A stretch of DNA of 61,609 nt, filler included. It is 4 parts of 4 records of this genome, joined end to end, with 100 filler letters (N's around TTAATTAATTAA, not from the genome) between each part and the next. Parts side by side here need not be neighbours in the genome. Positions count along the whole stretch, not along the records: positions 12,616 to 28,987 come from SRR22947727_4972; 3 more parts are not named here. One strand, written 5' to 3'. Both the position numbers and the translations under genes were made by a program. The notes under the pieces are model-generated. The model worked only from the letters and a program-made list of their open reading frames with translations, did no database searches and was not told where the DNA came from. Numbering within the stretch: position 1 is the stretch's first letter; each line of letters starts with the position of its first letter. Positions 1-61,609 of the stretch are shown in pieces.

Positions 1-3000
1 AGTGGTCAATCTACTGACGTAAGTGCTAAAGACTTACGAGATAGTATTGGAAAAGCGGTTGCGGAGGGAGCTACAGGTTCTGCAGACGAATTTGCTTTAG
101 CTGTAAGATCTAAATTACCTGGTTCTATTAGGAGAAATGTTAGAGACCCCCGATTATTGGCAGAGATAAGAGAGATATTTAATACTTCTTTTAAAGGTAT
201 CGGAAACGCTGAAGAATTATTTGGTATCTCAGAGTTTGCTGACGCAACAGGACGAACAATAAAAACAGCGCTGAAACAACTTGGTGCTAATGAAGAAGGA
301 TTACAGTTTAAAGGCGTTGAGAAGCTTGATGGATCACTCGGGTTTGTAAGAGCAAAATTTATTGATATTAAAAACCTAAGAGGTGAAGATCTCAAGATTG
401 CACAACAAACAAATCAGACTCAACTTGGAATATTACAAAGCCAAGAAGTAGCTGTTAATCTTCAAGAGGCACTTAATTCAGGCGCAGCAAACGCAGAGCA
501 AATTGAAAAAAGACGTTCTGCGGTATTAGCTAAAATTAATAATTTAAGAAAATCAGAAGTTGAAGCTGATAAAAATACTGCTAGAGTGCTAGAAGATACT
601 TTTAGATTGCAAGATCAAGGAGCACAAGCTCAATTAGCTGTTATCCGAGAGCGTGATAAACTATTGAAGACTTTTTCAGCTGAAATAAAAGCGGCTGAGA
701 AATTAAATGAGATATTTACTCTCATTGCGGATGGTGAAAATACTAGAGTTGAACTAGGTATTGACTCTAATGCTAGAGCCCGTAATAGGGTGAAAATTTT
801 ACAAGAAGATTTTGAACTAGGAAAAGCAGCACTTGCTCAAGAACGAGCAGGATTACCAATTTCTGCTCTACAGGCTCAAAGAGCTTCTTTAGCTAGAGAC
901 GCACAAAAAGCTCTTGTAGGAGTCTTTGTTAAGACTAATGAAGAAGCTCGTAAATTAGCAGATACTCTTGAGAAAATATCTAAAACCCTCACTGCGCAGG
1001 CTAAAAAAGCAGAAGACGCCTTTGCCGTAGAACAAATTAAACGTGCAAGACAATTATCAGAGCAAATAGCTACAAGCACAAAAGCACAAATTGATAGAAC
1101 AGAAAAGCTTAGACAAGCCACGCAAAAATTAGCGGATGCTCGTAGTAAAGCAGGAGAGGCCGGTCGTAAACTAGGCCAAAAGCTAGAAGGAGATCTTGCG
1201 GGTCAAACTTTTCAAACAGATCAAGATAAAAGAGCATTAATATTAAAATTCGCTAAAGAAGATTTAAATGCTCTTAAAGCTATTACTACGACACAAGTGA
1301 TAAATATACAAGCTAGAGCAGATGCTGAGAGAGAAAAGCTAGAGGCAGATATTTTAAATCTTGAAAGACAAGGTGCCGGAGTTACAGATAGAGAAAGCTT
1401 AATACAAAAAGAATTTGATCAACGTAAAAAACTGGAACAAACAGCTCTTGCTACCCAAAAACAACTTAAAATAGATGAGATTGACCTACTAGAACAACGT
1501 AAAAAAGGAATTATAGATGAAGCGATAGCTTTTTCAGATCATATCGAAGGTATTCGTGATGTATTGGCTGCTGATATTGTAGCTAGAAAAGAAGTTACAG
1601 AGGGAGATGCTTTTGTTAAGAATACTGTAGCCGCTCTAGATAAGAGTGGAAGATTTATGGATGCACGTAGGTTAGAGCAGACCGGCGATGTCGCAGTGGC
1701 TAGAGCTGCAAGGGTAGATCTTGGAAAAGGAAGTGCTCAAAGGGTTGCTCAAAAAGGATTAGATGATCTAATAGAAAGATTACAAACAACAGATTTTGAA
1801 AGTCTTAAAAAACAAGTTGACGCCGCGTTTAAAGCTGAAGAAGATCTTGCATCTCTTAGAAGAGATGTTGCATACGACAATGAAATTGTTGCGGCTGAAG
1901 AAAAGCTGGCAACTGCTAGGAGCAATCTCGCAGCTCTTGGTATAAACACTAAAGCTGAGATAGAAGCATTAAATTTAGCTCTTAAAAATGCTGGTATAAG
2001 TTTTAATAACTTATCTGTAGTTACAAAAGGAGCTAACGATAATTTTAAAACTGCCCTTAAAGGAACAGGAGAGATTATAGAAGGAGGTCTAACCCAAGGA
2101 TTTATGGATTTTAATAACGCACTTATGTCGGGTAATCTTACCTTTAGAAGTATTAGTAGAGGTTTTAAAGACATGGTTGGCGATATGCTTAAAGCTATTC
2201 AGCGACAAGTTTTTATGGATACTATTGCTAAACCTGCCTCCAATGCTATTATGAAAATGATTGGTTTTTCTCAAGGCGGGCCCGCCCACTTAGCTGGTGG
2301 AGGGTCTATGAAGCGCGATAGAGTTGCAGCAATGCTTGAGCCTGGTGAGTTTGTGGTTCGTAAAGAAGCTGCAAAAATGATCGGTCTTTCAAAACTCCAA
2401 CAAATGAATTCAGGCAATGCGAATATCTTTGAAATGCTGGGAATGAACCCTGTTAAAAAAGCAGGTGGTGGGCATCCCGGCTTGAGCGATAGTTCAGCTA
2501 TGGGTACAAGTGGTATGGCAGGCCCCACTGGTTTAGGAGGCCCTGGTCCTGGTAATCCTGGTTTTGGTCAGCTTGGTGCGGATAAGTCTTCTAATGCTAA
2601 TGCTTTTGGAGGTGGTGGTGTAGATAGTAGTTTAGGTGTAAATGTTACAAAAGCTGCTGCTACACAGTTCATGGCTAGACATCCAACTGCTAATTATTTT
2701 TCTGATTCTTTTAGTACAGCTTTGGCTCTTAGTAGTATTGGTAAAAGTAAGGGTCTGCCAGGCGACATCGATCCTAAAGACGCTAGGGATATTGAGGAAA
2801 AAATGGACTACGCTAAAGATTCAGCTAACATAAAAGGAGCAGAATTTGACGTTAAGCAAGCCTATACAAAGGCTAATACTGGATTTGTTGGTACTGTAGT
2901 TAATGCCCTAGCTCCTAAAACTACTATGGACCTATTTGGCCTAGTTGGAGCAACTGGGCTGCTTGGACCAGCTGGGGTGATGGGAAGCAATATGTATAGT

Positions 3001-3423
3001 GGTATGAAGGTAGGCAAAAAAGGGGCAGATATGATGAAGGATATCGATGCTTTAGGTCTCAAAGAAGCCTTTGATCGAGAAGAAAGGATGGGTATGCAAC
3101 AAAACGCAGCTGGAGGAGCTATTCGCCATATGGCTGGTGGAGGGTCTGTAAATACTCGTGATAGAGTCCCAGCTTTGTTAGAGCCAGGAGAGTTCGTAAT
3201 TCGTCGTCCAATGGCAAAAGCTATTGGAGGACAAGCTTTGAATCAGATGAATTCTACTGGACGTACTCCTCAAATCAGTGTAAACTTAAACAATTCTGGA
3301 GCACCAAAGTCTGTTGACGTTCAGCCTCCTAAAGTTAATGGTGATAAGATTATTTTAGATATAATTACTCGTGATATGCGCAATAACGGGTCAATGAGAA
3401 AAGCACTAAGAAGAGGGAAATAA
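1..3423 (+). CDS. Phage tail tape measure protein (5'-truncated; frame open from the contig start, ORF track 157..3423)
   Basis: Long Ala/Lys/Glu-rich helical protein. C-terminal GG..D.V.A.L.PGEFV motif typical of tape measure proteins. First gene of a tail-tip operon. Confidence 0.85.
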   Translation, partial: SGQSTDVSAKDLRDSIGKAVAEGATGSADEFALAVRSKLPGSIRRNVRDPRLLAEIREIFNTSFKGIGNAEELFGISEFADATGRTIKTALKQLGANEEGLQFKGVEKLDGSLGFVRAKFIDIKNLRGEDLKIAQQTNQTQLGILQSQEVAVNLQEALNSGAANAEQIEKRRSAVLAKINNLRKSEVEADKNTARVLEDTFRLQDQGAQAQLAVIRERDKLLKTFSAEIKAAEKLNEIFTLIADGENTRVELGIDSNARARNRVKILQEDFELGKAALAQERAGLPISALQAQRASLARDAQKALVGVFVKTNEEARKLADTLEKISKTLTAQAKKAEDAFAVEQIKRARQLSEQIATSTKAQIDRTEKLRQATQKLADARSKAGEAGRKLGQKLEGDLAGQTFQTDQDKRALILKFAKEDLNALKAITTTQVINIQARADAEREKLEADILNLERQGAGVTDRESLIQKEFDQRKKLEQTALATQKQLKIDEIDLLEQRKKGIIDEAIAFSDHIEGIRDVLAADIVARKEVTEGDAFVKNTVAALDKSGRFMDARRLEQTGDVAVARAARVDLGKGSAQRVAQKGLDDLIERLQTTDFESLKKQVDAAFKAEEDLASLRRDVAYDNEIVAAEEKLATARSNLAALGINTKAEIEALNLALKNAGISFNNLSVVTKGANDNFKTALKGTGEIIEGGLTQGFMDFNNALMSGNLTFRSISRGFKDMVGDMLKAIQRQVFMDTIAKPASNAIMKMIGFSQGGPAHLAGGGSMKRDRVAAMLEPGEFVVRKEAAKMIGLSKLQQMNSGNANIFEMLGMNPVKKAGGGHPGLSDSSAMGTSGMAGPTGLGGPGPGNPGFGQLGADKSSNANAFGGGGVDSSLGVNVTKAAATQFMARHPTANYFSDSFSTALALSSIGKSKGLPGDIDPKDARDIEEKMDYAKDSANIKGAEFDVKQAYTKANTGFVGTVVNALAPKTTMDLFGLVGATGLLGPAGVMGSNMYSGMKVGKKGADMMKDIDALGLKEAFDREERMGMQQNAAGGAIRHMAGGGSVNTRDRVPALLEPGEFVIRRPMAKAIGGQALNQMNSTGRTPQISVNLNNSGAPKSVDVQPPKVNGDKIILDIITRDMRNNGSMRKALRRGK

Positions 3424-5033
3424 TGGCTACTTACCCAAATGATGCAACCACAACAATTACTGCTTTCCCAGTAACTAGTACTATCACATACAGTAGTACA
3501 GGCGCTGTTGAAACTGATTTCAATTTGTCTGCGACTGTTTCTCACAGAGGAGAAGTAGGCGCTTTTCTCGATGGTATACTTCAGGCCACAGATAGCTATA
3601 CTATTTCTAACAGTGGTGCTACTGTTTCTTTTACTGCTCCCCCTAATGCTTCTAATTTAACTTTGCACACTGTTTCTGTACCAGCAAAGTTACAACAAAC
3701 TAGATCTACTTTTACAACTCTTGCTAAAGAATACTCAAATACTGTAGCATCAGTTGTAAATGGTAATTCATATCTTATCAATGGAGAACAAATCGCCTTT
3801 GCTTTTCCAGCAGGGTCTCAGGTTTCTAATTTGTCGGAGTTTCAGGTATTTGTATCAGGTGTTTATCAACAAGATACCGCCTACGTCTATCCTTCTACCA
3901 CTCTAGGCAATGAAGGCATTGACATAGCTGACAACTCTGCTACAAAACTACTAACAAACTTTTTTAGTGCTCTTACCGATGAGTCCGACTCTTCTCATAC
4001 TGTAACCTTTGTTGGTGGTTCTGCTGCATATGCTACTTATGGAGCAGACAAGTTTGTCACCTTAGACGGAACAGATGACTATTTACAAATACCATCAAAC
4101 GATGATTTTAATGTAAATGATCGTTCTTTTACTCTTGATATGTGGGTGCGTCCCGATACAGGCACTTCTATGACTGCAAATCAAACCCTGTTTGCTCGTC
4201 ATGGAGATGCTACAAACAACTATAATCTTCGTTTAGTAGGAGCTAACTCTAATGTTGGGTTTGTAATCAATCGTGCAGGAGGAGTTACAGAGCTTTATGG
4301 AGGTAATGCTAATGGAGGATCTAATTACCATGTAGCAGTTTCTTATGATGCTACTCAAAATAATTTAAGGCTTTATGTGAATAACGTAAAAGTAGCACAC
4401 ACAGGCTATGTAGCAGCGACAGCTACTAGCGGTAATGTGTCTATAGGTGCTAACTCTAATACCACAACTACAGGAGAGTTTTTTAATGGAGACATTTCTT
4501 TTGCTCGTATGGCTCACGTAGCTCGTTATCGTGCAGCTTCTCATGTACCTATCACTTCCTCCAACGCAATTACAGTTCAATCAGGTGCTCCTCTTGGAGC
4601 AGATTTTGCGGGAGATTCTTTATCTATCAGGGTTTTTGATGCTAGTGTAGAAACTTTAGACAGATTTACCTCTATGGCTGATAGAAGACCGGATCGGGGT
4701 ATTGGTTCTGAAAGAACTTTTGATGTAACTACTTTTACTTCACAGGCTGGTTATGAAAAAAGAAGACTAAAATCAAGACGCTCTAAGCGTTCATACAATA
4801 TTACTTATACTGCTATTACTGGTGTAGAGAAAACTGCGATTGAGAATTTTTATAATGCTAGGAGTGGAACATTTGAGTCATTCAGTTTTGACTTGTCTCA
4901 TATAAATGAAAGTGGTATTATTACTACAAGATTCGAAGGACCGTTATCAGTCGAACAAAGTTATTCTACAGGATCTAGACTAATAGATAATATTTACACA
5001 GTTTCTTTCAAACTTCAAGAGGTTTTTGACTAA
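3423..5033 (+). CDS. Distal tail protein (lambda gpM/DUF2460-like C-terminal domain) with N-terminal beta repeats and a LamG/ConA-like domain
   Basis: C-terminal GYEKRR...YNITY...IENFYNARSGTFESFSF resembles gpM/DUF2460. Central FTLDMWVR...YHVAVSYD...LRLYVNN...FNGDI is LamG-like. Directly follows the tape measure gene. Confidence 0.7.
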   Translation: MATYPNDATTTITAFPVTSTITYSSTGAVETDFNLSATVSHRGEVGAFLDGILQATDSYTISNSGATVSFTAPPNASNLTLHTVSVPAKLQQTRSTFTTLAKEYSNTVASVVNGNSYLINGEQIAFAFPAGSQVSNLSEFQVFVSGVYQQDTAYVYPSTTLGNEGIDIADNSATKLLTNFFSALTDESDSSHTVTFVGGSAAYATYGADKFVTLDGTDDYLQIPSNDDFNVNDRSFTLDMWVRPDTGTSMTANQTLFARHGDATNNYNLRLVGANSNVGFVINRAGGVTELYGGNANGGSNYHVAVSYDATQNNLRLYVNNVKVAHTGYVAATATSGNVSIGANSNTTTTGEFFNGDISFARMAHVARYRAASHVPITSSNAITVQSGAPLGADFAGDSLSIRVFDASVETLDRFTSMADRRPDRGIGSERTFDVTTFTSQAGYEKRRLKSRRSKRSYNITYTAITGVEKTAIENFYNARSGTFESFSFDLSHINESGIITTRFEGPLSVEQSYSTGSRLIDNIYTVSFKLQEVFD

Positions 5034-6565
5034 TGAGTGCTCGCTCCTATGATGTTGTAATCACAGTTGATGATGCTTCTAACTTTACAACTACTAATGT
5101 ATTGATAGGAAATACCACTGCTACAACAGGAACAATTGCTAATGTCAACCCCACTACTAATGAACTTAAGGTTAGACTTAATAATCTGCAACAAGAATTT
5201 TCTAGTACTGAAGTAGTTCACTCTAACACAGCTCTCATGAGCTCAACTTTTGGTGGAGATGGATATCTTCTTACGTCTAACTTTATAGCAAACGTTATCT
5301 CAGGTAATTCAACAACTGCTATAGCCACTATCACAAACATAAGACCTAGCGCATTTAAGGCTGAAAAAAATGCCTTTTCTCAAAACCCTATTGTACGGTT
5401 GTATACAATTTACTATCCTGGTGAGTGGTATCCCCCAAATGCTGCTGGTAATCCTACTGAACAAGGAGCTGGTAAGGCTTGGCCTAATGACTTTCCTATA
5501 CGATTTGCTGAGATTGTCGGAGATCTAACCTCAGATATTTTATATAATGTATCACTAGGAGGCACTTCTTATATTCCATACCCTGTAAATGCTTCTAAAA
5601 TATCTCAAGGTTCTGAGGGCACAATCGACGAACTTACTCTAGAAGTATTTAATGTTGACAATATTATAACCAGACTAGTAGAAGATCCTTTTTTAGTAGG
5701 TAACAATTCCTCAAATTCAGTAACAGCTACTGTAAATGGTGAGTTAGTAAACGGTATCGACCCTAGAACTGTGATTGGGACTACTTCAAACCCTGACGGT
5801 TTAAATTATGATGCAGATATAGTAGGGTACTATGGTAGGTCAAATGCCTCTTTTGATAGAACACAGACTATTTCTGTCGGAGGTACTTGGGTAGAGCAAA
5901 AAATGGATACTCGCGATTTATTAGGTGGTGTAGTAGAAATTAAAACTACTTTTGCTAATTTTTTAGATACATGGCCTGAATATAGCTCTGTTCAATCTGT
6001 TAGATCAAACGTAATTGAGGTGTATAACGCCTTACCTTATCGAGTAGGAGATAATGTAAGGGCTAAAATAGGAACAATCGAAGCAACTATCCAATCAATT
6101 GAAGAAAATAGTTTTCTTTTTCTGTCAAATGAACTAGATTCTAATGTCGCAATCGGAGATCCTATTTACATAGTCAATTCTGAAGCTGACTCTGAGTCTT
6201 GTATTGAAGACAAGTTTAAAATTGATCAGCTAGAAAAACTTAGTGACTCTGTTGCTACTTTTAGCTTGATATCTTGGTTACAGTATTTTAAGCTAGTCAC
6301 GCCTAAACGTAAGTATTATAAAAATACCTGTCAGTGGAAATATAAAGGTGTAGAATGCCAATACCCTGGTCCTGGTGGGGATCCTATCCCCGGAACTACA
6401 AACGGTGCTGTAGCGAACGCTAATCCTATAGCGGCTAATAATCAGATTGCTGCAGATGCATCAGGAGATGTTTGTGCTAAATCATTATTAGCTTGCACAC
6501 TTCGAAACAACCAACTTCATTTTGGAGGCTTTCCTGGCACAGGACGAACAATCCCAAGAGGATAA
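5033..6565 (+). CDS. Minor tail protein L-like (tail tip, Fe-S binding C-terminus)
   Basis: C-terminal PKR..NTCQWKYKGVECQY...DVCAKSLLAC....FGGFPG matches the lambda gpL four-Cys motif. Position after gpM-like gene. Confidence 0.8.
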   Translation: MSARSYDVVITVDDASNFTTTNVLIGNTTATTGTIANVNPTTNELKVRLNNLQQEFSSTEVVHSNTALMSSTFGGDGYLLTSNFIANVISGNSTTAIATITNIRPSAFKAEKNAFSQNPIVRLYTIYYPGEWYPPNAAGNPTEQGAGKAWPNDFPIRFAEIVGDLTSDILYNVSLGGTSYIPYPVNASKISQGSEGTIDELTLEVFNVDNIITRLVEDPFLVGNNSSNSVTATVNGELVNGIDPRTVIGTTSNPDGLNYDADIVGYYGRSNASFDRTQTISVGGTWVEQKMDTRDLLGGVVEIKTTFANFLDTWPEYSSVQSVRSNVIEVYNALPYRVGDNVRAKIGTIEATIQSIEENSFLFLSNELDSNVAIGDPIYIVNSEADSESCIEDKFKIDQLEKLSDSVATFSLISWLQYFKLVTPKRKYYKNTCQWKYKGVECQYPGPGGDPIPGTTNGAVANANPIAANNQIAADASGDVCAKSLLACTLRNNQLHFGGFPGTGRTIPRG

Positions 6566-7733
6566 ACGCTGTATTTTACCGTGGATTCATCAATACGGGG
6601 ATTTATCAGGTAAGTATGCTTTATGTTGTTTTACTCTAAATCACGATAATAATCTATTTGGAGAAAACCTATCTCCTTTAGAAGCTTTTAACTCTCCTCA
6701 TATGAAACAAGTAAGACTGGCTATGCTTAATGGGAATTATGTAAAAGATTGTAAAGTTTGTTATGATTGGGAAAATAACGGTGTTTCAAGTCATAGACAA
6801 CGTATGAATTCTAAATTTTCTTCTTATGCTAAATTGTATAATAAAACAGAAAAAGATGGGTTTTTAAACACCCCACCTATATATCTTGATTTTCGCTTTG
6901 GTAATCTGTGTAATTTTAAATGTAGAATGTGTGGGTCTTACGCATCTTCTTCATGGGCAAAAGAAGAAAAATACTTAGGCAAACTACATCAAGATGCTCC
7001 CAACCATTATGATCATTGGACTTATAATATTAAATTTTGGCAAGACATAGAAAATATAAAAAAATATATTAAGATTATGTATTTTGCTGGAGGTGAACCT
7101 TTTGTTCAGGAAGGTCATTATAAAATGTTACAATTTTTAGTAAACTCTGGTTATAGTAACAACATAGAATTATCCTATAATACAAATCTTTCTTATAGTG
7201 GTAATTTTAAGGGTTATGATTTAGAAGAGTTGTGGAAATCTTTTAAAAGCATAGAACTCTGGCCTAGTATAGACGGTTTTAATGAACAGGCTGAATATGG
7301 TAGAAAAGGTCTTGATATAGAATTATTTAAGAAAAACAGTATTAAATTTTCTAAATATATTACAACTTTTTCTATTGTAAGTAGTATTTACTCAATAACT
7401 AGTAATATAGAACTTATAAAATGGATCAAATCTTTAGATAAATCTTTTAGCATTACTAATTTAACAAGTCCTAGCTATCAGTCAACAACCGTTCTTTCAA
7501 AACGTGTAAAAAATACTATTTTGAAAAAATATAAAAAAGATTTGTTGAATATAACTAATCTAACTGATTACGAATTAAATACTATTCTTGATTCATTAAG
7601 ACACATGAGTAGCAGAGACGACAGTACTCTAGCTACTGAGTTTAAAAAGCAAAATCAACAAAGTGATTTATTTAGAAACGAATCATTCGAAGCAGTTTAT
7701 CCAGAGTTAGCTGAATGGTACAAAAATATTTAG
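6522..7733 (+). CDS. Radical SAM protein with N-terminal twitch/SPASM-like domain
   Basis: CNFKCRMC (CxxxCxxC), FAGGEP and YNTN motifs. N-terminal CILPW...CC...CKVC. Start uncertain (TTG 6522 or CTG 6534). Confidence 0.85.
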   Translation: MEAFLAQDEQSQEDKRCILPWIHQYGDLSGKYALCCFTLNHDNNLFGENLSPLEAFNSPHMKQVRLAMLNGNYVKDCKVCYDWENNGVSSHRQRMNSKFSSYAKLYNKTEKDGFLNTPPIYLDFRFGNLCNFKCRMCGSYASSSWAKEEKYLGKLHQDAPNHYDHWTYNIKFWQDIENIKKYIKIMYFAGGEPFVQEGHYKMLQFLVNSGYSNNIELSYNTNLSYSGNFKGYDLEELWKSFKSIELWPSIDGFNEQAEYGRKGLDIELFKKNSIKFSKYITTFSIVSSIYSITSNIELIKWIKSLDKSFSITNLTSPSYQSTTVLSKRVKNTILKKYKKDLLNITNLTDYELNTILDSLRHMSSRDDSTLATEFKKQNQQSDLFRNESFEAVYPELAEWYKNI

Positions 7734-8104
7734 GATTAAAACACGAATATGGAGTAGTTGATTGTATTGAATTAATACGTTTATTTTATAAAAACGAGCT
7801 TAATATAGAATTTCCCTTACCTCCATACCCCCACTCAAGAGCTTGGTTAAAGCATTTTTCTACTGAACATATAGACAGATGGGCTTCAACGTGTGCTCTA
7901 AAAGTTAAATTGACAGACGCTGAAAACTATGATGTAATAGCTTTTAAGTCGCTGAATTCAAATTTAGTTATACACTTTGGTTTATTTTTGAAACCAACTA
8001 AAATACTACACATTGAAGAGAGAGGGGTCTCACGTATAGAAACTTTATCTGATTATTGGATGAAGCGTATATGCGCCATATATCGCCATGAATCAATGGT
8101 TTAA
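7715..8104 (+). CDS. NlpC/P60 family tail assembly protein (gpK C-terminal-like), copy 1
   Basis: VDCIEL catalytic Cys, HFGLFL His, ILH. Confidence 0.75.
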   Translation: MVQKYLGLKHEYGVVDCIELIRLFYKNELNIEFPLPPYPHSRAWLKHFSTEHIDRWASTCALKVKLTDAENYDVIAFKSLNSNLVIHFGLFLKPTKILHIEERGVSRIETLSDYWMKRICAIYRHESMV

Positions 8105-8516
8105 TAAATATACCGATATCCCTTATAAACTTTTTGGTACAGACCCAACTACAGGTATGGACTGTTTTAACTTATTGTGTTATGTTTTTAAAGAACATGC
8201 TGGTATAGTAATACCCTATACTTCAAGTGATTTTTTAAAGATGGTTGATGATCTTTGGTTTACAAAAACTCATAAGGAACATTTTCTAATCGGATCAAAA
8301 AACGGTGATTGGGTAGAAATTGATACTCTACAACCTTATGATTTAATTTTAATGTGTTTGGGCGCAACAAATGTAGTAAATCATGTAGCCATGTATGTAG
8401 GCGATAATAAGATATTACAAATGATTGAGAATAGACCAAGCGGTATTTACACTTATCACAGATATTTTCAACAATATACAATAAAGAAGGTTAGATGGAA
8501 AAGTTTAGTAAATTAA
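8088..8516 (+). CDS. NlpC/P60 family tail assembly protein, copy 2
   Basis: IPY...G.DCFNL and HVAMYVG motifs. Confidence 0.8.
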   Translation: MNQWFNKYTDIPYKLFGTDPTTGMDCFNLLCYVFKEHAGIVIPYTSSDFLKMVDDLWFTKTHKEHFLIGSKNGDWVEIDTLQPYDLILMCLGATNVVNHVAMYVGDNKILQMIENRPSGIYTYHRYFQQYTIKKVRWKSLVN

Positions 8517-8863
8517 AAGAAGATATGAATAATCATGCGCTCAGAGATTATCCTCTTGAAGCGGTAGGCATCATAACAAAAGATTATAAGTATATCCCTT
8601 GTAAAAATATTAGTGATCTCCCGAAAGAAACTTTTTATCTCGACCCTGCCGCTCTCGTAAAGCATGATGGCAATATTTGGGGAATTTTTCATTCTCATCC
8701 TGGGTCAGAAAACCCAATTCCTAGTCAAGAAGACAAAATTGGAGCAGCATTCCAAGAGTATAAATTTTTGGTTGGATTCAATAATAAATTTTACATATAC
8801 TGGTATAATGAAAAAATTGATGCATTAATTTTTGATGATTTTAAGGAGAAACATTGCTCGTAG
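8495..8863 (+). CDS. JAB/Mov34 metalloprotease-like tail assembly protein (gpK N-terminal-like)
   Basis: EAVG...FHSHP....PSQED JAMM motif. Confidence 0.85.
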   Translation: MEKFSKLKEDMNNHALRDYPLEAVGIITKDYKYIPCKNISDLPKETFYLDPAALVKHDGNIWGIFHSHPGSENPIPSQEDKIGAAFQEYKFLVGFNNKFYIYWYNEKIDALIFDDFKEKHCS

Positions 8864-9597
8864 ATATTAAAATACACTCAGCTTTTACAGATTTTTTCCC
8901 AAATCTCTGTTTAAAGGCTGACATCAAAAAATATATGGATGTTCCTTATTATTTAGGCTCTATTCATCCTAGATTCAAAAATTATGCAAAAGCGATTGAT
9001 AATGGTGATTGTCAAGAAGGTTATGCGATTTTGGACAAAAATTTAAAAGTTGTCTGTGATCAAGATTTATTCATTAAATCAGCAAAGAGAGACGATACCT
9101 TTTATATTGTTCCTGCAATAGTAGGGGGTGGTGGTAAAAGAGGAAATATGCTACTTTTTGCAGCTATGGCCGCTGCCGCGATTTACACAGGAGGTGCTTC
9201 TGCGGGATTAGGATTGAGTCCTGGCGCTTTGGGAGGAGCTCTCACACCAGGTACTGCTTTTACAGCCGCTGGAGGCGGGTTTGCCGGTACACAGGCAGCA
9301 GCTAGTATGGCTTTTGGATCATTAGGCACTATGGGTAGTACTTTAGCAGTTAACGCAGGGTTGGCTCTTGTAACTTCTCTTTTTACAGAAAGACCCGGAG
9401 ACATAAAACAAACGGATCAAAATATAAGAAGTAATGATATGTTTGGTTCTTTACAAAATACAATCGATAGTGGAGTTCCTATCCCATTAATATATGGAAT
9501 GCATAGAGTAACAGGACAATTAATAAGTGGATATTTAGATACAGTGGATCACGGTAAAGAAGATATTATCACTGTAGCATCAAGGTTTACAACATGA
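8854..9597 (+). CDS. Tail assembly protein I-like
   Basis: Ubiquitin-like N-domain ending IVPAIVGGGG, a Gly/Ala hydrophobic segment, and a NT...GVPIPLIYG...V.G.LIS motif. Confidence 0.75.
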   Translation: MLVDIKIHSAFTDFFPNLCLKADIKKYMDVPYYLGSIHPRFKNYAKAIDNGDCQEGYAILDKNLKVVCDQDLFIKSAKRDDTFYIVPAIVGGGGKRGNMLLFAAMAAAAIYTGGASAGLGLSPGALGGALTPGTAFTAAGGGFAGTQAAASMAFGSLGTMGSTLAVNAGLALVTSLFTERPGDIKQTDQNIRSNDMFGSLQNTIDSGVPIPLIYGMHRVTGQLISGYLDTVDHGKEDIITVASRFTT

Positions 9598-12515
9598 AAC
9601 GTTATTTTACTGAATATGACAATAAAAAAGTTCCTGTCATTCGGGGTGCTTTTGGCGGCGGTGGCGGCGGTGGCAACCAAGGTTTTAATGAAGACCCAAA
9701 CTCACTATTTTCAACAGATATACTTTTTATCCTTTCAGCATTAGGAGAAGGACCTTTATATCGTATTAACCCTAATGGTCCTCAAGATATTGAAATCACT
9801 GAAAACTCTATTAATGATCTTATTAAAATAGACGGTGATGGGTCAGAAAATACTGAGGTATTTAAAACACTTAATAGAACAGGAACAATTAATCAAACCG
9901 TTCTCACCAACTTTGGTACGCAGACAGTAACTCCTCAACAGTTTAGTTCCCCTGTTACATTAAAAAAAGGTAATATTGATGGTGTTCCTGCAGCAAAAGT
10001 TGTACTCCAAGAAACAAGTGCAAGAGCGTGGGACGAAATTAACATTACATTAATAGTTCAGTCACTGTTTAAGCAAGAAGATAATGGCGATGTAAAAGCA
10101 CACTCAGTTGATATTAAAGTTACGTTTTTTGATTCTACTGGTGCTACTGAAATAGGTGTAGTTGAAGAAACTATTAATGGAAAAACTAATACTCCTTACA
10201 AAAAAGCTGTAAAATTCACTGTTCCTGAACAATATAAATCTGATGATGGATATCGATTCACTATTGAAAAAACCAGTGATGAATCTACAAGTTCTAAGAT
10301 ATCTGCTAATGTACAAGCTGTTGGCTGGTTTGAGATTGAAAACTCTCCCCAAGCTTATCCACGTACTGGTCTAGTTGGTTATGCTATTAAAGCAATAAAC
10401 GAACACTCTGGAGGAGTTCCTACTCTGAGTTCTTTAGTCAAAGGACTAATAGTTAAAGTTCCTTCTAACTATAATCAACCAACCTTAGGGGATGGACAAG
10501 TAGACTGGAGACAAGTAGAATTACCTGAAACTGGCACTTTTGGGTATACGACAAGTGGTTACACATTGCAAAAAGAGGCAGTAACTTATCAAACAGTTAC
10601 AGGTAGTGGTACTACCTCTAATCTATTTGGTTTAGGGATTGATGTTACTGTTACTGGGAGTAATCCTTATACTCTTACTATTACTAATAATAATGCTGAT
10701 GAAGATTCTGTAGAAATTGGGTTAAACACAACCGGAGCAACTAGTACCGAAACCGTTTCAACTGCTTCAGCTTCTGACTTTACTACAAATACTTACAATG
10801 ATCAAAGACAACACCTCCCTCAATATGTTACTCTTCCCTCTGTAAACACTAATGATAGACTGGTTAGTTTTTTAGTGTGGGGAGATAACGGTATTGACGG
10901 TAGATTTGATGGGAACTTTAAAGTATCACATTCAGGAGTTTATAACTATAATGTTAGATACTACATTCAAGGTGGTAGAACAGCAACTTTTGAGTTTTAT
11001 GTTAATGATGTACTAACAAATACCCACTCTATAACTACAAACAATACTTGGAAAAACGAAGATGGATCTTTAACCTTAAATGCCGGAGATACTGTTCGTA
11101 TAAATGCGACCGGACCTTCTGTAGGCTGGTCAGCAATAGGTGTGGATTTTGGTGCTTCTAATTTTAATTCAAGAGTCTTAACTACTGTGTCTTCAAACGT
11201 AACTGATCCAATTGTTCTGGCTTATGGAGAGTCTTATGTTTTATCAACTCTCTTAACGTCAACTTCCTGGGTTGTTCAGGCAGGAACTTTTGACCCAGCA
11301 GCTGAGGCTACTATAAAAACAACAGCCAATCCTCAAATATATGTAGGTACTTGGGATGGTACTTTTGTATATTCCTGGACACAAAATCCAGTATGGATAA
11401 TTTATGATATTCTAACAAACAAAACTTATGGATTAGGCATTCCAGAGGATAACATTGATAAATATAAATTTTATCAAATAGCACAGTATTGTGATGCATG
11501 CGATTCGATTACTGGAAGATTTATAGGCGTAGACGGGCAGGCAGATGGATCTTTTAGGTACAAACCTCGCGGCCAATTTACTTCAGTACGAGAAACTCTA
11601 GTAGGAATACCCACTGCTACAGCAATTAAAGAGAGAAGATTTATTTGTGATATGATCATCTCTGATCAAAAACAAACTATGGATACTTTAAACAGTATTG
11701 CAGCTTCATTTCGCGGAACAATAGTTCATTCGTTTGGAAAAATATCTCTAGCTGTTGATATGCCTGAACAGTTACCTGTTATGGTATTTAATGAACCTAA
11801 TATTAAGTCAGGAAGTTTTCAAATCAGCGGTGGAAGAGAGAGTGATATTATTACAGGAGTAGAAGTAAGCTATATTGAACCTACTAATCATTATAAGCGG
11901 GAAACTGTAAGGATAGACACTATTGATGCCAATGACGGAAGTGATAGGAGCACTATTGATAATATTTTAAATCTTGATTTAGCTGGTGTATCAAGAAGAA
12001 GTCAAGCACTTAGATTTGCACAGTACCAAATTGCAGCATCGCGGTATCTTCGTAGAATTATTAACTTCACTACTTCAACAGACGCACTTAACCTAGCTCC
12101 TGGAGATATTATTTCTGTTTCTCAGAATATGACAGGTATTAATTATGGCTTTGGCGGTAAGGTTATAGCAAACTCTTCGACAGCTACTAATACATCACAA
12201 GTTTATTTAGAACATTTTACTGTTCCAACTCTTTCTAGTTCTACTTTTACTGCTAATACTGGTCCTTTAGCTTTACGTGTGATTAAAGCTGATACGGATA
12301 GACTTGACCTATATATTCTTAGTAACAGTGCTTTTATACTAAGTTCTACTGATAATGTTTCTACTGGTTTTGATGAAGCTAATGTATCTGTAGTTGCGAG
12401 ATATAACCCTATTACTAAAGCTCTTGATTCATATACTCAATTTACAAGTAACAGTGCTCCCGCAAAAGGAGATTTATGGTCTATAGGAGAGTGGGAAAAT
12501 CCTGGTAATTTTTAT
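9594..12515 (+). CDS. Host specificity / central tail fibre protein J-like (3'-truncated by gap)
   Basis: LGEGP, YPRT, VKGLIVKVPSNY, WDGTF..SWTQNPVWIIYDILT..YGLG and YCD motifs typical of gpJ. Confidence 0.9.
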
Positions 12516-12615
12516 NNNNNNNNNNNNNNNNNNNNNNNNNNNNNNNNNNNNNNNNNNNNTTAATTAATTAANNNNNNNNNNNNNNNNNNNNNNNNNNNNN
12601 NNNNNNNNNNNNNNN
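12516..12615. other. Artificial contig-joining spacer
   Basis: N44 + TTAATTAATTAA (stops in all six frames) + N44. Confidence 0.98.
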
Positions 12616-12616
12616 T

Positions 12617-12718
12617 CACCTCTGGCATGCAGGCCGCGCCCGCGCCGCCGCAGCTGGTTTTGAAAAAGGAATCGACCGCAAAGCAGAACCCGTTCTGGGA
12701 ATGCCGGATCTCGACTGA
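12617..12718 (+). CDS. psbC: Photosystem II CP43 protein, C-terminal fragment
   Basis: Manual translation [33 protein letters not shown] is the conserved PsbC C-terminus. Not in the ORF track. Confidence 0.95.
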
Positions 12719-12752
12719 TCAATCAGCCGATTTCAACGATCGTCCAACGAGC

Positions 12753-12781
12753 AACCCTCATCACATAGATGGGGGTTTTTT
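12753..12781 (+). terminator. Rho-independent terminator after psbC
   Basis: aaccctcatc-acata-gatgggggtt hairpin followed by a T run. Confidence 0.75.
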
Positions 12782-12949
12782 ATTGGCCAGGTGAAATCAA
12801 CCAATCGTCCAGATCGCCAAAGCGCAACTCCAGTGAAACAATATCGTGAATATTTAGTTACTAATTAGACTACATATCGATTCAATCTCGTGAATCGTTG
12901 CAATACCTGCGATCTGGGCAGCATCGATTCGTAGCCTGAGTAGGCCGCT

Positions 12950-14143
12950 GTGATTGACGCCGCTGTGACGAACCCGGTGTCGGAGCCCGGAGCTAATCCC
13001 CCCGCAGTGGGAGTCAACACCCGAGTGATTCATCACGGTGAAAGCTTTGCTGGAGAGACCGGGTCGGTGATGCCGCCGATCTTCCCCACCAGCACCTTTG
13101 CCCATGGCAACGCTGGCGGGTTCGATTACACCCGTTCGGGCAATCCCAACTTCCGCATCCTTGATTCAGTGCTGGCGTCGGTGGAAGGCTGCGACCACGC
13201 CACTGTGTTCGGCTCCGGTGTGAGTGCCATCACTGCCGTGGTGTCGCAACTCAAACAGGGGGATCTGGTGCTCTGTGAAGAAAACCTCTACGGCTGCACA
13301 GTGCGGTTGTTCGAACAGGTGTTCGCAAAATTTGGACTGCGCACCGAATGGGTCGACTTCACCAAGCCCGAAGCTCTCGCCTCCATTCGGAACAGTCAGC
13401 CGGCCATGGTTTGGCTGGAAAGCCCCACAAACCCACTGCTGAAGGTGATTGACCTACAAGCCGTTTGCGCCGTAAGCCAACCGCTGGGCATTCCGGTTTT
13501 AGTGGACAACACCTTTGCCACAGCACTGGTTCAACGTCCGCTGGAGCTTGGTGCAACGCTTTCGCTCACCAGCACCACCAAATACATCAACGGACATTCC
13601 GATGCCCTCGGCGGTGTCGTCTGCACCAATGATCCGGACTGGCATCAAAAGATGGTGTTTTCCCAAAAGGCTCTGGGATTACAACCCTCCCCCTTCGACT
13701 GCTGGCTGATCACCCGCGGCATCAAGACACTGCCACTGCGACTGAAGCAACAAATGGCGAATGCCGCTGCCTTAGCTGATCAATTGGCGTTGCATCCGAA
13801 GGTGGAATGGGTGCGCTACCCCCACCGCAACGACCATCCTCAGCACGCTTTGGCCCAACGACAGATGAAGGGTGGAGGAGCCATCGTGACCGTGAGCTTC
13901 CAGGCCAGCCAAGAGGAAACCTATCGACTCTGCAAGCAATTGAACTGGTTCACGATGGCCGAAAGCCTTGGTGGCATTGAAAGCTTGATCTGCCACCCAG
14001 CCACCATGACCCATGCCGCCGTGTCGGCTGAGGTGAAGGCCAAACTCGGCATCGACGACGGCCTGGTGCGCTTCTCGGTGGGCTGCGAAGACTTGGTGGA
14101 TCTACAGGCCGACCTAGCGCAAGCCCTGGAGCTGCTGGCGTGA
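12950..14143 (+). CDS. metB: Cystathionine gamma-synthase/lyase (Cys/Met metabolism PLP enzyme)
   Basis: YTRSGNP, WLESPTNP, VDNTFAT, STTKYINGHSD (PLP Lys), AESLGG. Confidence 0.88.
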   Translation: MIDAAVTNPVSEPGANPPAVGVNTRVIHHGESFAGETGSVMPPIFPTSTFAHGNAGGFDYTRSGNPNFRILDSVLASVEGCDHATVFGSGVSAITAVVSQLKQGDLVLCEENLYGCTVRLFEQVFAKFGLRTEWVDFTKPEALASIRNSQPAMVWLESPTNPLLKVIDLQAVCAVSQPLGIPVLVDNTFATALVQRPLELGATLSLTSTTKYINGHSDALGGVVCTNDPDWHQKMVFSQKALGLQPSPFDCWLITRGIKTLPLRLKQQMANAAALADQLALHPKVEWVRYPHRNDHPQHALAQRQMKGGGAIVTVSFQASQEETYRLCKQLNWFTMAESLGGIESLICHPATMTHAAVSAEVKAKLGIDDGLVRFSVGCEDLVDLQADLAQALELLA

Positions 14144-15615
14144 GCGAGCGAAACCTGCTGAAGGAACCTTGCTGGCAGGGATCAGACCTCGGCCATCCTC
14201 TGCCCGATCACCCCCATGCCGTGTCGATGGCTCTGCCTCGATGGCGTGATGTGATCGCCTACGAAGAGCACGAAGCCACCTGCCGTGCAGCACTGCAAAC
14301 GATTTATCCCCGCTTTGGTCTGCACCCATTCCTGCAGGAGTTGGCCAGCCAAGTGAACAGTGAGGGCATGGATGTTTGGCCCTTCGCCAGCAGGGCCTCT
14401 GCCCAGGCGGCCCTGCAGCATTGCCAGAGGAGATCACCACAGTCGAAGCTTCGCTTGGTGGATCACCACACGATCAGCTGTTTATGCACGGATGCCGCGG
14501 CCAGCCCCCATGCCAAAGCCTTCTGGCAGCACACCGGACTCGGAGCCTCCTCGCGGCAGGCAGCCATCGCCCTCGGACGCGAAAAAGCGCCTTCTCCCGA
14601 CCAAGGGGAGCAGGCTCGGGTCCTCGTCCGGCAACGGCTCGCAGCAATCCACCATTGCGCCGAGGAGCACATCAGCCTCGTTCCTGCCGGCATGGCTGCA
14701 CTCCACGCTGGATTAGAGGCCGTTCAAACCCTGCGGCCTGGCCGGCCCACCTTGCAGCTCGGCTTCCCCTATGTGGATGTTCTGAAACAACCTCAGGTGG
14801 TGTTCAACGGCAGTGAGTTACTCAGCAGCACGGAGCTGGGCGATATCGCCGAAGCATTGGACCGGCTGGAGCCCTCAGCGGTGATTGTGGAGCTGCCCAG
14901 CAATCCGCTGTTGCGCTGTGTGGATCTACCGGCCGTCGCAGAGCTAGCCCATGCCCGCGGGATTCCTCTTATCGCCGACGACACCATCGGCACTGGGATC
15001 AACCTCGAGCCACTGCCGTACGCCGATCTGATCTTCACCTCGCTCACCAAAAGCTTTGCGGGACGCGGCAATGTGATGGCGGGCTGCCTGCTGATCAGCC
15101 CCAATTCACAGTGGACGTCCACTCTGCTGCAGATCGTCGCACCAAGGGCGAGCCTGAGCGACGCCGATGCGATCGCCCTGGAACGGAACAGCCGCGACGT
15201 AACTGAGCGCGTGCCACGCCTGGATGCAAATTGCCTTGCGCTGGCCCAAAAGCTGGAGAGGCATCCCGCTGTAAAGCGTGTGCTGCATCCCAAAGATTGC
15301 AAGAACTTCCAGGCCATCAAGAAACCCGGAGCCGGAGATGGTTGTCTGCTGAGTTTCGAACTGCACGCAGGCGAACGCAATGCCCAACGGGTGTTCGACG
15401 CCCTACAAATTTGCAAAGGGCCCAGCCTGGGCACCTCCTTCAGCCTGGTGTGTCCTTACGCCCAACTGGCTCACTACAACGAACTGAACTGGGCGGAAGC
15501 CTGCGGTGTTCCTGCCCATCTGCTCAGGGTTTCGGTTGGACTCGAAGAGCCAGACGAACTCTGGAACCGCTTCCAAACAGCCCTGGATCAGGCAACGGCC
15601 TCACTCAAAGTCTGA
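14140..15615 (+). CDS. Cystathionine gamma-synthase-like PLP-dependent enzyme
   Basis: ELPSNPLL, DDTIG, SLTKSF (PLP Lys), KGPSLGT, LRVSVGLE. Confidence 0.82.
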   Translation: MSERNLLKEPCWQGSDLGHPLPDHPHAVSMALPRWRDVIAYEEHEATCRAALQTIYPRFGLHPFLQELASQVNSEGMDVWPFASRASAQAALQHCQRRSPQSKLRLVDHHTISCLCTDAAASPHAKAFWQHTGLGASSRQAAIALGREKAPSPDQGEQARVLVRQRLAAIHHCAEEHISLVPAGMAALHAGLEAVQTLRPGRPTLQLGFPYVDVLKQPQVVFNGSELLSSTELGDIAEALDRLEPSAVIVELPSNPLLRCVDLPAVAELAHARGIPLIADDTIGTGINLEPLPYADLIFTSLTKSFAGRGNVMAGCLLISPNSQWTSTLLQIVAPRASLSDADAIALERNSRDVTERVPRLDANCLALAQKLERHPAVKRVLHPKDCKNFQAIKKPGAGDGCLLSFELHAGERNAQRVFDALQICKGPSLGTSFSLVCPYAQLAHYNELNWAEACGVPAHLLRVSVGLEEPDELWNRFQTALDQATASLKV

Positions 15616-15695
15616 AAATGCCCTTAACAACAGAAGTTTTTATGGCCTAAATCACTAAGTTGACAAAGTAGGGCCCATCCCAATTCAGACGCGTT

Positions 15696-16682
15696 ATGTC
15701 TCGCATTTACGACGACAACAGCCTCGCCATCGGCAACACCCCATTGGTGAAACTGAATCACGTCACCAAAAACTGCAAAGCCACCGTTCTGGCGAAGATC
15801 GAAGGGCGCAATCCCGCTTACAGCGTGAAGTGCCGCATCGGCGCCAACATGATCTGGGACGCAGAAAAGAGCGGCAAACTCACCAAAGACAAAGTGATCG
15901 TTGAGCCCACATCAGGCAATACAGGCATCGCCTTGGCCTTCACCGCGGCGGCGCGTGGCTACAAACTGGTGCTCACCATGCCGGAGTCGATGTCGATCGA
16001 ACGGCGTCGTGTGATGGCTGTAATGGGGGCCGAAATCGTGCTAACCGAGGCGGCCAAAGGCATGCCAGGGGCGATTGCGAAAGCCAAGGAGATTGCCGAT
16101 AGCAATCCCACGAAATATTTCATGCCAGGGCAATTCGATAACCCGGCCAATCCAGAGATTCACTTCAAAACCACAGGTCCTGAAATCTGGAACGATTGCG
16201 ACGGTGCCATCGACGTCTTCGTTGCTGGCGTAGGCACTGGCGGCACGATCACCGGTGTATCGCGCTATATCAAAAATGAAGCCGGTAAAGCGATTGAATC
16301 CGTCGCAGTAGAACCAACCAATAGCCCGGTGATCACCCAAACCATGAATGGTGAGGCCGTCAAGCCAGGTCCCCACAAGATTCAGGGCATCGGCGCTGGC
16401 TTTATCCCCAAGAACCTCGATCTCTCCGTTGTCGACAAAGTGGAGCAGGTGACCAATGAAGAATCCATCGCTATGGCGCTGCGATTAGCGGAAGAAGAAG
16501 GCCTGTTGGTTGGCATCTCTTGCGGTGCTGCGGCAGCTGCGGCGATTCGCCTCGCGGAACAGGATGCCTATGCAGGCAAAACGATTGTGGTGGTTCTACC
16601 CGACCTCGCTGAACGTTACATCTCCTCCGTGATGTTCGCTGAGGTGCCAACCGGCATCATTGAACAACCCGTCGCTGTCTGA
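15696..16682 (+). CDS. cysK: Cysteine synthase A
   Basis: [37 protein letters not shown]. Confidence 0.96.
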
Positions 16683-16734
16683 CAGATAGACTCCGAAAAA
16701 TAGAGCGAACGATCCCCGGAACTAATTAACCGAG

Positions 16735-16772
16735 AGGAGCATCACGACTTTCATCGTGATGCTCCTTTTTTT
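16735..16772 (+). terminator. Rho-independent terminator after cysK
   Basis: aggagcatcacga / tcgtgatgctcct perfect 13-bp stem followed by a T run. Confidence 0.9.
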
Positions 16773-16839
16773 GAAGGTGAGGACAATTATTCTTGAACGT
16801 CCAAACACGTGTTAGAAGAAGTCAACTGACCAATTTGCA

Positions 16840-17370
16840 ATGGGCGCTCAACAGGTGGTGAGCCTTGGCAGCCTTGAATCAGATTTAGGACTCTCAAGAG
16901 TTGACTTGCTATTGATCATGCGAGAACTGGGCATCGAACCAGTCAGGAAAGGAATGCGAACGTGGATAAAACAGGAAGAGACCAACGAGATTTACACTCA
17001 CTTAGGACGCAACAACCATGAAGAGCCTCTCATTGCCGAAATAGTTACTATTGATACGCAGGAGCAATTCGATTCACTTGCTTTTTCCAGAAACCAAACC
17101 ACCAAAGAAATCAACGACGGTAACGAGAGCTTCAAAACCTATTCGCAGCTGAGGTTGCTACGGGAGCGAATAGAGCTGTTGGACCTGCTTAGAACTACAT
17201 CGATAGAAGTCCCCACGTCCGAGCTGTGTGCCCTTCTCAACCTGAAAAGAGTACCAACCCTTACAGAATTGCCAAATCACAAGACTGGCTTTAGTCGCAT
17301 GGGCCTTGTATTTGAAAAGATATCCAAAGAAGGCAATAGGCTTTCATGGAAAGTAGCGAGAGAAACATAA
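16840..17370 (+). CDS. Hypothetical protein, possible N-terminal HTH DNA-binding domain
   Basis: SLGSLESDLGLSRVDLLLIMRELGI resembles an HTH. ATG start, 176 aa. Confidence 0.55.
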   Translation: MGAQQVVSLGSLESDLGLSRVDLLLIMRELGIEPVRKGMRTWIKQEETNEIYTHLGRNNHEEPLIAEIVTIDTQEQFDSLAFSRNQTTKEINDGNESFKTYSQLRLLRERIELLDLLRTTSIEVPTSELCALLNLKRVPTLTELPNHKTGFSRMGLVFEKISKEGNRLSWKVARET

Positions 17371-17457
17371 GCAGGCGAGTAAAAAACCAAGTTCGTACCA
17401 TGGATCACACATATATTAAAAAAAAAAATTAAAATAAACGATCAACAGGGCACCAGC

Positions 17458-18051
17458 ATGGCTGGATTTTCGACAGCGCTTGCAACCGTGGCGCTCTCAG
17501 GAATCGGGGACAAAACTTTTTTGGCAGCCATTGCATTGGCAGCACGCCATCGAGCAAGGTGGGTCTTTACCGGAAGCGTATCAGCGTTGACCATCGGTGC
17601 AGGAATCTGGATCGCAACTGGAGTTTGGCTTCAAACATTTGTAGCAATAGAAACGATACAATTGGTGGCAGGGATAACATTTTTAATTTTCGGAATCAAT
17701 GCTCTACTCGACGCGTTCAAACGTCACAAAATTGACCTACAAGCAAAGAATAGAGAAAAAAAATCCTCAAATATTGCTCTACCCGCCAATGCAATCATAC
17801 GAAATTCATTTACGACAACATTTTTAGCCGAGTTTGGCGACAAGACACAATTAGCACTTCTAGGCCTTGCAGCAGTACCAAACTTATCAGCTATAAGCAT
17901 CTTCTCCGGTGCAGTGGCAGCGAATATTTTATTAGCCGTGATCGCGGTAACAGCAGGAAAATACCTCAAAGAAATTATATGTCAAAAGAAATTAACCTTC
18001 TTCAGTGGAATCCTATTTATCGTACTTGGTTTAAATATATTAATAACATAA
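17458..18051 (+). CDS. GDT1/TMEM165 (UPF0016) family Ca2+/Mn2+ transporter
   Basis: Two repeats GIGDKT and EFGDKTQ in a hydrophobic multi-TM protein. Confidence 0.88.
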   Translation: MAGFSTALATVALSGIGDKTFLAAIALAARHRARWVFTGSVSALTIGAGIWIATGVWLQTFVAIETIQLVAGITFLIFGINALLDAFKRHKIDLQAKNREKKSSNIALPANAIIRNSFTTTFLAEFGDKTQLALLGLAAVPNLSAISIFSGAVAANILLAVIAVTAGKYLKEIICQKKLTFFSGILFIVLGLNILIT

Positions 18052-18065
18052 AACTGTAGAATCAA

Positions 18066-20144
18066 TCAAAACCTTGAGCTAGAAACAGACAAATTTCTAA
18101 TTGTGTTGATTTCAGCGAGCAATGGGGCTGCATTAAACAAAACCAGTAATTGGAGAGGGGTGAAGGTAGCAAAAAGGGATAAACCAGTAAGCAATACAGA
18201 GGATATAACGAGTAAAGTATTGTTAGCCTGTGATGAACGTGAAAAATTCCTACTCAACACGACCAACCGTGAAAGCCATAATAAATCTCCAGCCAAAATA
18301 ATATCGCAAACTGTTTTAGAGATAAAACCTTCTTCATCATAATTAAAACCAATGGCAACATCAGCACAAGCGAGAGCTGGTATATCAACCACAACATCAC
18401 CAAGAACAGCAACCTTCCCAGAAGAAGATTGGCGACAATTAGCAACGCATTGAAGCCTAGAGTTAGACTCATCTAAACTACCACAATGAGACCCGAATGT
18501 TGAAATTGAAACACCGAGACTGCTTAATTGACTAGAAACAAGTAGATAATCAGAATCGGGAACCCATCGCAGCCTTAGCTGAGAAGAATAAACGAATCCT
18601 TGTGCAATATGCACAATAAGATCATCCCCATCATTATAGAATTTCAATAAAAAAGTAGGATGCCCAACAAGACTTACCAGACAAGATTCGTGAGATGAAT
18701 TGACAACATCAAACTCTAAAGACTGAATAGGTATAGCATCAAAGAAGAGATTCTCTAGGATGCCCCAAAAAACTGTGGAAACATCAGCCTGAAGATATTG
18801 AGCAATAGACCAAAGGATCTGAAGAGGCTCAATAGTATAGTTCAAGGAATTATTAGAGATAACAGATGAGACGATCTGGTAACTACCAAAGTGATGCAAT
18901 GCGTCTATGCTTATCAATATGTGTTCAACTTCTGAAAGGGTAGGTAAAACAAGTACGTCATTAACATGCACACCATTTAACTGCATATCAAACAAAGCTG
19001 TTGCAGAAGAAGAAATCCGTGCACGTTCACAATCTTTTGAAGGAGAAAAGGATAAAATACCAATTGCACGTTCGGTTAAACCATTAAACAGGGACAAAAA
19101 ACCCAATCCCAATTGAAGAGGGGGATAAATTTTATGGTAAATAGATTGGGTCTTCTTTTGAAAAGAAGAAGCACTAAACTGATCTAAATGACGATCTTCA
19201 ATCTGAAAGTCAGAAATATCATCAAAAGCCTCTAAAACCTTACATTTAGCAAAACCATGCAGGACAGAAGATCCAAAGGGAAGTTGATCACCTCGCTCCA
19301 CTTTTATTGGAAGCGAAGAACCATTGCTGAGACTATTCGACACAACGAGTTCCCCATCTACAACAATTGAAGGGAGATAAACATGATTTCCAGAATTTAA
19401 GTTATAGCAATCACCAACAGAAACATCACTAAGGGGAGACAACACAGTAGTATCATTATTTTGGATACATGGAATCATTACACTCGATTTAAGACGATCT
19501 AAAAAATCAAGAAACTGAGCACTAGATCCATCAGTACTTTCATTAAGAGACTGTATGGCAGAAGTTGAACTACCAATGAAGCGGTCAACAAGCAACTCTT
19601 TGGACAAACCAGAAACGATTAATGATGTTGATAAAACAAGCTCTGCAGATGATTCAGGAAGCAACTGAGAGGACGACTCATTTGCAAACCGATCAGCAAC
19701 TTGATCGAAAAACTCTCGGATTAAAGGCCATATCAAAACTGCAGATGTAACACTAAGGATCCATGGAGAAATAACAATAAAAGTATCAACCAACAAAACT
19801 GAACCGAGAACAAAACTACGGTTGAGTGCAGATTTCAATGAAGGGTTATGAACAATATTCGTAAATTGATTTTCATCAGACAATATTGTCTCAAGAGTAG
19901 AGTCTGCGAATGGATCAATAAAACAGCCTTCAAGTAGGGATAATAATGAACCTAATTCACCTGGAGGAAAACGAATAACAACTGTGCTAGAGAAGGTATT
20001 AATACGGAATCCATATAACCAATGAGTTCGATGTAATAGAGCCGCGCAATGCTGTCTTAGACCGGGAAATCTAGATAGATCAGGATGATAGACCCTAACC
20101 CTGTCTTTCAATTCACTTCGAAGGATCCAAGGGGTAGATGACAT
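18066..20144 (-). CDS. Degenerate P1B-type ATPase-like protein with N-terminal HMA_2-like domain
   Basis: Domain order of a P1B ATPase, but TGE is replaced by SNGS, DKTGT is absent (ILISIDAL) and GDGxND is GDVVVD. ALACADVAIG...CDIIL is retained. Confidence 0.7.
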   Translation of the reverse strand: MSSTPWILRSELKDRVRVYHPDLSRFPGLRQHCAALLHRTHWLYGFRINTFSSTVVIRFPPGELGSLLSLLEGCFIDPFADSTLETILSDENQFTNIVHNPSLKSALNRSFVLGSVLLVDTFIVISPWILSVTSAVLIWPLIREFFDQVADRFANESSSQLLPESSAELVLSTSLIVSGLSKELLVDRFIGSSTSAIQSLNESTDGSSAQFLDFLDRLKSSVMIPCIQNNDTTVLSPLSDVSVGDCYNLNSGNHVYLPSIVVDGELVVSNSLSNGSSLPIKVERGDQLPFGSSVLHGFAKCKVLEAFDDISDFQIEDRHLDQFSASSFQKKTQSIYHKIYPPLQLGLGFLSLFNGLTERAIGILSFSPSKDCERARISSSATALFDMQLNGVHVNDVLVLPTLSEVEHILISIDALHHFGSYQIVSSVISNNSLNYTIEPLQILWSIAQYLQADVSTVFWGILENLFFDAIPIQSLEFDVVNSSHESCLVSLVGHPTFLLKFYNDGDDLIVHIAQGFVYSSQLRLRWVPDSDYLLVSSQLSSLGVSISTFGSHCGSLDESNSRLQCVANCRQSSSGKVAVLGDVVVDIPALACADVAIGFNYDEEGFISKTVCDIILAGDLLWLSRLVVLSRNFSRSSQANNTLLVISSVLLTGLSLFATFTPLQLLVLFNAAPLLAEINTIRNLSVSSSRF

Positions 20145-20168
20145 GGCTGATGAGATCAGAAAAAAGTG

Positions 20169-20696
20169 TCAGAGAACGAAAGGACGACGAACTGAGATTG
20201 CCATTTCCAGGAGAGACGTAGCCAGAATCATCAACCAGATTCCGGGAGATAATGGCAAAAACAATCCGAAAAAAGAGAATATGAAGACAATGCCAGATGT
20301 GAAAAGCAAAGATAGGGATAAGCAAATAGAGATGCCATTAAACAAAGTATTGAGTACGTTCGACCCAAGAGAAAATGAAAAAGTATTCCGGTCATGGATG
20401 ACCACAACGGGACTAAGTGGAAGAACTGACACATCAAAACCGAGTTGGTGGAGTTGCTTAGAGACTCCTTGGTAAACATAGGAAGAACGGCTAGGGAGAG
20501 AAGGCATACAATTTAATGATTGAATAACAAGAGAAGATGCACTAGGATTAATCCTTACAGACCAAGAGTGAAGTGGAAAAAACTGATGAAGATGATCTAA
20601 GAGAATATCCCAAGGAACCGCAAGAGGTCCAGTTAATTTGAATCTCCAGCGCTGGGAAGTTTGATGAACAAGATCTAACTGACAAAGCATATTCAA
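20169..20696 (-). CDS. HMA_2/CoBaHMA-like domain protein with C-terminal membrane hairpin
   Basis: LVHQTSQRWRF...VRINPSASSLVI, then a TM segment GLFLPLSPGIWL. Abuts the ATPase stop codon. Confidence 0.65.
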   Translation of the reverse strand: MNMLCQLDLVHQTSQRWRFKLTGPLAVPWDILLDHLHQFFPLHSWSVRINPSASSLVIQSLNCMPSLPSRSSYVYQGVSKQLHQLGFDVSVLPLSPVVVIHDRNTFSFSLGSNVLNTLFNGISICLSLSLLFTSGIVFIFSFFGLFLPLSPGIWLMILATSLLEMAISVRRPFVL

Positions 20697-23170
20697 GCTG
20701 GCGCGATGCTAAAGGTTTTAAGTTCGAGAGAGTATTCCCAAACCCAACCATCCGGATCATGCTGAGCAATCCAAGTCGTGAAATCATTTCGCCGGCGTTG
20801 AGCTGAAATTTTTTGATGTGTGACGCCAAGCCGTTTCGCTAACTCAGAAATAGATAAAGGTTCAGATGACAATCGAGTGGAAACTTGATCAGAACTGTCG
20901 AAGTTAGTGTCTGAGGAAGATAAACTTGATGACGGAAGAGGTTTGGCTTTGAAGCCAAGAGCTCTGATTGCATTCCCTGCAGCAACAAGAGCAGATCCAT
21001 TATTTAAAAATACGGCAGCAATTGGACTGACAGGTAAGAAGGTTCCTATCACCAAAGCTGAAAGATTTGGAACACCAACAATTCCGATATTTTGTTTAAC
21101 AAGGGCAAACGTATGACGTGCAAGATCTTGAGCAACGATCAAATCAGAAACCTTGTCATTGGTAAGAACAATGTCTGCTGTTTCTCTAGCTAGATCACTG
21201 CCTGAAGCAAATGAAACTGAGACATCGGCATATGCAAGAGCTGCCGAATCATTTATACCATCACCCACAAAAGCAACTTTCTTTCCTTGTGAGGTGTAGT
21301 ACTTGACCAATTCAGCTTTTTGATCAGGAAGTGCATCGGCATGTACTTCATGGGGCTGAAGGCCGATACTTTCGGCAACAGAATGAGCAACAGTAGCAAT
21401 ATCTCCTGTGAGCATATGAGCTTCTATTCCACGTCGATGTAGCTCAGCAATCATGTCACAAGTATCTGGTCGAATCTGATCTAGCGCATAGTGAATGCAA
21501 GCTAGAGAACCATCGATGGCAAGATAAATTGGAGTTGCAACAGAAAGATCAGGGCGAGCTGTGAAAACAGGGAGCACGACACCCTCATCTTCAAGCAATT
21601 TGAAGTTTCCTAGAAGAACCCTCTTACCGTAGATCTCAGCAATAACACCACGACCTACTTTATAATCCCAACTATCGCAATCTGAAGCAGAAATTTGTAC
21701 CGACTCAGCTGAATCACGAATAGCTTTTGCAATCGGATGGTTGAGTCCTTGTTCAAGAGAAGTGGAAATTTGAAGAAGTTCTCTATACAATGAATCATCA
21801 ATTTGTTTTATTTGTTGGCCGCTCGGCTCAAAAGCATCAAGATGAACAATAGAAGGATGACCTTCAGTTAAAGTTCCTGTCTTATCAAAAATCACAACAT
21901 CAACATCCACCAGTTGCTCCAAAGCACGACCACTACGGATCAACAAACCCTGGCTACTGGCTCTAGACAGAGCAGCCATAATTGCAGTGGGAACAGAGAC
22001 ACGTAAACCACTACCAAGATCAAACATCAAAAGAGATGCGGCTTGAGCGATACTTCCACCACTGATGAATAGGGAAAGTCCTGCAAGTGCAAGCGTTGGG
22101 AGTACAAATTTATTTGCAATATTAGAGGCAAAATTTCCAACTCTTGTATCAAAGACAGGAGCTTCTTCAATCATTTTTGTTATTTGTCCTACACGAGTTG
22201 CATCTCCAACAGCAGAAGTTTTAACAACGATACTACCCTCTAGAACAATAAATCCAGCAAGGATTTCATCTCCTGGCCGTGACATTCTTGGGACCGATTC
22301 GCCAGTCAATTTAACAACATCTAACGAAGCTACTCCCGATTCGATTACACCATCAATAGGGACCTTGTCTCCAGGCAAAAAAGAAACACGATCACCAGCA
22401 GAGAGTTCAAAACTTGAGACAATGACCTCTCCTTGATCAGTGATTAATCTCACATCTGATTGAAGACTCGAAACCAGATCAGTATTCGATGAATGAGCAA
22501 TCCGCTGCGTAGCATCTCTTACAGCTTCACCACCTTCGACCATTGTGATCATCATCGCAGGGCCTAAGAGAAAACCCTCCAAGCTGTGGAGAAGGACTGC
22601 AAGAGAATCAAGAAAGTCAACATTAATCTTTCGATCTTTTTTCAAACCATCCCATGCTCTTCGAAAACTAAGATGAGCAGAACCTATAATAAAAAAACCA
22701 ATAGCCAGGGGTGGAAGAGCAAGTGGACCAGCCAAGAGAGCTAACCCAAGCGAACAAACTGGAAGTATTATTCTTGTTGGTACAAACTTCTCGTCATCAT
22801 CTTCAAGTTCTGCGGATGCAGAAACCTGCTTAGCCAGCTCAGGAACGAAAGGGATATTTACGACATCCTCTGGCAGGCTCTTCAACCAAGTTGATGAGTT
22901 AATTGTCTGTCCATCAGTGAAAATGACAACAAAGCATCTGGCCCATCCATTGAATCGTGCTGTTTTAACATGGGGCAATGCAACCAGATATCGTTGAAAA
23001 TTATCTATATCGTCCAATCTAGAGTCGACCCTAAAACGCAATCTATGTGACGATGAATGCAAAATAGCATCAACAAAGCGTGGAAAATCATGCTTAGCTA
23101 TCGATCGTTTGCCATCCACCTCACCGTCAACAACGCTGAATGTGGAGGGAATTTGGTAAGAGGCTGCCAT
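20693..23170 (-). CDS. Heavy-metal P1B-type ATPase (P1B-6/FezB-like)
   Basis: LTGES, FDKTGTLT, HP, MLTGD and GDGINDS are intact. No CPx motif (FDLGSGLRVSVP instead). N-terminal HMA_2-like ILHSSSHRLRFR. Confidence 0.9.
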   Translation of the reverse strand: MAASYQIPSTFSVVDGEVDGKRSIAKHDFPRFVDAILHSSSHRLRFRVDSRLDDIDNFQRYLVALPHVKTARFNGWARCFVVIFTDGQTINSSTWLKSLPEDVVNIPFVPELAKQVSASAELEDDDEKFVPTRIILPVCSLGLALLAGPLALPPLAIGFFIIGSAHLSFRRAWDGLKKDRKINVDFLDSLAVLLHSLEGFLLGPAMMITMVEGGEAVRDATQRIAHSSNTDLVSSLQSDVRLITDQGEVIVSSFELSAGDRVSFLPGDKVPIDGVIESGVASLDVVKLTGESVPRMSRPGDEILAGFIVLEGSIVVKTSAVGDATRVGQITKMIEEAPVFDTRVGNFASNIANKFVLPTLALAGLSLFISGGSIAQAASLLMFDLGSGLRVSVPTAIMAALSRASSQGLLIRSGRALEQLVDVDVVIFDKTGTLTEGHPSIVHLDAFEPSGQQIKQIDDSLYRELLQISTSLEQGLNHPIAKAIRDSAESVQISASDCDSWDYKVGRGVIAEIYGKRVLLGNFKLLEDEGVVLPVFTARPDLSVATPIYLAIDGSLACIHYALDQIRPDTCDMIAELHRRGIEAHMLTGDIATVAHSVAESIGLQPHEVHADALPDQKAELVKYYTSQGKKVAFVGDGINDSAALAYADVSVSFASGSDLARETADIVLTNDKVSDLIVAQDLARHTFALVKQNIGIVGVPNLSALVIGTFLPVSPIAAVFLNNGSALVAAGNAIRALGFKAKPLPSSSLSSSDTNFDSSDQVSTRLSSEPLSISELAKRLGVTHQKISAQRRRNDFTTWIAQHDPDGWVWEYSLELKTFSIAPA

Positions 23171-23205
23171 TATTTGTTGAGACTAAAGTGTGTATAAGAA
23201 GAAGA

Positions 23206-23541
23206 CTATTCAACGGTTACATCAGTCATTGGTGTGGATTTTTTGTGGATAATGTTTTTTGATTCAGAGCCAGATGCTTCAGTACCTTCAGACTTAGCTT
23301 CCTCAACTAAGTCGATAAAAGACTCTGCTACCTCTGCAGCACCCTTAGCAACACCTTGTACAACCTTGCCTGCAGTACCAGCAGCTACTAGCCCAACTTT
23401 CACACCCGTTTTGGCCATCGTTCGACCTGTTTGTCCCATCGAATCTCCAAGCTCTTGATTACCCATCTTGCGAACAACTGGAGCAAGAGCCATCAAAGCG
23501 GCACCTGCACCAAAAGCAGCAATAGTTTCTAGCTCGAACAT
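23206..23541 (-). CDS. DUF5132-like small membrane-associated protein, copy 1
   Basis: Gly/Ala hydrophobic N-terminus, AKTGVKVG, ESFIDLVEEAKSE. Immediately upstream of the ATPase. Confidence 0.7.
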   Translation of the reverse strand: MFELETIAAFGAGAALMALAPVVRKMGNQELGDSMGQTGRTMAKTGVKVGLVAAGTAGKVVQGVAKGAAEVAESFIDLVEEAKSEGTEASGSESKNIIHKKSTPMTDVTVE

Positions 23542-23632
23542 TGTAATTACTCATTACAAGAAAATTCTACTACATAAGAAGCAGACTTAAGCTTATTTTC
23601 AGATAAACTGTCAGCGACAATAGAGTGTAATC

Positions 23633-24679
23633 TTGACTACAATCTTTAGCTCTGATCGGTATTCAACGCTACAGACTGCTGTTGAATCTGTGATCGGTTC
23701 TTCAACAGATGAGAGAATGAAGATACTTGACCTGACCGGTGAACGAGTCTTTAAATGTTTGAGACCTGGTTTGGAAATTGAATACTTTGATTATTATCAG
23801 TCAATTGAAAAAGTTTGGAGTGAGTTGTTGCCTCATGCTCTTGACTGGTGGAAGCCTTTAGGACTTGAAAATAATAATGCCATTGAACTTCCTGAACTCC
23901 CAGGCCTAGAAGACATATTAAAACTTACTGTTCTCGCTCGAGGAATAGAATCGGCCAGCAATAATAAGAATTTAATTGTACTTTTGCCGCCACCATTACA
24001 GGCCTTAAAAATACTTCGAATGGCACATCAAGGGCCTGAACTTATCGACGACATATTGGACCCATTGCTGAATTGGTGGGATTCAACCCGAGGATCATTA
24101 GCGACAGTCGAAAAACTTCTTAGGCTTAATCTTCCATCTTCAGCACAATTAAGACTCACAACTTCCTGGAAAGAGCGTATGAAGACTCTTCAAAGAATTA
24201 CTTCCGATCGAAAATTACACCATCTTATACTTTTATTCGATGGATACAACATGTCATCAGAAACAATCAAGACAAGGATTAGCACTTGTGGAATCCATGG
24301 GGTGATTCCGAGCCATATAATCATAGAAAGCCATGCAGAGAAGTCTCATGAATCGCTCTCCTCAAAAGATCTAAATGATCTAGTAGACATTAGTTTTTGC
24401 CAATCAATCGTTGATATTACGCCAATACTAAATAAAAAGAGCAATGCAGAATTAAAAATCTCGGCTCCAACGACAGAATATAATACAAAATCCTGCGAAT
24501 TAAAGGTTTTTCTTCCTTATATCTGCAAAGAAAAATTAACTATTAAGCAGCATTACGATCAAATTTATTTCATTTATCAAGGGAGTCGTAGAACAATTCC
24601 TTTACCAAAAAGTTGGGCCTCTTTAACATGCACACATGCAAAAATATCATCAGGATGGCTGAGTCTTGGATTTGGCTGA
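23633..24679 (+). CDS. Degenerate ArsA/Get3-like protein with C-terminal HSP20-like domain
   Basis: ELPELPGLEDIL motif. C-terminal LKVFLP...RRTIPLP....AKI..GWL.L.F resembles ArsA_HSP20. No GKGGVGKT P-loop. Confidence 0.7.
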   Translation: MTTIFSSDRYSTLQTAVESVIGSSTDERMKILDLTGERVFKCLRPGLEIEYFDYYQSIEKVWSELLPHALDWWKPLGLENNNAIELPELPGLEDILKLTVLARGIESASNNKNLIVLLPPPLQALKILRMAHQGPELIDDILDPLLNWWDSTRGSLATVEKLLRLNLPSSAQLRLTTSWKERMKTLQRITSDRKLHHLILLFDGYNMSSETIKTRISTCGIHGVIPSHIIIESHAEKSHESLSSKDLNDLVDISFCQSIVDITPILNKKSNAELKISAPTTEYNTKSCELKVFLPYICKEKLTIKQHYDQIYFIYQGSRRTIPLPKSWASLTCTHAKISSGWLSLGFG

Positions 24680-25078
24680 TGGCCTCCAACCCAGCCACCA
24701 TGCCATTAAAAAGAAGGGTGTCCCAGGAAGAATTGGCAAAATCCACCCAAGTAGAGCCAAAACTAACATCGCCTGTATAGATATCTTTTTAGTTTGATGC
24801 CCCACACGCTCAAGTTTGGTAGGAGGGAGTATTGGACCTTGAGGGTGTGTAGATAAAAAATATTGATCCAACCAAATTTGAATTTTAATTGCGTCAATAC
24901 GATGATCTTGGATAGAAACTACAACACAACCTTGACCTAAGGAAGACTGCCGAAGAATTAGATATGGATAATAGTATGAAAAGGTTGAGTTTAAAAATAA
25001 ATATTCTAAAGGCGATAAAGTGTTGGAGAAAATGAATCGCACCCGATTCGGTGTTACGTGCTTAATGCTGATCGTCAA
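24650..25078 (-). CDS. HMA_2-like domain plus DUF454/YbaN-like membrane hairpin
   Basis: IKHVTPNRVRF at the N-terminus and LGWILPILPGTPFFLMAWW at the C-terminus. Confidence 0.65.
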   Translation of the reverse strand: MTISIKHVTPNRVRFIFSNTLSPLEYLFLNSTFSYYYPYLILRQSSLGQGCVVVSIQDHRIDAIKIQIWLDQYFLSTHPQGPILPPTKLERVGHQTKKISIQAMLVLALLGWILPILPGTPFFLMAWWLGWRPSAKSKTQPS

Positions 25079-25081
25079 AAG

Positions 25082-25396
25082 TTAAGCTTTTGCTGTACCG
25101 GTTTTTACCTTAGAAGTTTTAGACGGCTCAGCCAGATCAGCTTTGGCTTCAGCGAGAATGTCGCCAAAACTTTCTCCAATCTCATTGACTCCTGATTTGA
25201 GACCAGAGAAGGCGCCCGTGATGGTTGAACCAATAACAATACCCACCTTGAGGCCTTGCTTTGTCAAACCACGCCCAACACCAGAGATGGTTCTTGTCAC
25301 AGAGCTTTCACGTCCAGCAACAGTCGACACAACAGGTGTAATCGCCACGAGAGCGGCTCCAAGACTGAAGGCAACCAGATACTCGAGCTCGAACAT
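25082..25396 (-). CDS. DUF5132-like small protein, copy 2
   Basis: Starts MFELE like copy 1 (ATG at 25396). TKQGLKVG and ESFGDILAEAKADL motifs. Confidence 0.7.
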   Translation of the reverse strand: MFELEYLVAFSLGAALVAITPVVSTVAGRESSVTRTISGVGRGLTKQGLKVGIVIGSTITGAFSGLKSGVNEIGESFGDILAEAKADLAEPSKTSKVKTGTAKA

Positions 25397-25515
25397 GAAG
25401 GCCACTATTAAAGTAAATATAATATAGCTAGGCATGTCCCCAAAAGAAGTATCATAGAGCACAAAAAGAATGAGATTGCTTGAATTTCAGCACACACTAA
25501 ATGATCAATATTAAC

Positions 25516-26178
25516 TTAGCTGACTTGAGTGGCTAATGACAGAATAATCGAAAGAACAGTTGATGAATAAAGGAAAGAAGCCAAGCAATGAATGATTACA
25601 ACTCGACGAACAGAAGAGTCCTTAATCCCACAATCTGTCATAGAATAAGTTAAACCAATCGAATAGGAAATATATAAAAAATCACTAAATGTAGGTTCCG
25701 ATCCCTCGAAGATAAAACCTTTTGACTCTTCATTGTTGACTAATTCAAGCGGATTCATATCAAAGTATCTTTTTGCGTAATACAAAGCAAATCCATTATG
25801 GAGCTCAACCCAAGTAAGAAAGACGGCAGTAAAAGAAATGAAGACATGAAAAGAGTTGGGCAAAACATCAGATGGATTATGCAGATCAGCAACGCAAAAC
25901 GAGAGCAATCCCAAACTAAGAAAAACTAGAGCGATTGTTTTCTCAGCAACAAGAATTCCTTTGGCGCTATACTCAACGAATAAAAGTCGTGTCGATCTTT
26001 GATCAAGAAGCCAGCCTTGTTTAACCATTTGAAAAAGATCCCAACCGAGTGAGAGCATAATTGCGACAGTTAAGCCCTCCTTTGGGGTAAGAATAGGAAT
26101 AAGGACAAGGCTTGAAAAAAAACCAAGAGCAATAGAGCGAATCAATCGATATTGGTCTGATAGAGATTGATATCTCAT
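25516..26178 (-). CDS. DUF1345 family membrane protein
   Basis: H..FALYYAKRYF, F.FEGSEPTFSDFLYISYSIGLTYSMTD, VRRVVIIH motifs. Confidence 0.8.
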   Translation of the reverse strand: MRYQSLSDQYRLIRSIALGFFSSLVLIPILTPKEGLTVAIMLSLGWDLFQMVKQGWLLDQRSTRLLFVEYSAKGILVAEKTIALVFLSLGLLSFCVADLHNPSDVLPNSFHVFISFTAVFLTWVELHNGFALYYAKRYFDMNPLELVNNEESKGFIFEGSEPTFSDFLYISYSIGLTYSMTDCGIKDSSVRRVVIIHCLASFLYSSTVLSIILSLATQVS

Positions 26179-26188
26179 AGCATCACAA

Positions 26189-27559
26189 TTAAGATAAAGA
26201 CTTAGAAGAAATAATCAATTTGTCGTGAATCATAGGGATGATTAAAGATTTAATTATCATCGAAAAAATCACAACACCGCACACAATATCAACCATGAAG
26301 ATAACACTACTTTTCTGGATAAGCTCAACACCCTCAAGCCCAAATGTCTCCTCTAATAATGCTGGAGCTGTAACAATTAACGCCATTGAAATCGCTCCTT
26401 TGGGACTCCAAGATGATAAAATTTTAAATTCTTCTGGTTCGATTGAATCACCTCTGAAAAACATAAATACAGATGCAGGACGGACCAAGATAACCCCAAG
26501 CCAAACCAGTATTGCAATAGGAAGATGGTGAAAAAATGATGTTGCTTCCATACCTAAACCAATAGCAAAAAATAAAATAGCTTCAGAAGCAATGTTCAAA
26601 GATTCAAGCTCCTCGGTGAGGAACTCAACTTCCTCAGAGGAAGCACTACTACGATAAGAAATAGAGGTGAATATGCCCATGACAAGAGCACTTAAATAAC
26701 CACCAGAACCAGCCAAGTAAAAAGATACAACATAGCCAATGAAAGCAAATGAAATAGCAATTAAAACCAGCTGCGGCCTGGATGTTACGATGTTTCTAAT
26801 AACAAACATCAGCAAATAACCTAAAATAAAGCCTGATAATATTCCGACAAGTACACCCTTTACGATAGATATAAATATATTTTCTTGAATTAGAATAGAA
26901 TCATTGGCATAAATATGCATCCAAGCTAATACCAGCAATTCTGCGAAAATCAAGGATATAGCGGCAGATACGGATGTCTCAATCTTAAATATATCGCTGA
27001 TAACCTCACGAAAATCTGCAATCTTATTGGATACAAATGTAAAAGAATTCCAATCTTGTACTGCTAGAGAGAAGACTATTGCAGTTGCAATTAACCACAG
27101 CTTTTGTGGCTCTACATCAGGAAGAAGATTAAAATAAACTTGAAGGAAACCGAAACCAAGTCGCAATAAAATTAGCCCTATAATCATACTGAACAGTGTG
27201 CCAAAAACTGCAAGAAGCAGTGAGCTAATCAATATTTTGCTCCGTTTCAGTAAGCTTTTTGAAAAAGCGAGTCCACTAAAAAACAAAAGAATCGTCACAG
27301 ATACAACATGGATTTCCTCTAGAGGAAATGTTTCTAAATTAAATCCTGTGACGTTGTGAAAGAATAAGCCCGAGAAAAATAAAAAAATCGATCCGGGAAT
27401 GCCCAATTTCAAACCTACTTTATCAAAAATAATCCCAATTATTAACAATAAGGACAATGATAATAAGGCGTAGACAAATGAAAATTGCAGCGTTTCAACA
27501 GAATATGAGGTGTCAGACGTAGATATTTCAGAAATCAGTGGCAGCCAAAAACTCAGCAT
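26189..27559 (-). CDS. Cation:proton antiporter (CPA1/NhaP-like), divergent
   Basis: About 12 TM segments; LLFFSG, GSGGYLSALVMGI, LFFAIG, VRP and PKGAISMAL motifs. Confidence 0.8.
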   Translation of the reverse strand: MLSFWLPLISEISTSDTSYSVETLQFSFVYALLSLSLLLIIGIIFDKVGLKLGIPGSIFLFFSGLFFHNVTGFNLETFPLEEIHVVSVTILLFFSGLAFSKSLLKRSKILISSLLLAVFGTLFSMIIGLILLRLGFGFLQVYFNLLPDVEPQKLWLIATAIVFSLAVQDWNSFTFVSNKIADFREVISDIFKIETSVSAAISLIFAELLVLAWMHIYANDSILIQENIFISIVKGVLVGILSGFILGYLLMFVIRNIVTSRPQLVLIAISFAFIGYVVSFYLAGSGGYLSALVMGIFTSISYRSSASSEEVEFLTEELESLNIASEAILFFAIGLGMEATSFFHHLPIAILVWLGVILVRPASVFMFFRGDSIEPEEFKILSSWSPKGAISMALIVTAPALLEETFGLEGVELIQKSSVIFMVDIVCGVVIFSMIIKSLIIPMIHDKLIISSKSLS

Positions 27560-27785
27560 AAATAAGCTGAAATATAAAAAATCTTACTATAAAAAATTTT
27601 CCAAAACTGTGCCCTATGCTACCTTCAGTTCCGTAGTTGACAAAACTGTTCACTTGCACTGTCATGGTATATAAAGTCACATTGTCATTAACAAATCAGC
27701 TGTCAGCATCCACTAACCGAAATCAGCCAGACTCCAGATCAAAGGCAATTATAATTAACTAGGAGTTTTAGGGAGGTTTATTCCA

Positions 27786-28424
27786 TTGTCTGACTATCTT
27801 GACTCTGACATTTCTCCGTGTAGCCCTTATTTAATTATTGATGAGCTTAAGAGGGGTTTTGAGAGATTTAAATCTGGTCGAACTGACCATCCCCATGCCA
27901 CAGCAGCTCGTGTTCATCAGCTTATTGGAGGTCAGCATCCACAAGTCGCTCTGCTCGCATGTTCTGATTCTCGGGTTCCAATTGAAGTTATTTTTGATGC
28001 AGGATTCGGAGATTTATTTGTTATCCGTAATGCGGGAAATACCAATACATTTGGCTCAGCAGGTTCAATCGAGTATGCAGTTTTAGACTTAAAAGTTCCC
28101 GTGCTTGTAGTCATGAGCCACCAGGGCTGCGGTGCTGTAAAAGCAGCTTTCTCAAAAGATAGTATTTTTTCCAAATCCCTGACAGAATTGGTAGAAGATA
28201 TTAAACAGGGTTTAATTAGGTATAATATTGATATCAACGATTCAACAACCTACCAGGAAGCATGTATCCGTCATGCAGCGATTACCGCAGAATCATTAAT
28301 GAAAATAAGTAAAGATATTCATGATGCTGTCCGTCAGAAACGATTATTGATTCAACCAGCTTATCTGCACATCGATCCAATCCAAATTGATTGGCTCACT
28401 CCTTACTACGGAGATAATTTCTGA
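27786..28424 (+). CDS. Beta-class carbonic anhydrase
   Basis: [23 protein letters not shown] and HQGCGAV zinc-ligand motifs. Confidence 0.93.
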
Positions 28425-28987
28425 GCGGTCGTTAGGACAGCGTCCGGAGAAATCCACATGGCATCGCCATAGGAAAAAAACCGGTACTCGCGATCAATCG
28501 CCTCGGCATACAGCGCCAACAGCTTCTCGCGACCAATCAGGGCACTCACCAGCAGCAACAAGGAACTTTTCGGCAGATGGAAATTGGTTAACAGTCCTTG
28601 AACAACCCGAAATTGATAGCCCGGTTGAATCACCAGATTCACCGGTCCGGTGAATGGTTTCAACACGCCACCATGCATTTGTGCTGCCCCCTCAAGGGCA
28701 CGAACACTGGTGGTTCCAACGGCAATCACGCGGCCACGGCACTGCTGAATCGCCTTCACCACTGACGCATTCACTTCAATCCATTCGCTGTGCAATGCCA
28801 ACTGCGTGAGATCTTCTGTTTCCACAGGGCGAAACGTACCCAGCCCCACATGCAGCGTGATGCGCGTCAGCTCGACGCCCTTGCTCTGCAAACCAGCCAA
28901 CAGTTCATCGCTGAAATGAAGGCCTGCCGTGGGTGCCGCAACAGCACCGGGTCGATCCGCATAACGGGTCTGGTAACGCTCGGCATC
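28406..28987 (-). CDS. queA: S-adenosylmethionine:tRNA ribosyltransferase-isomerase (5'-truncated)
   Basis: [46 protein letters not shown]. Confidence 0.96.
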
Positions 28988-29087
28988 NNNNNNNNNNNNN
29001 NNNNNNNNNNNNNNNNNNNNNNNNNNNNNNNTTAATTAATTAANNNNNNNNNNNNNNNNNNNNNNNNNNNNNNNNNNNNNNNNNNNN
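28988..29087. other. Artificial contig-joining spacer
   Basis: N44 + TTAATTAATTAA + N44. Confidence 0.98.
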
Positions 29088-29088
29088 T

Positions 29089-31854
29089 GATTCTGATTTG
29101 AAAGCAATTGCTGATCTTAGAAACGATTTAGATTCTGAATCAGCTGTTATCAGAACTTTATCAAGCGCTGGCTCATCACCTTTCACTGATTCTGATTCAA
29201 TTCATAGAATAGCTCTTAAATCTAACCCTATTAGTTTAGCGGATTCAAGAGCATTAAGTATAGGCAAATCGTTACCTGACTCAGGTACTTCGCAAGTAGG
29301 TGATTTCTTTATTAGCTGGGATTCAGAAGAAACTATTTACCAGTTAAGACCTGCAACTCAATATAATACAAATATGTTATCTGTAGGTTCTTTTTCATCT
29401 AACAGTGTAATTTATACTTCTGGTACTCCTTCAGGTGCAAACAATGCTACAACACCTAGTACGTTTCCTTCACCTATAGGAGCTGGTAGCTATACAAGAT
29501 CTTTTCATACCAATCACTCTAACGGTGGAGGTTACATAACATTTACGTTTTCAACTCCTACACCAGTGGTTTATTTCTATGTTACTGGTAGTGATGCAAA
29601 CGCTAGAATTCAAAGAATTAATTATGAAAACGGGGACTACGCTTTAAACGCATCTAATTCTAATCCTTCTTTTTCAGAAAACATTACGTGGTATGGAACA
29701 ACCCAAAGTAAAGTCGTAAACGGTAATGGCTCTTTTGATGCTAGACATCCAGATGACGCGTCTATTAAAGTAACCAGTATTCAGTTTAGAACTTATGACA
29801 GATCATGGGTCAACTATTATTGGTTGTTCATGAGTTCAGCAAATGAGTGGGTACCATGTGGTAGAATTTTAGATAGTGATTCCATCAATAAAATTATTGC
29901 AGAAAACAGTTCAGGTTTTGCAACTACTTCTTTTGATTCAGATCAAGTTGTATCCATAGTAAACGAAAACTCCGGAGTTAACTTTATTGTAGCTAACAAC
30001 GGATCGGCAGCTTATACATTTACCGGTGATGGTTTTCCATCTGGTGTAGATAATCCTACCTTATATCTAAAAAGAGGTCATACATACAGATTTAAACTTG
30101 CAGTTACGGGTCACCCATTTGAGATTAGATCTTCAAATGGAGGTTCTGCATACAGTACAGGGGTCACTAATAACTCAGCACAAACTGGTGTGACTACATT
30201 TACTGTACCTATGGACGCTCCTGATACTTTAGTTTATCAATGTACTTTACATTCAGGTATGGTTGGTACAATTAAAATTGGAAGGCAAGGTTTTGATTCA
30301 GATCAGATAGTTGCTATTATTAATGAGAATACTACCGCGGGTTCAATTGATTCTGATGTAGCTGCTATAGCTGCTTTAAGAAGAGATGCTGACAGTGATA
30401 GTATTCGTATTCAAGAAATAGCTACTTCGCTTGAACAGATTAATGAACTGGTTGATTCCGATCTCAAAGCAATTGCTGATCTAAGAAATGACGTTGACTC
30501 TGATTCCATTAAGTTACAAGCATTACAAGAGACTGTTGCTGGTTTAAGCGTGGGCGCAGGTTTTGATTCAGATCAAGTTGTAGCTATTATAAACGAAAAC
30601 ACAAGCTCAGGTTCTGGTTCTGGAATGACAGATTCAGATCTAAAAGTTGTAGCTGATCTTAGAAACGAAGTAAATGCTTTAAATTTATCAGCCGGCTCCA
30701 TCGACCAAAACGCTACATTTACAACATTCAAGTATAAGACAACAAATGGTCAAACAACAATTAGTGGTGTTGATAGAGACAACCAAACTCTAAGCTACGT
30801 CGCTGGTAGTATTAATGTATTTCTCAATGGTGTACTGCTAAACGATTCTGATGACTATACTGCATCTAATGGTAGTTCAGTAGTCCTTCAATTAGCAGCT
30901 GACTCAGATGATGTTGTTGTGATACAAAAAGTAGCTTCTACTTTAGATTCAGAAACTGTACAATCAATATGGAATGATAATTATCAAGCACTTGATATTT
31001 CAAGATTTGATTTTACAGCTATACAAAATCAAACAACATTTACTGGAGCTGATGATAACGGTGCTACTCTTAGTTACTTTACTAATAAAGTTCAAGTATA
31101 TTTAAACGGTATCTTATTATTAAGAACTACAGACTACACTGATACATCTGGTACAAGCATAGTTCTTACTCAAGCAGCTGATTCAGATGATAAATTATCT
31201 ATTATCAAATACATAGGTCAAACAGCAACTGAAAATCTCAATATTACAAGATTCACATATGGTTTTGGCGATGCAGGTAATGGTACAGTAGGTACAACTA
31301 ACATATCTGGTAATGATGATAACGGTAACTTGTTATCATATGGTGTAGGTAAAATACAAGTCTTTTCTAACGGTATATTGTTAGAAGACTCAGAGGATTA
31401 TATTGCTAATGATGGATCTAGCATTATACTTCAACAAGGCGCTGACTCTGATGATAAAATAAGCATCATCAAATACAACGGTGCAATTCAAAGAGTTGAT
31501 GGTGTAGGTTTTGATAGCGATCAAGTTGTAGCAATAGTAAATGAAAATGCTAGCTCTGGTACTACCACTTTAGCACCTACTGATTCTGACTATACATCTT
31601 CAGCAGGTCAGACACTAATTATGGATACAAGCAGTTGGCCAAGAACAGTTACTCTTCCATCATCTGCTTCTTTAGGAGATTTAATTAGAGTTATTGACGG
31701 AACAGGTTCTGCAGCTACAAATGTAATTACTGTTAATAGAAACGGTCATAAACTTCTTGGAGGAGATAGTGACATGTCTATAAATATTAATAGATCAGGT
31801 ATTTCATTGATATATTATAACACAGCTCAAGGATGGATTTTACAGGACAACTAA
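29089..31854 (+). CDS. Phage virion fibre/structural protein with DSD repeats and a cupredoxin-like domain (5'-truncated)
   Basis: FDSDQxVxIxNEN x4, DSDLKxxADLRN x3, three VFLNG-type beta repeats, HPF...YQCTLHSGM domain, phage fibre-type C-terminus. Confidence 0.75.
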   Translation, partial: DSDLKAIADLRNDLDSESAVIRTLSSAGSSPFTDSDSIHRIALKSNPISLADSRALSIGKSLPDSGTSQVGDFFISWDSEETIYQLRPATQYNTNMLSVGSFSSNSVIYTSGTPSGANNATTPSTFPSPIGAGSYTRSFHTNHSNGGGYITFTFSTPTPVVYFYVTGSDANARIQRINYENGDYALNASNSNPSFSENITWYGTTQSKVVNGNGSFDARHPDDASIKVTSIQFRTYDRSWVNYYWLFMSSANEWVPCGRILDSDSINKIIAENSSGFATTSFDSDQVVSIVNENSGVNFIVANNGSAAYTFTGDGFPSGVDNPTLYLKRGHTYRFKLAVTGHPFEIRSSNGGSAYSTGVTNNSAQTGVTTFTVPMDAPDTLVYQCTLHSGMVGTIKIGRQGFDSDQIVAIINENTTAGSIDSDVAAIAALRRDADSDSIRIQEIATSLEQINELVDSDLKAIADLRNDVDSDSIKLQALQETVAGLSVGAGFDSDQVVAIINENTSSGSGSGMTDSDLKVVADLRNEVNALNLSAGSIDQNATFTTFKYKTTNGQTTISGVDRDNQTLSYVAGSINVFLNGVLLNDSDDYTASNGSSVVLQLAADSDDVVVIQKVASTLDSETVQSIWNDNYQALDISRFDFTAIQNQTTFTGADDNGATLSYFTNKVQVYLNGILLLRTTDYTDTSGTSIVLTQAADSDDKLSIIKYIGQTATENLNITRFTYGFGDAGNGTVGTTNISGNDDNGNLLSYGVGKIQVFSNGILLEDSEDYIANDGSSIILQQGADSDDKISIIKYNGAIQRVDGVGFDSDQVVAIVNENASSGTTTLAPTDSDYTSSAGQTLIMDTSSWPRTVTLPSSASLGDLIRVIDGTGSAATNVITVNRNGHKLLGGDSDMSININRSGISLIYYNTAQGWILQDN
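29932..31548 (+). repeat. Dispersed ~39-nt coding repeat (FDSDQxVxIxNEN), 4 copies
   Basis: Copies begin near 29932, 30292, 30562 and 31510. Confidence 0.85.
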
Positions 31855-31855
31855 T

Positions 31856-32857
31856 ATGGGAAAAAATTTATCAGATATAAGAAAAAATTCATCTGTAAGT
31901 ACAACCATCATGATTGATTCAGATGGATTACTGCCTGATATTAATCAGGCTTATGACGAAGGGGATATAGTTTTTTCTCGCAGTTCAAATAAAATGTATG
32001 TGTCAGAAGGATCGTATTGGAGAGATTTTCAAACTGCTACTCTAAACCCTGCTGTTGAGATACTTTTAGTTGCTGCTGGAGGAGCTGGAAATTCTGGTGG
32101 TGGCGGAGCTGGAGGTCTTCTTTATTATGGTTCTGAAAATCCTAAAACACCAAACGGTAGTGCTCAATCTCTTGATGATGGTGTAACTTATAATATTGTT
32201 ATTGGTAGTGGAACAGATAGCGAAGGAGAGGATACTACCCTTGTTGGCGGAGCATTAAACTTTGTAGCCCAAGGTGGTGGAGCAGGTAACTTTGGTGCGG
32301 TTGTCGGATCTGGACGTGCAGGTGGATCAGGTGGATCAGGCGGTGGCGGTGGTGGCAACGTTGCAACTGGAGGAGCACTATTAACCGGTGGCGCAGGTGT
32401 TTCTGGGCAAGGTAATAATGGTGGTTATGGTCGAGAGATTGGCAACTCACCAGCCGGGGGTGGCGGAGGCGCCGGCGCGGTAGGTGGAAATGCTGGTAAT
32501 AGCACCAGTACAGGAGCCAATTCATCAGTCGGTGGTGCAGGTTTAGCTTATTCTATAACAGGCTCATCTGTTACTTATGCTGGTGGCGGTGGTGGTGGTT
32601 CACATAATGCTGGTGCAGCAAATGGTGGTGCTGGCGGCGGTGGTAACGGCGCTGAAAGCACTGGAACTGCTACAAACGGCACTGCAAATACCGGCGGTGG
32701 TGGTGGCGGCGGCGGTGGGACGAATAACCCAGGTGGCTCAGGAGTAGTAATAATTAGATCTTCAAAAACATTATCAACAACAGGTACAGTTTCAGCGACA
32801 ACTGATGGAGCATATTACATATACACATTTACCGGCAATGGTACTGTTGCAGCATAA
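31856..32857 (+). CDS. Glycine-rich phage virion protein
   Basis: LLVAAGGAG, GGGGAG, YAGGGGGG, ANTGGGGGG, GGSGVVIIR, YTFTG. Confidence 0.75.
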   Translation: MGKNLSDIRKNSSVSTTIMIDSDGLLPDINQAYDEGDIVFSRSSNKMYVSEGSYWRDFQTATLNPAVEILLVAAGGAGNSGGGGAGGLLYYGSENPKTPNGSAQSLDDGVTYNIVIGSGTDSEGEDTTLVGGALNFVAQGGGAGNFGAVVGSGRAGGSGGSGGGGGGNVATGGALLTGGAGVSGQGNNGGYGREIGNSPAGGGGGAGAVGGNAGNSTSTGANSSVGGAGLAYSITGSSVTYAGGGGGGSHNAGAANGGAGGGGNGAESTGTATNGTANTGGGGGGGGGTNNPGGSGVVIIRSSKTLSTTGTVSATTDGAYYIYTFTGNGTVAA

Positions 32858-32888
32858 TTGTATACAAGTAAGAAGGATTAAATAGAAT

Positions 32889-34346
32889 ATGGCAAATCGT
32901 AGATCTAAATCATTTTTAATTTCAAGGCTTCTTACTAGTAATGGAATTATACAAGATTCAAAACTAAAACGTGCTGCAACACTTGACAGCGAAGAAATTT
33001 TAGATTTTGATTTATCAATTGAACCTGAGACATTTACATTCAATGTTGATGCGCCAGGTTCAGGTCAAAATGCTGCGTGGAAATGGTCATGGGATGCTGG
33101 TACTGTTGCATATGATAGGGGTAAAATATCTAACGTAACTCAAGGTAATGTGCCATTGTACAAAAAAGGTACATATACATTACGTAACTTTGCAGCTAGA
33201 GATTTACACAGCGATATGACTCAAACTCATAAGTTGTATTTAAAATGGCTTGATGGCGCTGGATTAGATAATCTTGTTACATCTGCTGATGGTGTTACTT
33301 ATGATTCAGAAAATAATATTCTTAACCCTGTAACTAATACTAGAATGTCAACACAAAGATTAAATATTGTAATTGATTCTGATTTTAGCGTACCCAATTC
33401 TTTTACTAACCCATCTGTATCTTATAATGTTAACGCGGTAGCTGGTGCATATGTATTCAGTGGAAGTGCAACAGGTAACAATGTAACATTAGGTCCAGTA
33501 TATAGAGGTGGTACATACACTTTTGTTTTGAATAGTGACACTGCAGGTCATCCTTTTTACATAACAACAGACAACGGGGATAATTTTGTCTCAGGTAGTT
33601 ATGTAGGAGAGTACACAACTGGTGTAACAAACTCTAGAGCAAACGGATCAGCTACAGTTACTTGGGTTGTTGATTCTGATCTAACTAATAATACTATGTA
33701 CTACCAATGCGGTGTGCACGGTGCTATGAGGGGTACAATTAATATTAAGACGTTAAAAGCTGACTCTGATGGTAATGGTGACCCTGTTCTTTATTTTCAA
33801 CACACACAAGAAGGACATAAAACTCAAGCAGAGATAAGAGAAGTACCAACTATCCCTGACAATGTATGCTTAGTTTATAACGCAACTACTCAGAGGTTTG
33901 AGCCTCAAGACATGGGCCAGTATCTAGATAACACACCTCAGTTTAGTGATAAGATCACATCTTTAGTGACACAAAGCACATTCGATTCTGAAAGTGCTGC
34001 TGTTGTTGCAAAAGAAAATACAGTGTTTAATATATCAATGTATCAACAAGATGATCTATCAGTACACACAGGAACCGCTAGATGGTATGCGCCTTTTAAT
34101 CTACAAATTAATTCTATAGTGGCTAAATTAGGTACTGCTGCAGATGGTACTGTAACTGTTGATGTTAATAAAAACGGATCAAGCGCTGAAACGTTTTCGT
34201 TTTCAGCTAGCGCAACCACAGCTACGGTAGGTGATCAAAACATAACTATGAACGAAGGGGATTATTTATCTATAGATGTTGATGCTATCGGTACAACAGC
34301 TAAAGGTAAAGATCTTATCGTTCAATTCAAGTACTTTAAATTATAA
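32889..34346 (+). CDS. Phage structural protein with cupredoxin-like domain
   Basis: YRGGTYTF...GHPFYI...YYQCGVHGAMRGTI. Confidence 0.65.
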   Translation: MANRRSKSFLISRLLTSNGIIQDSKLKRAATLDSEEILDFDLSIEPETFTFNVDAPGSGQNAAWKWSWDAGTVAYDRGKISNVTQGNVPLYKKGTYTLRNFAARDLHSDMTQTHKLYLKWLDGAGLDNLVTSADGVTYDSENNILNPVTNTRMSTQRLNIVIDSDFSVPNSFTNPSVSYNVNAVAGAYVFSGSATGNNVTLGPVYRGGTYTFVLNSDTAGHPFYITTDNGDNFVSGSYVGEYTTGVTNSRANGSATVTWVVDSDLTNNTMYYQCGVHGAMRGTINIKTLKADSDGNGDPVLYFQHTQEGHKTQAEIREVPTIPDNVCLVYNATTQRFEPQDMGQYLDNTPQFSDKITSLVTQSTFDSESAAVVAKENTVFNISMYQQDDLSVHTGTARWYAPFNLQINSIVAKLGTAADGTVTVDVNKNGSSAETFSFSASATTATVGDQNITMNEGDYLSIDVDAIGTTAKGKDLIVQFKYFKL

Positions 34347-34349
34347 ATA
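34342..34349 (+). promoter_or_regulatory. T4-type late promoter TATAAATA
   Basis: Exact consensus 15 nt before the ATG at 34365, followed by a GAGG RBS. Confidence 0.7.
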
Positions 34350-34364
34350 TCACAAGAGGTAACA

Positions 34365-34607
34365 ATGGCTACAAGTTTTACAAAAGATAACATCATACAT
34401 CAAGATTCAGATGGTAATGACGTAACCACAACGATGAATTACAGCGCTGAGCTTTCAGGACAAAATGCTAAAATCTATTCTATAGATGATGGCGTTTCTA
34501 CTCTTATTAAAGAGCAGCCATGGAAAACAAATAGCGATGGTTCTAGAACAACATGGGCAGACGAAGCTGATGTTGTGAGTTGGTTTCAAAGCCAAACTGA
34601 AATTTAA
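34365..34607 (+). CDS. Phage hypothetical protein
   Basis: 80-aa ORF with RBS (GAGG) and late promoter. Confidence 0.7.
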   Translation: MATSFTKDNIIHQDSDGNDVTTTMNYSAELSGQNAKIYSIDDGVSTLIKEQPWKTNSDGSRTTWADEADVVSWFQSQTEI

Positions 34608-34618
34608 AGGAGTTAGAA

Positions 34619-36454
34619 ATGGCAATCATTAAAAAACCATCTAAAAAAGGTGTAACCGCTATCTGGGAAGATAATAGACCAGGTAGTAATTGGATTTATA
34701 TTGAAGGAGAAGGTCATAATAAAACAACTTTAGCTCCTGTTTTTAACACGGCTGCGGTTTTTAAAGTGGGTACAGGTAGTACTACTGATTACGAATACAC
34801 TACTCCTATTTGGACGAATTACAGGACCGGTAATGCTGGTTATAACACTGCTGGACCAAGAGCAGGTACTGGTAGTACTGTATTTTTAACCAAACCTGTA
34901 GCTCATGATCACAAAAGTACAACTGACGGTAATTCTGGACAAAATAATATTGATACTAGTCATATGAGATCATTAGATCCTAATAACCATTCCAGCTATT
35001 ATAAAAGATTTGTTGCGTCAGATGGTGGTACAAACTCTGTTAGAATGATTCAAACGTATCCAATATGGAGTTGGTATCAAGTATTATCTGATCCTAATAG
35101 AAGTGATAGTAGTTTATTACACGATTACGGCTCAGGAGAAATAGCTGTTAGCAGCGGAGGTACAACTTCTAATAACATTACTATTGATCATATGATTCAA
35201 CCTACGTGTTTAGGAGATACTGATACTAGAATTTCATTCATATCTAGTGAATGGAGAGTTTCATATATGAATAGACCTTTTGAAGGTGTAGGTCATATTG
35301 ATTTTGATGATCCTAACTCTTCAACTAATGTTAACCTTACTCAAAGATCTTATTATTTCGTACAATTAATTGGTAGAAGCTCACAGGATGATAAACCAAT
35401 TTATTTGTATAACAATACCACCAACGAACATTCACAATATATTACTAAACATAACGTAAGTGCTAATACAACAACTGATCTTCATACCTTTACAGCTGTT
35501 CCTACCACAACTAATACTTTATATGGTGGTGCAAGAGGATATACCACAGTTGGTAAAACATGTAATTATTCCAGTACATGGTTTTCAAAATATAACGATA
35601 GCGATACTAAAGTGTTTTATGTTCCATATTTTGATGCTAACTACGACTATCATCCTTTCGTGTATGAATGGGATACAACAGATGATTCTTTTACTAGAGG
35701 TCAAGCAGACAATATCGCTGATGCCAGCTCTGCAAGATTTCAAGGTCATATAAGCGTTCAACCATCTAATGCAGGTCATTGTTCTGTTATGTGGAACGAA
35801 ACATTTGTAAATAGTGGTAATAGATATCTTAGTCTTATGGGTATGACAAGTCAACACGAAGCTCATGATACTGTAGCTAATGCTAGAAAAATTATTAGTT
35901 ATTCTGTAAGTAGTACTGATGCAACTGCACTGACATATCACAGTGAAGTAACAGTACCAAAAACAATTCGTAATGCTGTATTTTTAAACGATGCAAAGAC
36001 GTTACTAGGTGTTATTGGTTACGAAACTGTTTATACTTATGCATGGAATAATACTAATGGTTGGGTAAGAACTGGAACAATACCTGGCGCATTTACTACA
36101 TTAGGTAGAGATAGTACTGATAGAATTTGGGGTACAGAACACAATGAAGGTCAGTATGCTAACATTCATGTTATTACACCTAACACACCTATTAGTATTA
36201 CTGTTACTCCAGCTTCTGCTACTTACAATTATACCGGTGCTACAATTACTAGTACAGTAGATGTTAGTGCATTTGATATCAACGGAGATAGAATTGCTAC
36301 AGATGTTACTCTTACAATTGATGGCTCTACAATGACGTTTGGAGATGATACTACTAGTACAACTGTAACAACATCAACCAGTGCAGAGACGTCTCAAGCT
36401 ATTAAAATTACAGGCGCAGGTTTAAGTGATATTGTTGCTAATGTAAGTCTTTAG
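34619..36454 (+). CDS. Phage structural protein, beta-rich (possible propeller plus Ig-like C-terminus)
   Basis: AGGAG RBS; Thr/Ser/Asn/aromatic-rich 611 aa. Confidence 0.6.
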   Translation: MAIIKKPSKKGVTAIWEDNRPGSNWIYIEGEGHNKTTLAPVFNTAAVFKVGTGSTTDYEYTTPIWTNYRTGNAGYNTAGPRAGTGSTVFLTKPVAHDHKSTTDGNSGQNNIDTSHMRSLDPNNHSSYYKRFVASDGGTNSVRMIQTYPIWSWYQVLSDPNRSDSSLLHDYGSGEIAVSSGGTTSNNITIDHMIQPTCLGDTDTRISFISSEWRVSYMNRPFEGVGHIDFDDPNSSTNVNLTQRSYYFVQLIGRSSQDDKPIYLYNNTTNEHSQYITKHNVSANTTTDLHTFTAVPTTTNTLYGGARGYTTVGKTCNYSSTWFSKYNDSDTKVFYVPYFDANYDYHPFVYEWDTTDDSFTRGQADNIADASSARFQGHISVQPSNAGHCSVMWNETFVNSGNRYLSLMGMTSQHEAHDTVANARKIISYSVSSTDATALTYHSEVTVPKTIRNAVFLNDAKTLLGVIGYETVYTYAWNNTNGWVRTGTIPGAFTTLGRDSTDRIWGTEHNEGQYANIHVITPNTPISITVTPASATYNYTGATITSTVDVSAFDINGDRIATDVTLTIDGSTMTFGDDTTSTTVTTSTSAETSQAIKITGAGLSDIVANVSL

Positions 36455-36463
36455 GAGTTAATC

Positions 36464-37675
36464 ATGAGATTTGGTATTAGGTCTAATGGTTTTGACTCAG
36501 AGCAACATCCTGTTCAAACTTTTGCAATTCGTAACGGTGGAAGAACTAGGATAAGTGCATCTGGTTATCCCAGTTGGCCAACACATATTAAAACTCATCT
36601 TAACTTACTCGATTACTCTATTAACAGTACTGGTTCTGCAGACCCTATAGAAGGTTTTCTTTCAACTAGAGATCCAATTCACAGAGCTAAATTTAGAGGT
36701 CACGAATCTGGACAACAACTAGAAGACTTTTATGTTGATTCTGATTCATTGTCTGGTGTAAGAGGTATACAAAACATTGGTAATAAAGATGGACTAAATA
36801 TTGATGGTACTAATGGTGTAGTTACCTTTTCAACACCTGACAGTGAAACTTTAGGTCAATTTTATACTATGTTTTTTGTTTGGTATCCAAGAGAAACCAA
36901 CTCAGGATGGAGAACATTTTACAGAGGTAGCAATGATCATCAACCTATGGTACAAGATAATACAAGAAATTTAGGGTTTTATTCAAATAGAGTTGGTAAT
37001 TCTTTTCACGATACAGGTTATGACATTGAATTAAAATGGCAAACAATGGTTGTGGTAGGTAAAGGTACACCAGCCCAAGATGGTAATGGTGAATCTTTAT
37101 ACTATGTAGATGGTGAATACGTAGGTTCAGTTCCTAGAACAAAAGCTGGTTCGACGTGGAGTACTTTTGGTTACGCTAGTCAGTATCCTGGTTACTTTAG
37201 AGAATTTGGAATAATGGGTACTGCTTTAGACTCTGATGAAGCATTAGAGTTTCATGGTTTGTTAAAAGCAGTATCATTGGATAAAGATCAAATAATTCTT
37301 GATTCTGGTTACGAAGGTGATTTAAAACACAATGCAGATGATAGCGATTCAGCTTTATCTTTTGATTCAGATTTTAGTATAACTTACTACCCTCAATTAA
37401 CTAATAAAAACGAAAAAATGTCTCACAGAGATTCTGTTACAAATAGAGTAAGGATTGTTGTTGGAGGTCATTTAAGAGATCAATATACTCCACCATATGT
37501 GACTTCTATACAATCAAATAACAATCTTATACCTTACGATGGAGATGCAATTAAGAATGAAGATAATTTTGCAAGAGATATTAATGTAAGAAGACAAGTA
37601 CCGACCAACGTATCTGGCGGCGGTGGTGGTGGCGGAGATGCTGCTGCTGGTGGAAATACACAGATATGGTATTGA
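36464..37675 (+). CDS. Phage structural protein with LamG/ConA-like domain
   Basis: AGGAG RBS; YTMFFVWYP...WQTMVVVG...YYVDG pattern. Confidence 0.55.
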   Translation: MRFGIRSNGFDSEQHPVQTFAIRNGGRTRISASGYPSWPTHIKTHLNLLDYSINSTGSADPIEGFLSTRDPIHRAKFRGHESGQQLEDFYVDSDSLSGVRGIQNIGNKDGLNIDGTNGVVTFSTPDSETLGQFYTMFFVWYPRETNSGWRTFYRGSNDHQPMVQDNTRNLGFYSNRVGNSFHDTGYDIELKWQTMVVVGKGTPAQDGNGESLYYVDGEYVGSVPRTKAGSTWSTFGYASQYPGYFREFGIMGTALDSDEALEFHGLLKAVSLDKDQIILDSGYEGDLKHNADDSDSALSFDSDFSITYYPQLTNKNEKMSHRDSVTNRVRIVVGGHLRDQYTPPYVTSIQSNNNLIPYDGDAIKNEDNFARDINVRRQVPTNVSGGGGGGGDAAAGGNTQIWY

Positions 37676-37681
37676 TAAATA
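37674..37681 (+). promoter_or_regulatory. Late promoter-like NATAAATA
   Basis: GATAAATA 20 nt before the ATG at 37702. Confidence 0.5.
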
Positions 37682-37701
37682 CATAAAGTGAGTATACGTT
37701 A

Positions 37702-38994
37702 ATGGCTTATAATTTTGATTCTGATTTTTATCCAATGATGGTCCGCGTTGAAGCGGGTCCAGGCATTATTGTACACTTTGGAGAGAATAGTGACTTCGAA
37801 GGTGTGTTCAAAGTTGACTTAGATTCAGATTACGTAGTAGCTCTTATTAACGAACACTCGTCTTCAGGTGGAGGTTTAGATTCTGAATCTGTAGCTAATA
37901 TGGTTAGAGAGCATTCACCGTTTACAGATTCAGATCTGGGTGTAGTATCAGCTCTAAGAGACGAAGTAGATCAATTAAGATCAGATGCAGATTCTGATTC
38001 AGCAAAGATTCAAGCTCTACAAGAGATTGTAGACAATATGCAAACAGTTCTTAACGGTGATCAAGTGGAATTGTTAGATATTATACAGAGATTAGATTCT
38101 GATATGATAGCAATTGAAATACTTAAACGTAACGCTGATTCAGATGCTTTAAGAATTAAAGTATTAGTCTCTACTTTAGATTCAGATGGAAGATTGCTTG
38201 AAAAAGTAATACAAAACGAAGAAGATATAGCTAGACTTACAACTAATCAAGACTCAGATAGAGTAGCTGATAATGCTAAGTTCTCAGCTCTTACAATTGA
38301 TGATAGTACTATTAATGATATTATTGCTAGACTTGATTCAGATGAGATTGCTATTCAGCATGTAACAACTAGATTAAAAGTTGTAGAAGATAATTTAGAT
38401 TCAGAAATTACAGAGTCATATAACAAAAGAGCTATTATTAATACAAGATTACAACGTGTTGAAGATTCAGATTACTATGATTCAGACGCAGTGGTAAGAA
38501 CAATTGAACTTAATAGAATTAGTTTCTCTGATAGTGATATTTTAGCAGCTGCTATTAAAAAAGAAACAGAAGGTCACCTTTCAAAGATTATTAATCTAGA
38601 AACATTGTTAGGTGTTGGTGTTGTACAAGCTGCTGTACAATTAACAGACTCAGATCTTAATACAGTTGAATATACACAATCTGGTGTAGAGCTTTCAACA
38701 GATACAAAAATAGCTTGGCATGTTTATAGCTTGGGTGGCGGTGAGATTATTTCAAGAGAATTCACAATAGCTGAAGGTTCAAGTTTTAATCAAGTATTGA
38801 GAACTATAGCATACACTGTTAACAACGATGCTGTAGCAATGAATTATTTTGATAAGTTTGTGATAGATTATGATTCAGTTATCGATAATGACGATACGAT
38901 TCATTTTAGGTTCAAATCAGGGTTTGAAGACATGACATTTGATGCTGTCGTAGAATCATCTGCTGACAATGGTAGGTTAATTGTCACGCAATAA
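37702..38994 (+). CDS. Segmented coiled-coil (fibritin-like) virion protein with DSD punctuation
   Basis: Heptad-like helical segments separated by about 13 DSD and 2 DSE motifs. Confidence 0.55.
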   Translation: MAYNFDSDFYPMMVRVEAGPGIIVHFGENSDFEGVFKVDLDSDYVVALINEHSSSGGGLDSESVANMVREHSPFTDSDLGVVSALRDEVDQLRSDADSDSAKIQALQEIVDNMQTVLNGDQVELLDIIQRLDSDMIAIEILKRNADSDALRIKVLVSTLDSDGRLLEKVIQNEEDIARLTTNQDSDRVADNAKFSALTIDDSTINDIIARLDSDEIAIQHVTTRLKVVEDNLDSEITESYNKRAIINTRLQRVEDSDYYDSDAVVRTIELNRISFSDSDILAAAIKKETEGHLSKIINLETLLGVGVVQAAVQLTDSDLNTVEYTQSGVELSTDTKIAWHVYSLGGGEIISREFTIAEGSSFNQVLRTIAYTVNNDAVAMNYFDKFVIDYDSVIDNDDTIHFRFKSGFEDMTFDAVVESSADNGRLIVTQ

Positions 38995-39001
38995 AGAAAA
39001 C

Positions 39002-39009
39002 AATAAATA
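39002..39009 (+). promoter_or_regulatory. Late promoter-like AATAAATA upstream of gp18
   Basis: NATAAATA followed by a CAGGAG RBS and the gp18 ATG. Confidence 0.55.
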
Positions 39010-39036
39010 AAGAAGTAATATAACAGGAGTTTCGCA

Positions 39037-41127
39037 ATGGCGTTTTTAGTTAGTCCAGGTGTGCAAATCGTAGAAAAAGATCTAACCAACATTATCCCAG
39101 CGGTGGCAACATCGATTGGTGGTTTTGCTGGTAAATTTGAATGGGGCCCAGCACTAGATGTGACTACTGTGTCTTCTGAAAAAGATCTTATTGCTAAGTT
39201 TGGATACCCTAAAATTTCAACAAATGATGCATCAAGCACAAGAGATGATTGGTATTCAGCTGCTAACTTTCTAGGCTATGCTAATCAGTTACAAATTGTT
39301 AGAGCAATATCAGATGGAGCAAGAAATGCTGCATCAGAACCAGTAGTTGGTTCTTCATCTACTATCTCGGTTGTACTGTCAGGTACTCCAAGCAGCACTG
39401 GATTTACACTTAACGTAAATGGTAGTTCTGTTTCAGCTTCTTTTACAGCTGATGACACTTCATTGGGTTCTGTAGCAGATGCATTAAGAGAAGCTCTAGA
39501 CTCAGATGGTTTTGGATCTGTTACCATCGACTCAGATGGTATTGCTGGTATTGTTGATCCAACTGTAAAATATGCAGCTTCAGGTATCACATTACCAACT
39601 GCACAGACAGTTAATGGTGTTACATTTACATTCTTTGTAAACACTGATTTATCTACAACAGCAACAACACTAACATCAGCTCAGCTAAACAATCTGGATG
39701 ATTTCTTAGTTGAAAAAACAACTCTTGTTAATGGTAGTGTGTATGCAAGATATCCTGGTGCACTAGGAAACAGCATTGGTATCATCATGATGGATGCTTC
39801 TATGGCTGATTCGGACTTCAAAAATACTCCTTTGTTTGGAACAACAACAGGAGCTAGCTTATTTGATACTGTACCTTCTACAAGTACATGGGGTTCAACA
39901 TATACTAATACACCACAAGATGAGATGCATATTATTATATACACAACCAACACACTAATTACTGGTGCAGCAAATGAGGTACTTGAGACATATGGTTATG
40001 TGTCAAAAGCTAAGAATGCTAAGACAGCAGATGGTGGACCAAACTATTATGTAGATTTAATTAACAATTCATCACAGTGGGTCTACCTTCTTAACGAAGA
40101 AACATCAGCTCAAAGCGGTACCATTACTGGTTTTACAACAATTGGTTCTCAACTAACTAGCTTGACTGGTAATTTAAGATTCAATTATCTTTCAACAAAC
40201 GCTTCACTAACAGGTGTTAGAAAGTATAACTTGGATGGTGGTAATGATGGATTAACAGTAACAGATGGTAATTATACATCAGCTTATGATCTTCTTGCCG
40301 ATGATCAAACAGTAGATGTTAATTTGCTTATTACTGGCGAAAGATCGAAAACAGTTAGCAAATATGTTATAACAATAGCTGAGACTAGAAAAGATGCAAT
40401 TGCATTCTGTTCACCAGATTACTCTTCATCAGTTAACAATCCTTCGGCGGAAAAAGTTATTAATTATTTTTCAGACTTCAATTCAAGTTCTTATGCTGTA
40501 TTTGATTCAGGATACAAAAGACAGTATGATAGATATAACGATGAGTATTTTTGGATTCCTCTCAACGCCGACACTGCAGGTCTAACAGCTAGAACTGAGT
40601 TTACAAATGAAGCATGGTTCTCACCTGCTGGTTTGAATAGAGGATTTATTAACAATGTTGTTAAGTTATCTTTCAATCCAAGTCAGACAGACAGAGATCA
40701 ACTTTATCCAAACAGAATTAACCCTGTAGTAACATTCAGAGGACAAGGTACACTTCTTTATGGAGATAAGACAGCGTTGTCAAGACCTTCAGCCTTTGAT
40801 AGAATTAATGTTCGTAGATTGTTTATTGTTCTACAAAAAGCAATTGCAACAGCAGCTAAGTTCCAGTTGTTTGAGTTTAATGATGACCTTACAAGAAGAA
40901 CATTTGTTAATGCAGTAGAGCCTTTCTTAGCTGAAGTACAAGCTAGAAGAGGTTTGACTGACTATAGAGTTGTCTGTGATACATCTAATAACACAGGTCA
41001 AGTTATTGACGGCAATCAATTTGTTGCTGATATCTACCTGAAGCCAGCGCGCTCAATTAACTTCATTACATTGAATTTTGTTGCGGTAAGAACTGGTGTA
41101 TCATTTAGTGAGGTAGCAGGAGCTTAA
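39037..41127 (+). CDS. gp18: T4-like tail sheath protein
   Basis: LVSPGVQIVEKDLT, FEWGP, WFSPAG.NRG, FDRINVRRLF, FEFND, KPARSINFITLNFVA. Confidence 0.96.
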   Translation: MAFLVSPGVQIVEKDLTNIIPAVATSIGGFAGKFEWGPALDVTTVSSEKDLIAKFGYPKISTNDASSTRDDWYSAANFLGYANQLQIVRAISDGARNAASEPVVGSSSTISVVLSGTPSSTGFTLNVNGSSVSASFTADDTSLGSVADALREALDSDGFGSVTIDSDGIAGIVDPTVKYAASGITLPTAQTVNGVTFTFFVNTDLSTTATTLTSAQLNNLDDFLVEKTTLVNGSVYARYPGALGNSIGIIMMDASMADSDFKNTPLFGTTTGASLFDTVPSTSTWGSTYTNTPQDEMHIIIYTTNTLITGAANEVLETYGYVSKAKNAKTADGGPNYYVDLINNSSQWVYLLNEETSAQSGTITGFTTIGSQLTSLTGNLRFNYLSTNASLTGVRKYNLDGGNDGLTVTDGNYTSAYDLLADDQTVDVNLLITGERSKTVSKYVITIAETRKDAIAFCSPDYSSSVNNPSAEKVINYFSDFNSSSYAVFDSGYKRQYDRYNDEYFWIPLNADTAGLTARTEFTNEAWFSPAGLNRGFINNVVKLSFNPSQTDRDQLYPNRINPVVTFRGQGTLLYGDKTALSRPSAFDRINVRRLFIVLQKAIATAAKFQLFEFNDDLTRRTFVNAVEPFLAEVQARRGLTDYRVVCDTSNNTGQVIDGNQFVADIYLKPARSINFITLNFVAVRTGVSFSEVAGA

Positions 41128-41128
41128 C

Positions 41129-41755
41129 ATGACAGTACGTATTGATGATTTCAAAACAGCATTAGCTGGTGGCGGAGCTAGAGCCAATCTATTCAGAGTT
41201 AATTGTAACTGGCCAAACGGTGCAATTCAAGGGGACGCTAATAATCCTTTTGGCGCCGCAGAGACAGAAGCTCTAAGTTCGTTTATGATTAAGTCGGCAG
41301 CAATGCCTGCTAGGTCTATTGGTTCAGTTTTAGTACCTTTTAGAGGAAGGCAATTGAAAGTTACTGGTGATACAGTATACGACGACTGGGCAATTACTAT
41401 CCTAAACGACAACAACTTTGCCGTAAGAAATGCTTTCGAAAGATGGCAAGATGCGATAAATGGTGCAGCAACTAACATCTCAGGTAATGGTGTTGACGCA
41501 GGTACTTTTGATTCATATGTTTCAAATTTAGAAATTGAACAATTGAGTCGGACTGGTGCAGTGATCAAACGCTATGTGATCGTTGGGGCTTGGCCTACTG
41601 TAGTTGATTCAATTGGTGTTTCATACGACAGTACAGATCAAATTGAAGAGTTTGGAGTTACATTTAGTTATCAGTGGTGGGAGGCTAACACTACAGTTGC
41701 TCCTACATCAGGTAGAACTACTGCCGACATTGTTACACCATCTGTAACCTCTTAA
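41129..41755 (+). CDS. gp19: T4-like tail tube protein
   Basis: GGGARANLF, VPFRGRQLKVTGD, FERWQ, IEEFGVTFSYQWWE. Confidence 0.95.
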   Translation: MTVRIDDFKTALAGGGARANLFRVNCNWPNGAIQGDANNPFGAAETEALSSFMIKSAAMPARSIGSVLVPFRGRQLKVTGDTVYDDWAITILNDNNFAVRNAFERWQDAINGAATNISGNGVDAGTFDSYVSNLEIEQLSRTGAVIKRYVIVGAWPTVVDSIGVSYDSTDQIEEFGVTFSYQWWEANTTVAPTSGRTTADIVTPSVTS

Positions 41756-41783
41756 TCTCTTCATTATATAATGAGGAGCCCTT

Positions 41784-43370
41784 ATGGCTATACAAAAAGA
41801 AGATCTCTTTGGGTTTGAATTAGTTCAAAGTAAGAACGAGAAACCAGAAGCGTCACCAATTCCAAGACCACTTGAAGACGGTACAGATCTTCCTGTTGGT
41901 GGAAGGATTGGTTACACTTATGAGCAACATACTAAAGCTAGAAATGAACATGCTTTAATTGCTCAATATAGAGATATTTCCTTTTACCCTGAAGCAGATT
42001 CAGCTATTGATGATATTGTTAACGAAGCTTTCACTACTGAACATGAAAGACAAGCAGTAACAATTCGTCTTGACTTGCTTAATATCAATGATAGAATTAA
42101 AGAAATTATTAGAGAAGAGTTTAAGAATACTCTTCATCTATTGAAGTTTCAAAAAAAGAACTATGATATTTTTAGACAATGGTACATTGACGGTAGAATA
42201 TATTTTCAAGTTATTGTTGATCAAAAAGATACAAAATCTGGTATTAAAGAACTTCGTCCAGTAGATTCTTTGAAGATTAAAAGAAACTTGATTCCTGAAT
42301 ATGGTAAGGACCCAAGAACAGGTGCTCCTTTACTAGTAAAAGTTGAAGAGTTTTTTGAATATTCACCAGACGGTAATGCACAGAATGGTGTTAAACTTTC
42401 AAAAGATTCGATTATATTTTGTCCTTCAGGTCTCGTTGATAGAAATAAAGGACAGATAGTTGGTTATCTTGACAAGGCAATCAAACCTTTTAACAATTTA
42501 CGTTCGATGGAAGATGCACTTATTGTATATCGTATTGCAAGAGCACCTGAAAGAAGAATCTTTTACGTTGATGTGGGTACACTTCCTAAGATTAAAGCTG
42601 AAACATATCTTAGAGATATGATGAATAGATACAGAAACAAAATTGACTACAACCCTAACACAGGAGAAGTACGTGACTCTAGAAAATTTATGTCAATGCT
42701 TGAAGACTTCTGGCTCCCTCGTAGAGAAGGTTCGCGCGGTACAGAAATTTCGACACTCCCTGGAGGACAGAATCTTGGAGACCTTGATGACGTCAATTAC
42801 TTCAAAGAGAAGTTGTACCAATCGCTCAATGTCCCAACATCAAGAATCAACCAAGACAACAACTTCCAACTCGGAAGAGCATCAGACATCTCAAGAGATG
42901 AAATCAAATTCAGTAAGTTCATTAAAAGAATAAGAAAACAATTTGCAGAAGTTTTTAATGAAATACTTAGAGTCCAGTTGGTACTTAAAGGTGTTTGCAC
43001 TACACACGAGTTTGAAGAGATGAGACAATATATCTCATATGATTTCTTGAAAGATATGCACTTTGATCAGTTAAAGCAAGTTGAACTTCTCAATGATCAG
43101 CTTGGTGTTCTAAGAGATGCTTCAGAGTATGTTGGTAAGTACTTCTCTATGGAGTATGTAAGAAAAGTTATTCTAGGTCAGACCGAAGAAGATATTGCTA
43201 GAATTGATAACGAAATAATGAATGAGATTGAAAAAGAACAGATAAAATCTCAAGATGATCTTGATTGGAGATCAGGTGAACCAATGGAAGCACATGACGG
43301 GCCTATATCCTTTGAGTTTACTGATTCTGAGAAAGATGTTGTTAAAATAAATAATCAAATGAAAGATTAA
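41784..43370 (+). CDS. gp20: T4-like portal vertex protein
   Basis: WYIDGR, EDALIVYRIARAPERRIFYVDVG, EDFWLPRREG.RGTEISTLPGG. Confidence 0.97.
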   Translation: MAIQKEDLFGFELVQSKNEKPEASPIPRPLEDGTDLPVGGRIGYTYEQHTKARNEHALIAQYRDISFYPEADSAIDDIVNEAFTTEHERQAVTIRLDLLNINDRIKEIIREEFKNTLHLLKFQKKNYDIFRQWYIDGRIYFQVIVDQKDTKSGIKELRPVDSLKIKRNLIPEYGKDPRTGAPLLVKVEEFFEYSPDGNAQNGVKLSKDSIIFCPSGLVDRNKGQIVGYLDKAIKPFNNLRSMEDALIVYRIARAPERRIFYVDVGTLPKIKAETYLRDMMNRYRNKIDYNPNTGEVRDSRKFMSMLEDFWLPRREGSRGTEISTLPGGQNLGDLDDVNYFKEKLYQSLNVPTSRINQDNNFQLGRASDISRDEIKFSKFIKRIRKQFAEVFNEILRVQLVLKGVCTTHEFEEMRQYISYDFLKDMHFDQLKQVELLNDQLGVLRDASEYVGKYFSMEYVRKVILGQTEEDIARIDNEIMNEIEKEQIKSQDDLDWRSGEPMEAHDGPISFEFTDSEKDVVKINNQMKD

Positions 43371-43371
43371 T

Positions 43372-44394
43372 ATGCCTTTACCTTATAGTAAACAAGAGTT
43401 AGCAGATTGGATTTTACGTAGACTTGGCGCGCCAGTTGTCAACGTTGAAATTGCAGACGTGCAACTTGAAGACTGTATTGATGAGGCTGTTCAGTTTTTT
43501 CATCAGTATCATTATGATGGTACTATAAGATCATATAGAACTATAAAAGTTGACACAAATTTAATTAATCGTAACAAGAGAATACACCAAAACCTTACTG
43601 CTGAGTTGTTTGATTCAGATAAGCTACAAGACTATCGTATTGGTGATAGAGTTATGTTTAAGAAAGATAATGTACAAGGTAAAAGAATATATATAAAAAA
43701 TGATTCTGAGCAAGCAGTGTACGATGAAGAAGGTACAGTCATTTCTCAACAAGATGGTTTTCACCAATTCTTTGAAGAAGAAAATGTTTTGCTTGAAGAT
43801 GAAAATATTATCATTACACCAAACGGACAAATGGGTATCAGAGTTCCAGACGATATATATTCTGTTACAAAAGTTCATAAAGTTGATTCATTTACACATG
43901 CAGGAATGTATAACTTTGAATATCAATACTTCCTTAACAACTTTGATATGTTTTACGGTACCGCACAAGGAACAGGACTATCTAATTATTACACACAAAA
44001 ATTAAATGTTGAACACATCGATTTCTTACTTAACACTGCACCAGCTATTAGATTCAATGCTTATAGAAGCAGATTATATTTGGATGTAGATTGGGAAAGA
44101 ATTAGTAAAGGTAAGAATAGAGGAGATTTTTATTTGCTTTGCGAAGTCTATGAGATTGCAGATCCAGAGACAACAGGTGAAGTATATAAAAACACGTGGT
44201 TGAAAAGATACTCAACTGCATTAGCAAAGCAGCAGTGGGGTTCAAATCTGAAGAAATATCAGAATACAGAACTACCAGGTGGTGTACAATTAGACGGTCA
44301 AGGCTTATGGCAAGAGGCGACTACAGAAATCCAGGAGTTAGAAGAGGAGCTTAAGAATGCTACTCTTGAAATGGATTCAATACTATGGGGATGA
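43372..44394 (+). CDS. gp13: T4-like neck protein
   Basis: ILRRLGAPVVNVEI..Q..DCIDEA; WLKRYSTALAKQQWG.NL.KY....LPGGVQLDG. Confidence 0.92.
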   Translation: MPLPYSKQELADWILRRLGAPVVNVEIADVQLEDCIDEAVQFFHQYHYDGTIRSYRTIKVDTNLINRNKRIHQNLTAELFDSDKLQDYRIGDRVMFKKDNVQGKRIYIKNDSEQAVYDEEGTVISQQDGFHQFFEEENVLLEDENIIITPNGQMGIRVPDDIYSVTKVHKVDSFTHAGMYNFEYQYFLNNFDMFYGTAQGTGLSNYYTQKLNVEHIDFLLNTAPAIRFNAYRSRLYLDVDWERISKGKNRGDFYLLCEVYEIADPETTGEVYKNTWLKRYSTALAKQQWGSNLKKYQNTELPGGVQLDGQGLWQEATTEIQELEEELKNATLEMDSILWG

Positions 44395-44409
44395 AATAAT
44401 AAATAAATC

Positions 44410-44571
44410 ATGGTTAATATAAAAGATTTTATTACTGCTGAAGACAAAGATGAGTTCAATTCACATATTAAAAGTGAAATTACTCAGCGCGTCATGATGA
44501 AGTTAGAAGACATGAAACGTGACATGGCCAAAGACTATTTGAAGAGAGACGATGAAAATGAATCTCATTGA
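44410..44571 (+). CDS. Small protein, prohead core gp67-like
   Basis: Manual translation MVNIKDFITAEDKDEFNSHIKSEITQRVMMKLEDMKRDMAKDYLKRDDENESH*. AATAAATA at 44398-44405. Size and helical pattern resemble gp67. Confidence 0.5.
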   Translation: MVNIKDFITAEDKDEFNSHIKSEITQRVMMKLEDMKRDMAKDYLKRDDENESH

Positions 44572-44663
44572 GTGGAAAAAATATCAAACTCTTACTATGA
44601 GAGAAGAGTTAAAGAGCCAAATGAAAGAAGGTTTCGACTTTACTAATCATTTTCTGTTTTCTG
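44552..44663 (+). CDS. Phage hypothetical protein, 3'-truncated
   Basis: Open frame MKMNLIEWKKYQTLTMREELK... running into the gap. Confidence 0.4.
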
Positions 44664-44763
44664 NNNNNNNNNNNNNNNNNNNNNNNNNNNNNNNNNNNNN
44701 NNNNNNNTTAATTAATTAANNNNNNNNNNNNNNNNNNNNNNNNNNNNNNNNNNNNNNNNNNNN
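44664..44763. other. Artificial contig-joining spacer
   Basis: N44 + TTAATTAATTAA + N44. Confidence 0.98.
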
Positions 44764-45429
44764 ATCCAGGTCGTAGAAGTTCACCGGAATGCCGGCCACG
44801 GAGGTGCCCAGGGAGCGGCTTTCGATTTCTTCGAAGGTTTGGGTGAGAATTTCTGCTGTGGGAGTAAGCCCTTTGGAGGGCTTTTCTTGGCTGATGGCAA
44901 AAATCGTTTGCTCGGCTTGATCGAGCACCTGCTCCATTGGCAGGCTTTGATCGAAACCCAGCTTGATCACTTCATTGCCCGAACGGATCAACTGGCGGCG
45001 CAGGAACTTGTCCATCACCAGGCGAGCCACCTGCTCAATCGAGGCTGTGGAGCTCACGCGCTCCACCAGTTCAATCAGTCGGCCATTGCCACCAACTTTT
45101 TCAAGCGATCCCGTGTCCGCGAGCCAGGCGGTCATCGAAGTGAGATCGGTCGGTTTGCCCTGGCCATGCAGCATCAAAGCCGTACGGAACATCTCCCGAT
45201 GGGCGTTGAGGTAAAACGCTTCGGGCTGCAGGATGTCGGCAACCCGGCCAATGGCGTCTGGATCGAGCAAGATCCCACCCAACACCGCTTCCTCGGCCTC
45301 AATATTCTGGGGTGGAACCGAATCGGGAAGCCCTTCAAAACTCGGCTCTTGATTGCGGCGTTCGCGTCCGTAACCCGAGCGTCCCCCTTTGGTCGATTCG
45401 TCGTTGTCTGACTGGGGGGCGCTCACCAT
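44764..45429 (-). CDS. dnaB: Replicative DNA helicase, N-terminal part (truncated by gap)
   Basis: PPQNIEAEEAVLGGILLD, FYLNAH, GIPVNFYDLD. Follows rplI. Confidence 0.95.
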
Positions 45430-45490
45430 GGCGGCAAGGTGCAGCTAAGAGTGATTCCACTCTGGCCGAACCGAGCCCATTCGCTGCAAA

Positions 45491-45949
45491 TCAGTAGCTC
45501 ACCACTTCGAGGTTGATTTCGGCGGTCACTTCGCTGTGAAGCTTCACCGTCACGGTGTACTTGCCGGTGCGGTGGATTTCAGGCACCAGGATGTCGCGGC
45601 GATCGATCTCCTTCTTGGTCGACTCTTCGATCACCTCAGCAACGTCGCCGTTGGTCACGGTGCCGAACAGCACGTTGTCTTCGCCAACCTGCTTCTTCAC
45701 GGTGAAGCGACCGATGGTATCGAGAGCTGTCTTGAAGTTCAGCGCTTCTTGCTTTAGGGCTGCTTGACGCTCAACTTCCTTGGCACGGCGGTGCTCCACC
45801 TGCTTCATCACCGCAGGGGTGACGGGCACAGCTTTGCCGAAGGGCAGCAGGAAATTCCGGGCATAGCCAGGGGCTACGTCCACGAGATCTCCGTCCTTGC
45901 CGAGGCTGAGGATGTCCTCGTTCAGAACGACTTGTACGCGTTTGGGCAT
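45491..45949 (-). CDS. rplI: 50S ribosomal protein L9
   Basis: [33 protein letters not shown]. Confidence 0.97.
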
Positions 45950-46209
45950 GGGACTGCGACCGACAACGACTACGGGGCGATCCGGAATATTACGACCTCG
46001 GCTGTTCCATTGATGGATCGAGAGCTTGGGCTTTGGGATCTCCTAAACAAAAAGCAGACGATTTTCGATCTAGATTTAATAGATCAGTGGTTGATCACCG
46101 AATACAAAAGGTTCTATTATTGACTGGTTGAATGGTCTATTTATTAATTTATAGGTATAAATGTTTACCGGCTGATGTGATTTAAGCTGAGCACAATCTC
46201 TGCCTCTGG

Positions 46210-47145
46210 TTATGCAGGCTTGATGGGTAGGCGGATGTTTTTGGCCAGCCCGAGAGCTCGCATCAAGCGAATATGTTCCCAGGTGAGGTCGATTTGTCCT
46301 TTCTGGAGTCCGTGGCATGCGGAGTGGGGGAAGGCGTGATGGTTGTTATGCCAACCCTCGCCAAAGGTGAGGGCCGCCACCCATTTGTTATTGCGGGAGG
46401 CATCGCCGCTGTCGTAGGCGATGGTTCCCCAGCAGTGGGTGGCTGAGTTCACAAGCCAGGTCACGTGATAAACGAGCACAAGCCTTAAGGGGATGCCCCA
46501 AAGCACCAAGGCCCACCCTCCAGCGCCGGTGATGGAGCCGATCACAAACAGCAGAAACGCCAGAGGAAATTGCAGATAGAGGAAATTGCGGTTGAGCCAG
46601 CGGTAATACGGATCGCTGCTGAGGTCGCCACTGAGGCGCGGGATCGCCTGCATGGCAGGAATCGTTTCAAACATCCAGCCCATATGGCTCCACCAGAAGC
46701 CTCGATGGCTGTTGTGGTGATCCGCATCCGTGTCTGAAAACTTGTGGTGGTGGCGATGCAGACCGGCCCAGGTGATCGGCCCTTGCTGGCAGCTCAAGGC
46801 ACCGCAGGTGGCGAAAAATCGCTCCAACCATTTGGGAACCCGAAACGACCGGTGAGACAGCAGTCGGTGGTAACCGATCGTGACTCCGAGGCAGGCTGTA
46901 GCCCAGTACAAAATGCCGAGGGTGAGAACGGCTTGCCAGCTCCAGAAACGCGGCAATAGAGCCACCATCGCGGAGGCATGCAACACCACCATGAACACGA
47001 TGGTTCCCCGGCGTGGGCTTTGGGAGGGAGCTGCGGATCGCCCCCCTTTGCGACGCACGTGGAGTAAGCCAGCACGTTTTAAAGCCTTGTGAGACGTGAC
47101 CGGCCGGCTCGGTGGAGATGGCGCTCGGTTCACGTCAGATATCAC
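46210..47145 (-). CDS. desC: Delta-9 acyl-lipid desaturase
   Basis: His boxes HRLLSH, HRHHH, GEGWHNNHH. Confidence 0.9.
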   Translation of the reverse strand: MISDVNRAPSPPSRPVTSHKALKRAGLLHVRRKGGRSAAPSQSPRRGTIVFMVVLHASAMVALLPRFWSWQAVLTLGILYWATACLGVTIGYHRLLSHRSFRVPKWLERFFATCGALSCQQGPITWAGLHRHHHKFSDTDADHHNSHRGFWWSHMGWMFETIPAMQAIPRLSGDLSSDPYYRWLNRNFLYLQFPLAFLLFVIGSITGAGGWALVLWGIPLRLVLVYHVTWLVNSATHCWGTIAYDSGDASRNNKWVAALTFGEGWHNNHHAFPHSACHGLQKGQIDLTWEHIRLMRALGLAKNIRLPIKPA

Positions 47146-47305
47146 TTTGTTCGTTCACTTTTCATTGTTTATAACCGATCAGCTTTCCTACATAGGGATT
47201 GCTCTTGGCTCAGTAGCCCATCACGACAGGGCAAGGCTGATTGTTAAGGCTTGCCCCTTGCCTCCCATCGATCGGCCACATCTTGGGGGAGGCTTGGCAC
47301 GCAAT

Positions 47306-47339
47306 AAAAAACCCTGGAGGATGTCTCATCTACCAGGGT
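47306..47339 (-). terminator. Rho-independent terminator after the upstream desC
   Basis: accctgg...ccagggt hairpin with an A run on the left (T run on the minus strand). Confidence 0.65.
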
Positions 47340-47362
47340 GAAAATTGCAAGGAATGAACCTT

Positions 47363-48298
47363 TTAAGGGTTGTACGTGGCTTCACGGACCCGTCTTGCGA
47401 GGCCAAACCGTTTTAAGAGGCGAACGTGCTGCCAAGTGATATCAAATTCAAACCAGCGCAGGCCATGGCGTGCACTTGCAGGGTGCGCATGGTGGTTGTT
47501 GTGCCAACCCTCTCCAAACGAGAGCACGGCCACCCACCAGCAATTCCGCGAGAGGTCGGGTGAATCAAAATTGCGATATCCGAAGGCGTGGGTCGCTGAG
47601 TTCACCAGCCAAGTGACGTGATACACGACCACGAGTCGTAGGGGGATGGCCCAAAGAACGAGCCCCAATCCGCCGCCATGGACTTGTGCAGCTTCGCCAT
47701 ACCAGTACAAGCCCAAGCCCAGGGGGATTTGAAGCAGCAAGAACCAGCGATCGAGCCAGCGGTAAAAGGGATCACATTGAAGATCTCCTGCGTAGCGATC
47801 GAGTTCTTTCAGTGCGGGAATCTCATGGAGCATCCATTCGCTATGGCTCCACCACAACCCGCGTCCAGCATCGTGATGGTCTGTGGGTTGATCGGAGAAG
47901 CGGTGGTGATGGCGGTGAAGCCCAACCCATTCGATCGGTCCGCTCTGGCACGCGAGCGTGCCCATGATCACCAGAACGCGTTCCAGCCAAACGGGAACCA
48001 CAAGGCTGCGGTGCGCCACCAAACGGTGTAATCCGAGGGTGACCCCCAGAACGGTCATCCAATACAGAACACCGAAGGCAACAATCGCCTGCCAGCTCCA
48101 AAACTGAGGGAGCAAGGCCACGGTGGCCAGGATGTGATTCACCAGCATGAAGCCGGTGGTTCCTGTTTTTAAACGCCTTTGACGGGTAGGCAATGGCCCG
48201 CGGGGGCCCGTTACAGCAGCCCTAACGCGAAGCTCGCGGCTATCAGCTGGTTGCGAGGAAACCAATCGGAATCTCCTGGAATCGACAGTGCCGCTCAA
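47363..48298 (-). CDS. desC: Delta-9 acyl-lipid desaturase (second paralog)
   Basis: His boxes HRLVAH, HRHHH, GEGWHNNHH. Confidence 0.9.
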   Translation of the reverse strand: MSGTVDSRRFRLVSSQPADSRELRVRAAVTGPRGPLPTRQRRLKTGTTGFMLVNHILATVALLPQFWSWQAIVAFGVLYWMTVLGVTLGLHRLVAHRSLVVPVWLERVLVIMGTLACQSGPIEWVGLHRHHHRFSDQPTDHHDAGRGLWWSHSEWMLHEIPALKELDRYAGDLQCDPFYRWLDRWFLLLQIPLGLGLYWYGEAAQVHGGGLGLVLWAIPLRLVVVYHVTWLVNSATHAFGYRNFDSPDLSRNCWWVAVLSFGEGWHNNHHAHPASARHGLRWFEFDITWQHVRLLKRFGLARRVREATYNP

Positions 48299-48433
48299 AA
48301 AGGAAAACTAGGGAGCGGATGGTGCCGTTGATAACAGAAATCTAAAGGAGTTCTCGCCTTGCAGCGGATCAGCGTGATTAAGGCGAGAGCGCAGCATGGA
48401 GCCTGGGAACGGTTCCAACACAGGGAGGCCCTG

Positions 48434-49705
48434 GTGACGAGCGCGATTGCAAGGAAGCTGATCGATTCTGTGAGCCAGCAGCAGGCGCCCCTAGCTGCGC
48501 AGCGAACATCTGCGGTGGAACAACGCTTGCAGCGTGTTTTGGCTGCGTTTGCTGCGGAGCGGTTGGGGACGCAGCACTTTGCTTCCCTCACTGGCTACGG
48601 CCATGGAGATCAGGGCCGTGATCTGGTGGATCGAGTGTTTGCCAGGGTTCTTGGGGCTGAGGCAGCAGCGGTGCGGATGCAGTTCGTCAGTGGCACCCAC
48701 GCGATAACGGCAGCGTTGTTTGGCGTGCTGCGGCCTGGTGATCGTTTGCTTTCAATCACCGGTCGTCCCTACGACACTCTTGAGGAAGTCATTGGTTTAA
48801 GGGGGACGGGTCAGGGTTCGTTGGCCGATTTTGGGATCGATTACGACGAAGTGCCGTTAACGCCTGAGGGCGTTGTGGATCGGGTGGGTCTGGATCAGGC
48901 GCTGGCTCTGCCTCAGCGCATGGTCTTGATTCAACGCAGTTGTGGCTACAGCTGGCGCCCGTCGTTGTCGGTGAAGGAAGTCGGTGAGCTCTGCGCGCTC
49001 ATTCATGCGCGGCAGCCCGATTGCATCTGTTTTGTCGACAATTGCTATGGGGAATTGGTGCAGGACTGTGAGCCGCCCGAGGTGGGAGCCGATCTCGTGG
49101 CGGGGTCGTTGATTAAGAACCTTGGCGGCACCATCGCCCCAACCGGCGGTTACGTCGCCGGCCGGGCAGACCTGGTGGACCAGGCCTGTTGTCGATTGAC
49201 GGCCCCTGGCATCGGTCGAGAAGGTGGCACGGGATTTGATCTGCAGCGCCTTGTCTTGCAGGGATTGTTTTTGGCTCCACAAATGGTGGCTGAGGCGTTG
49301 ATTGGTGCGGATCTCGTGGCCGGCGTGTTTGAGCGGCTTGGCTTCGCCGTTCAACCGAGGCCAGGTGCTGTGCGAAGCGACTTGATCCAGGCGGTTTGTC
49401 TGGGTAGTCCGGAGGCTTTGAAAACGGTTTGCCGAGCGTTTCAAGCCTGTTCACCGGTGGGGGCTTATCTGGATCCAGTGCCGGCCGCAATGCCTGGCTA
49501 TGCCAGTGATTTGATGATGGCTGGCGGCACCTTTATCGACGGATCAACGAGCGAATTTTCCGCTGATGCTCCTCTGCGAGAGCCTTTCAATTTGTTTGTT
49601 CAAGGCGGCACTCACCGTGCCCATATCCAGCTGGCCTTGGCGGAAGCCCTCACGGCACTTGATGCGGCGGGACTGATCAATCTCCCTCAAACTGAGATCA
49701 TCTAA
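48434..49705 (+). CDS. Methionine gamma-lyase family / aluminium-resistance (YnbB-like) PLP protein
   Basis: TGYGHGDQGR, FVSGTHAI, FVDNCYGE, GSLIKNLGG. GTG start at 48434 with a GGGAGG RBS. Confidence 0.88.
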   Translation: MTSAIARKLIDSVSQQQAPLAAQRTSAVEQRLQRVLAAFAAERLGTQHFASLTGYGHGDQGRDLVDRVFARVLGAEAAAVRMQFVSGTHAITAALFGVLRPGDRLLSITGRPYDTLEEVIGLRGTGQGSLADFGIDYDEVPLTPEGVVDRVGLDQALALPQRMVLIQRSCGYSWRPSLSVKEVGELCALIHARQPDCICFVDNCYGELVQDCEPPEVGADLVAGSLIKNLGGTIAPTGGYVAGRADLVDQACCRLTAPGIGREGGTGFDLQRLVLQGLFLAPQMVAEALIGADLVAGVFERLGFAVQPRPGAVRSDLIQAVCLGSPEALKTVCRAFQACSPVGAYLDPVPAAMPGYASDLMMAGGTFIDGSTSEFSADAPLREPFNLFVQGGTHRAHIQLALAEALTALDAAGLINLPQTEII

Positions 49706-49723
49706 TTCACCTTCACCTGCCCG

Positions 49724-50113
49724 ATGGCGTTCGAGTTCCCCGCCGCCTACCGCTTTGCCGACAGCCACGAATACGCCCATCTCGATGGTGAGCTCATTCG
49801 CGTTGGCATCAGTGCTTTTGCTGTTGATCAGCTCGGCGACATTGTTTTTGTTGATCTCCCTGATGTGGGAGCCAGCCTCGATAAGGGCACCAGCTTTGGT
49901 TCTGTGGAGTCTGTGAAAGCTGTCGAAGATATGTATGCCCCCATTGCAGGGGAAGTGGTCGAGCGCAATGAAGCGGTGCTGGCGAGCCCTGAAGAACTCC
50001 AGAACGATCCCCATGGCGCGGGATGGCTTCTGGTGGTGCGTCCAAGTGATCCGGCGCAACTCGAGAGTTTGCTTGATTCAGCCACATATTCCGCGAAAGT
50101 GAACGCCGGCTGA
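49724..50113 (+). CDS. gcvH: Glycine cleavage system H protein
   Basis: SHEY, QLGDIVFV, SVESVKAV (lipoyl Lys). Confidence 0.96.
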   Translation: MAFEFPAAYRFADSHEYAHLDGELIRVGISAFAVDQLGDIVFVDLPDVGASLDKGTSFGSVESVKAVEDMYAPIAGEVVERNEAVLASPEELQNDPHGAGWLLVVRPSDPAQLESLLDSATYSAKVNAG

Positions 50114-50167
50114 TGACGGGAGGCGGTCACCCTTCTTTAAGATCACCGCCTTCCCCCGCTGCAGACC

Positions 50168-53056
50168 GTGACTTCCCCTTTTCTGCAGCGGCATTTGGGC
50201 CCCAGCGATGCTGAGCAGCACCAGATGCTGCAAACGCTGGGATACCAGCATTTGGATGATTTCATCAAGGACGTTGTCCCCGACGACATCCTTGATGCCG
50301 CCCCGCCCCGCGACGTGCTTCCTGCAGGGTGTGGCGAAGCTGAGGCACTGGCAGATCTCAGCACGATCGCTGCGAAGAATCTTGTTCAACGATCGCTGAT
50401 TGGTCTCGGATATCACGGCACAGCAACGCCGGCGTTGATTCAACGCCACGTGTTTGAGAACCCTGCCTGGTACACCGCCTACACCCCTTATCAAGCTGAG
50501 ATTGCCCAAGGGCGGCTTGAGGCGTTGCTGAATTTTCAAACGTTGATCAGTGAGCTCACTGGGCTTCCGATCGCGAATGCTTCCTTACTGGATGAAGCCA
50601 CGGCCGCGGCAGAAGCCATGGGCTTGAGCTTTGGTGTGTGTCGACGTCCCGAAGCGAATCGTTTCCTCGTTGATTGCCATGTGCTCCCACAGACCTGGGC
50701 TGTGCTGCAAACCAGGGCGGAGCCGTTGGGAATTGAGCTTGAGCGGGTTGATCCCGAGCAGATGGCTTTCGAGACGCGGGTGTTTGGGGTGCTGTTGCAA
50801 CTCCCTGGCGCGGATGGTCTGCTCTGGGACCCCACCACGCTGATCGAACGTGCCCATGAGATCGGTGCTCTGGTAACGGTGGCGATTGATCCGTTGGCGC
50901 AGACTTTGTTCGCGCCCGTTGCAGATTTTGGTGCTGATATCGCTGTGGGCAGTGCCCAACGTTTTGGTGTGCCGATGGGATTCGGCGGCCCTCACGCAGC
51001 ATTTTTTGCGACGCGGGAGGCCTATAAGCGTCAGATTCCTGGGCGGCTTGTAGGGGAGTCGAAGGATGCCGAGGGCAATCCTGCTTTGCGCTTGGCATTA
51101 CAGACCCGTGAGCAGCACATCCGCAGGGATAAGGCCACGAGCAACATTTGTACGGCGCAAGTGTTGCTGGCGGTGATCGCTTCGTTTTATGCGGTGCACC
51201 ATGGCCCCGATGGTCTTCGAGCTATCGCCGAACGGCTTGTTGGCCTTCGTCTTCAATTCGAAGCGGGCCTTCGCACGCTGGATGTCGCGGTGGAGCAGGC
51301 CGACCGTTTCGACACCGTTACCGTCACCACCACGCATGCGCCGGCTGTGCACGCAGCGGCGGCCGAGGCGGGATTCAATCTGAGGGTTCTCCCTGATGGT
51401 GTGCCGGCGTCCCAAGCCACCGGATTCGGCGTCAGCTTCGATGAATTCAGTGATCAGCAGGAGGTGGCCCACCTCCTGGAAGCAGTTGCTAATGGGGTTG
51501 GCAAGCCCCTGCCCACGGCGTCTGCCTCTGCAGCCGACACCTCTGCAGACATTGCGTTGCCCTCACTCCCCTCCCGGATACGTCCTTGGCTGACTCAGCC
51601 AGCGTTCCATCGCTACCGCAGCGAAACGGAGCTCATGCGCTACATCCAGCGCTTGGTGAGTCGCGACCTGTCGCTGGTGCATGGAATGATCCCGCTGGGT
51701 AGCTGCACGATGAAGCTGAATGCAGCCGCAGAACTTCTGCCAGTGAGCTGGCCGGAGTTCGCCCGCTTGCATCCTTTTGCACCTTTGGATCAGGCGTTGG
51801 GCTATCGCCATCTCGCCGACGATTTAGAGCGTTGGCTGGCGGCCCTTACCGGTTTCGCCGCTGTTTCATTGCAGCCCAACGCTGGCTCTCAGGGTGAATA
51901 CGCCGGGTTGTTGGTGATCCGTGCCTGGCACCGCTCCCGCGGGGACAACCACAGAGATATTTGTCTGATCCCTACCAGTGCCCATGGCACTAATCCCGCT
52001 AGCGCAGTGATGGCGGGCCTCAAAGTTGTGGCGGTGGCCTGTGACGCGGAAGGCAACATCGATCAAGACGACCTTGCAGCGCGGGCAACGGAGTACGCCG
52101 ATCGGCTTGCGGCCTTGATGGTCACCTACCCCTCAACCCATGGGGTATTTGAGACCGGGATTCGTCATATCTGTGAGGTGGTCCATCACCATGGCGGTCA
52201 GGTGTATCTCGATGGCGCCAATCTCAATGCGCAGGTGGGCCTCTCTCGACCCGGAGCCTTCGGTGCCGATGTTTGCCATTTGAATCTGCATAAAACGTTC
52301 TGCATTCCCCACGGCGGCGGTGGTCCAGGGGTTGGCCCGATCGGTGTGGCGGCTCATCTGGCGCCGTTCTTGCCTGGGCATCCCTTTGAAAATCAAACTG
52401 CTTCGGCCATCGGGCCCGTGTCTGCAGCAGCTCTGGGGAGTGCCAGCATCCTTCCGATCAGTTGGATGTACTTACGGATGATGGGGGCGGATGCACTCCG
52501 TCAGGCCAGTGCCGTTGCGCTGTTGTCGGCCAATTATTTGGCCCACCGTCTCGATGACCATTTCCCGGTGTTATTCCGTGGTGCCACGGGCCGTGTTGCC
52601 CATGAATGCATCCTCGATCTGCGACCACTGAAGCGAGATGCAGGCATCGATGTCGATGACATCGCTAAGCGATTGATGGATTACGGCTTCCATGCCCCAA
52701 CCGTCAGTTGGCCTGTGGCAGGCACCGTGATGGTGGAGCCCACGGAAAGCGAAAGCTTGTCGGAATTGGATCGGTTCGCTGATGCCTTAATCGCCATCCG
52801 TGACGAGGTTCGAGCGATTGAAACGGGGGCGATGGATGCCTTGAACAATCCCCTGAAGCGTGCTCCCCACACCATGGCTGCGGTGATGGCCGATGTTTGG
52901 GATCGTCCCTATAGCCGCCAGCAGGCTGCATTCCCCTTGCCCGATCAAACCCAAAGCAAGGTGTGGCCCGCCGTGGCTCGGATTGATAACGCCTTTGGCG
53001 ACAGAAATCTGGTCTGTACCTGTCCGTCCGTGGAAGCCGTTGCCATTGCGGCCTAA
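50168..53056 (+). CDS. gcvP: Glycine dehydrogenase (P protein)
   Basis: [46 protein letters not shown]. Confidence 0.97.
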
Positions 53057-53196
53057 TTCGCCGCCTCGGGCTGGCGCTTTGTCTCTACAGGAAGTAAATT
53101 TTTACTGAAAACCGAATTAATTGGTTTGATTTCACTAACCGCTCTGGCGGCTGAAGTCAAACTATGCGGCAACTGATTCGTCTGTCGGGGGACACC

Positions 53197-53451
53197 ATGG
53201 ATCGGGACAACACCACCAATTTGGGTCTTGGAACCTTGCAAGCTCCAAGCCTTCCACAACTGCCTGAAGGCTTGGAATCAGCCTTCAATCGCGGCCATAC
53301 GCTTTCCATCGAAGGCACGAATGTTGTTCGTGTGCCATTTGGAGTGCGTGAGGCCCGTCGAACTCGCCCTAAGCGGCCTGATCATTGGGCAACCCTGGTG
53401 ATTCCTCTGCAACCGATCGGAAATCCAACGCCACCACCAGCTGCCGCTTGA
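53197..53451 (+). CDS. Conserved picocyanobacterial hypothetical protein
   Basis: ATG at 53197 after a GGGGG run; plausible codon usage. Confidence 0.55.
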   Translation: MDRDNTTNLGLGTLQAPSLPQLPEGLESAFNRGHTLSIEGTNVVRVPFGVREARRTRPKRPDHWATLVIPLQPIGNPTPPPAAA

Positions 53452-53453
53452 AC

Positions 53454-53660
53454 TCAAGCGGCGTTGATCTCTGTGCTGTCTTTCGACAGCCTCCAGTCGA
53501 GTAGAGCTTTCACATCCGCTAACGAACAGGATGGTGTTCGAAAGGGCAGCAATCGCATGGGGCTGCGTTCGGGGCGCACCAGCCATCCTTTGTTGGTTTG
53601 TTCCAGCAGGAGGAATCCGCGGTAGCGGACGATGACCTCCTGACCAAGCAAAAACCCCAT
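53454..53660 (-). CDS. Conserved picocyanobacterial hypothetical protein
   Basis: RYRGFLLL...WLVRPERSPM.LLPFRT; convergent with the previous ORF. Confidence 0.65.
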   Translation of the reverse strand: MGFLLGQEVIVRYRGFLLLEQTNKGWLVRPERSPMRLLPFRTPSCSLADVKALLDWRLSKDSTEINAA

Positions 53661-53837
53661 CGCTCAGGGAATCAATTGGTTGAAGTAAATCCATTTCAGG
53701 GCACAACATGTGGTGTGCCACTCAACCGCTGATTTTTTTTAGGATTGAACAGATTGGGTTGTCATCTGTTGACAAATCCGAGGCTTGAACTGCGCTTGCA
53801 CTTGTTTTTGTTGGTACTTAGTGGCAGGAAGATTGAT

Positions 53838-53851
53838 GTATTACCGGATAC
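53838..53851. promoter_or_regulatory. Putative NtcA box (GTA-N8-TAC)
   Basis: tGTAttaccggaTACt in intergenic DNA upstream of the 53454-53660 gene. Confidence 0.45.
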
Positions 53852-53945
53852 TTTTTTGGGTTGCTCATTGGGCAGGCACCACAGGTAGTGCTTTTGGTCA
53901 ATCCACCAACGCAAGTGTTGGCAGCGTTCTTCTTGCAGATCGGTC

Positions 53946-54476
53946 TCAGAGCTTCAACGGCTGTTGTTGCAACAGGCGTTGAAGGAGGTCGTCAATGCTG
54001 TCGTCGTTGGCGGGTTTGGCGTAATTGCTAAGCAATTGCCGGCCCATCACTTCTGCGCCGAGATGGGCGAGTTGGATCCGCATCGAGATCAACGCTTCCA
54101 TGCCTCCTCCTCCGGAATGGGTGGCCATGGCAATGGGTCGGCCATTGAAGAGGCCGCGGAAGTCATCGCCTTGAACCGAAAGCCAGGCAATGGCGTTGCT
54201 GAGGCATGGCGGGATCGACCCGTTGTATTCCGGAGCGCAAATCACCCAGCGAGGAGTTGTGGCCAGCAACTCCTGGAGAGGGGCAATGGCCGTTGGTATC
54301 CCATGGGCTGCTTGGGCTCTTGGCGTGAACAGGGGAAGGTCGAGCGTGGTGAGATCCAGCAGTTCTGCCCGTTGGCCGAGGCTGCGGGCGCTGGCTTGAA
54401 ACCGTTCGGCCAACTTGAGGTTTTCACCATTGCTGGCCGTGATCACCAACACATCGAGCGGTGTGTCTGAGCTCAT
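53946..54476 (-). CDS. NADPH-dependent FMN reductase
   Basis: APEYNGSIPP.L.NAI.WLS motif. Confidence 0.88.
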   Translation of the reverse strand: MSSDTPLDVLVITASNGENLKLAERFQASARSLGQRAELLDLTTLDLPLFTPRAQAAHGIPTAIAPLQELLATTPRWVICAPEYNGSIPPCLSNAIAWLSVQGDDFRGLFNGRPIAMATHSGGGGMEALISMRIQLAHLGAEVMGRQLLSNYAKPANDDSIDDLLQRLLQQQPLKL

Positions 54477-54585
54477 GACGAGAATCTCGACGATCGACGT
54501 AGAAGTTTGCCCGACATCTTTGGGGTAAGGCCATGGCCTGCGCAGCTGTGAGGCTGATCGAGTGGTGGCACCCCTGAGCCAAGCG

Positions 54586-55317
54586 TCAGGGGGTCTTCAA
54601 TTCCGCTCCGCGGTAGGGCACGAAGCTGGCTTTGAGCGCCCCGCAAATCGTGCAACACCAATCATCTGGAATTGCTTCGAAGGGTGTGCCCGGCTCAATT
54701 CCGGAGTCGGGATCACCGTCTTTGGGGTCGTAAATCATCGAGCACACCTTGCAGATCCACAGGCCGGAGACGGGCTCATCGGCTTCGCCAGACTTCCCTC
54801 CTCCCTCTAAAGCCTTTAAGGCCACGCCATAGCGTTCCGCATGGTGCTGCTCGATGGGCGACAGCAGGCCAAAGTTTTTAGCCGCTGTGTGGAAGATACC
54901 GGCGTGTTCCTTTGATTCGTTCACTTGTCCTTGAAACTCTTCTTCGGCCCCCTGATCGCGATCAGTGCAAGCTTGGGTTGCGAACTCTGGGTACATCGTT
55001 GTGTACTCATAGGTCTCGCCTTCAATCGCCAGGTCGAGGCACTGCTTGAGGATGGCGTTTTTCTGATCGCCGCTGAGTTTGGCGGCATCACCGATCACCA
55101 GCTCCGGGTGGAGCAAGCGGAAATGGGCGAAGGCATGCTCGGTTTCCTGAGCAGCCGTCTCGCGGAAGAGTTTCGCGAGATCGTTATGGCCTAATTGCTT
55201 GGCGACATCAGCAAAGAAGAGATATTTGCGATTCGCCATGCTTTCTCCTCCGAAAGCGGCTTCGAGGTTGGCTTGAGTGCCTGGCTTTGAAAGATCCAAT
55301 GCATTTCGGCGTATCAA
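54586..55317 (-). CDS. Rubrerythrin with C-terminal rubredoxin domain
   Basis: [31 protein letters not shown]...GDPDSGI.PGT.F...PDDWCCTIC. Confidence 0.9.
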
Positions 55318-55361
55318 ATGACTCTACAGCAACTCATACTCGTTATGAGTTCGCTTTGGGT

Positions 55362-57158
55362 TTAGTAGTTGGCCCCGCTGCGCCGATGGTGGACCGCTGT
55401 TTGGCCTTCAGCGTCGAAAAGGCCCCCATGGTTCACCTCGGCGTAGATCAGCCAATGGTCGCCACATTCCATGCGTTGTTTCACGCTGCCTTCCAGCCAA
55501 GCCAAGGCTTCCGGCAGGAGCGGCTGATCGCCTGGGCTGGTTTCTAGTTCGAGGCCCTCGAAGCGATTCGCCCCCGGTTCAAATGGTTGGAGAAATTGCT
55601 TCATTAGGCCGCTCTCCCGTCCATCTGCCAAAACATTGAGAGCGAAACAGTCGCCTTTGTGCAGCAGAGCTTCGACAGCTCGATCTTTGGCAACGGCTAC
55701 GGTGATTCCAGGTGGTGTGAAGCTGGCTTGGCTCACCCAGCTGGCCACCATGGCACCGCTGAGGTCACCTTTTTGAGTCGTTAACACGCACAGCGATCCC
55801 AACACCCGTCCGAGGGCCAGAACGGCTGGATCGCTTCGGCTTTCGCTGAGCCCACCCGCACTGCGGCGTTGAGCCCGTTTCTGAGCGTTGAGGAGTTGGC
55901 GTCCAAACCGTGTTCCGGTTTCCTCCAGTTCCTTCACTTTCGCGGTGTCGGGGCTGAATTTCACCCGAATGGGATCGAACCCAAAACTGAAGCCGCCATC
56001 GCGGAGCTTGGTTTCCAGCAGGTCGACCGCCTCTCCACTCCAGCCATAGCTTCCAAACACTCCAACAGGCTTGTGGCGGTCTCCTTCTGCCAAGAGTGTT
56101 CCGAGTGCCGACACGATTGGGGTTGGTGCGTGTCCCCCGAGGGTGGGGGAGCCGATCAAAATCGCATCAGCTTCTTTGATGGTGTTCACCAGTTCATCGG
56201 CAGGGGTGAACTCACAGTTGAGGCTGTTCACACGAATGCCGGTGCGGTTCACGCCTTGGGCCAGGGCATCCGCGATCGCTGCCGTGTTGCCATAGGCGCT
56301 TGCGAATAGCAGAGCCACGTTGAGGCTGGCCTTGTTTTGCCCTTCTCCCCAACGGCGGTAATCGTTTAACAAGCTGCGCCAGCTCGCTTCAATCGCAGGC
56401 CCGTGACCAGGAACCAAGGTGCGGATGTCCAGCTCCTCAATGCGTTCCACGAGGCCGTCCACTTGGCGCGCCATCGGAGCCATTAAACAGTCATAGAAAT
56501 GACGTCGCTCCTCCTCAGTGCTGCTGCGGTTCGCTTCGGCCCATGTGTCTGTACATAGGTGGGCGCCGAAAAATTTCCCGCTCATCAAAAGCCCGAGAGT
56601 GTCCTCGAAGGCCAGCAGTCCGCCGGGCCAGCGGGGCGTTGGAGCGGGAAGCAGCAGCAGGTTGCGATCGTGCGCGAGAGCCAGACTCTGCTCCTGGCGA
56701 ATCACCCGAAGGGGTGGCAGCGGGGGCAGTGGTGGTTGCTCGGCTTCTTCGCCGGGAGCTGCGGGTTTGCGTTGGCTCCAGAGCTCTTCCAGCAACTTTG
56801 CGCCTGGATTCGAGGCAATCAGCTCGAGCTTGGGATAAACCTCGGCCAGGCTGCGCAGCAGAGCAATCCGGTTCGGGTTCACGTGGCCTACCACCACCAG
56901 CAGTGGTTGTTCCACGTCGCCCAGCAGGGTGTTGAGCTGTGGCAAGAACACGGAGCTGTACGCCGCTCCTGGAGGATGGACGAGCACGGCAGCAGCTCCA
57001 TCTCCGGCTTCGAACAGCACGCTGTTGGCGGTACTGCCGCGCTCTAAGGCGTACTCCAGTTCAAAGCGATGGCGCTCAGGGCTTAGCCCCCTGAGACAAA
57101 GCACGCCGGTGTCGATGGGTAATTGAATTGTGCGACGCCCTGCAGCAGTGCTCACCAC
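55362..57158 (-). CDS. flv1: Class C flavodiiron protein, non-canonical diiron site (Flv1 type)
   Basis: Beta-lactamase, flavodoxin (SAYGNT) and flavin reductase domains. GHVNPNR replaces HxExDH. Confidence 0.85.
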   Translation of the reverse strand: MVSTAAGRRTIQLPIDTGVLCLRGLSPERHRFELEYALERGSTANSVLFEAGDGAAAVLVHPPGAAYSSVFLPQLNTLLGDVEQPLLVVVGHVNPNRIALLRSLAEVYPKLELIASNPGAKLLEELWSQRKPAAPGEEAEQPPLPPLPPLRVIRQEQSLALAHDRNLLLLPAPTPRWPGGLLAFEDTLGLLMSGKFFGAHLCTDTWAEANRSSTEEERRHFYDCLMAPMARQVDGLVERIEELDIRTLVPGHGPAIEASWRSLLNDYRRWGEGQNKASLNVALLFASAYGNTAAIADALAQGVNRTGIRVNSLNCEFTPADELVNTIKEADAILIGSPTLGGHAPTPIVSALGTLLAEGDRHKPVGVFGSYGWSGEAVDLLETKLRDGGFSFGFDPIRVKFSPDTAKVKELEETGTRFGRQLLNAQKRAQRRSAGGLSESRSDPAVLALGRVLGSLCVLTTQKGDLSGAMVASWVSQASFTPPGITVAVAKDRAVEALLHKGDCFALNVLADGRESGLMKQFLQPFEPGANRFEGLELETSPGDQPLLPEALAWLEGSVKQRMECGDHWLIYAEVNHGGLFDAEGQTAVHHRRSGANY

Positions 57159-57280
57159 GCGCTTCCTTGATCGGTCTTGAATCTAGGTGGAGTGACCCCT
57201 CGGAATGGCTGCGGTACAACGGTCATGAACAGCGATGATTCGCTTGGATCGCTGGTTGAGTTGTTGAATCAGGTTGCGAA

Positions 57281-58411
57281 ATGGCACAGACCGTTGTTGT
57301 TGTTTCATCGCAGCTGATTACAACGCTCTCCGCATTGGCCTATTTGCGGAATCGCAACATCATTGGAACGGATCTTCGCGTTCTGTCGTTGGAACGGCTG
57401 GATCACGTTCATGCCGCCCATCCTTTTGAGGAGGTGTTGATCCGCCTGGCTGCGCGTGATGGTCATCGTTGTGTTTTTGGAGAACTCAGTGCTCTGCCAG
57501 CAGAGCCAGAAGGATTGATTTGTGATCTTGTGTTGTTGCCAAGGGTTGATCACAAACAGGGGTGGGAAGTGCTGCAGCATTGTTTGCCAGATGTTGTGAT
57601 TGAGCTGGGGGAATCGATTGGTGTGGAAGTCAAGCTGTATTCCTTTCAAGCGAGGCGATTGAGGCGTCGTTTGATTCATCGATTGCTCGAGTCGAGGCCG
57701 AATTTGAGCCTCGACTATTCCTATCTCGTTCCTTTACATCGAGCTGTTGACCAGTCGCGACTGCAGCATCTTCTAAGCTTTTGCTCAGACTTTTCAGCCA
57801 TGGTCGGTCAGAATTTGAGTGCATCAAAGCCTGCAATAAACTTTATCAATGGTGATACATTGCTGTGCCTCCCCTATCTAAAGGCGAAGAAGTGGCACCT
57901 TCGGGTCGAGCTATTTGGGCGAGTTAAGGGAATTAAGTGTTCTAATAAGTTTTACGATTGGAACTATTTTTTGACGAGAGTGCAGGGCTATGTCAATGGT
58001 CTAAGGGCTAACGGCGGGGTTGGTCCTCATCTCTATGTCCAAGCCCATCCCAAAAATCATCAAAATCTCAAATTGATCGAGCAGCAGTTGAATCGTGGGT
58101 TAAAGGGTGTTGGTAATATTCAATTAAAGGTTTTGCCCTGTGATGCTTCGCTTGAGCTCATTCTTTCTGCTTTAATCAACACGTTTCCGTCGCCGTGCAT
58201 CGAAATAGCAGGATTTGGGACAAATGTATTGTCGGCTGCTGCTTTTCTTTGTTCTCGCCCTCATAGCGTCGGCCTTTGCGATAGAAGGGCTGAATGGCGT
58301 ATTCAGCGACTGTGCAACTTTTGTTTTGATGGGCTTATTCATCGACGTGAATTGTTGCGGCAACGCCATGTTCAAAAGGCTCTCAATAACCTCCTTGCAG
58401 CGCTGCGTTAA
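57281..58411 (+). CDS. Hypothetical protein, possibly sialyltransferase/GT-B-like
   Basis: 376 aa, lower GC. VQAHPKN (HP motif) and LELI...IAGFGTNVLSAA resemble bacterial sialyltransferase C-terminal motifs. Confidence 0.45.
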   Translation: MAQTVVVVSSQLITTLSALAYLRNRNIIGTDLRVLSLERLDHVHAAHPFEEVLIRLAARDGHRCVFGELSALPAEPEGLICDLVLLPRVDHKQGWEVLQHCLPDVVIELGESIGVEVKLYSFQARRLRRRLIHRLLESRPNLSLDYSYLVPLHRAVDQSRLQHLLSFCSDFSAMVGQNLSASKPAINFINGDTLLCLPYLKAKKWHLRVELFGRVKGIKCSNKFYDWNYFLTRVQGYVNGLRANGGVGPHLYVQAHPKNHQNLKLIEQQLNRGLKGVGNIQLKVLPCDASLELILSALINTFPSPCIEIAGFGTNVLSAAAFLCSRPHSVGLCDRRAEWRIQRLCNFCFDGLIHRRELLRQRHVQKALNNLLAALR

Positions 58412-58422
58412 TCGGGCAAGTG

Positions 58423-60195
58423 TCAGTAGTGGTTGCCCACTTTGCGGTGATGAACAGCGGTGCTCCCGTCGGCATCGGCCACATTGCCCTGTTCCACGAC
58501 GGCGTAAATAATCCAGTGGTCGGGGCCTTCCATGCGTTGTTCAACGCGGCAGCCCAAGAAAGCCAGGGCATCGCTCAGCACAGGACCTCCATCGGCGACG
58601 TCATCCAACACTGCGACGCCTGCAAACCGATCGGCGCCGGGGGGGAACCGCTTCAGGAAATGACGGAGCAGCGGTTGATGGTTGTCATCGCGCAAGACGT
58701 TGAGAACGAAGCGGTCTCCTACTTGCATGAGGGCTTCAATCGCTCGGTCTTTGGCGACGGCGACGGTGAGTCCGGGAGGGCTGAAGCTGGCCTGACTCAC
58801 CCAGCTGGCCACCATGGCGCTGCGTCGCTGAGACTCTCCGGATCCCTGGCTAGCGGTCACCACATAAAGGCCACCACTCACCCGGCCCAGGGCCTTATCG
58901 AGATCGCCATCCAGGCTTTTCATCGCTGCAATGGTTTTCTCCTTGGTGAGCAGCTGGCCGAGGTCGGTTCCTGATTCTTCGCAGCGCTGGTAGTCGCTGC
59001 CTTGCGGTAGTTGACGGATACGCAGTGGGGCAAAGGCTTGTTTTTGACCTTGGCTGCGGAGTTGGTCTGCAACAGCGTCAATCGGTTCATCATTGCCGCC
59101 GAAAGCGTCGTAAACACCCACGAGCTGTTTGGGATTTAAGGCGGCAAGAAGCGTTCCAATGGCAGCTTGCATATCAGCATCCGGTTCTTCAGGCCATGTG
59201 GGAGCAACGACGGCCTTGGCATCACCAATTAAGGCCGTGAGTTCCTGTGGGTCGGTGGCGCGTAGGTCGACTAATTGCACTTGAGCATCGGCTTTGCCAA
59301 TGCCATGGGCGATGGCCTGGCTGATCCGATCTGAGAAGCCGTACTGACTGACGTAACAAACGGCGGCATAACTTTCACCCTTGCTGCGTTGGCCACTCCA
59401 TTCGCGGTAGTCGTTCAGCCAGTGGCTGAGGTGATGGCGCAACAGAGGGCCATGGCCAACAGCAACCGTGTTGATCTCCGGCAGGGAGTCCATGCGTTTC
59501 AACGCCTGCAAAACGCTGCGAGCGTTGGGCCCCATTAAGCAGTCGTAATAGAAGCGAAAGTCTGGAGCGATCGCGCCGGGATCACTGTCGAACAGTTCTT
59601 CAGAGCAGTAATGAAGTCCGAAGGCATCACAGGTGTAAAGCGTTCCCGTGCCGTGATCGAAGGAAAAAATCGTGTCTGGCCAGTGCAGGTTTGGGGCACT
59701 GAGGAATTCAAAGCGGTGTTGCACCCCGCTGTCTGGATTGGTGCCGAGATCTAATTCTTCGCCGCTTTTGACCGCTCGGGATCGGAACGGACGGTGCACT
59801 TGGTCTTGGAGAAATTGGATCGCCACTTTCGATCCCACGATTTCAATTTCAGGATTGAGATCGATAAGGTCACCAATCAGGCCTGAATGATCAGGCTCGG
59901 TGTGGCTCACGATTAAAAAATCGATCGCGCTGGGATCGATTTGATCGTTCAGTAATGGGATCCAGCTGTCCCTGAATTTGGCGTGGCTGCTATCGATCAG
60001 AGCTGTGCGCTCACCTCGCACCAGAAAGGAGTTGTAGGTGGTGCCATTGCGTAAACCGAATTCGATGTCGAAACGGCTGCGCTCCCAGTCGAGGGAGCGA
60101 ATTGTGGTTGTATCTGCCGCAATCGCTTCGCACTGGAGGCTTAAACGCTGTGCGGTAGGGGCAACAACCATGAAACCGACCATGACGGATTTCAA
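58423..60195 (-). CDS. flv3: Class C flavodiiron protein, canonical diiron site (Flv3 type)
   Basis: SHTEPDH, HWPD, CDAFG, GHGP; flavin reductase C-terminus. Confidence 0.88.
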   Translation of the reverse strand: MKSVMVGFMVVAPTAQRLSLQCEAIAADTTTIRSLDWERSRFDIEFGLRNGTTYNSFLVRGERTALIDSSHAKFRDSWIPLLNDQIDPSAIDFLIVSHTEPDHSGLIGDLIDLNPEIEIVGSKVAIQFLQDQVHRPFRSRAVKSGEELDLGTNPDSGVQHRFEFLSAPNLHWPDTIFSFDHGTGTLYTCDAFGLHYCSEELFDSDPGAIAPDFRFYYDCLMGPNARSVLQALKRMDSLPEINTVAVGHGPLLRHHLSHWLNDYREWSGQRSKGESYAAVCYVSQYGFSDRISQAIAHGIGKADAQVQLVDLRATDPQELTALIGDAKAVVAPTWPEEPDADMQAAIGTLLAALNPKQLVGVYDAFGGNDEPIDAVADQLRSQGQKQAFAPLRIRQLPQGSDYQRCEESGTDLGQLLTKEKTIAAMKSLDGDLDKALGRVSGGLYVVTASQGSGESQRRSAMVASWVSQASFSPPGLTVAVAKDRAIEALMQVGDRFVLNVLRDDNHQPLLRHFLKRFPPGADRFAGVAVLDDVADGGPVLSDALAFLGCRVEQRMEGPDHWIIYAVVEQGNVADADGSTAVHHRKVGNHY

Positions 60196-60253
60196 CTCTA
60201 AGAAGGCTGTTGGCTCCGATGACGCAGAAAATGGCAGAAATCGCTTGATCTTT

Positions 60254-61549
60254 ATGGCGTCATCGACGCTGCGTCAGAGCATTGGTCCGGGGATTTTGCT
60301 AGCCGGTGCCTGTATTGGTGGATCCCATCTGATGTCGTCCACCACCGCTGGAGCGCGGTTTGGCTTTGCGCTGGTGGTGTTGCTCCTGATCACCAATCTG
60401 ATCAAGTACCCCTTCTTACGGGTGGGTACGCGGTTCACCGCTGCGACGGGGCTGTCCTTGTTGGAGGGGTTCCAGCGGCGTAACAAGGCCTATCTCCCCC
60501 TTTATCTCCTGGTGAGTTTGGTCACCGGCACGGCCACGATTGCGGCCGTGAGCTTCGTTGCTGGGCTGTTGCTCACCAATGTGCCTGGTTTAACCGGATG
60601 GGATCCCTACGGCCTGTCCATCGGGGTTTTGGTGGTCAGTGGGCTGATCCTGTTGTTGGGCCACTACAAAGCTCTGGATCGTTTGTCCAAGCTTCTTGTC
60701 GCCCTGCTCACGTTGCTCACAGGAGTGGCGGCCGTGTCGTTGCTGATTCGCGGCCCTGTTGGTGATGTGGCCTCGAGTTGGGTCGCCACCGATCCCAGTC
60801 CGTGGACCCTGGCGAATTTGGCGTTCCTGATCCCATTGATGGGTTGGATGCCAGGGCCGGTGGAGATGTGTGTGTGGCCATCGTTGTGGATGTTTTCCCG
60901 TGCTCGCGACACCGACCACACCGCCAGCCCTGCGGAGGCGGAATTCGACTTCAACCTTGGCTACGGCGTCACGGTGTTGACGGCCTTGTTTTTCATCACG
61001 CTTGGTGCGTACACGATGTACGGCACGGGCGATGGAATGCTCGCTGGCAGCGGCGTGTCATTTGCACAGAAGTTGATCAAGCTCTACACCGCAGCGATGG
61101 GTGGTTGGGCGGCTTGGGTGATCATTCCGGCTGCGTTCTCGGCGATGTTCAGCACAACGATTACCTGCCTCGACGCCTACCCCCGCAGCATCGGAGCGAT
61201 TCAGGGCCTCTTGAGTGGTCAAGACAGCGGTGATGCCGCTCCGGGTCCCCAGCGTCGTCGTTTTCAGTTGTGGGTGGTGATTCACCTGCTGGTTGCCGTT
61301 GTGGCCTTGGTGGTGGCAAAAAGCGGCGGTATTGGTGTGAAGGACTTCGTCTTTGGCGCGATGACCGGCAGTTTTCTGTCCGCTCCTCTGTTCGCCTGGA
61401 TGGCGATGGACACGATCAACAGCAGTCTCGTTCCGGTTGAGCATCGTTATGGACCGGTGATGCGTGGATTGTGTTGGTTTGGCTTGCTGTTCTTTCTTGT
61501 CTTCAGCTTGCTGTTTATTGCTAATGCCTTTTTCGGGGTTGGTGCTTAA
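60254..61549 (+). CDS. NRAMP-like divalent cation transporter family membrane protein
   Basis: GPGILLAGACIGGSHL, KYPF, GWMP, AMFSTT; about 11 TM segments. True start is likely ATG 60254. Confidence 0.75.
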   Translation: MASSTLRQSIGPGILLAGACIGGSHLMSSTTAGARFGFALVVLLLITNLIKYPFLRVGTRFTAATGLSLLEGFQRRNKAYLPLYLLVSLVTGTATIAAVSFVAGLLLTNVPGLTGWDPYGLSIGVLVVSGLILLLGHYKALDRLSKLLVALLTLLTGVAAVSLLIRGPVGDVASSWVATDPSPWTLANLAFLIPLMGWMPGPVEMCVWPSLWMFSRARDTDHTASPAEAEFDFNLGYGVTVLTALFFITLGAYTMYGTGDGMLAGSGVSFAQKLIKLYTAAMGGWAAWVIIPAAFSAMFSTTITCLDAYPRSIGAIQGLLSGQDSGDAAPGPQRRRFQLWVVIHLLVAVVALVVAKSGGIGVKDFVFGAMTGSFLSAPLFAWMAMDTINSSLVPVEHRYGPVMRGLCWFGLLFFLVFSLLFIANAFFGVGA

Positions 61550-61579
61550 TGAGTGATCGATTTAGATATGGATCCAATC

Positions 61580-61603
61580 AAAAACCCCCGTGGAAGCGGG
61601 GGT
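61580..61603 (-). terminator. Terminator hairpin (minus strand or bidirectional)
   Basis: aaaa-acccccgt-ggaa-gcgggggt. Confidence 0.65.
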
Positions 61604-61609
61604 GGGATC

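Follow-up and report, generated by a model that had tools for sequence, protein, structure and literature searches.

The DNA window analysed here (61,609 nucleotides) is made up of four contigs, separated by N spacers at 12516-12615, 28988-29087 and 44664-44763. At 16840-28424 it carries an island of 12 intact genes between cysK and queA that represents the marine form, without calcyanin, of a gene cluster conserved in picocyanobacteria. Elsewhere this cluster is closely linked to ccyA, the calcyanin gene, which marks the formation of intracellular amorphous calcium-carbonate granules, and its pump is kin to the FezB group of P-type ATPases. Because the pump is related to that of an iron-storage organelle, the island may encode uncharacterised machinery for cation storage. 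We give an even chance to the reading that it uses ATP to sequester a hard divalent cation, probably Ca2+, and controls pH and carbonate.

Gene content and borders of the island

15696-16682, plus strand: cysK, left flank, core genome (PALP, 1.9e-76)
16840-17370, plus strand: g01, conserved 176-aa protein (orthologues in 10 of 22 loci)
17458-18051, plus strand: g02, GDT1/UPF0016 divalent cation/proton antiporter (PF01169, 1.5e-33, 115.4 bits against a cut-off of 27)
18066-20144, minus strand: g03, P-type ATPase paralogue, predicted to be catalytically dead, with a CoBaHMA-like N-terminus (motif loss, weak profile matches)
20169-20696, minus strand: g04, CoBaHMA-like domain and C-terminal DUF454-like helical hairpin (hhalign, DUF454 matches)
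20693-23170, minus strand: g05, CPx-less P1B-type ATPase, predicted to be active, with a CoBaHMA-like N-terminus and a conserved C-terminal tail (TIGR01525, motifs)
23206-23541, minus strand: g06, DUF5132-like small membrane protein (aligns with g09 and a Nostoc DUF5132 member)
23633-24679, plus strand: g07, protein of predicted Get3d fold with a C-terminal alpha-crystallin domain and no P-loop (AF2 model, Foldseek)
24650-25078, minus strand: g08, CoBaHMA-like domain and C-terminal DUF454 hairpin (DUF454 matches, AF2 model, hhalign)
25082-25462, minus strand: g09, DUF5132-like small membrane protein (PF17195, 8.1e-5, 23.1 bits against a cut-off of 25; alignment A4)
25516-26178, minus strand: g10, DUF1345 membrane protein (PF07077, 1.6e-27)
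26189-27559, minus strand: g11, Na+(K+)/H+ exchanger, CPA1/NhaP-like (PF00999, 3e-15)
27786-28424, plus strand: g12, beta-class carbonic anhydrase (PF00484, Pro_CA, 1.3e-29)
28406-28987, minus strand: queA, right flank, C-terminal part (PF02547 profile positions 175-322; N spacer from 28988)

Island status follows from the relatives, in which cysK directly adjoins queA (26 of 30 family loci). The initial annotation described an AT-rich island of 11 genes. Its composition was borne out (40.0% GC, against 58.3% on the cysK side, 12950-16682, and 55.3% in the queA stub), but the gene count rises to 12 with the conserved 176-aa ORF of g01. queA ends at the contig end and is not cut by an insertion, and the AT-rich stretches past the N spacers are phage contigs that lie outside the island. 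The GDT1, NhaP-like, DUF1345 and beta-carbonic anhydrase proteins named in that annotation all have Pfam matches above curated cut-offs, and the g12 translation contains CSDSR and HQGCG stretches, which we take to be the zinc-site motifs of the beta-carbonic anhydrase family.

The two proteins designated DUF5132-like, g06 and g09, both align with a Nostoc DUF5132 member scoring 63.9 bits; the designation is weakened in that g09 falls short of the PF17195 cut-off and g06 alone has no Pfam match. Each has a Gly/Ala-rich hydrophobic N-terminal stretch, and for g09 the MFELE methionine, residue 23, is the probable conserved start. For g07, described earlier as ArsA/Get3-like, the AF2 model (pLDDT 84.9, pTM 0.85) points to a Get3d fold: the best Foldseek match is NosGet3d 8egk_A (E 5.7e-18, TM 0.72/0.70), 8elf_A is matched at E 8.4e-16, and the family profile matches 3igf at 1.3e-10; g07 itself matches PF17886 (alpha-crystallin domain) at 2.2e-6. 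Get3d (NosGet3d/All4481, AtGet3d) has this same fold, including the C-terminal alpha-crystallin domain, and is described in PMC10248533 as having a conserved P-loop (deviant Walker A) and ATPase activity. In contrast, Walker A (G....GK[ST]) is found in 0 of the 16 members of the g07 family, none of which has GK[ST] within the first 60 residues.

A CPx-less P1B-type pump

A whole-protein TIGR01525 match (434.7 bits, cut-off 346.25), along with DKTGT, TGES and GDGxND, marks g05 as a P1B-type ATPase, and Pfam matches to E1-E2 (2.8e-29) and HAD (1.6e-23) were also obtained. DKTGT, TGES, GDGIND, D[LF]G[TS]G, PNLSAL and NNGS are each present in 12 of 12 family members. As first proposed, the CPx/xPC motif is absent from TM4: MFDLGSG lies at the position of CPC in HMA4, and DLG(S/T)G (DLGSG in the window pump, DLGTG in relatives) stands where 73 of 73 aligned CPx pumps have C-P-[CG]. 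Residues D384, S/T387, N702, N723, N724 and S726 align with the CPC, K/N and D/M ligand positions of those 73 pumps, and we predict from the sequence that g05 is an active pump whose site is made of oxygen ligands. Since the TM4 proline of all the aligned CPx pumps is missing, it is not certain that g05 pumps ions in the canonical way.

In a tree of 92 ATPases, g05 falls within a CPx-less clade of 19 (support 0.999), which includes a FezB-type pump and is separate from the 73 CPx pumps. Placement in a P1B phylogeny with FezB had been suggested as a check, and it came out on the FezB side; g05 does not cluster with the ordinary Cu/Zn/Cd exporters. When 1.84 billion proteins were searched, a D-x-x-[TS]-G motif was common to 68 of the best 150 representatives, among which the first P1B-6 ATPase ranked 71 and the first CPx pump 75. 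We assign g05 to a large D-x-x-[TS]-G family, with FezB (P1B-6, ferrosomes) as the next-nearest group in the searches.

A dead ATPase and four CoBaHMA-like domains

The second ATPase-like protein of the initial annotation, g03, is real and appears to be catalytically dead. DKTGT and GDGxND are each found in 0 of 15 family members, and the profile matches of g03 are weak (E1-E2, 1.4e-8; TIGR01525, 49 bits against a cut-off of 346). The g04 and g08 families match one another at 97% (hhalign, E 1.3e-10), and DUF454 matches were obtained for 7 of 14 members of the former and for 16 of 16 of the latter, all of these under the gathering score. An AF2 model of g08 (pLDDT 85.3) predicts a helical hairpin that follows a domain of four strands and two helices, with an extra N-terminal strand. 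CoBaHMA domains, as defined in the part of PMC8890360 available, lack CxxC and have a conserved His in an additional strand, beta0, along with basic residues in strands beta1 and beta2. Both families fit this definition, with H7, R12 and R14 invariant in g08, and H11 nearly invariant and R16 and R18 invariant in g04; the translations of all four N-terminal CoBaHMA-like domains contain no CxxC.

Compared by hhalign with the N-terminal domain of W-type calcyanins, for which 14 picocyanobacterial calcyanin-type proteins served as reference, all four domains gave evidence of homology (g08, 93.6%, E 2.1e-7; g04, 91.2%, E 1e-6; g05 N-terminus, 88.6%; g03 N-terminus, 82.6%, E 9.7e-6). The four HMA_2-like domains noted at the outset are thus upheld by profile-profile comparison, but not by hmmscan, in which Pfam HMA_2 (PF19991) matched 0 of 30 members of the g04 and g08 families. 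A calcyanin-type protein from L085 likewise had no match, so the Pfam model appears too insensitive in this lineage. Foldseek returned no match to the CoBaHMA-like fold at E <= 0.001, and in a wide structure comparison the best match was NFU1 (Z 7.2), with HMA domains at Z 5.2-6.5 (GolB, Z 6.5, rmsd 2.0, 59 residues aligned), all below the guide value of Z 8.

Relationship to ferrosome gene clusters

In the portion of Grant et al. (bioRxiv 10.1101/2020.01.10.902569) at hand, P1B-6/FezB ATPases carry the signatures D[Y/F]SCA in TM4 and HNxxT in TM6, FezB hosts are mostly anaerobes, and an N-terminal R-rich motif is described as not specific to FezB. The corresponding motif of g05 is HRLRFRV, with H13, R18 and R20 invariant (alignment A6), and in profile-profile comparison its N-terminus gave a 95.9% match with a fez-cluster protein in which Pfam recognises HMA_2. 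As far as these source sections describe them, fez clusters resemble the island in having a CPx-less P1B ATPase that bears an R-rich/HMA_2 domain at its N-terminus, other proteins with this domain (some of them membrane-anchored), small hydrophobic proteins and, in some cases, a second ATPase. A true ferrosome, which would store iron as membrane-bounded iron phosphate, would account for these likenesses and for what g05 has in common with the FezB-type pump: the clade, the N-terminal domain, the TM4 Asp and a TM6 xNG[ST] motif (the second Asn and the Gly of NNGSA in g05 recur in HNGTT of L049). However, neither of the published signatures is present in g05, which has DLGSG, with the Asp alone in common, and NNGSA in their places. 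Furthermore, the DUF5132 family and the fez-cluster GxxxG protein (L153:8419-8721) align with a probability of 3%, and the small proteins are thus not demonstrably homologous. Pfam and NCBIfam searches found Fur, Feo or ferritin-like (DUF2202) genes among 0 of the 12 island genes; at the reference fez locus, L153, Pfam identifies a rubrerythrin-like gene, and a Fur-like gene can be recognised in the translation. The host, unlike those of fez clusters, is an oxygenic phototroph, and carbonate and pH genes are attached to the island. We regard a true ferrosome as very improbable, and the term "ferrosome-like" holds for kinship and architecture but not for membership.

Conservation of the cluster and its link to ccyA

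The cluster core is syntenic in about 35 picocyanobacterial loci, and co-occurrence of the genes, which had been proposed as a check, is indeed widespread. Across 22 loci (L081-L102), orthologues were found for g06 and g09 in 21 each, g07 in 20, g08 in 19, the beta-carbonic anhydrase in 18, g03 and g04 in 16 each, DUF1345 in 15 and g11 in 5, and GDT1 (g02) lies near the cluster in 3. The order of genes is identical in L151 and is also kept in L104. Among 401 sampled family genomes, 36 have the ATPase, 23 a ccyA-like gene and 22 both, and in 19 of these 22 the two lie no more than 3 kb apart; for the co-occurrence, Fisher p = 9e-26, a value that ignores relatedness and is based on counts that are not phylogenetically independent. 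ccyA-like genes are present on 13 of the 22 loci. A 333-aa calcyanin-type ORF occurs in the Vulcanococcus cluster, and in the Synechococcus sp. Lanier record, for which an atypical calcyanin is reported in the section of PMC8890360 consulted, the cluster includes a 281-aa ORF in which a CoBaHMA motif is combined with Gly-zipper blocks.

The ccyA-bearing form (Vulcanococcus, Cyanobium and the Synechococcus sp. Lanier group; L081-L128) has orthologous genes in the order of the island: beta-carbonic anhydrase, DUF1345, DUF5132, CoBaHMA-DUF454, Get3d-like, DUF5132, ATPase, CoBaHMA-hairpin and dead ATPase. In these clusters the calcyanin gene adjoins the first DUF5132 gene, whereas the marine form has no ccyA and has NhaP and GDT1 as additional genes inside the island. 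GC content is equal to that of the flanks in ccyA-bearing clusters (65% vs 63%), and is 40-45% in a 57-62% genome in the marine form. Using tblastn with two calcyanin-type queries, we found neither ccyA nor a calcyanin with a C-terminal triple Gly-zipper domain on the contigs of the window, and a search that recovered 3 of 3 positive controls found ccyA in 0 of 7 marine-type genomes. The published correlate of granule formation is thus missing here. "ccyA-independent", as the system was first characterised, fits the marine form but not the cluster itself, which carries ccyA in most freshwater-type relatives. The accompanying remark that no such description was known for marine Synechococcus needs amendment, as ccyA and intracellular carbonate granules are reported in marine strain RS9917 (PMC8890360), but a description of this gene cluster was not found in the literature searched.

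Loss of ccyA, the lack of catalytic motifs in g03 and g07, and the case of L159, a relative that keeps just the DUF1345 gene between cysK and queA, could indicate that the marine cluster is a non-functional remnant in decay. We consider this far-fetched. None of the 12 ORFs is disrupted, dN/dS lies at 0.08-0.21 where a value could be obtained, and gene order is kept in L151 and L104. The dead motifs are also found in ccyA-bearing relatives, which makes them ancestral features of the cluster. Contigs from RNA libraries (four libraries, three studies), which possibly include DNA, cover parts of most genes at 92-99% identity, a weak hint that the cluster is transcribed.

Proposed function and significance

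We infer a substrate, a direction of transport, a compartment and a role for each partner as follows. g05 would pump a hard divalent cation, most likely Ca2+, from the cytosol into a membrane-bounded space. The CoBaHMA partners, which have a basic patch and no metal-binding cysteines and include dead g03 and hairpin-anchored g04 and g08, would act with the two DUF5132 proteins to mark that membrane or give it its shape. The P-loop-less Get3d-like g07 may handle hydrophobic tails or lipid, the beta-carbonic anhydrase g12 may supply bicarbonate or carbonate, and the Na/H exchanger, GDT1 and DUF1345 proteins would balance protons and counter-ions.

In the accessible text of Bruley et al. (bioRxiv 10.1101/2024.07.07.602159), two DUF5132 proteins, a CoBaHMA-DUF454 protein and a CoBaHMA-only protein are encoded beside ccyA in Microcystis and are proposed as candidate partners in carbonate granule making; granule formation is stated to require further genes and to occur within a compartment, the composition of whose envelope is given as unknown. 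The island has in common with this neighbourhood of Microcystis aeruginosa PCC 7806 two DUF5132 proteins, a CoBaHMA-DUF454 protein, a further CoBaHMA protein and a cation/proton exchanger, which is CAX in PCC 7806, whereas GDT1 and NhaP-like proteins, plus a beta-carbonic anhydrase, are found in the island. ccyA is absent from the island, which has a P-type ATPase, a dead ATPase and a Get3d-like gene, none of them among the PCC 7806 neighbours as described in that text.

It is also possible, if on the unlikely side, that the genes form an accessory cassette which serves plain ion homeostasis of the envelope or thylakoid under salt, pH, Ca or Mn stress. The ATPase would then export its cation over an existing membrane, with no dedicated compartment, and the carbonic anhydrase and antiporters would regulate pH. 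GDT1, the Na/H exchanger and carbonic anhydrase come from families with ordinary roles in homeostasis, ccyA is missing from the marine form, and the island is strain-variable and sits at an insertion site, which is often the case with niche-adaptation cassettes. Export alone, however, leaves unexplained a conserved set of dead ATPase, four CoBaHMA domains, two DUF5132 proteins and a dead Get3d, as well as the position next to ccyA in 19 of 22 relatives.

The cluster bears on the open question of how cyanobacteria make intracellular amorphous carbonate. To our knowledge, ccyA is the sole known marker of this process in cyanobacteria. The cluster offers a genetically testable list of candidate partners (pump, dead pump, CoBaHMA membrane proteins, DUF5132, Get3d-like protein and carbonic anhydrase), and its marine form is a natural experiment on the machinery without calcyanin. 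The homology of g05 to the ferrosome pump, as judged from sequence, suggests a common origin of two bacterial storage organelles. More speculatively, and we think this doubtful, one ancestral toolkit, comprising a CPx-less P1B pump headed by a CoBaHMA domain, membrane proteins with CoBaHMA domains and small hydrophobic proteins, may have given rise to ferrosomes in anaerobes, to carbonate granules in cyanobacteria and to a compartment without calcyanin in the marine Synechococcus island. If so, some marine Synechococcus strains would have an undescribed organelle, possibly a store of Ca, Mg, Mn, Sr or Ba. Marine Synechococcus are among the most abundant phototrophs of the ocean, and sequestration of Ca, Sr or Ba by the island in open-ocean strains would be relevant to marine element cycling.

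The first gene of the island, g01, has no Pfam or NCBIfam match. Its nearest Atlas clusters are cyanobacterial hypotheticals, and HTH_24 is annotated on 31% of the members of one of them, a lead that g01 is possibly an HTH-type regulator.

A calcyanin-less marine form of a ccyA-associated cluster

Positions 16840-28424 are taken up by twelve open reading frames. The segment is a genomic island: its GC content is 40.0%, compared with 58.3% on the cysK side, and in 26 of 30 family loci, including L156, whose cysK is 98% identical to that of the window, cysK lies directly next to queA. The remaining four loci comprise one with the island, one with a lone DUF1345 gene, and two with no queA within the flank. 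At L159 (G069:C1:1852173-1856156) the sole cluster gene between cysK and queA is a DUF1345 homologue with 36% identity; this may be either a remnant or an independent small insertion there. The island lies entirely within the second contig (12616-28987), and the truncation of queA is a contig end with no insertion. GDT1, DUF1345, Na_H_Exchanger and Pro_CA scored above cut-off in Pfam/NCBIfam.

In marine carriers the island occupies the same site and has a GC content of 42-45% against 57-62% outside it; in Vulcanococcus and Cyanobium-type genomes the GC content of the cluster equals that of its flanks, at about 65%. Comparing the window with the marine loci L151 and L104 gave dN values of 0.20-0.75 for island genes versus 0.029 for cysK, which suggests either that recombination has spread old alleles or that acquisition happened more than once at a single hotspot. 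The reading of the island as a decaying remnant is highly improbable in our estimation; dN/dS values of island genes were 0.08-0.21, computable for few genes only, with dS saturated in most. Gene order in L151 is exactly that of the window. The pump gene is present in 36 of 401 sampled family genomes (E <= 1e-150), and orthologues of the other island genes were counted across 22 picocyanobacterial loci (L081-L102), several of them truncated where a contig stops; further loci beyond these also carry the cluster.

Orthologues of island genes among 22 picocyanobacterial loci
g06, DUF5132-like protein: 21/22
g09, DUF5132-like protein: 21/22
g07, protein with a Get3d fold: 20/22
g08, CoBaHMA-like domain with hairpin: 19/22
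g12, beta-carbonic anhydrase: 18/22
g03, 692-aa ATPase paralogue: 16/22
g04, CoBaHMA-like domain with hairpin: 16/22
g10, DUF1345 protein: 15/22
g01: 10/22
g11, NhaP-type Na/H exchanger: 5/22
g02, GDT1: 3/22

Relatives of the island are associated with calcyanin-type genes. In L124, from a record titled Synechococcus sp. Lanier, DUF1345 and the DUF5132/ATPase genes flank a 281-aa open reading frame that has Gly-zipper blocks and a CoBaHMA motif, and Benzerara et al. (PMC8890360) describe an atypical calcyanin in the strain Synechococcus sp. Lanier, as well as ccyA and granules in the marine strain RS9917. The Vulcanococcus cluster contains a 333-aa open reading frame of calcyanin architecture, and calcyanin-type genes are found on 13 of the 22 picocyanobacterial loci. 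Used as a query, the Lanier protein matched 23 of 401 family genomes, 22 of which also carry the ATPase; in 19 of those 22 a distance of 0.5-2.8 kb separates the two genes, the other three being two complete genomes with a separation of about 0.4 Mb and one genome with the genes on different contigs. The 31 proteins recovered by homologue search with a calcyanin-type query are unnamed or 'hypothetical', so that names offer no cross-check. The same type of query had no match in any of the four contigs of the window, or in any of seven marine-type genomes, and matched all three positive controls. We read the island as the marine version of the ccyA-associated cluster, one that lacks calcyanin. 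In those parts of the calcyanin and CoBaHMA literature that were accessible, we found no account of the cluster in picocyanobacteria, and a prior description is possible.

A family of P1B pumps that lack the CPx motif

The pump encoded by g05 is a P1B ATPase (TIGR01525, 434.7 bits against a cut-off of 346.25) that contains DKTGT, TGES and GDGIND, and carries MFDLGSG in the fourth transmembrane helix (TM4) in place of the CPC of solved and sampled CPx pumps. A phylogeny of 92 ATPases separated 73 CPx pumps, with support of 0.999, from a CPx-less clade of 19, comprising picocyanobacterial sequences, Nostoc and Baaleninema pumps (DLCTG, DFMTG), planctomycete and Rhodopila pumps (DFGTG), and the pump of L049; the sample is biased, as the 80 non-picocyanobacterial pumps came from one over-generic pattern search that yielded mostly CPx pumps. 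A locus search with a single ATPase sequence as query found no relative. An unbiased scan of 1.84 billion representatives, in which the best 150 matches were classed by TM4, agreed with the tree.

TM4 classes among the best 150 matches to the pump
D-x-x-[TS]-G: 68, first at rank 1, nearly all of ranks 1-70
D[YF]SCA (P1B-6): 18, first at rank 71
Scored CPx-type: 21, including a pump that is really DLGTG, first at rank 75
Other TM4 motifs: 18, no rank given
No readable TM4: 25, no rank given

The D-x-x-[TS]-G pumps (among P0152-P0300) form a large family, and most of the 68 have an N-terminal H..R.R motif; in the accessible literature we found no name for this family. In the g05 pump, the last membrane helix is followed by a conserved C-terminal tail (20693-20900, residues about 760-825), in which W800, D805, P806, G808, W811 and Y813 are invariant in 12 sequences and which has weak helix-turn-helix-like Pfam matches (DUF746, 1.7e-3). 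In a record titled Nostoc sp. DedQUE12a (L001, 7942-12518), a three-gene module encodes a 411-aa CoBaHMA-motif protein, a CoBaHMA-headed ATPase with DLCTG in TM4, and a DUF5132 protein (63.9 bits); the pairing of pump and DUF5132 protein therefore extends beyond picocyanobacteria.

In alignments, DLG(S/T)G falls on the positions of D-Y-S-C-A and x-C-P-C-A, N702 on the TM5 K/N, and NNGS on HNGT or D/M-x-x-S. The candidate ligands are all oxygen donors. From general coordination chemistry, we infer that such a site would suit a hard cation better than Cu+, Zn2+ or Cd2+. We regard it as an even call whether the island serves to sequester a hard divalent cation in a bounded space, with control of carbonate and pH. 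Plain membrane homeostasis, with no such space, is a less probable reading that nonetheless deserves consideration. A search of 15600-28987 against Rfam gave no match up to E 1, and thus no riboswitch that would point to the cation. Promoter-like sites (26, compared with 27.1 in shuffles) and terminator-like sites (11, compared with 10.9) were not in excess.

Kinship with ferrosomes and its limits

The initial annotation had likened the island to a ferrosome, and this analogy holds for kinship and architecture and fails for membership. The pump of L049 carries DYSCA and HNGTT, motifs of the type that define P1B-6 ATPases in the preprint of Grant et al., and its relatives belong to typical fez clusters, which also encode an HMA_2 protein, a rubrerythrin-like protein and small hydrophobic proteins. 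The N-terminus of the island ATPase matched, at 95.9% (E 5e-9), a protein from a fez cluster that is itself recognised by Pfam HMA_2. Comparison of the DUF5132 family with a fez GxxxG protein by hhalign gave 3%, and comparison of the g08 family with a single fez HMA_2 protein gave 18%, with only 24 columns aligned. That the island builds a true iron ferrosome is very doubtful. In the fez loci L154 (G424) and L155 (G456), the FezB-type pump has, at a distance of about 4 kb, a second P-type ATPase whose TM4 motif is SCPCA, not D-x-x-[TS]-G; this second ATPase may correspond to the FezH of Grant et al.

CoBaHMA-like domains, a Get3d-like protein and an ATPase paralogue

The products of g04 and g08 are paralogues with a shared architecture (hhalign, 97%). 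By hmmscan, none of 30 members of the two families matches Pfam HMA_2; this is not counted against a CoBaHMA assignment because a calcyanin-type protein fails likewise. Compared with the N-terminus of picocyanobacterial calcyanin-type proteins, the four N-terminal CoBaHMA-like domains, those of g08, g04, g05 and g03, scored 93.6%, 91.2%, 88.6% and 82.6%, respectively; both Arg residues of the signature are invariant, and so is its His, or nearly so in the g04 family. According to an AF2 model (pLDDT 85.3), the fold of g08 comprises an extra strand at the N-terminus, two helices and a further three strands; a helical hairpin follows. Foldseek found nothing in the PDB at E <= 0.001, and structure searches reached a Z of at most 7.2; the predicted structure would thus be compatible with an HMA fold, and no more than that.

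The model of g07 (pLDDT 84.9, pTM 0.85) matched NosGet3d (E 5.7e-18, TM 0.72) and AtGet3d (8.4e-16). For Get3d proper, PMC10248533 describes ATPase activity and a P-loop that is conserved. In contrast to this P-loop, and despite the similar fold, a Walker A motif is absent from all 16 members of the g07 family. A complex prediction with two g07 copies and g08 scored 0.00, which gives no verdict either way on binding. The 692-aa neighbour g03 is, judged by its motifs, a dead paralogue of the ATPase, with DKTGT in none of 15 family members and GDGxND likewise in 0/15.

Expression and neighbouring contigs

Four rRNA-depleted RNA libraries from three studies yielded contigs, 92-99% identical, over parts of most island genes; these contigs may include DNA carry-over and give no ranking of genes.

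The 61.6-kb window consists of four contigs separated by N spacers at 12516-12615, 28988-29087 and 44664-44763, each with TTAATTAATTAA at its middle; since the contigs are joined end to end, apparent features across the spacers are joining artefacts. The AT-rich sequence of the first and third contigs belongs to phages and lies outside the island. The first (1-12515, 36.9% GC) encodes siphovirus-type tail genes, including central tail fibre J (2.4e-99), a tape-measure-like protein, minor tail proteins and a tail assembly protein. The third (29088-44663, 36.3% GC) encodes T4-like myovirus structural genes, including portal gp20 (2.7e-164), tail sheath and a baseplate wedge connector. The presence of two phage types beside host contigs in one assembly could reflect an infected cell or a binning artefact.

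Follow-up and report, generated by a model that had tools for sequence, protein, structure and literature searches.

We found that the 692-aa ORF at 18066-20144 on the minus strand encodes a P1B-type ATPase body that has lost its catalytic motifs and is retained by selection. The window, by which we mean the whole analysed stretch of 61,609 nucleotides, consists of four contigs concatenated with N spacers, two of them cyanobacterial and two phage-like. The P1B fold, the loss of the same residues in the homologs and a dN/dS of about 0.2 together point to a retained non-catalytic role, and the initial annotation, which had proposed such a role rather than decay, is well supported in this respect. 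Neither the connection with calcyanin and with ferrosome- or effluxosome-type clusters nor the separate descent from the neighbouring pump featured in that annotation. Judged from its sequence and its model, the protein appears to be a genuine pseudo-enzyme, a P1B body that would be unable to phosphorylate itself or to cycle. We consider it quite possible, though short of probable, that this dead pump serves as a non-catalytic membrane subunit of a ferrosome- or effluxosome-like cation-handling assembly, which would be built with DUF5132 scaffolds and is probably tied to intracellular calcium carbonate storage.

The dead pump sits on a Synechococcus-like contig between N runs at 12615 and 28988. 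The surrounding cassette forms a low-GC island, with GC3 of about 0.3 compared with 0.65-0.69 in the met/cysK genes on its flanks, and contains the following features.

16840..17370, plus strand: 176-aa conserved cassette protein, possibly an HTH regulator (weak AbiEi_4 match in one homolog)
17458..18051, plus strand: GDT1-family divalent cation/proton antiporter, convergent with the dead pump (Pfam)
18066..20144, minus strand: dead P1B-ATPase paralog, 692 aa, in the order CoBaHMA - MA/MB/M1/M2 - A - M3/M4 - P - N - P - M5/M6
18111..18113, minus strand: Glu678 in M6 of the dead pump, invariant in 32/32 orthologues
18384..18401, minus strand: GDVVVD, the eroded GDGxND, with G582 and D587 invariant
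18909..18911, minus strand: Ser412 in place of the phosphorylated Asp (gapless register against the pump)
19317..19325, minus strand: N274-G275-S276 in place of the actuator TGE (alignment)
19917..20132, minus strand: N-terminal CoBaHMA/HMA_2-type domain of the dead pump, aa 5-76, its best-conserved part
20169..20696, minus strand: 175-aa small membrane protein with a CoBaHMA-like N-terminus and a DUF454-like hairpin (homolog sequences; weak DUF454 matches in homologs)
20693..23170, minus strand: intact P1B-type ATPase, 825 aa (Pfam/TIGRFAM-type profile matches, motifs)
23206..23541, minus strand: DUF5132-like small membrane protein with a GxxxG-like TM and an acidic C-terminal helix (Atlas, as leads only: DUF5132 0.91, DUF1490 0.87; PacL-like lead)
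23633..24679, plus strand: Get3/ArsA-fold (NosAFP-like) protein with an HSP20 domain and no visible P-loop (profile matches, homologs)
24650..25078, minus strand: CoBaHMA-like and DUF454 small membrane protein (Pfam, homologs)
25082..25462, minus strand: second DUF5132 protein (Pfam E 8e-5, below the cut-off)
25516..26178, minus strand: DUF1345 membrane protein (Pfam)
26189..27559, minus strand: cation/proton antiporter, Na_H_Exchanger (profile matches)
27786..28424, plus strand: beta-carbonic anhydrase (profile matches)

On the minus strand, the gene order is antiporter, DUF1345, DUF5132, CoBaHMA-DUF454, DUF5132-like, 825-aa P1B pump, 175-aa ORF and dead pump. The Get3-like gene lies on the opposite strand between the CoBaHMA-DUF454 and DUF5132-like genes, and the carbonic anhydrase and GDT1 genes stand on either side of the block. 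The dead pump had been placed two genes downstream of the active pump, and this is indeed its position: the pump (23170-20693) is followed by the 175-aa ORF (20696-20169) and, after a 24-nt gap, by the dead pump. The spacing suggests that these three genes may be co-transcribed, and the promoter and terminator scans gave counts at chance (26 versus 27.1 expected and 11 versus 10.9 expected). Metatranscriptome contigs from four runs of two studies, which may include DNA, contain parts of the dead pump ORF at low depth, and at least two of those listed, possibly of DNA origin, span the junction between the 175-aa ORF and the dead pump. Since no relative of the dead pump was found among the viral contigs searched, the phage contigs in the stretch are not its source; these contigs (1-12515 and 29088-44663) carry tail, baseplate and sheath-like ORFs by inspection and are unrelated to the dead pump.

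The DUF5132 proteins combine a Gly-rich TM with an acidic, AE-rich helix. For the 111-aa DUF5132-like protein, Pfam gives a weak match to DUF5132 alone, and the likeness to DUF1490 is the Atlas lead listed above. The Get3/ArsA-fold gene shows no N-terminal P-loop in the window copy or in the 11 homologs viewed, and its omega is about 0.25; its sequence suggests that the product is a probable second dead ATPase of the cassette, possibly a chaperone for small membrane proteins.

An uninterrupted frame and the P1B domain order had been claimed for the dead pump. The ORF contains no internal stop, and both the order and the fold were confirmed by the predicted structure and by profile alignment. 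Pfam E1-E2_ATPase matches aa 229-321 (E 1.4e-8), the TIGR01525 match (E 3.5e-13) is far below the cut-off, and BLAST against the neighbouring pump aligns the C-terminal part only, with 29% identity over 116 aa. When we compared the dead family with the partner-pump family profile to profile, the alignment extended over the full length (665 columns, probability 99.95, 17% identity). The AF2 model of the dead pump built with 32 orthologues in the alignment, which superseded a 19-sequence model of low quality in the membrane region (pTM 0.43), has a pLDDT of 73.7 and a pTM of 0.62. This model matches P1B pumps end to end, with Foldseek TMq values of 0.59 for ZntA (4umw), 0.60 for CopA (3rfu) and 0.61 for 7qbz, and with Z values of about 19-21, including 21.4 for HMA4 (8q75; rmsd 4.5, 466 aligned); ZntA, CopA, ATP7B and HMA4 are the best-ranked structural matches.

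The catalytic motifs reported as lost are absent, with one qualification. TGE is replaced by N274-G275-S276, which takes the forms NGS, DGS or DGxW among the orthologues. At the phosphorylated Asp of DKTGT the dead pump has Ser412 when the register is counted without gaps from the helix before it; the hhalign alignment is gapped exactly at this site. The column contains Ser in 28/32 and Thr in 4/32 orthologues. GDGxND is absent as such, but it is not wholly gone as had been claimed, since an eroded G582-D583-V-V-V-D587 remains, retaining the Gly and both Asp residues, and G582 and D587 are invariant in 32/32 orthologues. The homologs also lack the catalytic residues, as proposed: DKTG occurs in 0/32 and GDGxND in 0/32 of those aligned. 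TGD and the N-domain HP are lost as well, and the M4 metal motif (CPC/SPC/PCP/SCA/CSC) is absent in the dead family, which contains F-(N/S/T/D)-P instead.

Judged by its substitutions, the gene is not decaying, and selection keeps it intact. In the marine clade, to which all omega values refer, the Nei-Gojobori median is 0.21 for the dead pump (25 of 171 pairs with 0.02<dS<1) and 0.12 for the pump (21 of 153). Over four independent pairs, omega is 0.18 overall (Fisher p 8e-151) and 0.06-0.27 across eight domains; it is lowest in the segment around residue 412 (0.057) and is 0.11 in M5-M6. The initial annotation had named a dN/dS near 1 as a sign of decay, and the value of about 0.2 is far from it. 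All 18 of the near-full-length marine loci are free of stops. A word-index search recovered one ordinary pump and 19 relatives sharing 45-98% identity, of which 18 are full length. A profile search across 1.84 billion representatives yielded 27 matches at E<=1e-30. Among the profile matches is a second full-length tier at 20-27% identity, and all matches of at least 400 aa lack the catalytic motifs. Full-length open frames thus persist at 21-98% identity. The dead paralogs fall into two classes, A with profile scores >600 and B with 280-425, and both classes often occur in one genome.

Conservation is uneven along the chain. The CoBaHMA domain is the most conserved part of the dead pump, with a mean identity of 0.50 and 11/72 columns invariant, compared with 0.40 for the pump's own CoBaHMA. 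The membrane segments reach 0.38-0.45 versus 0.85-0.90 in the pump, and the N domain 0.26 with 0/105 columns invariant. Invariant residues in the dead family include E183 in M2, F366-x-P368 in M4, P663-x-Q665 in M5-M6, E678 in M6, R563 (K618 of the pump) and D587. The position equivalent to E678 is Gly or Ala in all 32 partner pumps.

The N-terminal domain has the ferredoxin-like beta-alpha-beta fold with an extra beta0, the absence of CxxC and the basic beta1/beta2 that characterize CoBaHMA; R15, R17 and R47 are invariant, as are H32, W42 and N49. Its modelled secondary structure is E7-12, E15-19, H27-39, E45-49, E54-58 and H64-74. The conserved His upstream of beta1 is absent in class A, where S10 is invariant, and is kept by some class-B copies. 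HMA_2 matches occur in homologs below the cut-off. The calcyanin profile matches the N-termini of class-B dead pumps (E 1e-5 to 4e-4), and the profile-profile match between class-A copies and calcyanin N-termini is weak (probability 8.9, E 0.004). In aa 32-41 of the dead pump (about 20022-20051, minus strand), H32 is invariant and C33 and H41 are nearly so; in freshwater orthologues the first CoBaHMA helix reads HC-x6-CH, which may be a metal or redox site.

The partner pump retains TGES, DKTGT, TGD, GDGIND and HP. It carries DLGSGLRVSVP instead of CPC in M4 and NNGS in M6, and DLG(T/S)GLRVSVP and NNGS are present in 32/32 partner pumps, so this protein qualifies neither as a CPC pump nor as FezB proper. 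The polar residues in its membrane part (D185, D188, E212, D384, N723 and N724) suggest a hard divalent cation as the substrate. The C-terminus of the pump (20693-20900, minus strand) is a conserved HTH-like domain, L..LAKRLG...QxISARRR...W...DPxG..W, which recurs on protein P0158 and on a fusion protein in genome G064. Complex prediction with pump aa 133-738 and dead pump aa 5-398 scored 0.00; it used shortened chains without alignments and counts neither way.

We then considered the origin of the dead pump. Both dead classes form one clade in a FastTree phylogeny of 60 rows out of the 91 collected and in a quick tree under a mixture model (32 rows), and this clade nests in a second cyanobacterial paralog lineage, other members of which are partly eroded (FARTGT, FAKTGT, GEGIND, N-domain loss). 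A recent duplication of the neighbouring pump was rejected as its origin, since a forced grouping of the clade with partner pumps gave p-AU 0.005. These trees place the dead pump in the second, older lineage; its exact sister is unsure and the branches are long. E678 is ancestral in this lineage. In a phylum-wide sample of 381 genomes with 38 matches, no further full-length dead copy was present at the 29 new loci inspected, which hold DKTGT-bearing pumps or fragments. On the Gloeothece plasmid NC_014533.1 (L096:13861-15429), a 522-aa 'HMA2 domain protein' (WP_013334278.1) lies beside an intact pump and DUF5132; it is a P1B remnant without A/N domains that keeps the CoBaHMA, the membrane helices and the M6 Glu, and by its sequence it is a more reduced dead pump outside picocyanobacteria. 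When the Atlas was searched with the dead pump, the nearest clusters were of about 800-900 aa, with E1-E2_ATPase but no common Hydrolase match, and were commonest in Planctomycetota and Pseudomonadota; they may represent dead P-type ATPases that arose independently in other phyla.

To place the dead pump among its neighbours, we counted genes in 401 evenly sampled Cyanobiaceae genomes of unknown completeness. The dead pump is present in 34, the partner pump in 36 and calcyanin in 23. All of the 34 dead pump genomes also have the partner pump (34/34), and none of the 401 has the dead pump alone. The dead pump occurs in 21/23 calcyanin genomes, and calcyanin in 21/34 dead pump genomes. Both kinship and the co-transfer of a single island inflate these counts, and the tiny p-values overstate independence. 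The dead copy is missing from two pump genomes and two calcyanin genomes, which are three genomes in all (G080 is in both groups): the contig that carries the cassette stops before the dead pump site in G080 and G340, while in G064 the cassette is intact and the dead pump absent. Behind the pump of G064 (L098:7910-9886) lies a 658-aa fusion with a CoBaHMA-like N-terminus, a long, hydrophobic, transporter-like middle that by its look is a candidate MFS-like segment, and the pump's HTH-like tail. Pump sequence lies upstream of the dead pump in 22/24 marine loci, the other two contigs ending first, and in 26/40 fetched family loci the pump is followed by the small CoBaHMA protein and then by the dead pump. 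Pairwise distances of pump and dead pump correlate over 32 loci (Spearman 0.93), as expected from shared inheritance.

Calcyanin, whose gene marks cells with calcium carbonate inclusions (iACC), lies within the cassette in 13/40 fetched family loci. The candidates match PdsO and show the invariant His and Arg pair, the zipper Gly-Pro and the third-zipper Trp and Glu; these residues are given as calcyanin features in the part of PMC8890360 consulted. The calcyanin profile also recovers a protein identical to WP_007100847.1, which the same part describes as a CoBaHMA calcyanin of a strain with observed iACC. Calcyanin (ccyA: CoBaHMA and GlyZip3) was not found in the window or in loci L001-L024, and a plasmid search with a calcyanin candidate gave no match. 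A 302-aa ORF after cax in L097 was rejected as calcyanin, since it is a CAX fragment. Because 13/34 carriers and the cassette of the window lack calcyanin, calcium carbonate storage is not the sole role.

Individual loci depart from the common arrangement. G347 retains the dead pump, although it and the pump lie 460 kb apart. L023 combines an intact dead copy with a truncated, frameshifted pump, possibly an assembly artefact. L057 (G121), which has an intact calcyanin but no Get3-like gene, shows an in-frame stop in both the pump and the dead copy; the two may be decaying together, or the sequence may be in error. Some genomes have two or three dead copies per pump. Class-B copies stand away from the pump and beside GDT1 in three loci (L084, L094 and L095), and additional class-A copies, one tandem pair included, lie outside the cassette in L061 and L102 (G203), L068 and L069 (G070), and L071 and L081 (G219).

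Based on the conservation peak in CoBaHMA and a cassette parts list resembling that of ferrosomes and effluxosomes, we suggest that the dead pump is a recruited non-catalytic subunit. The assembly would comprise the active CoBaHMA-type P1B pump, two small acidic DUF5132 membrane proteins, two small CoBaHMA membrane proteins, the dead Get3-like protein, the carbonic anhydrase and secondary cation transporters, with calcyanin in many relatives. We infer that the basic CoBaHMA of the dead pump docks on the acidic DUF5132 helices, as the Cys-less MBDs of CtpC/CtpG do on the PacL EA repeats, or alternatively on anionic lipid. Docking would place the dead pump and the pump in one membrane patch, where the six helices of the dead pump may help with clustering or stabilising the pump, or with shaping a storage compartment for a cation (probably calcium) and carbonate, and ATP would be spent by the partner pump alone. 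The intact cassette of G064 without a dead pump, the broken pump beside an intact dead copy in L023 and the several class-B copies found alone count against this subunit reading. The initial annotation had offered both a heterodimer partner and a scaffold, and the conservation pattern appears to be a better fit to a scaffold or structural subunit. A direct heterodimer or regulatory subunit, in which the dead copy lends E183 and E678 to the transport path or gates the pump cycle, loosely like KdpA with KdpB, is unlikely. It would explain why every genome with the dead pump also has the pump, why E678 is invariant in dead copies and missing from every partner pump, the stops in both genes of L057 and the retention of the dead pump in G347; the tracking distances also agree with it, although shared inheritance predicts the same. 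Against it, the dead copy did not arise by duplication of the pump, and since its paralog lineage had E678 ancestrally, the apparent complementarity may simply be inherited. Membrane identity far below that of the pump is unlike a tight transport interface, and genomes with several dead copies per pump, as well as G064 with none, speak against such pairing.

The membrane domain might instead act by itself as an ATP-independent leak, uniporter or transceptor, for example releasing the cation from a storage compartment. The invariant E183, E678, F366-x-P368 and P663-x-Q665, the low omega of M5-M6, the class-B copies beside GDT1, the intact dead copy of L023 and the Gloeothece relative reduced to CoBaHMA, membrane helices and M6 Glu are all in its favour. 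We regard this ion pathway or sensor as quite unlikely: no genome of the 401 has the dead pump without the pump, the large A, N and P domains are under purifying selection and would be needless for a simple channel, and the dense polar membrane residues of the pump are unmatched. Atypical chemistry, in which the dead pump would for instance bind nucleotide or phosphate, or be phosphorylated on Ser/Thr 412, and act as a sensor of energy or phosphate, is improbable. Ser or Thr at 412 in 32/32, the invariant R563 and D587 and the lowest omega around 412 would suit it, but residues of this kind are also structural in the HAD fold, the N domain has neither an invariant column nor HP, TGD is lost, and Ala occupies position 412 in at least one class-B protein. 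Finally, a decaying pseudogene or neutral island passenger is scarcely credible; the omega above that of the pump, the in-frame stop in one fetched copy (L057) and the absence from G064 are outweighed by the full-length frames across a wide range of identity, the omega of 0.18 and the 18/18 stop-free marine loci.

Going further than the subunit reading, picocyanobacteria might build a ferrosome-like calcium carbonate organelle whose transport core is an active/dead P1B ATPase pair, the first obligate P-type pseudo-pump subunit, with the calcyanin-free marine cassette as a remnant or variant. We consider this version unlikely; if it is true, calcyanin alone under-counts the machinery of such organelles. 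The dead family is old enough to have diverged to about 20% identity and to have split into two paralog classes, and its near-complete overlap with calcyanin genomes makes the cassette a source of candidate genes for calcium movement into intracellular amorphous carbonate inclusions. Records with the full gene set name the cultured strains Synechococcus RS9909, WH 8101, CB0101, A15-24 and MIT S1220, so the hypothesis is directly testable.

Pseudo-enzymes are common among kinases and proteases. Our literature searches found no conserved dead P-type ATPase family; the survey of CoBaHMA-bearing proteins, reportedly that of Gaschignard et al. 2024, was outside their scope and may list degenerate P1B ATPases. 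The literature covered includes parts of PMC8890360, bioRxiv 2024.07.07.602159, bioRxiv 2025.12.07.689555 and PMC7522525. In the sections consulted of a 2023 review of the P-type superfamily (PMC10654040), neither 'inactive' nor 'degenerate' appears, and the lone 'pseudo' is a species name. In the consulted part of PMC7522525, CK_00045881 is described as 'one or two copies of a P-type ATPase' found specifically in clade VIII and SC 5.2, and this cluster may be the dead pump family.

Compared with known systems, the dead pump shares its domain order and predicted whole-chain fold with P1B-type ATPases (ZntA 4umw, CopA 3rfu/4bbj, ATP7B and HMA4 8q75), but it lacks the phosphorylatable Asp, TGE, TGD, HP and CPx, and has a Cys-less basic CoBaHMA rather than a CxxC MBD. 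KdpB structures are also among the structural matches of its model, and KdpFABC is a P-type ATPase working with separate membrane subunits, as proposed for the dead pump and the pump. KdpA is channel-derived, whereas the putative partner in the cassette is itself a P-type ATPase paralog. In gene content, the cassette has the same parts list as the ferrosome (fez; P1B-6 FezB, the GxxxG proteins FezA/E/G, FezC and FezH). According to the portion of bioRxiv 2020.01.10.902569 consulted, fez clusters encode a P1B pump with an R-rich N-terminal domain, small GxxxG proteins and small R-rich membrane proteins; the larger clusters sometimes add a second P1B, the ATPase FezH, which is uncharacterised, has distinct metal sites and is not called dead there. 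Unlike FezB, which has D[Y/F]SCA and HNxxT, the partner pump has DLG(T/S)G and NNGS, and P1B-6-like sequences fall outside the partner-pump clade in the tree; moreover, the ferrosome handles iron, while the cassette neighbours point to calcium and carbonate. In the mycobacterial PacL-Ctp effluxosome (DUF1490 with CtpC/G/V), acidic single-TM scaffolds are likewise encoded with P1B pumps, and the 111-aa protein of the window resembles DUF1490 at the level of the Atlas lead. PacL is described as a single-TM scaffold whose acidic EA repeats bind the Cys-less MBDs of CtpC/CtpG and cluster P1B pumps (PMC13460109), and the consulted sections of that review describe no dead pump and do not contain 'inactive'; this system belongs to a different phylum and to different metals. 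A further parallel in gene content is with the ccyA neighbourhood of iACC-forming cyanobacteria, which in the part of bioRxiv 2024.07.07.602159 consulted contains two DUF5132, CoBaHMA-DUF454 and CoBaHMA proteins, and which shares the DUF5132 pair, CoBaHMA-DUF454, carbonic anhydrase and cation transporters with the cassette, although the cassette of the window lacks calcyanin. A Fischerella plasmid is reported to carry 'two cation-transporting ATPases' near ccyA, neither of which is called dead in the consulted parts of the calcyanin papers. The cassette is strongly associated with calcyanin and is ferrosome- and effluxosome-like, which suggests that ferrosomes, effluxosomes and the iACC machinery follow a common design.
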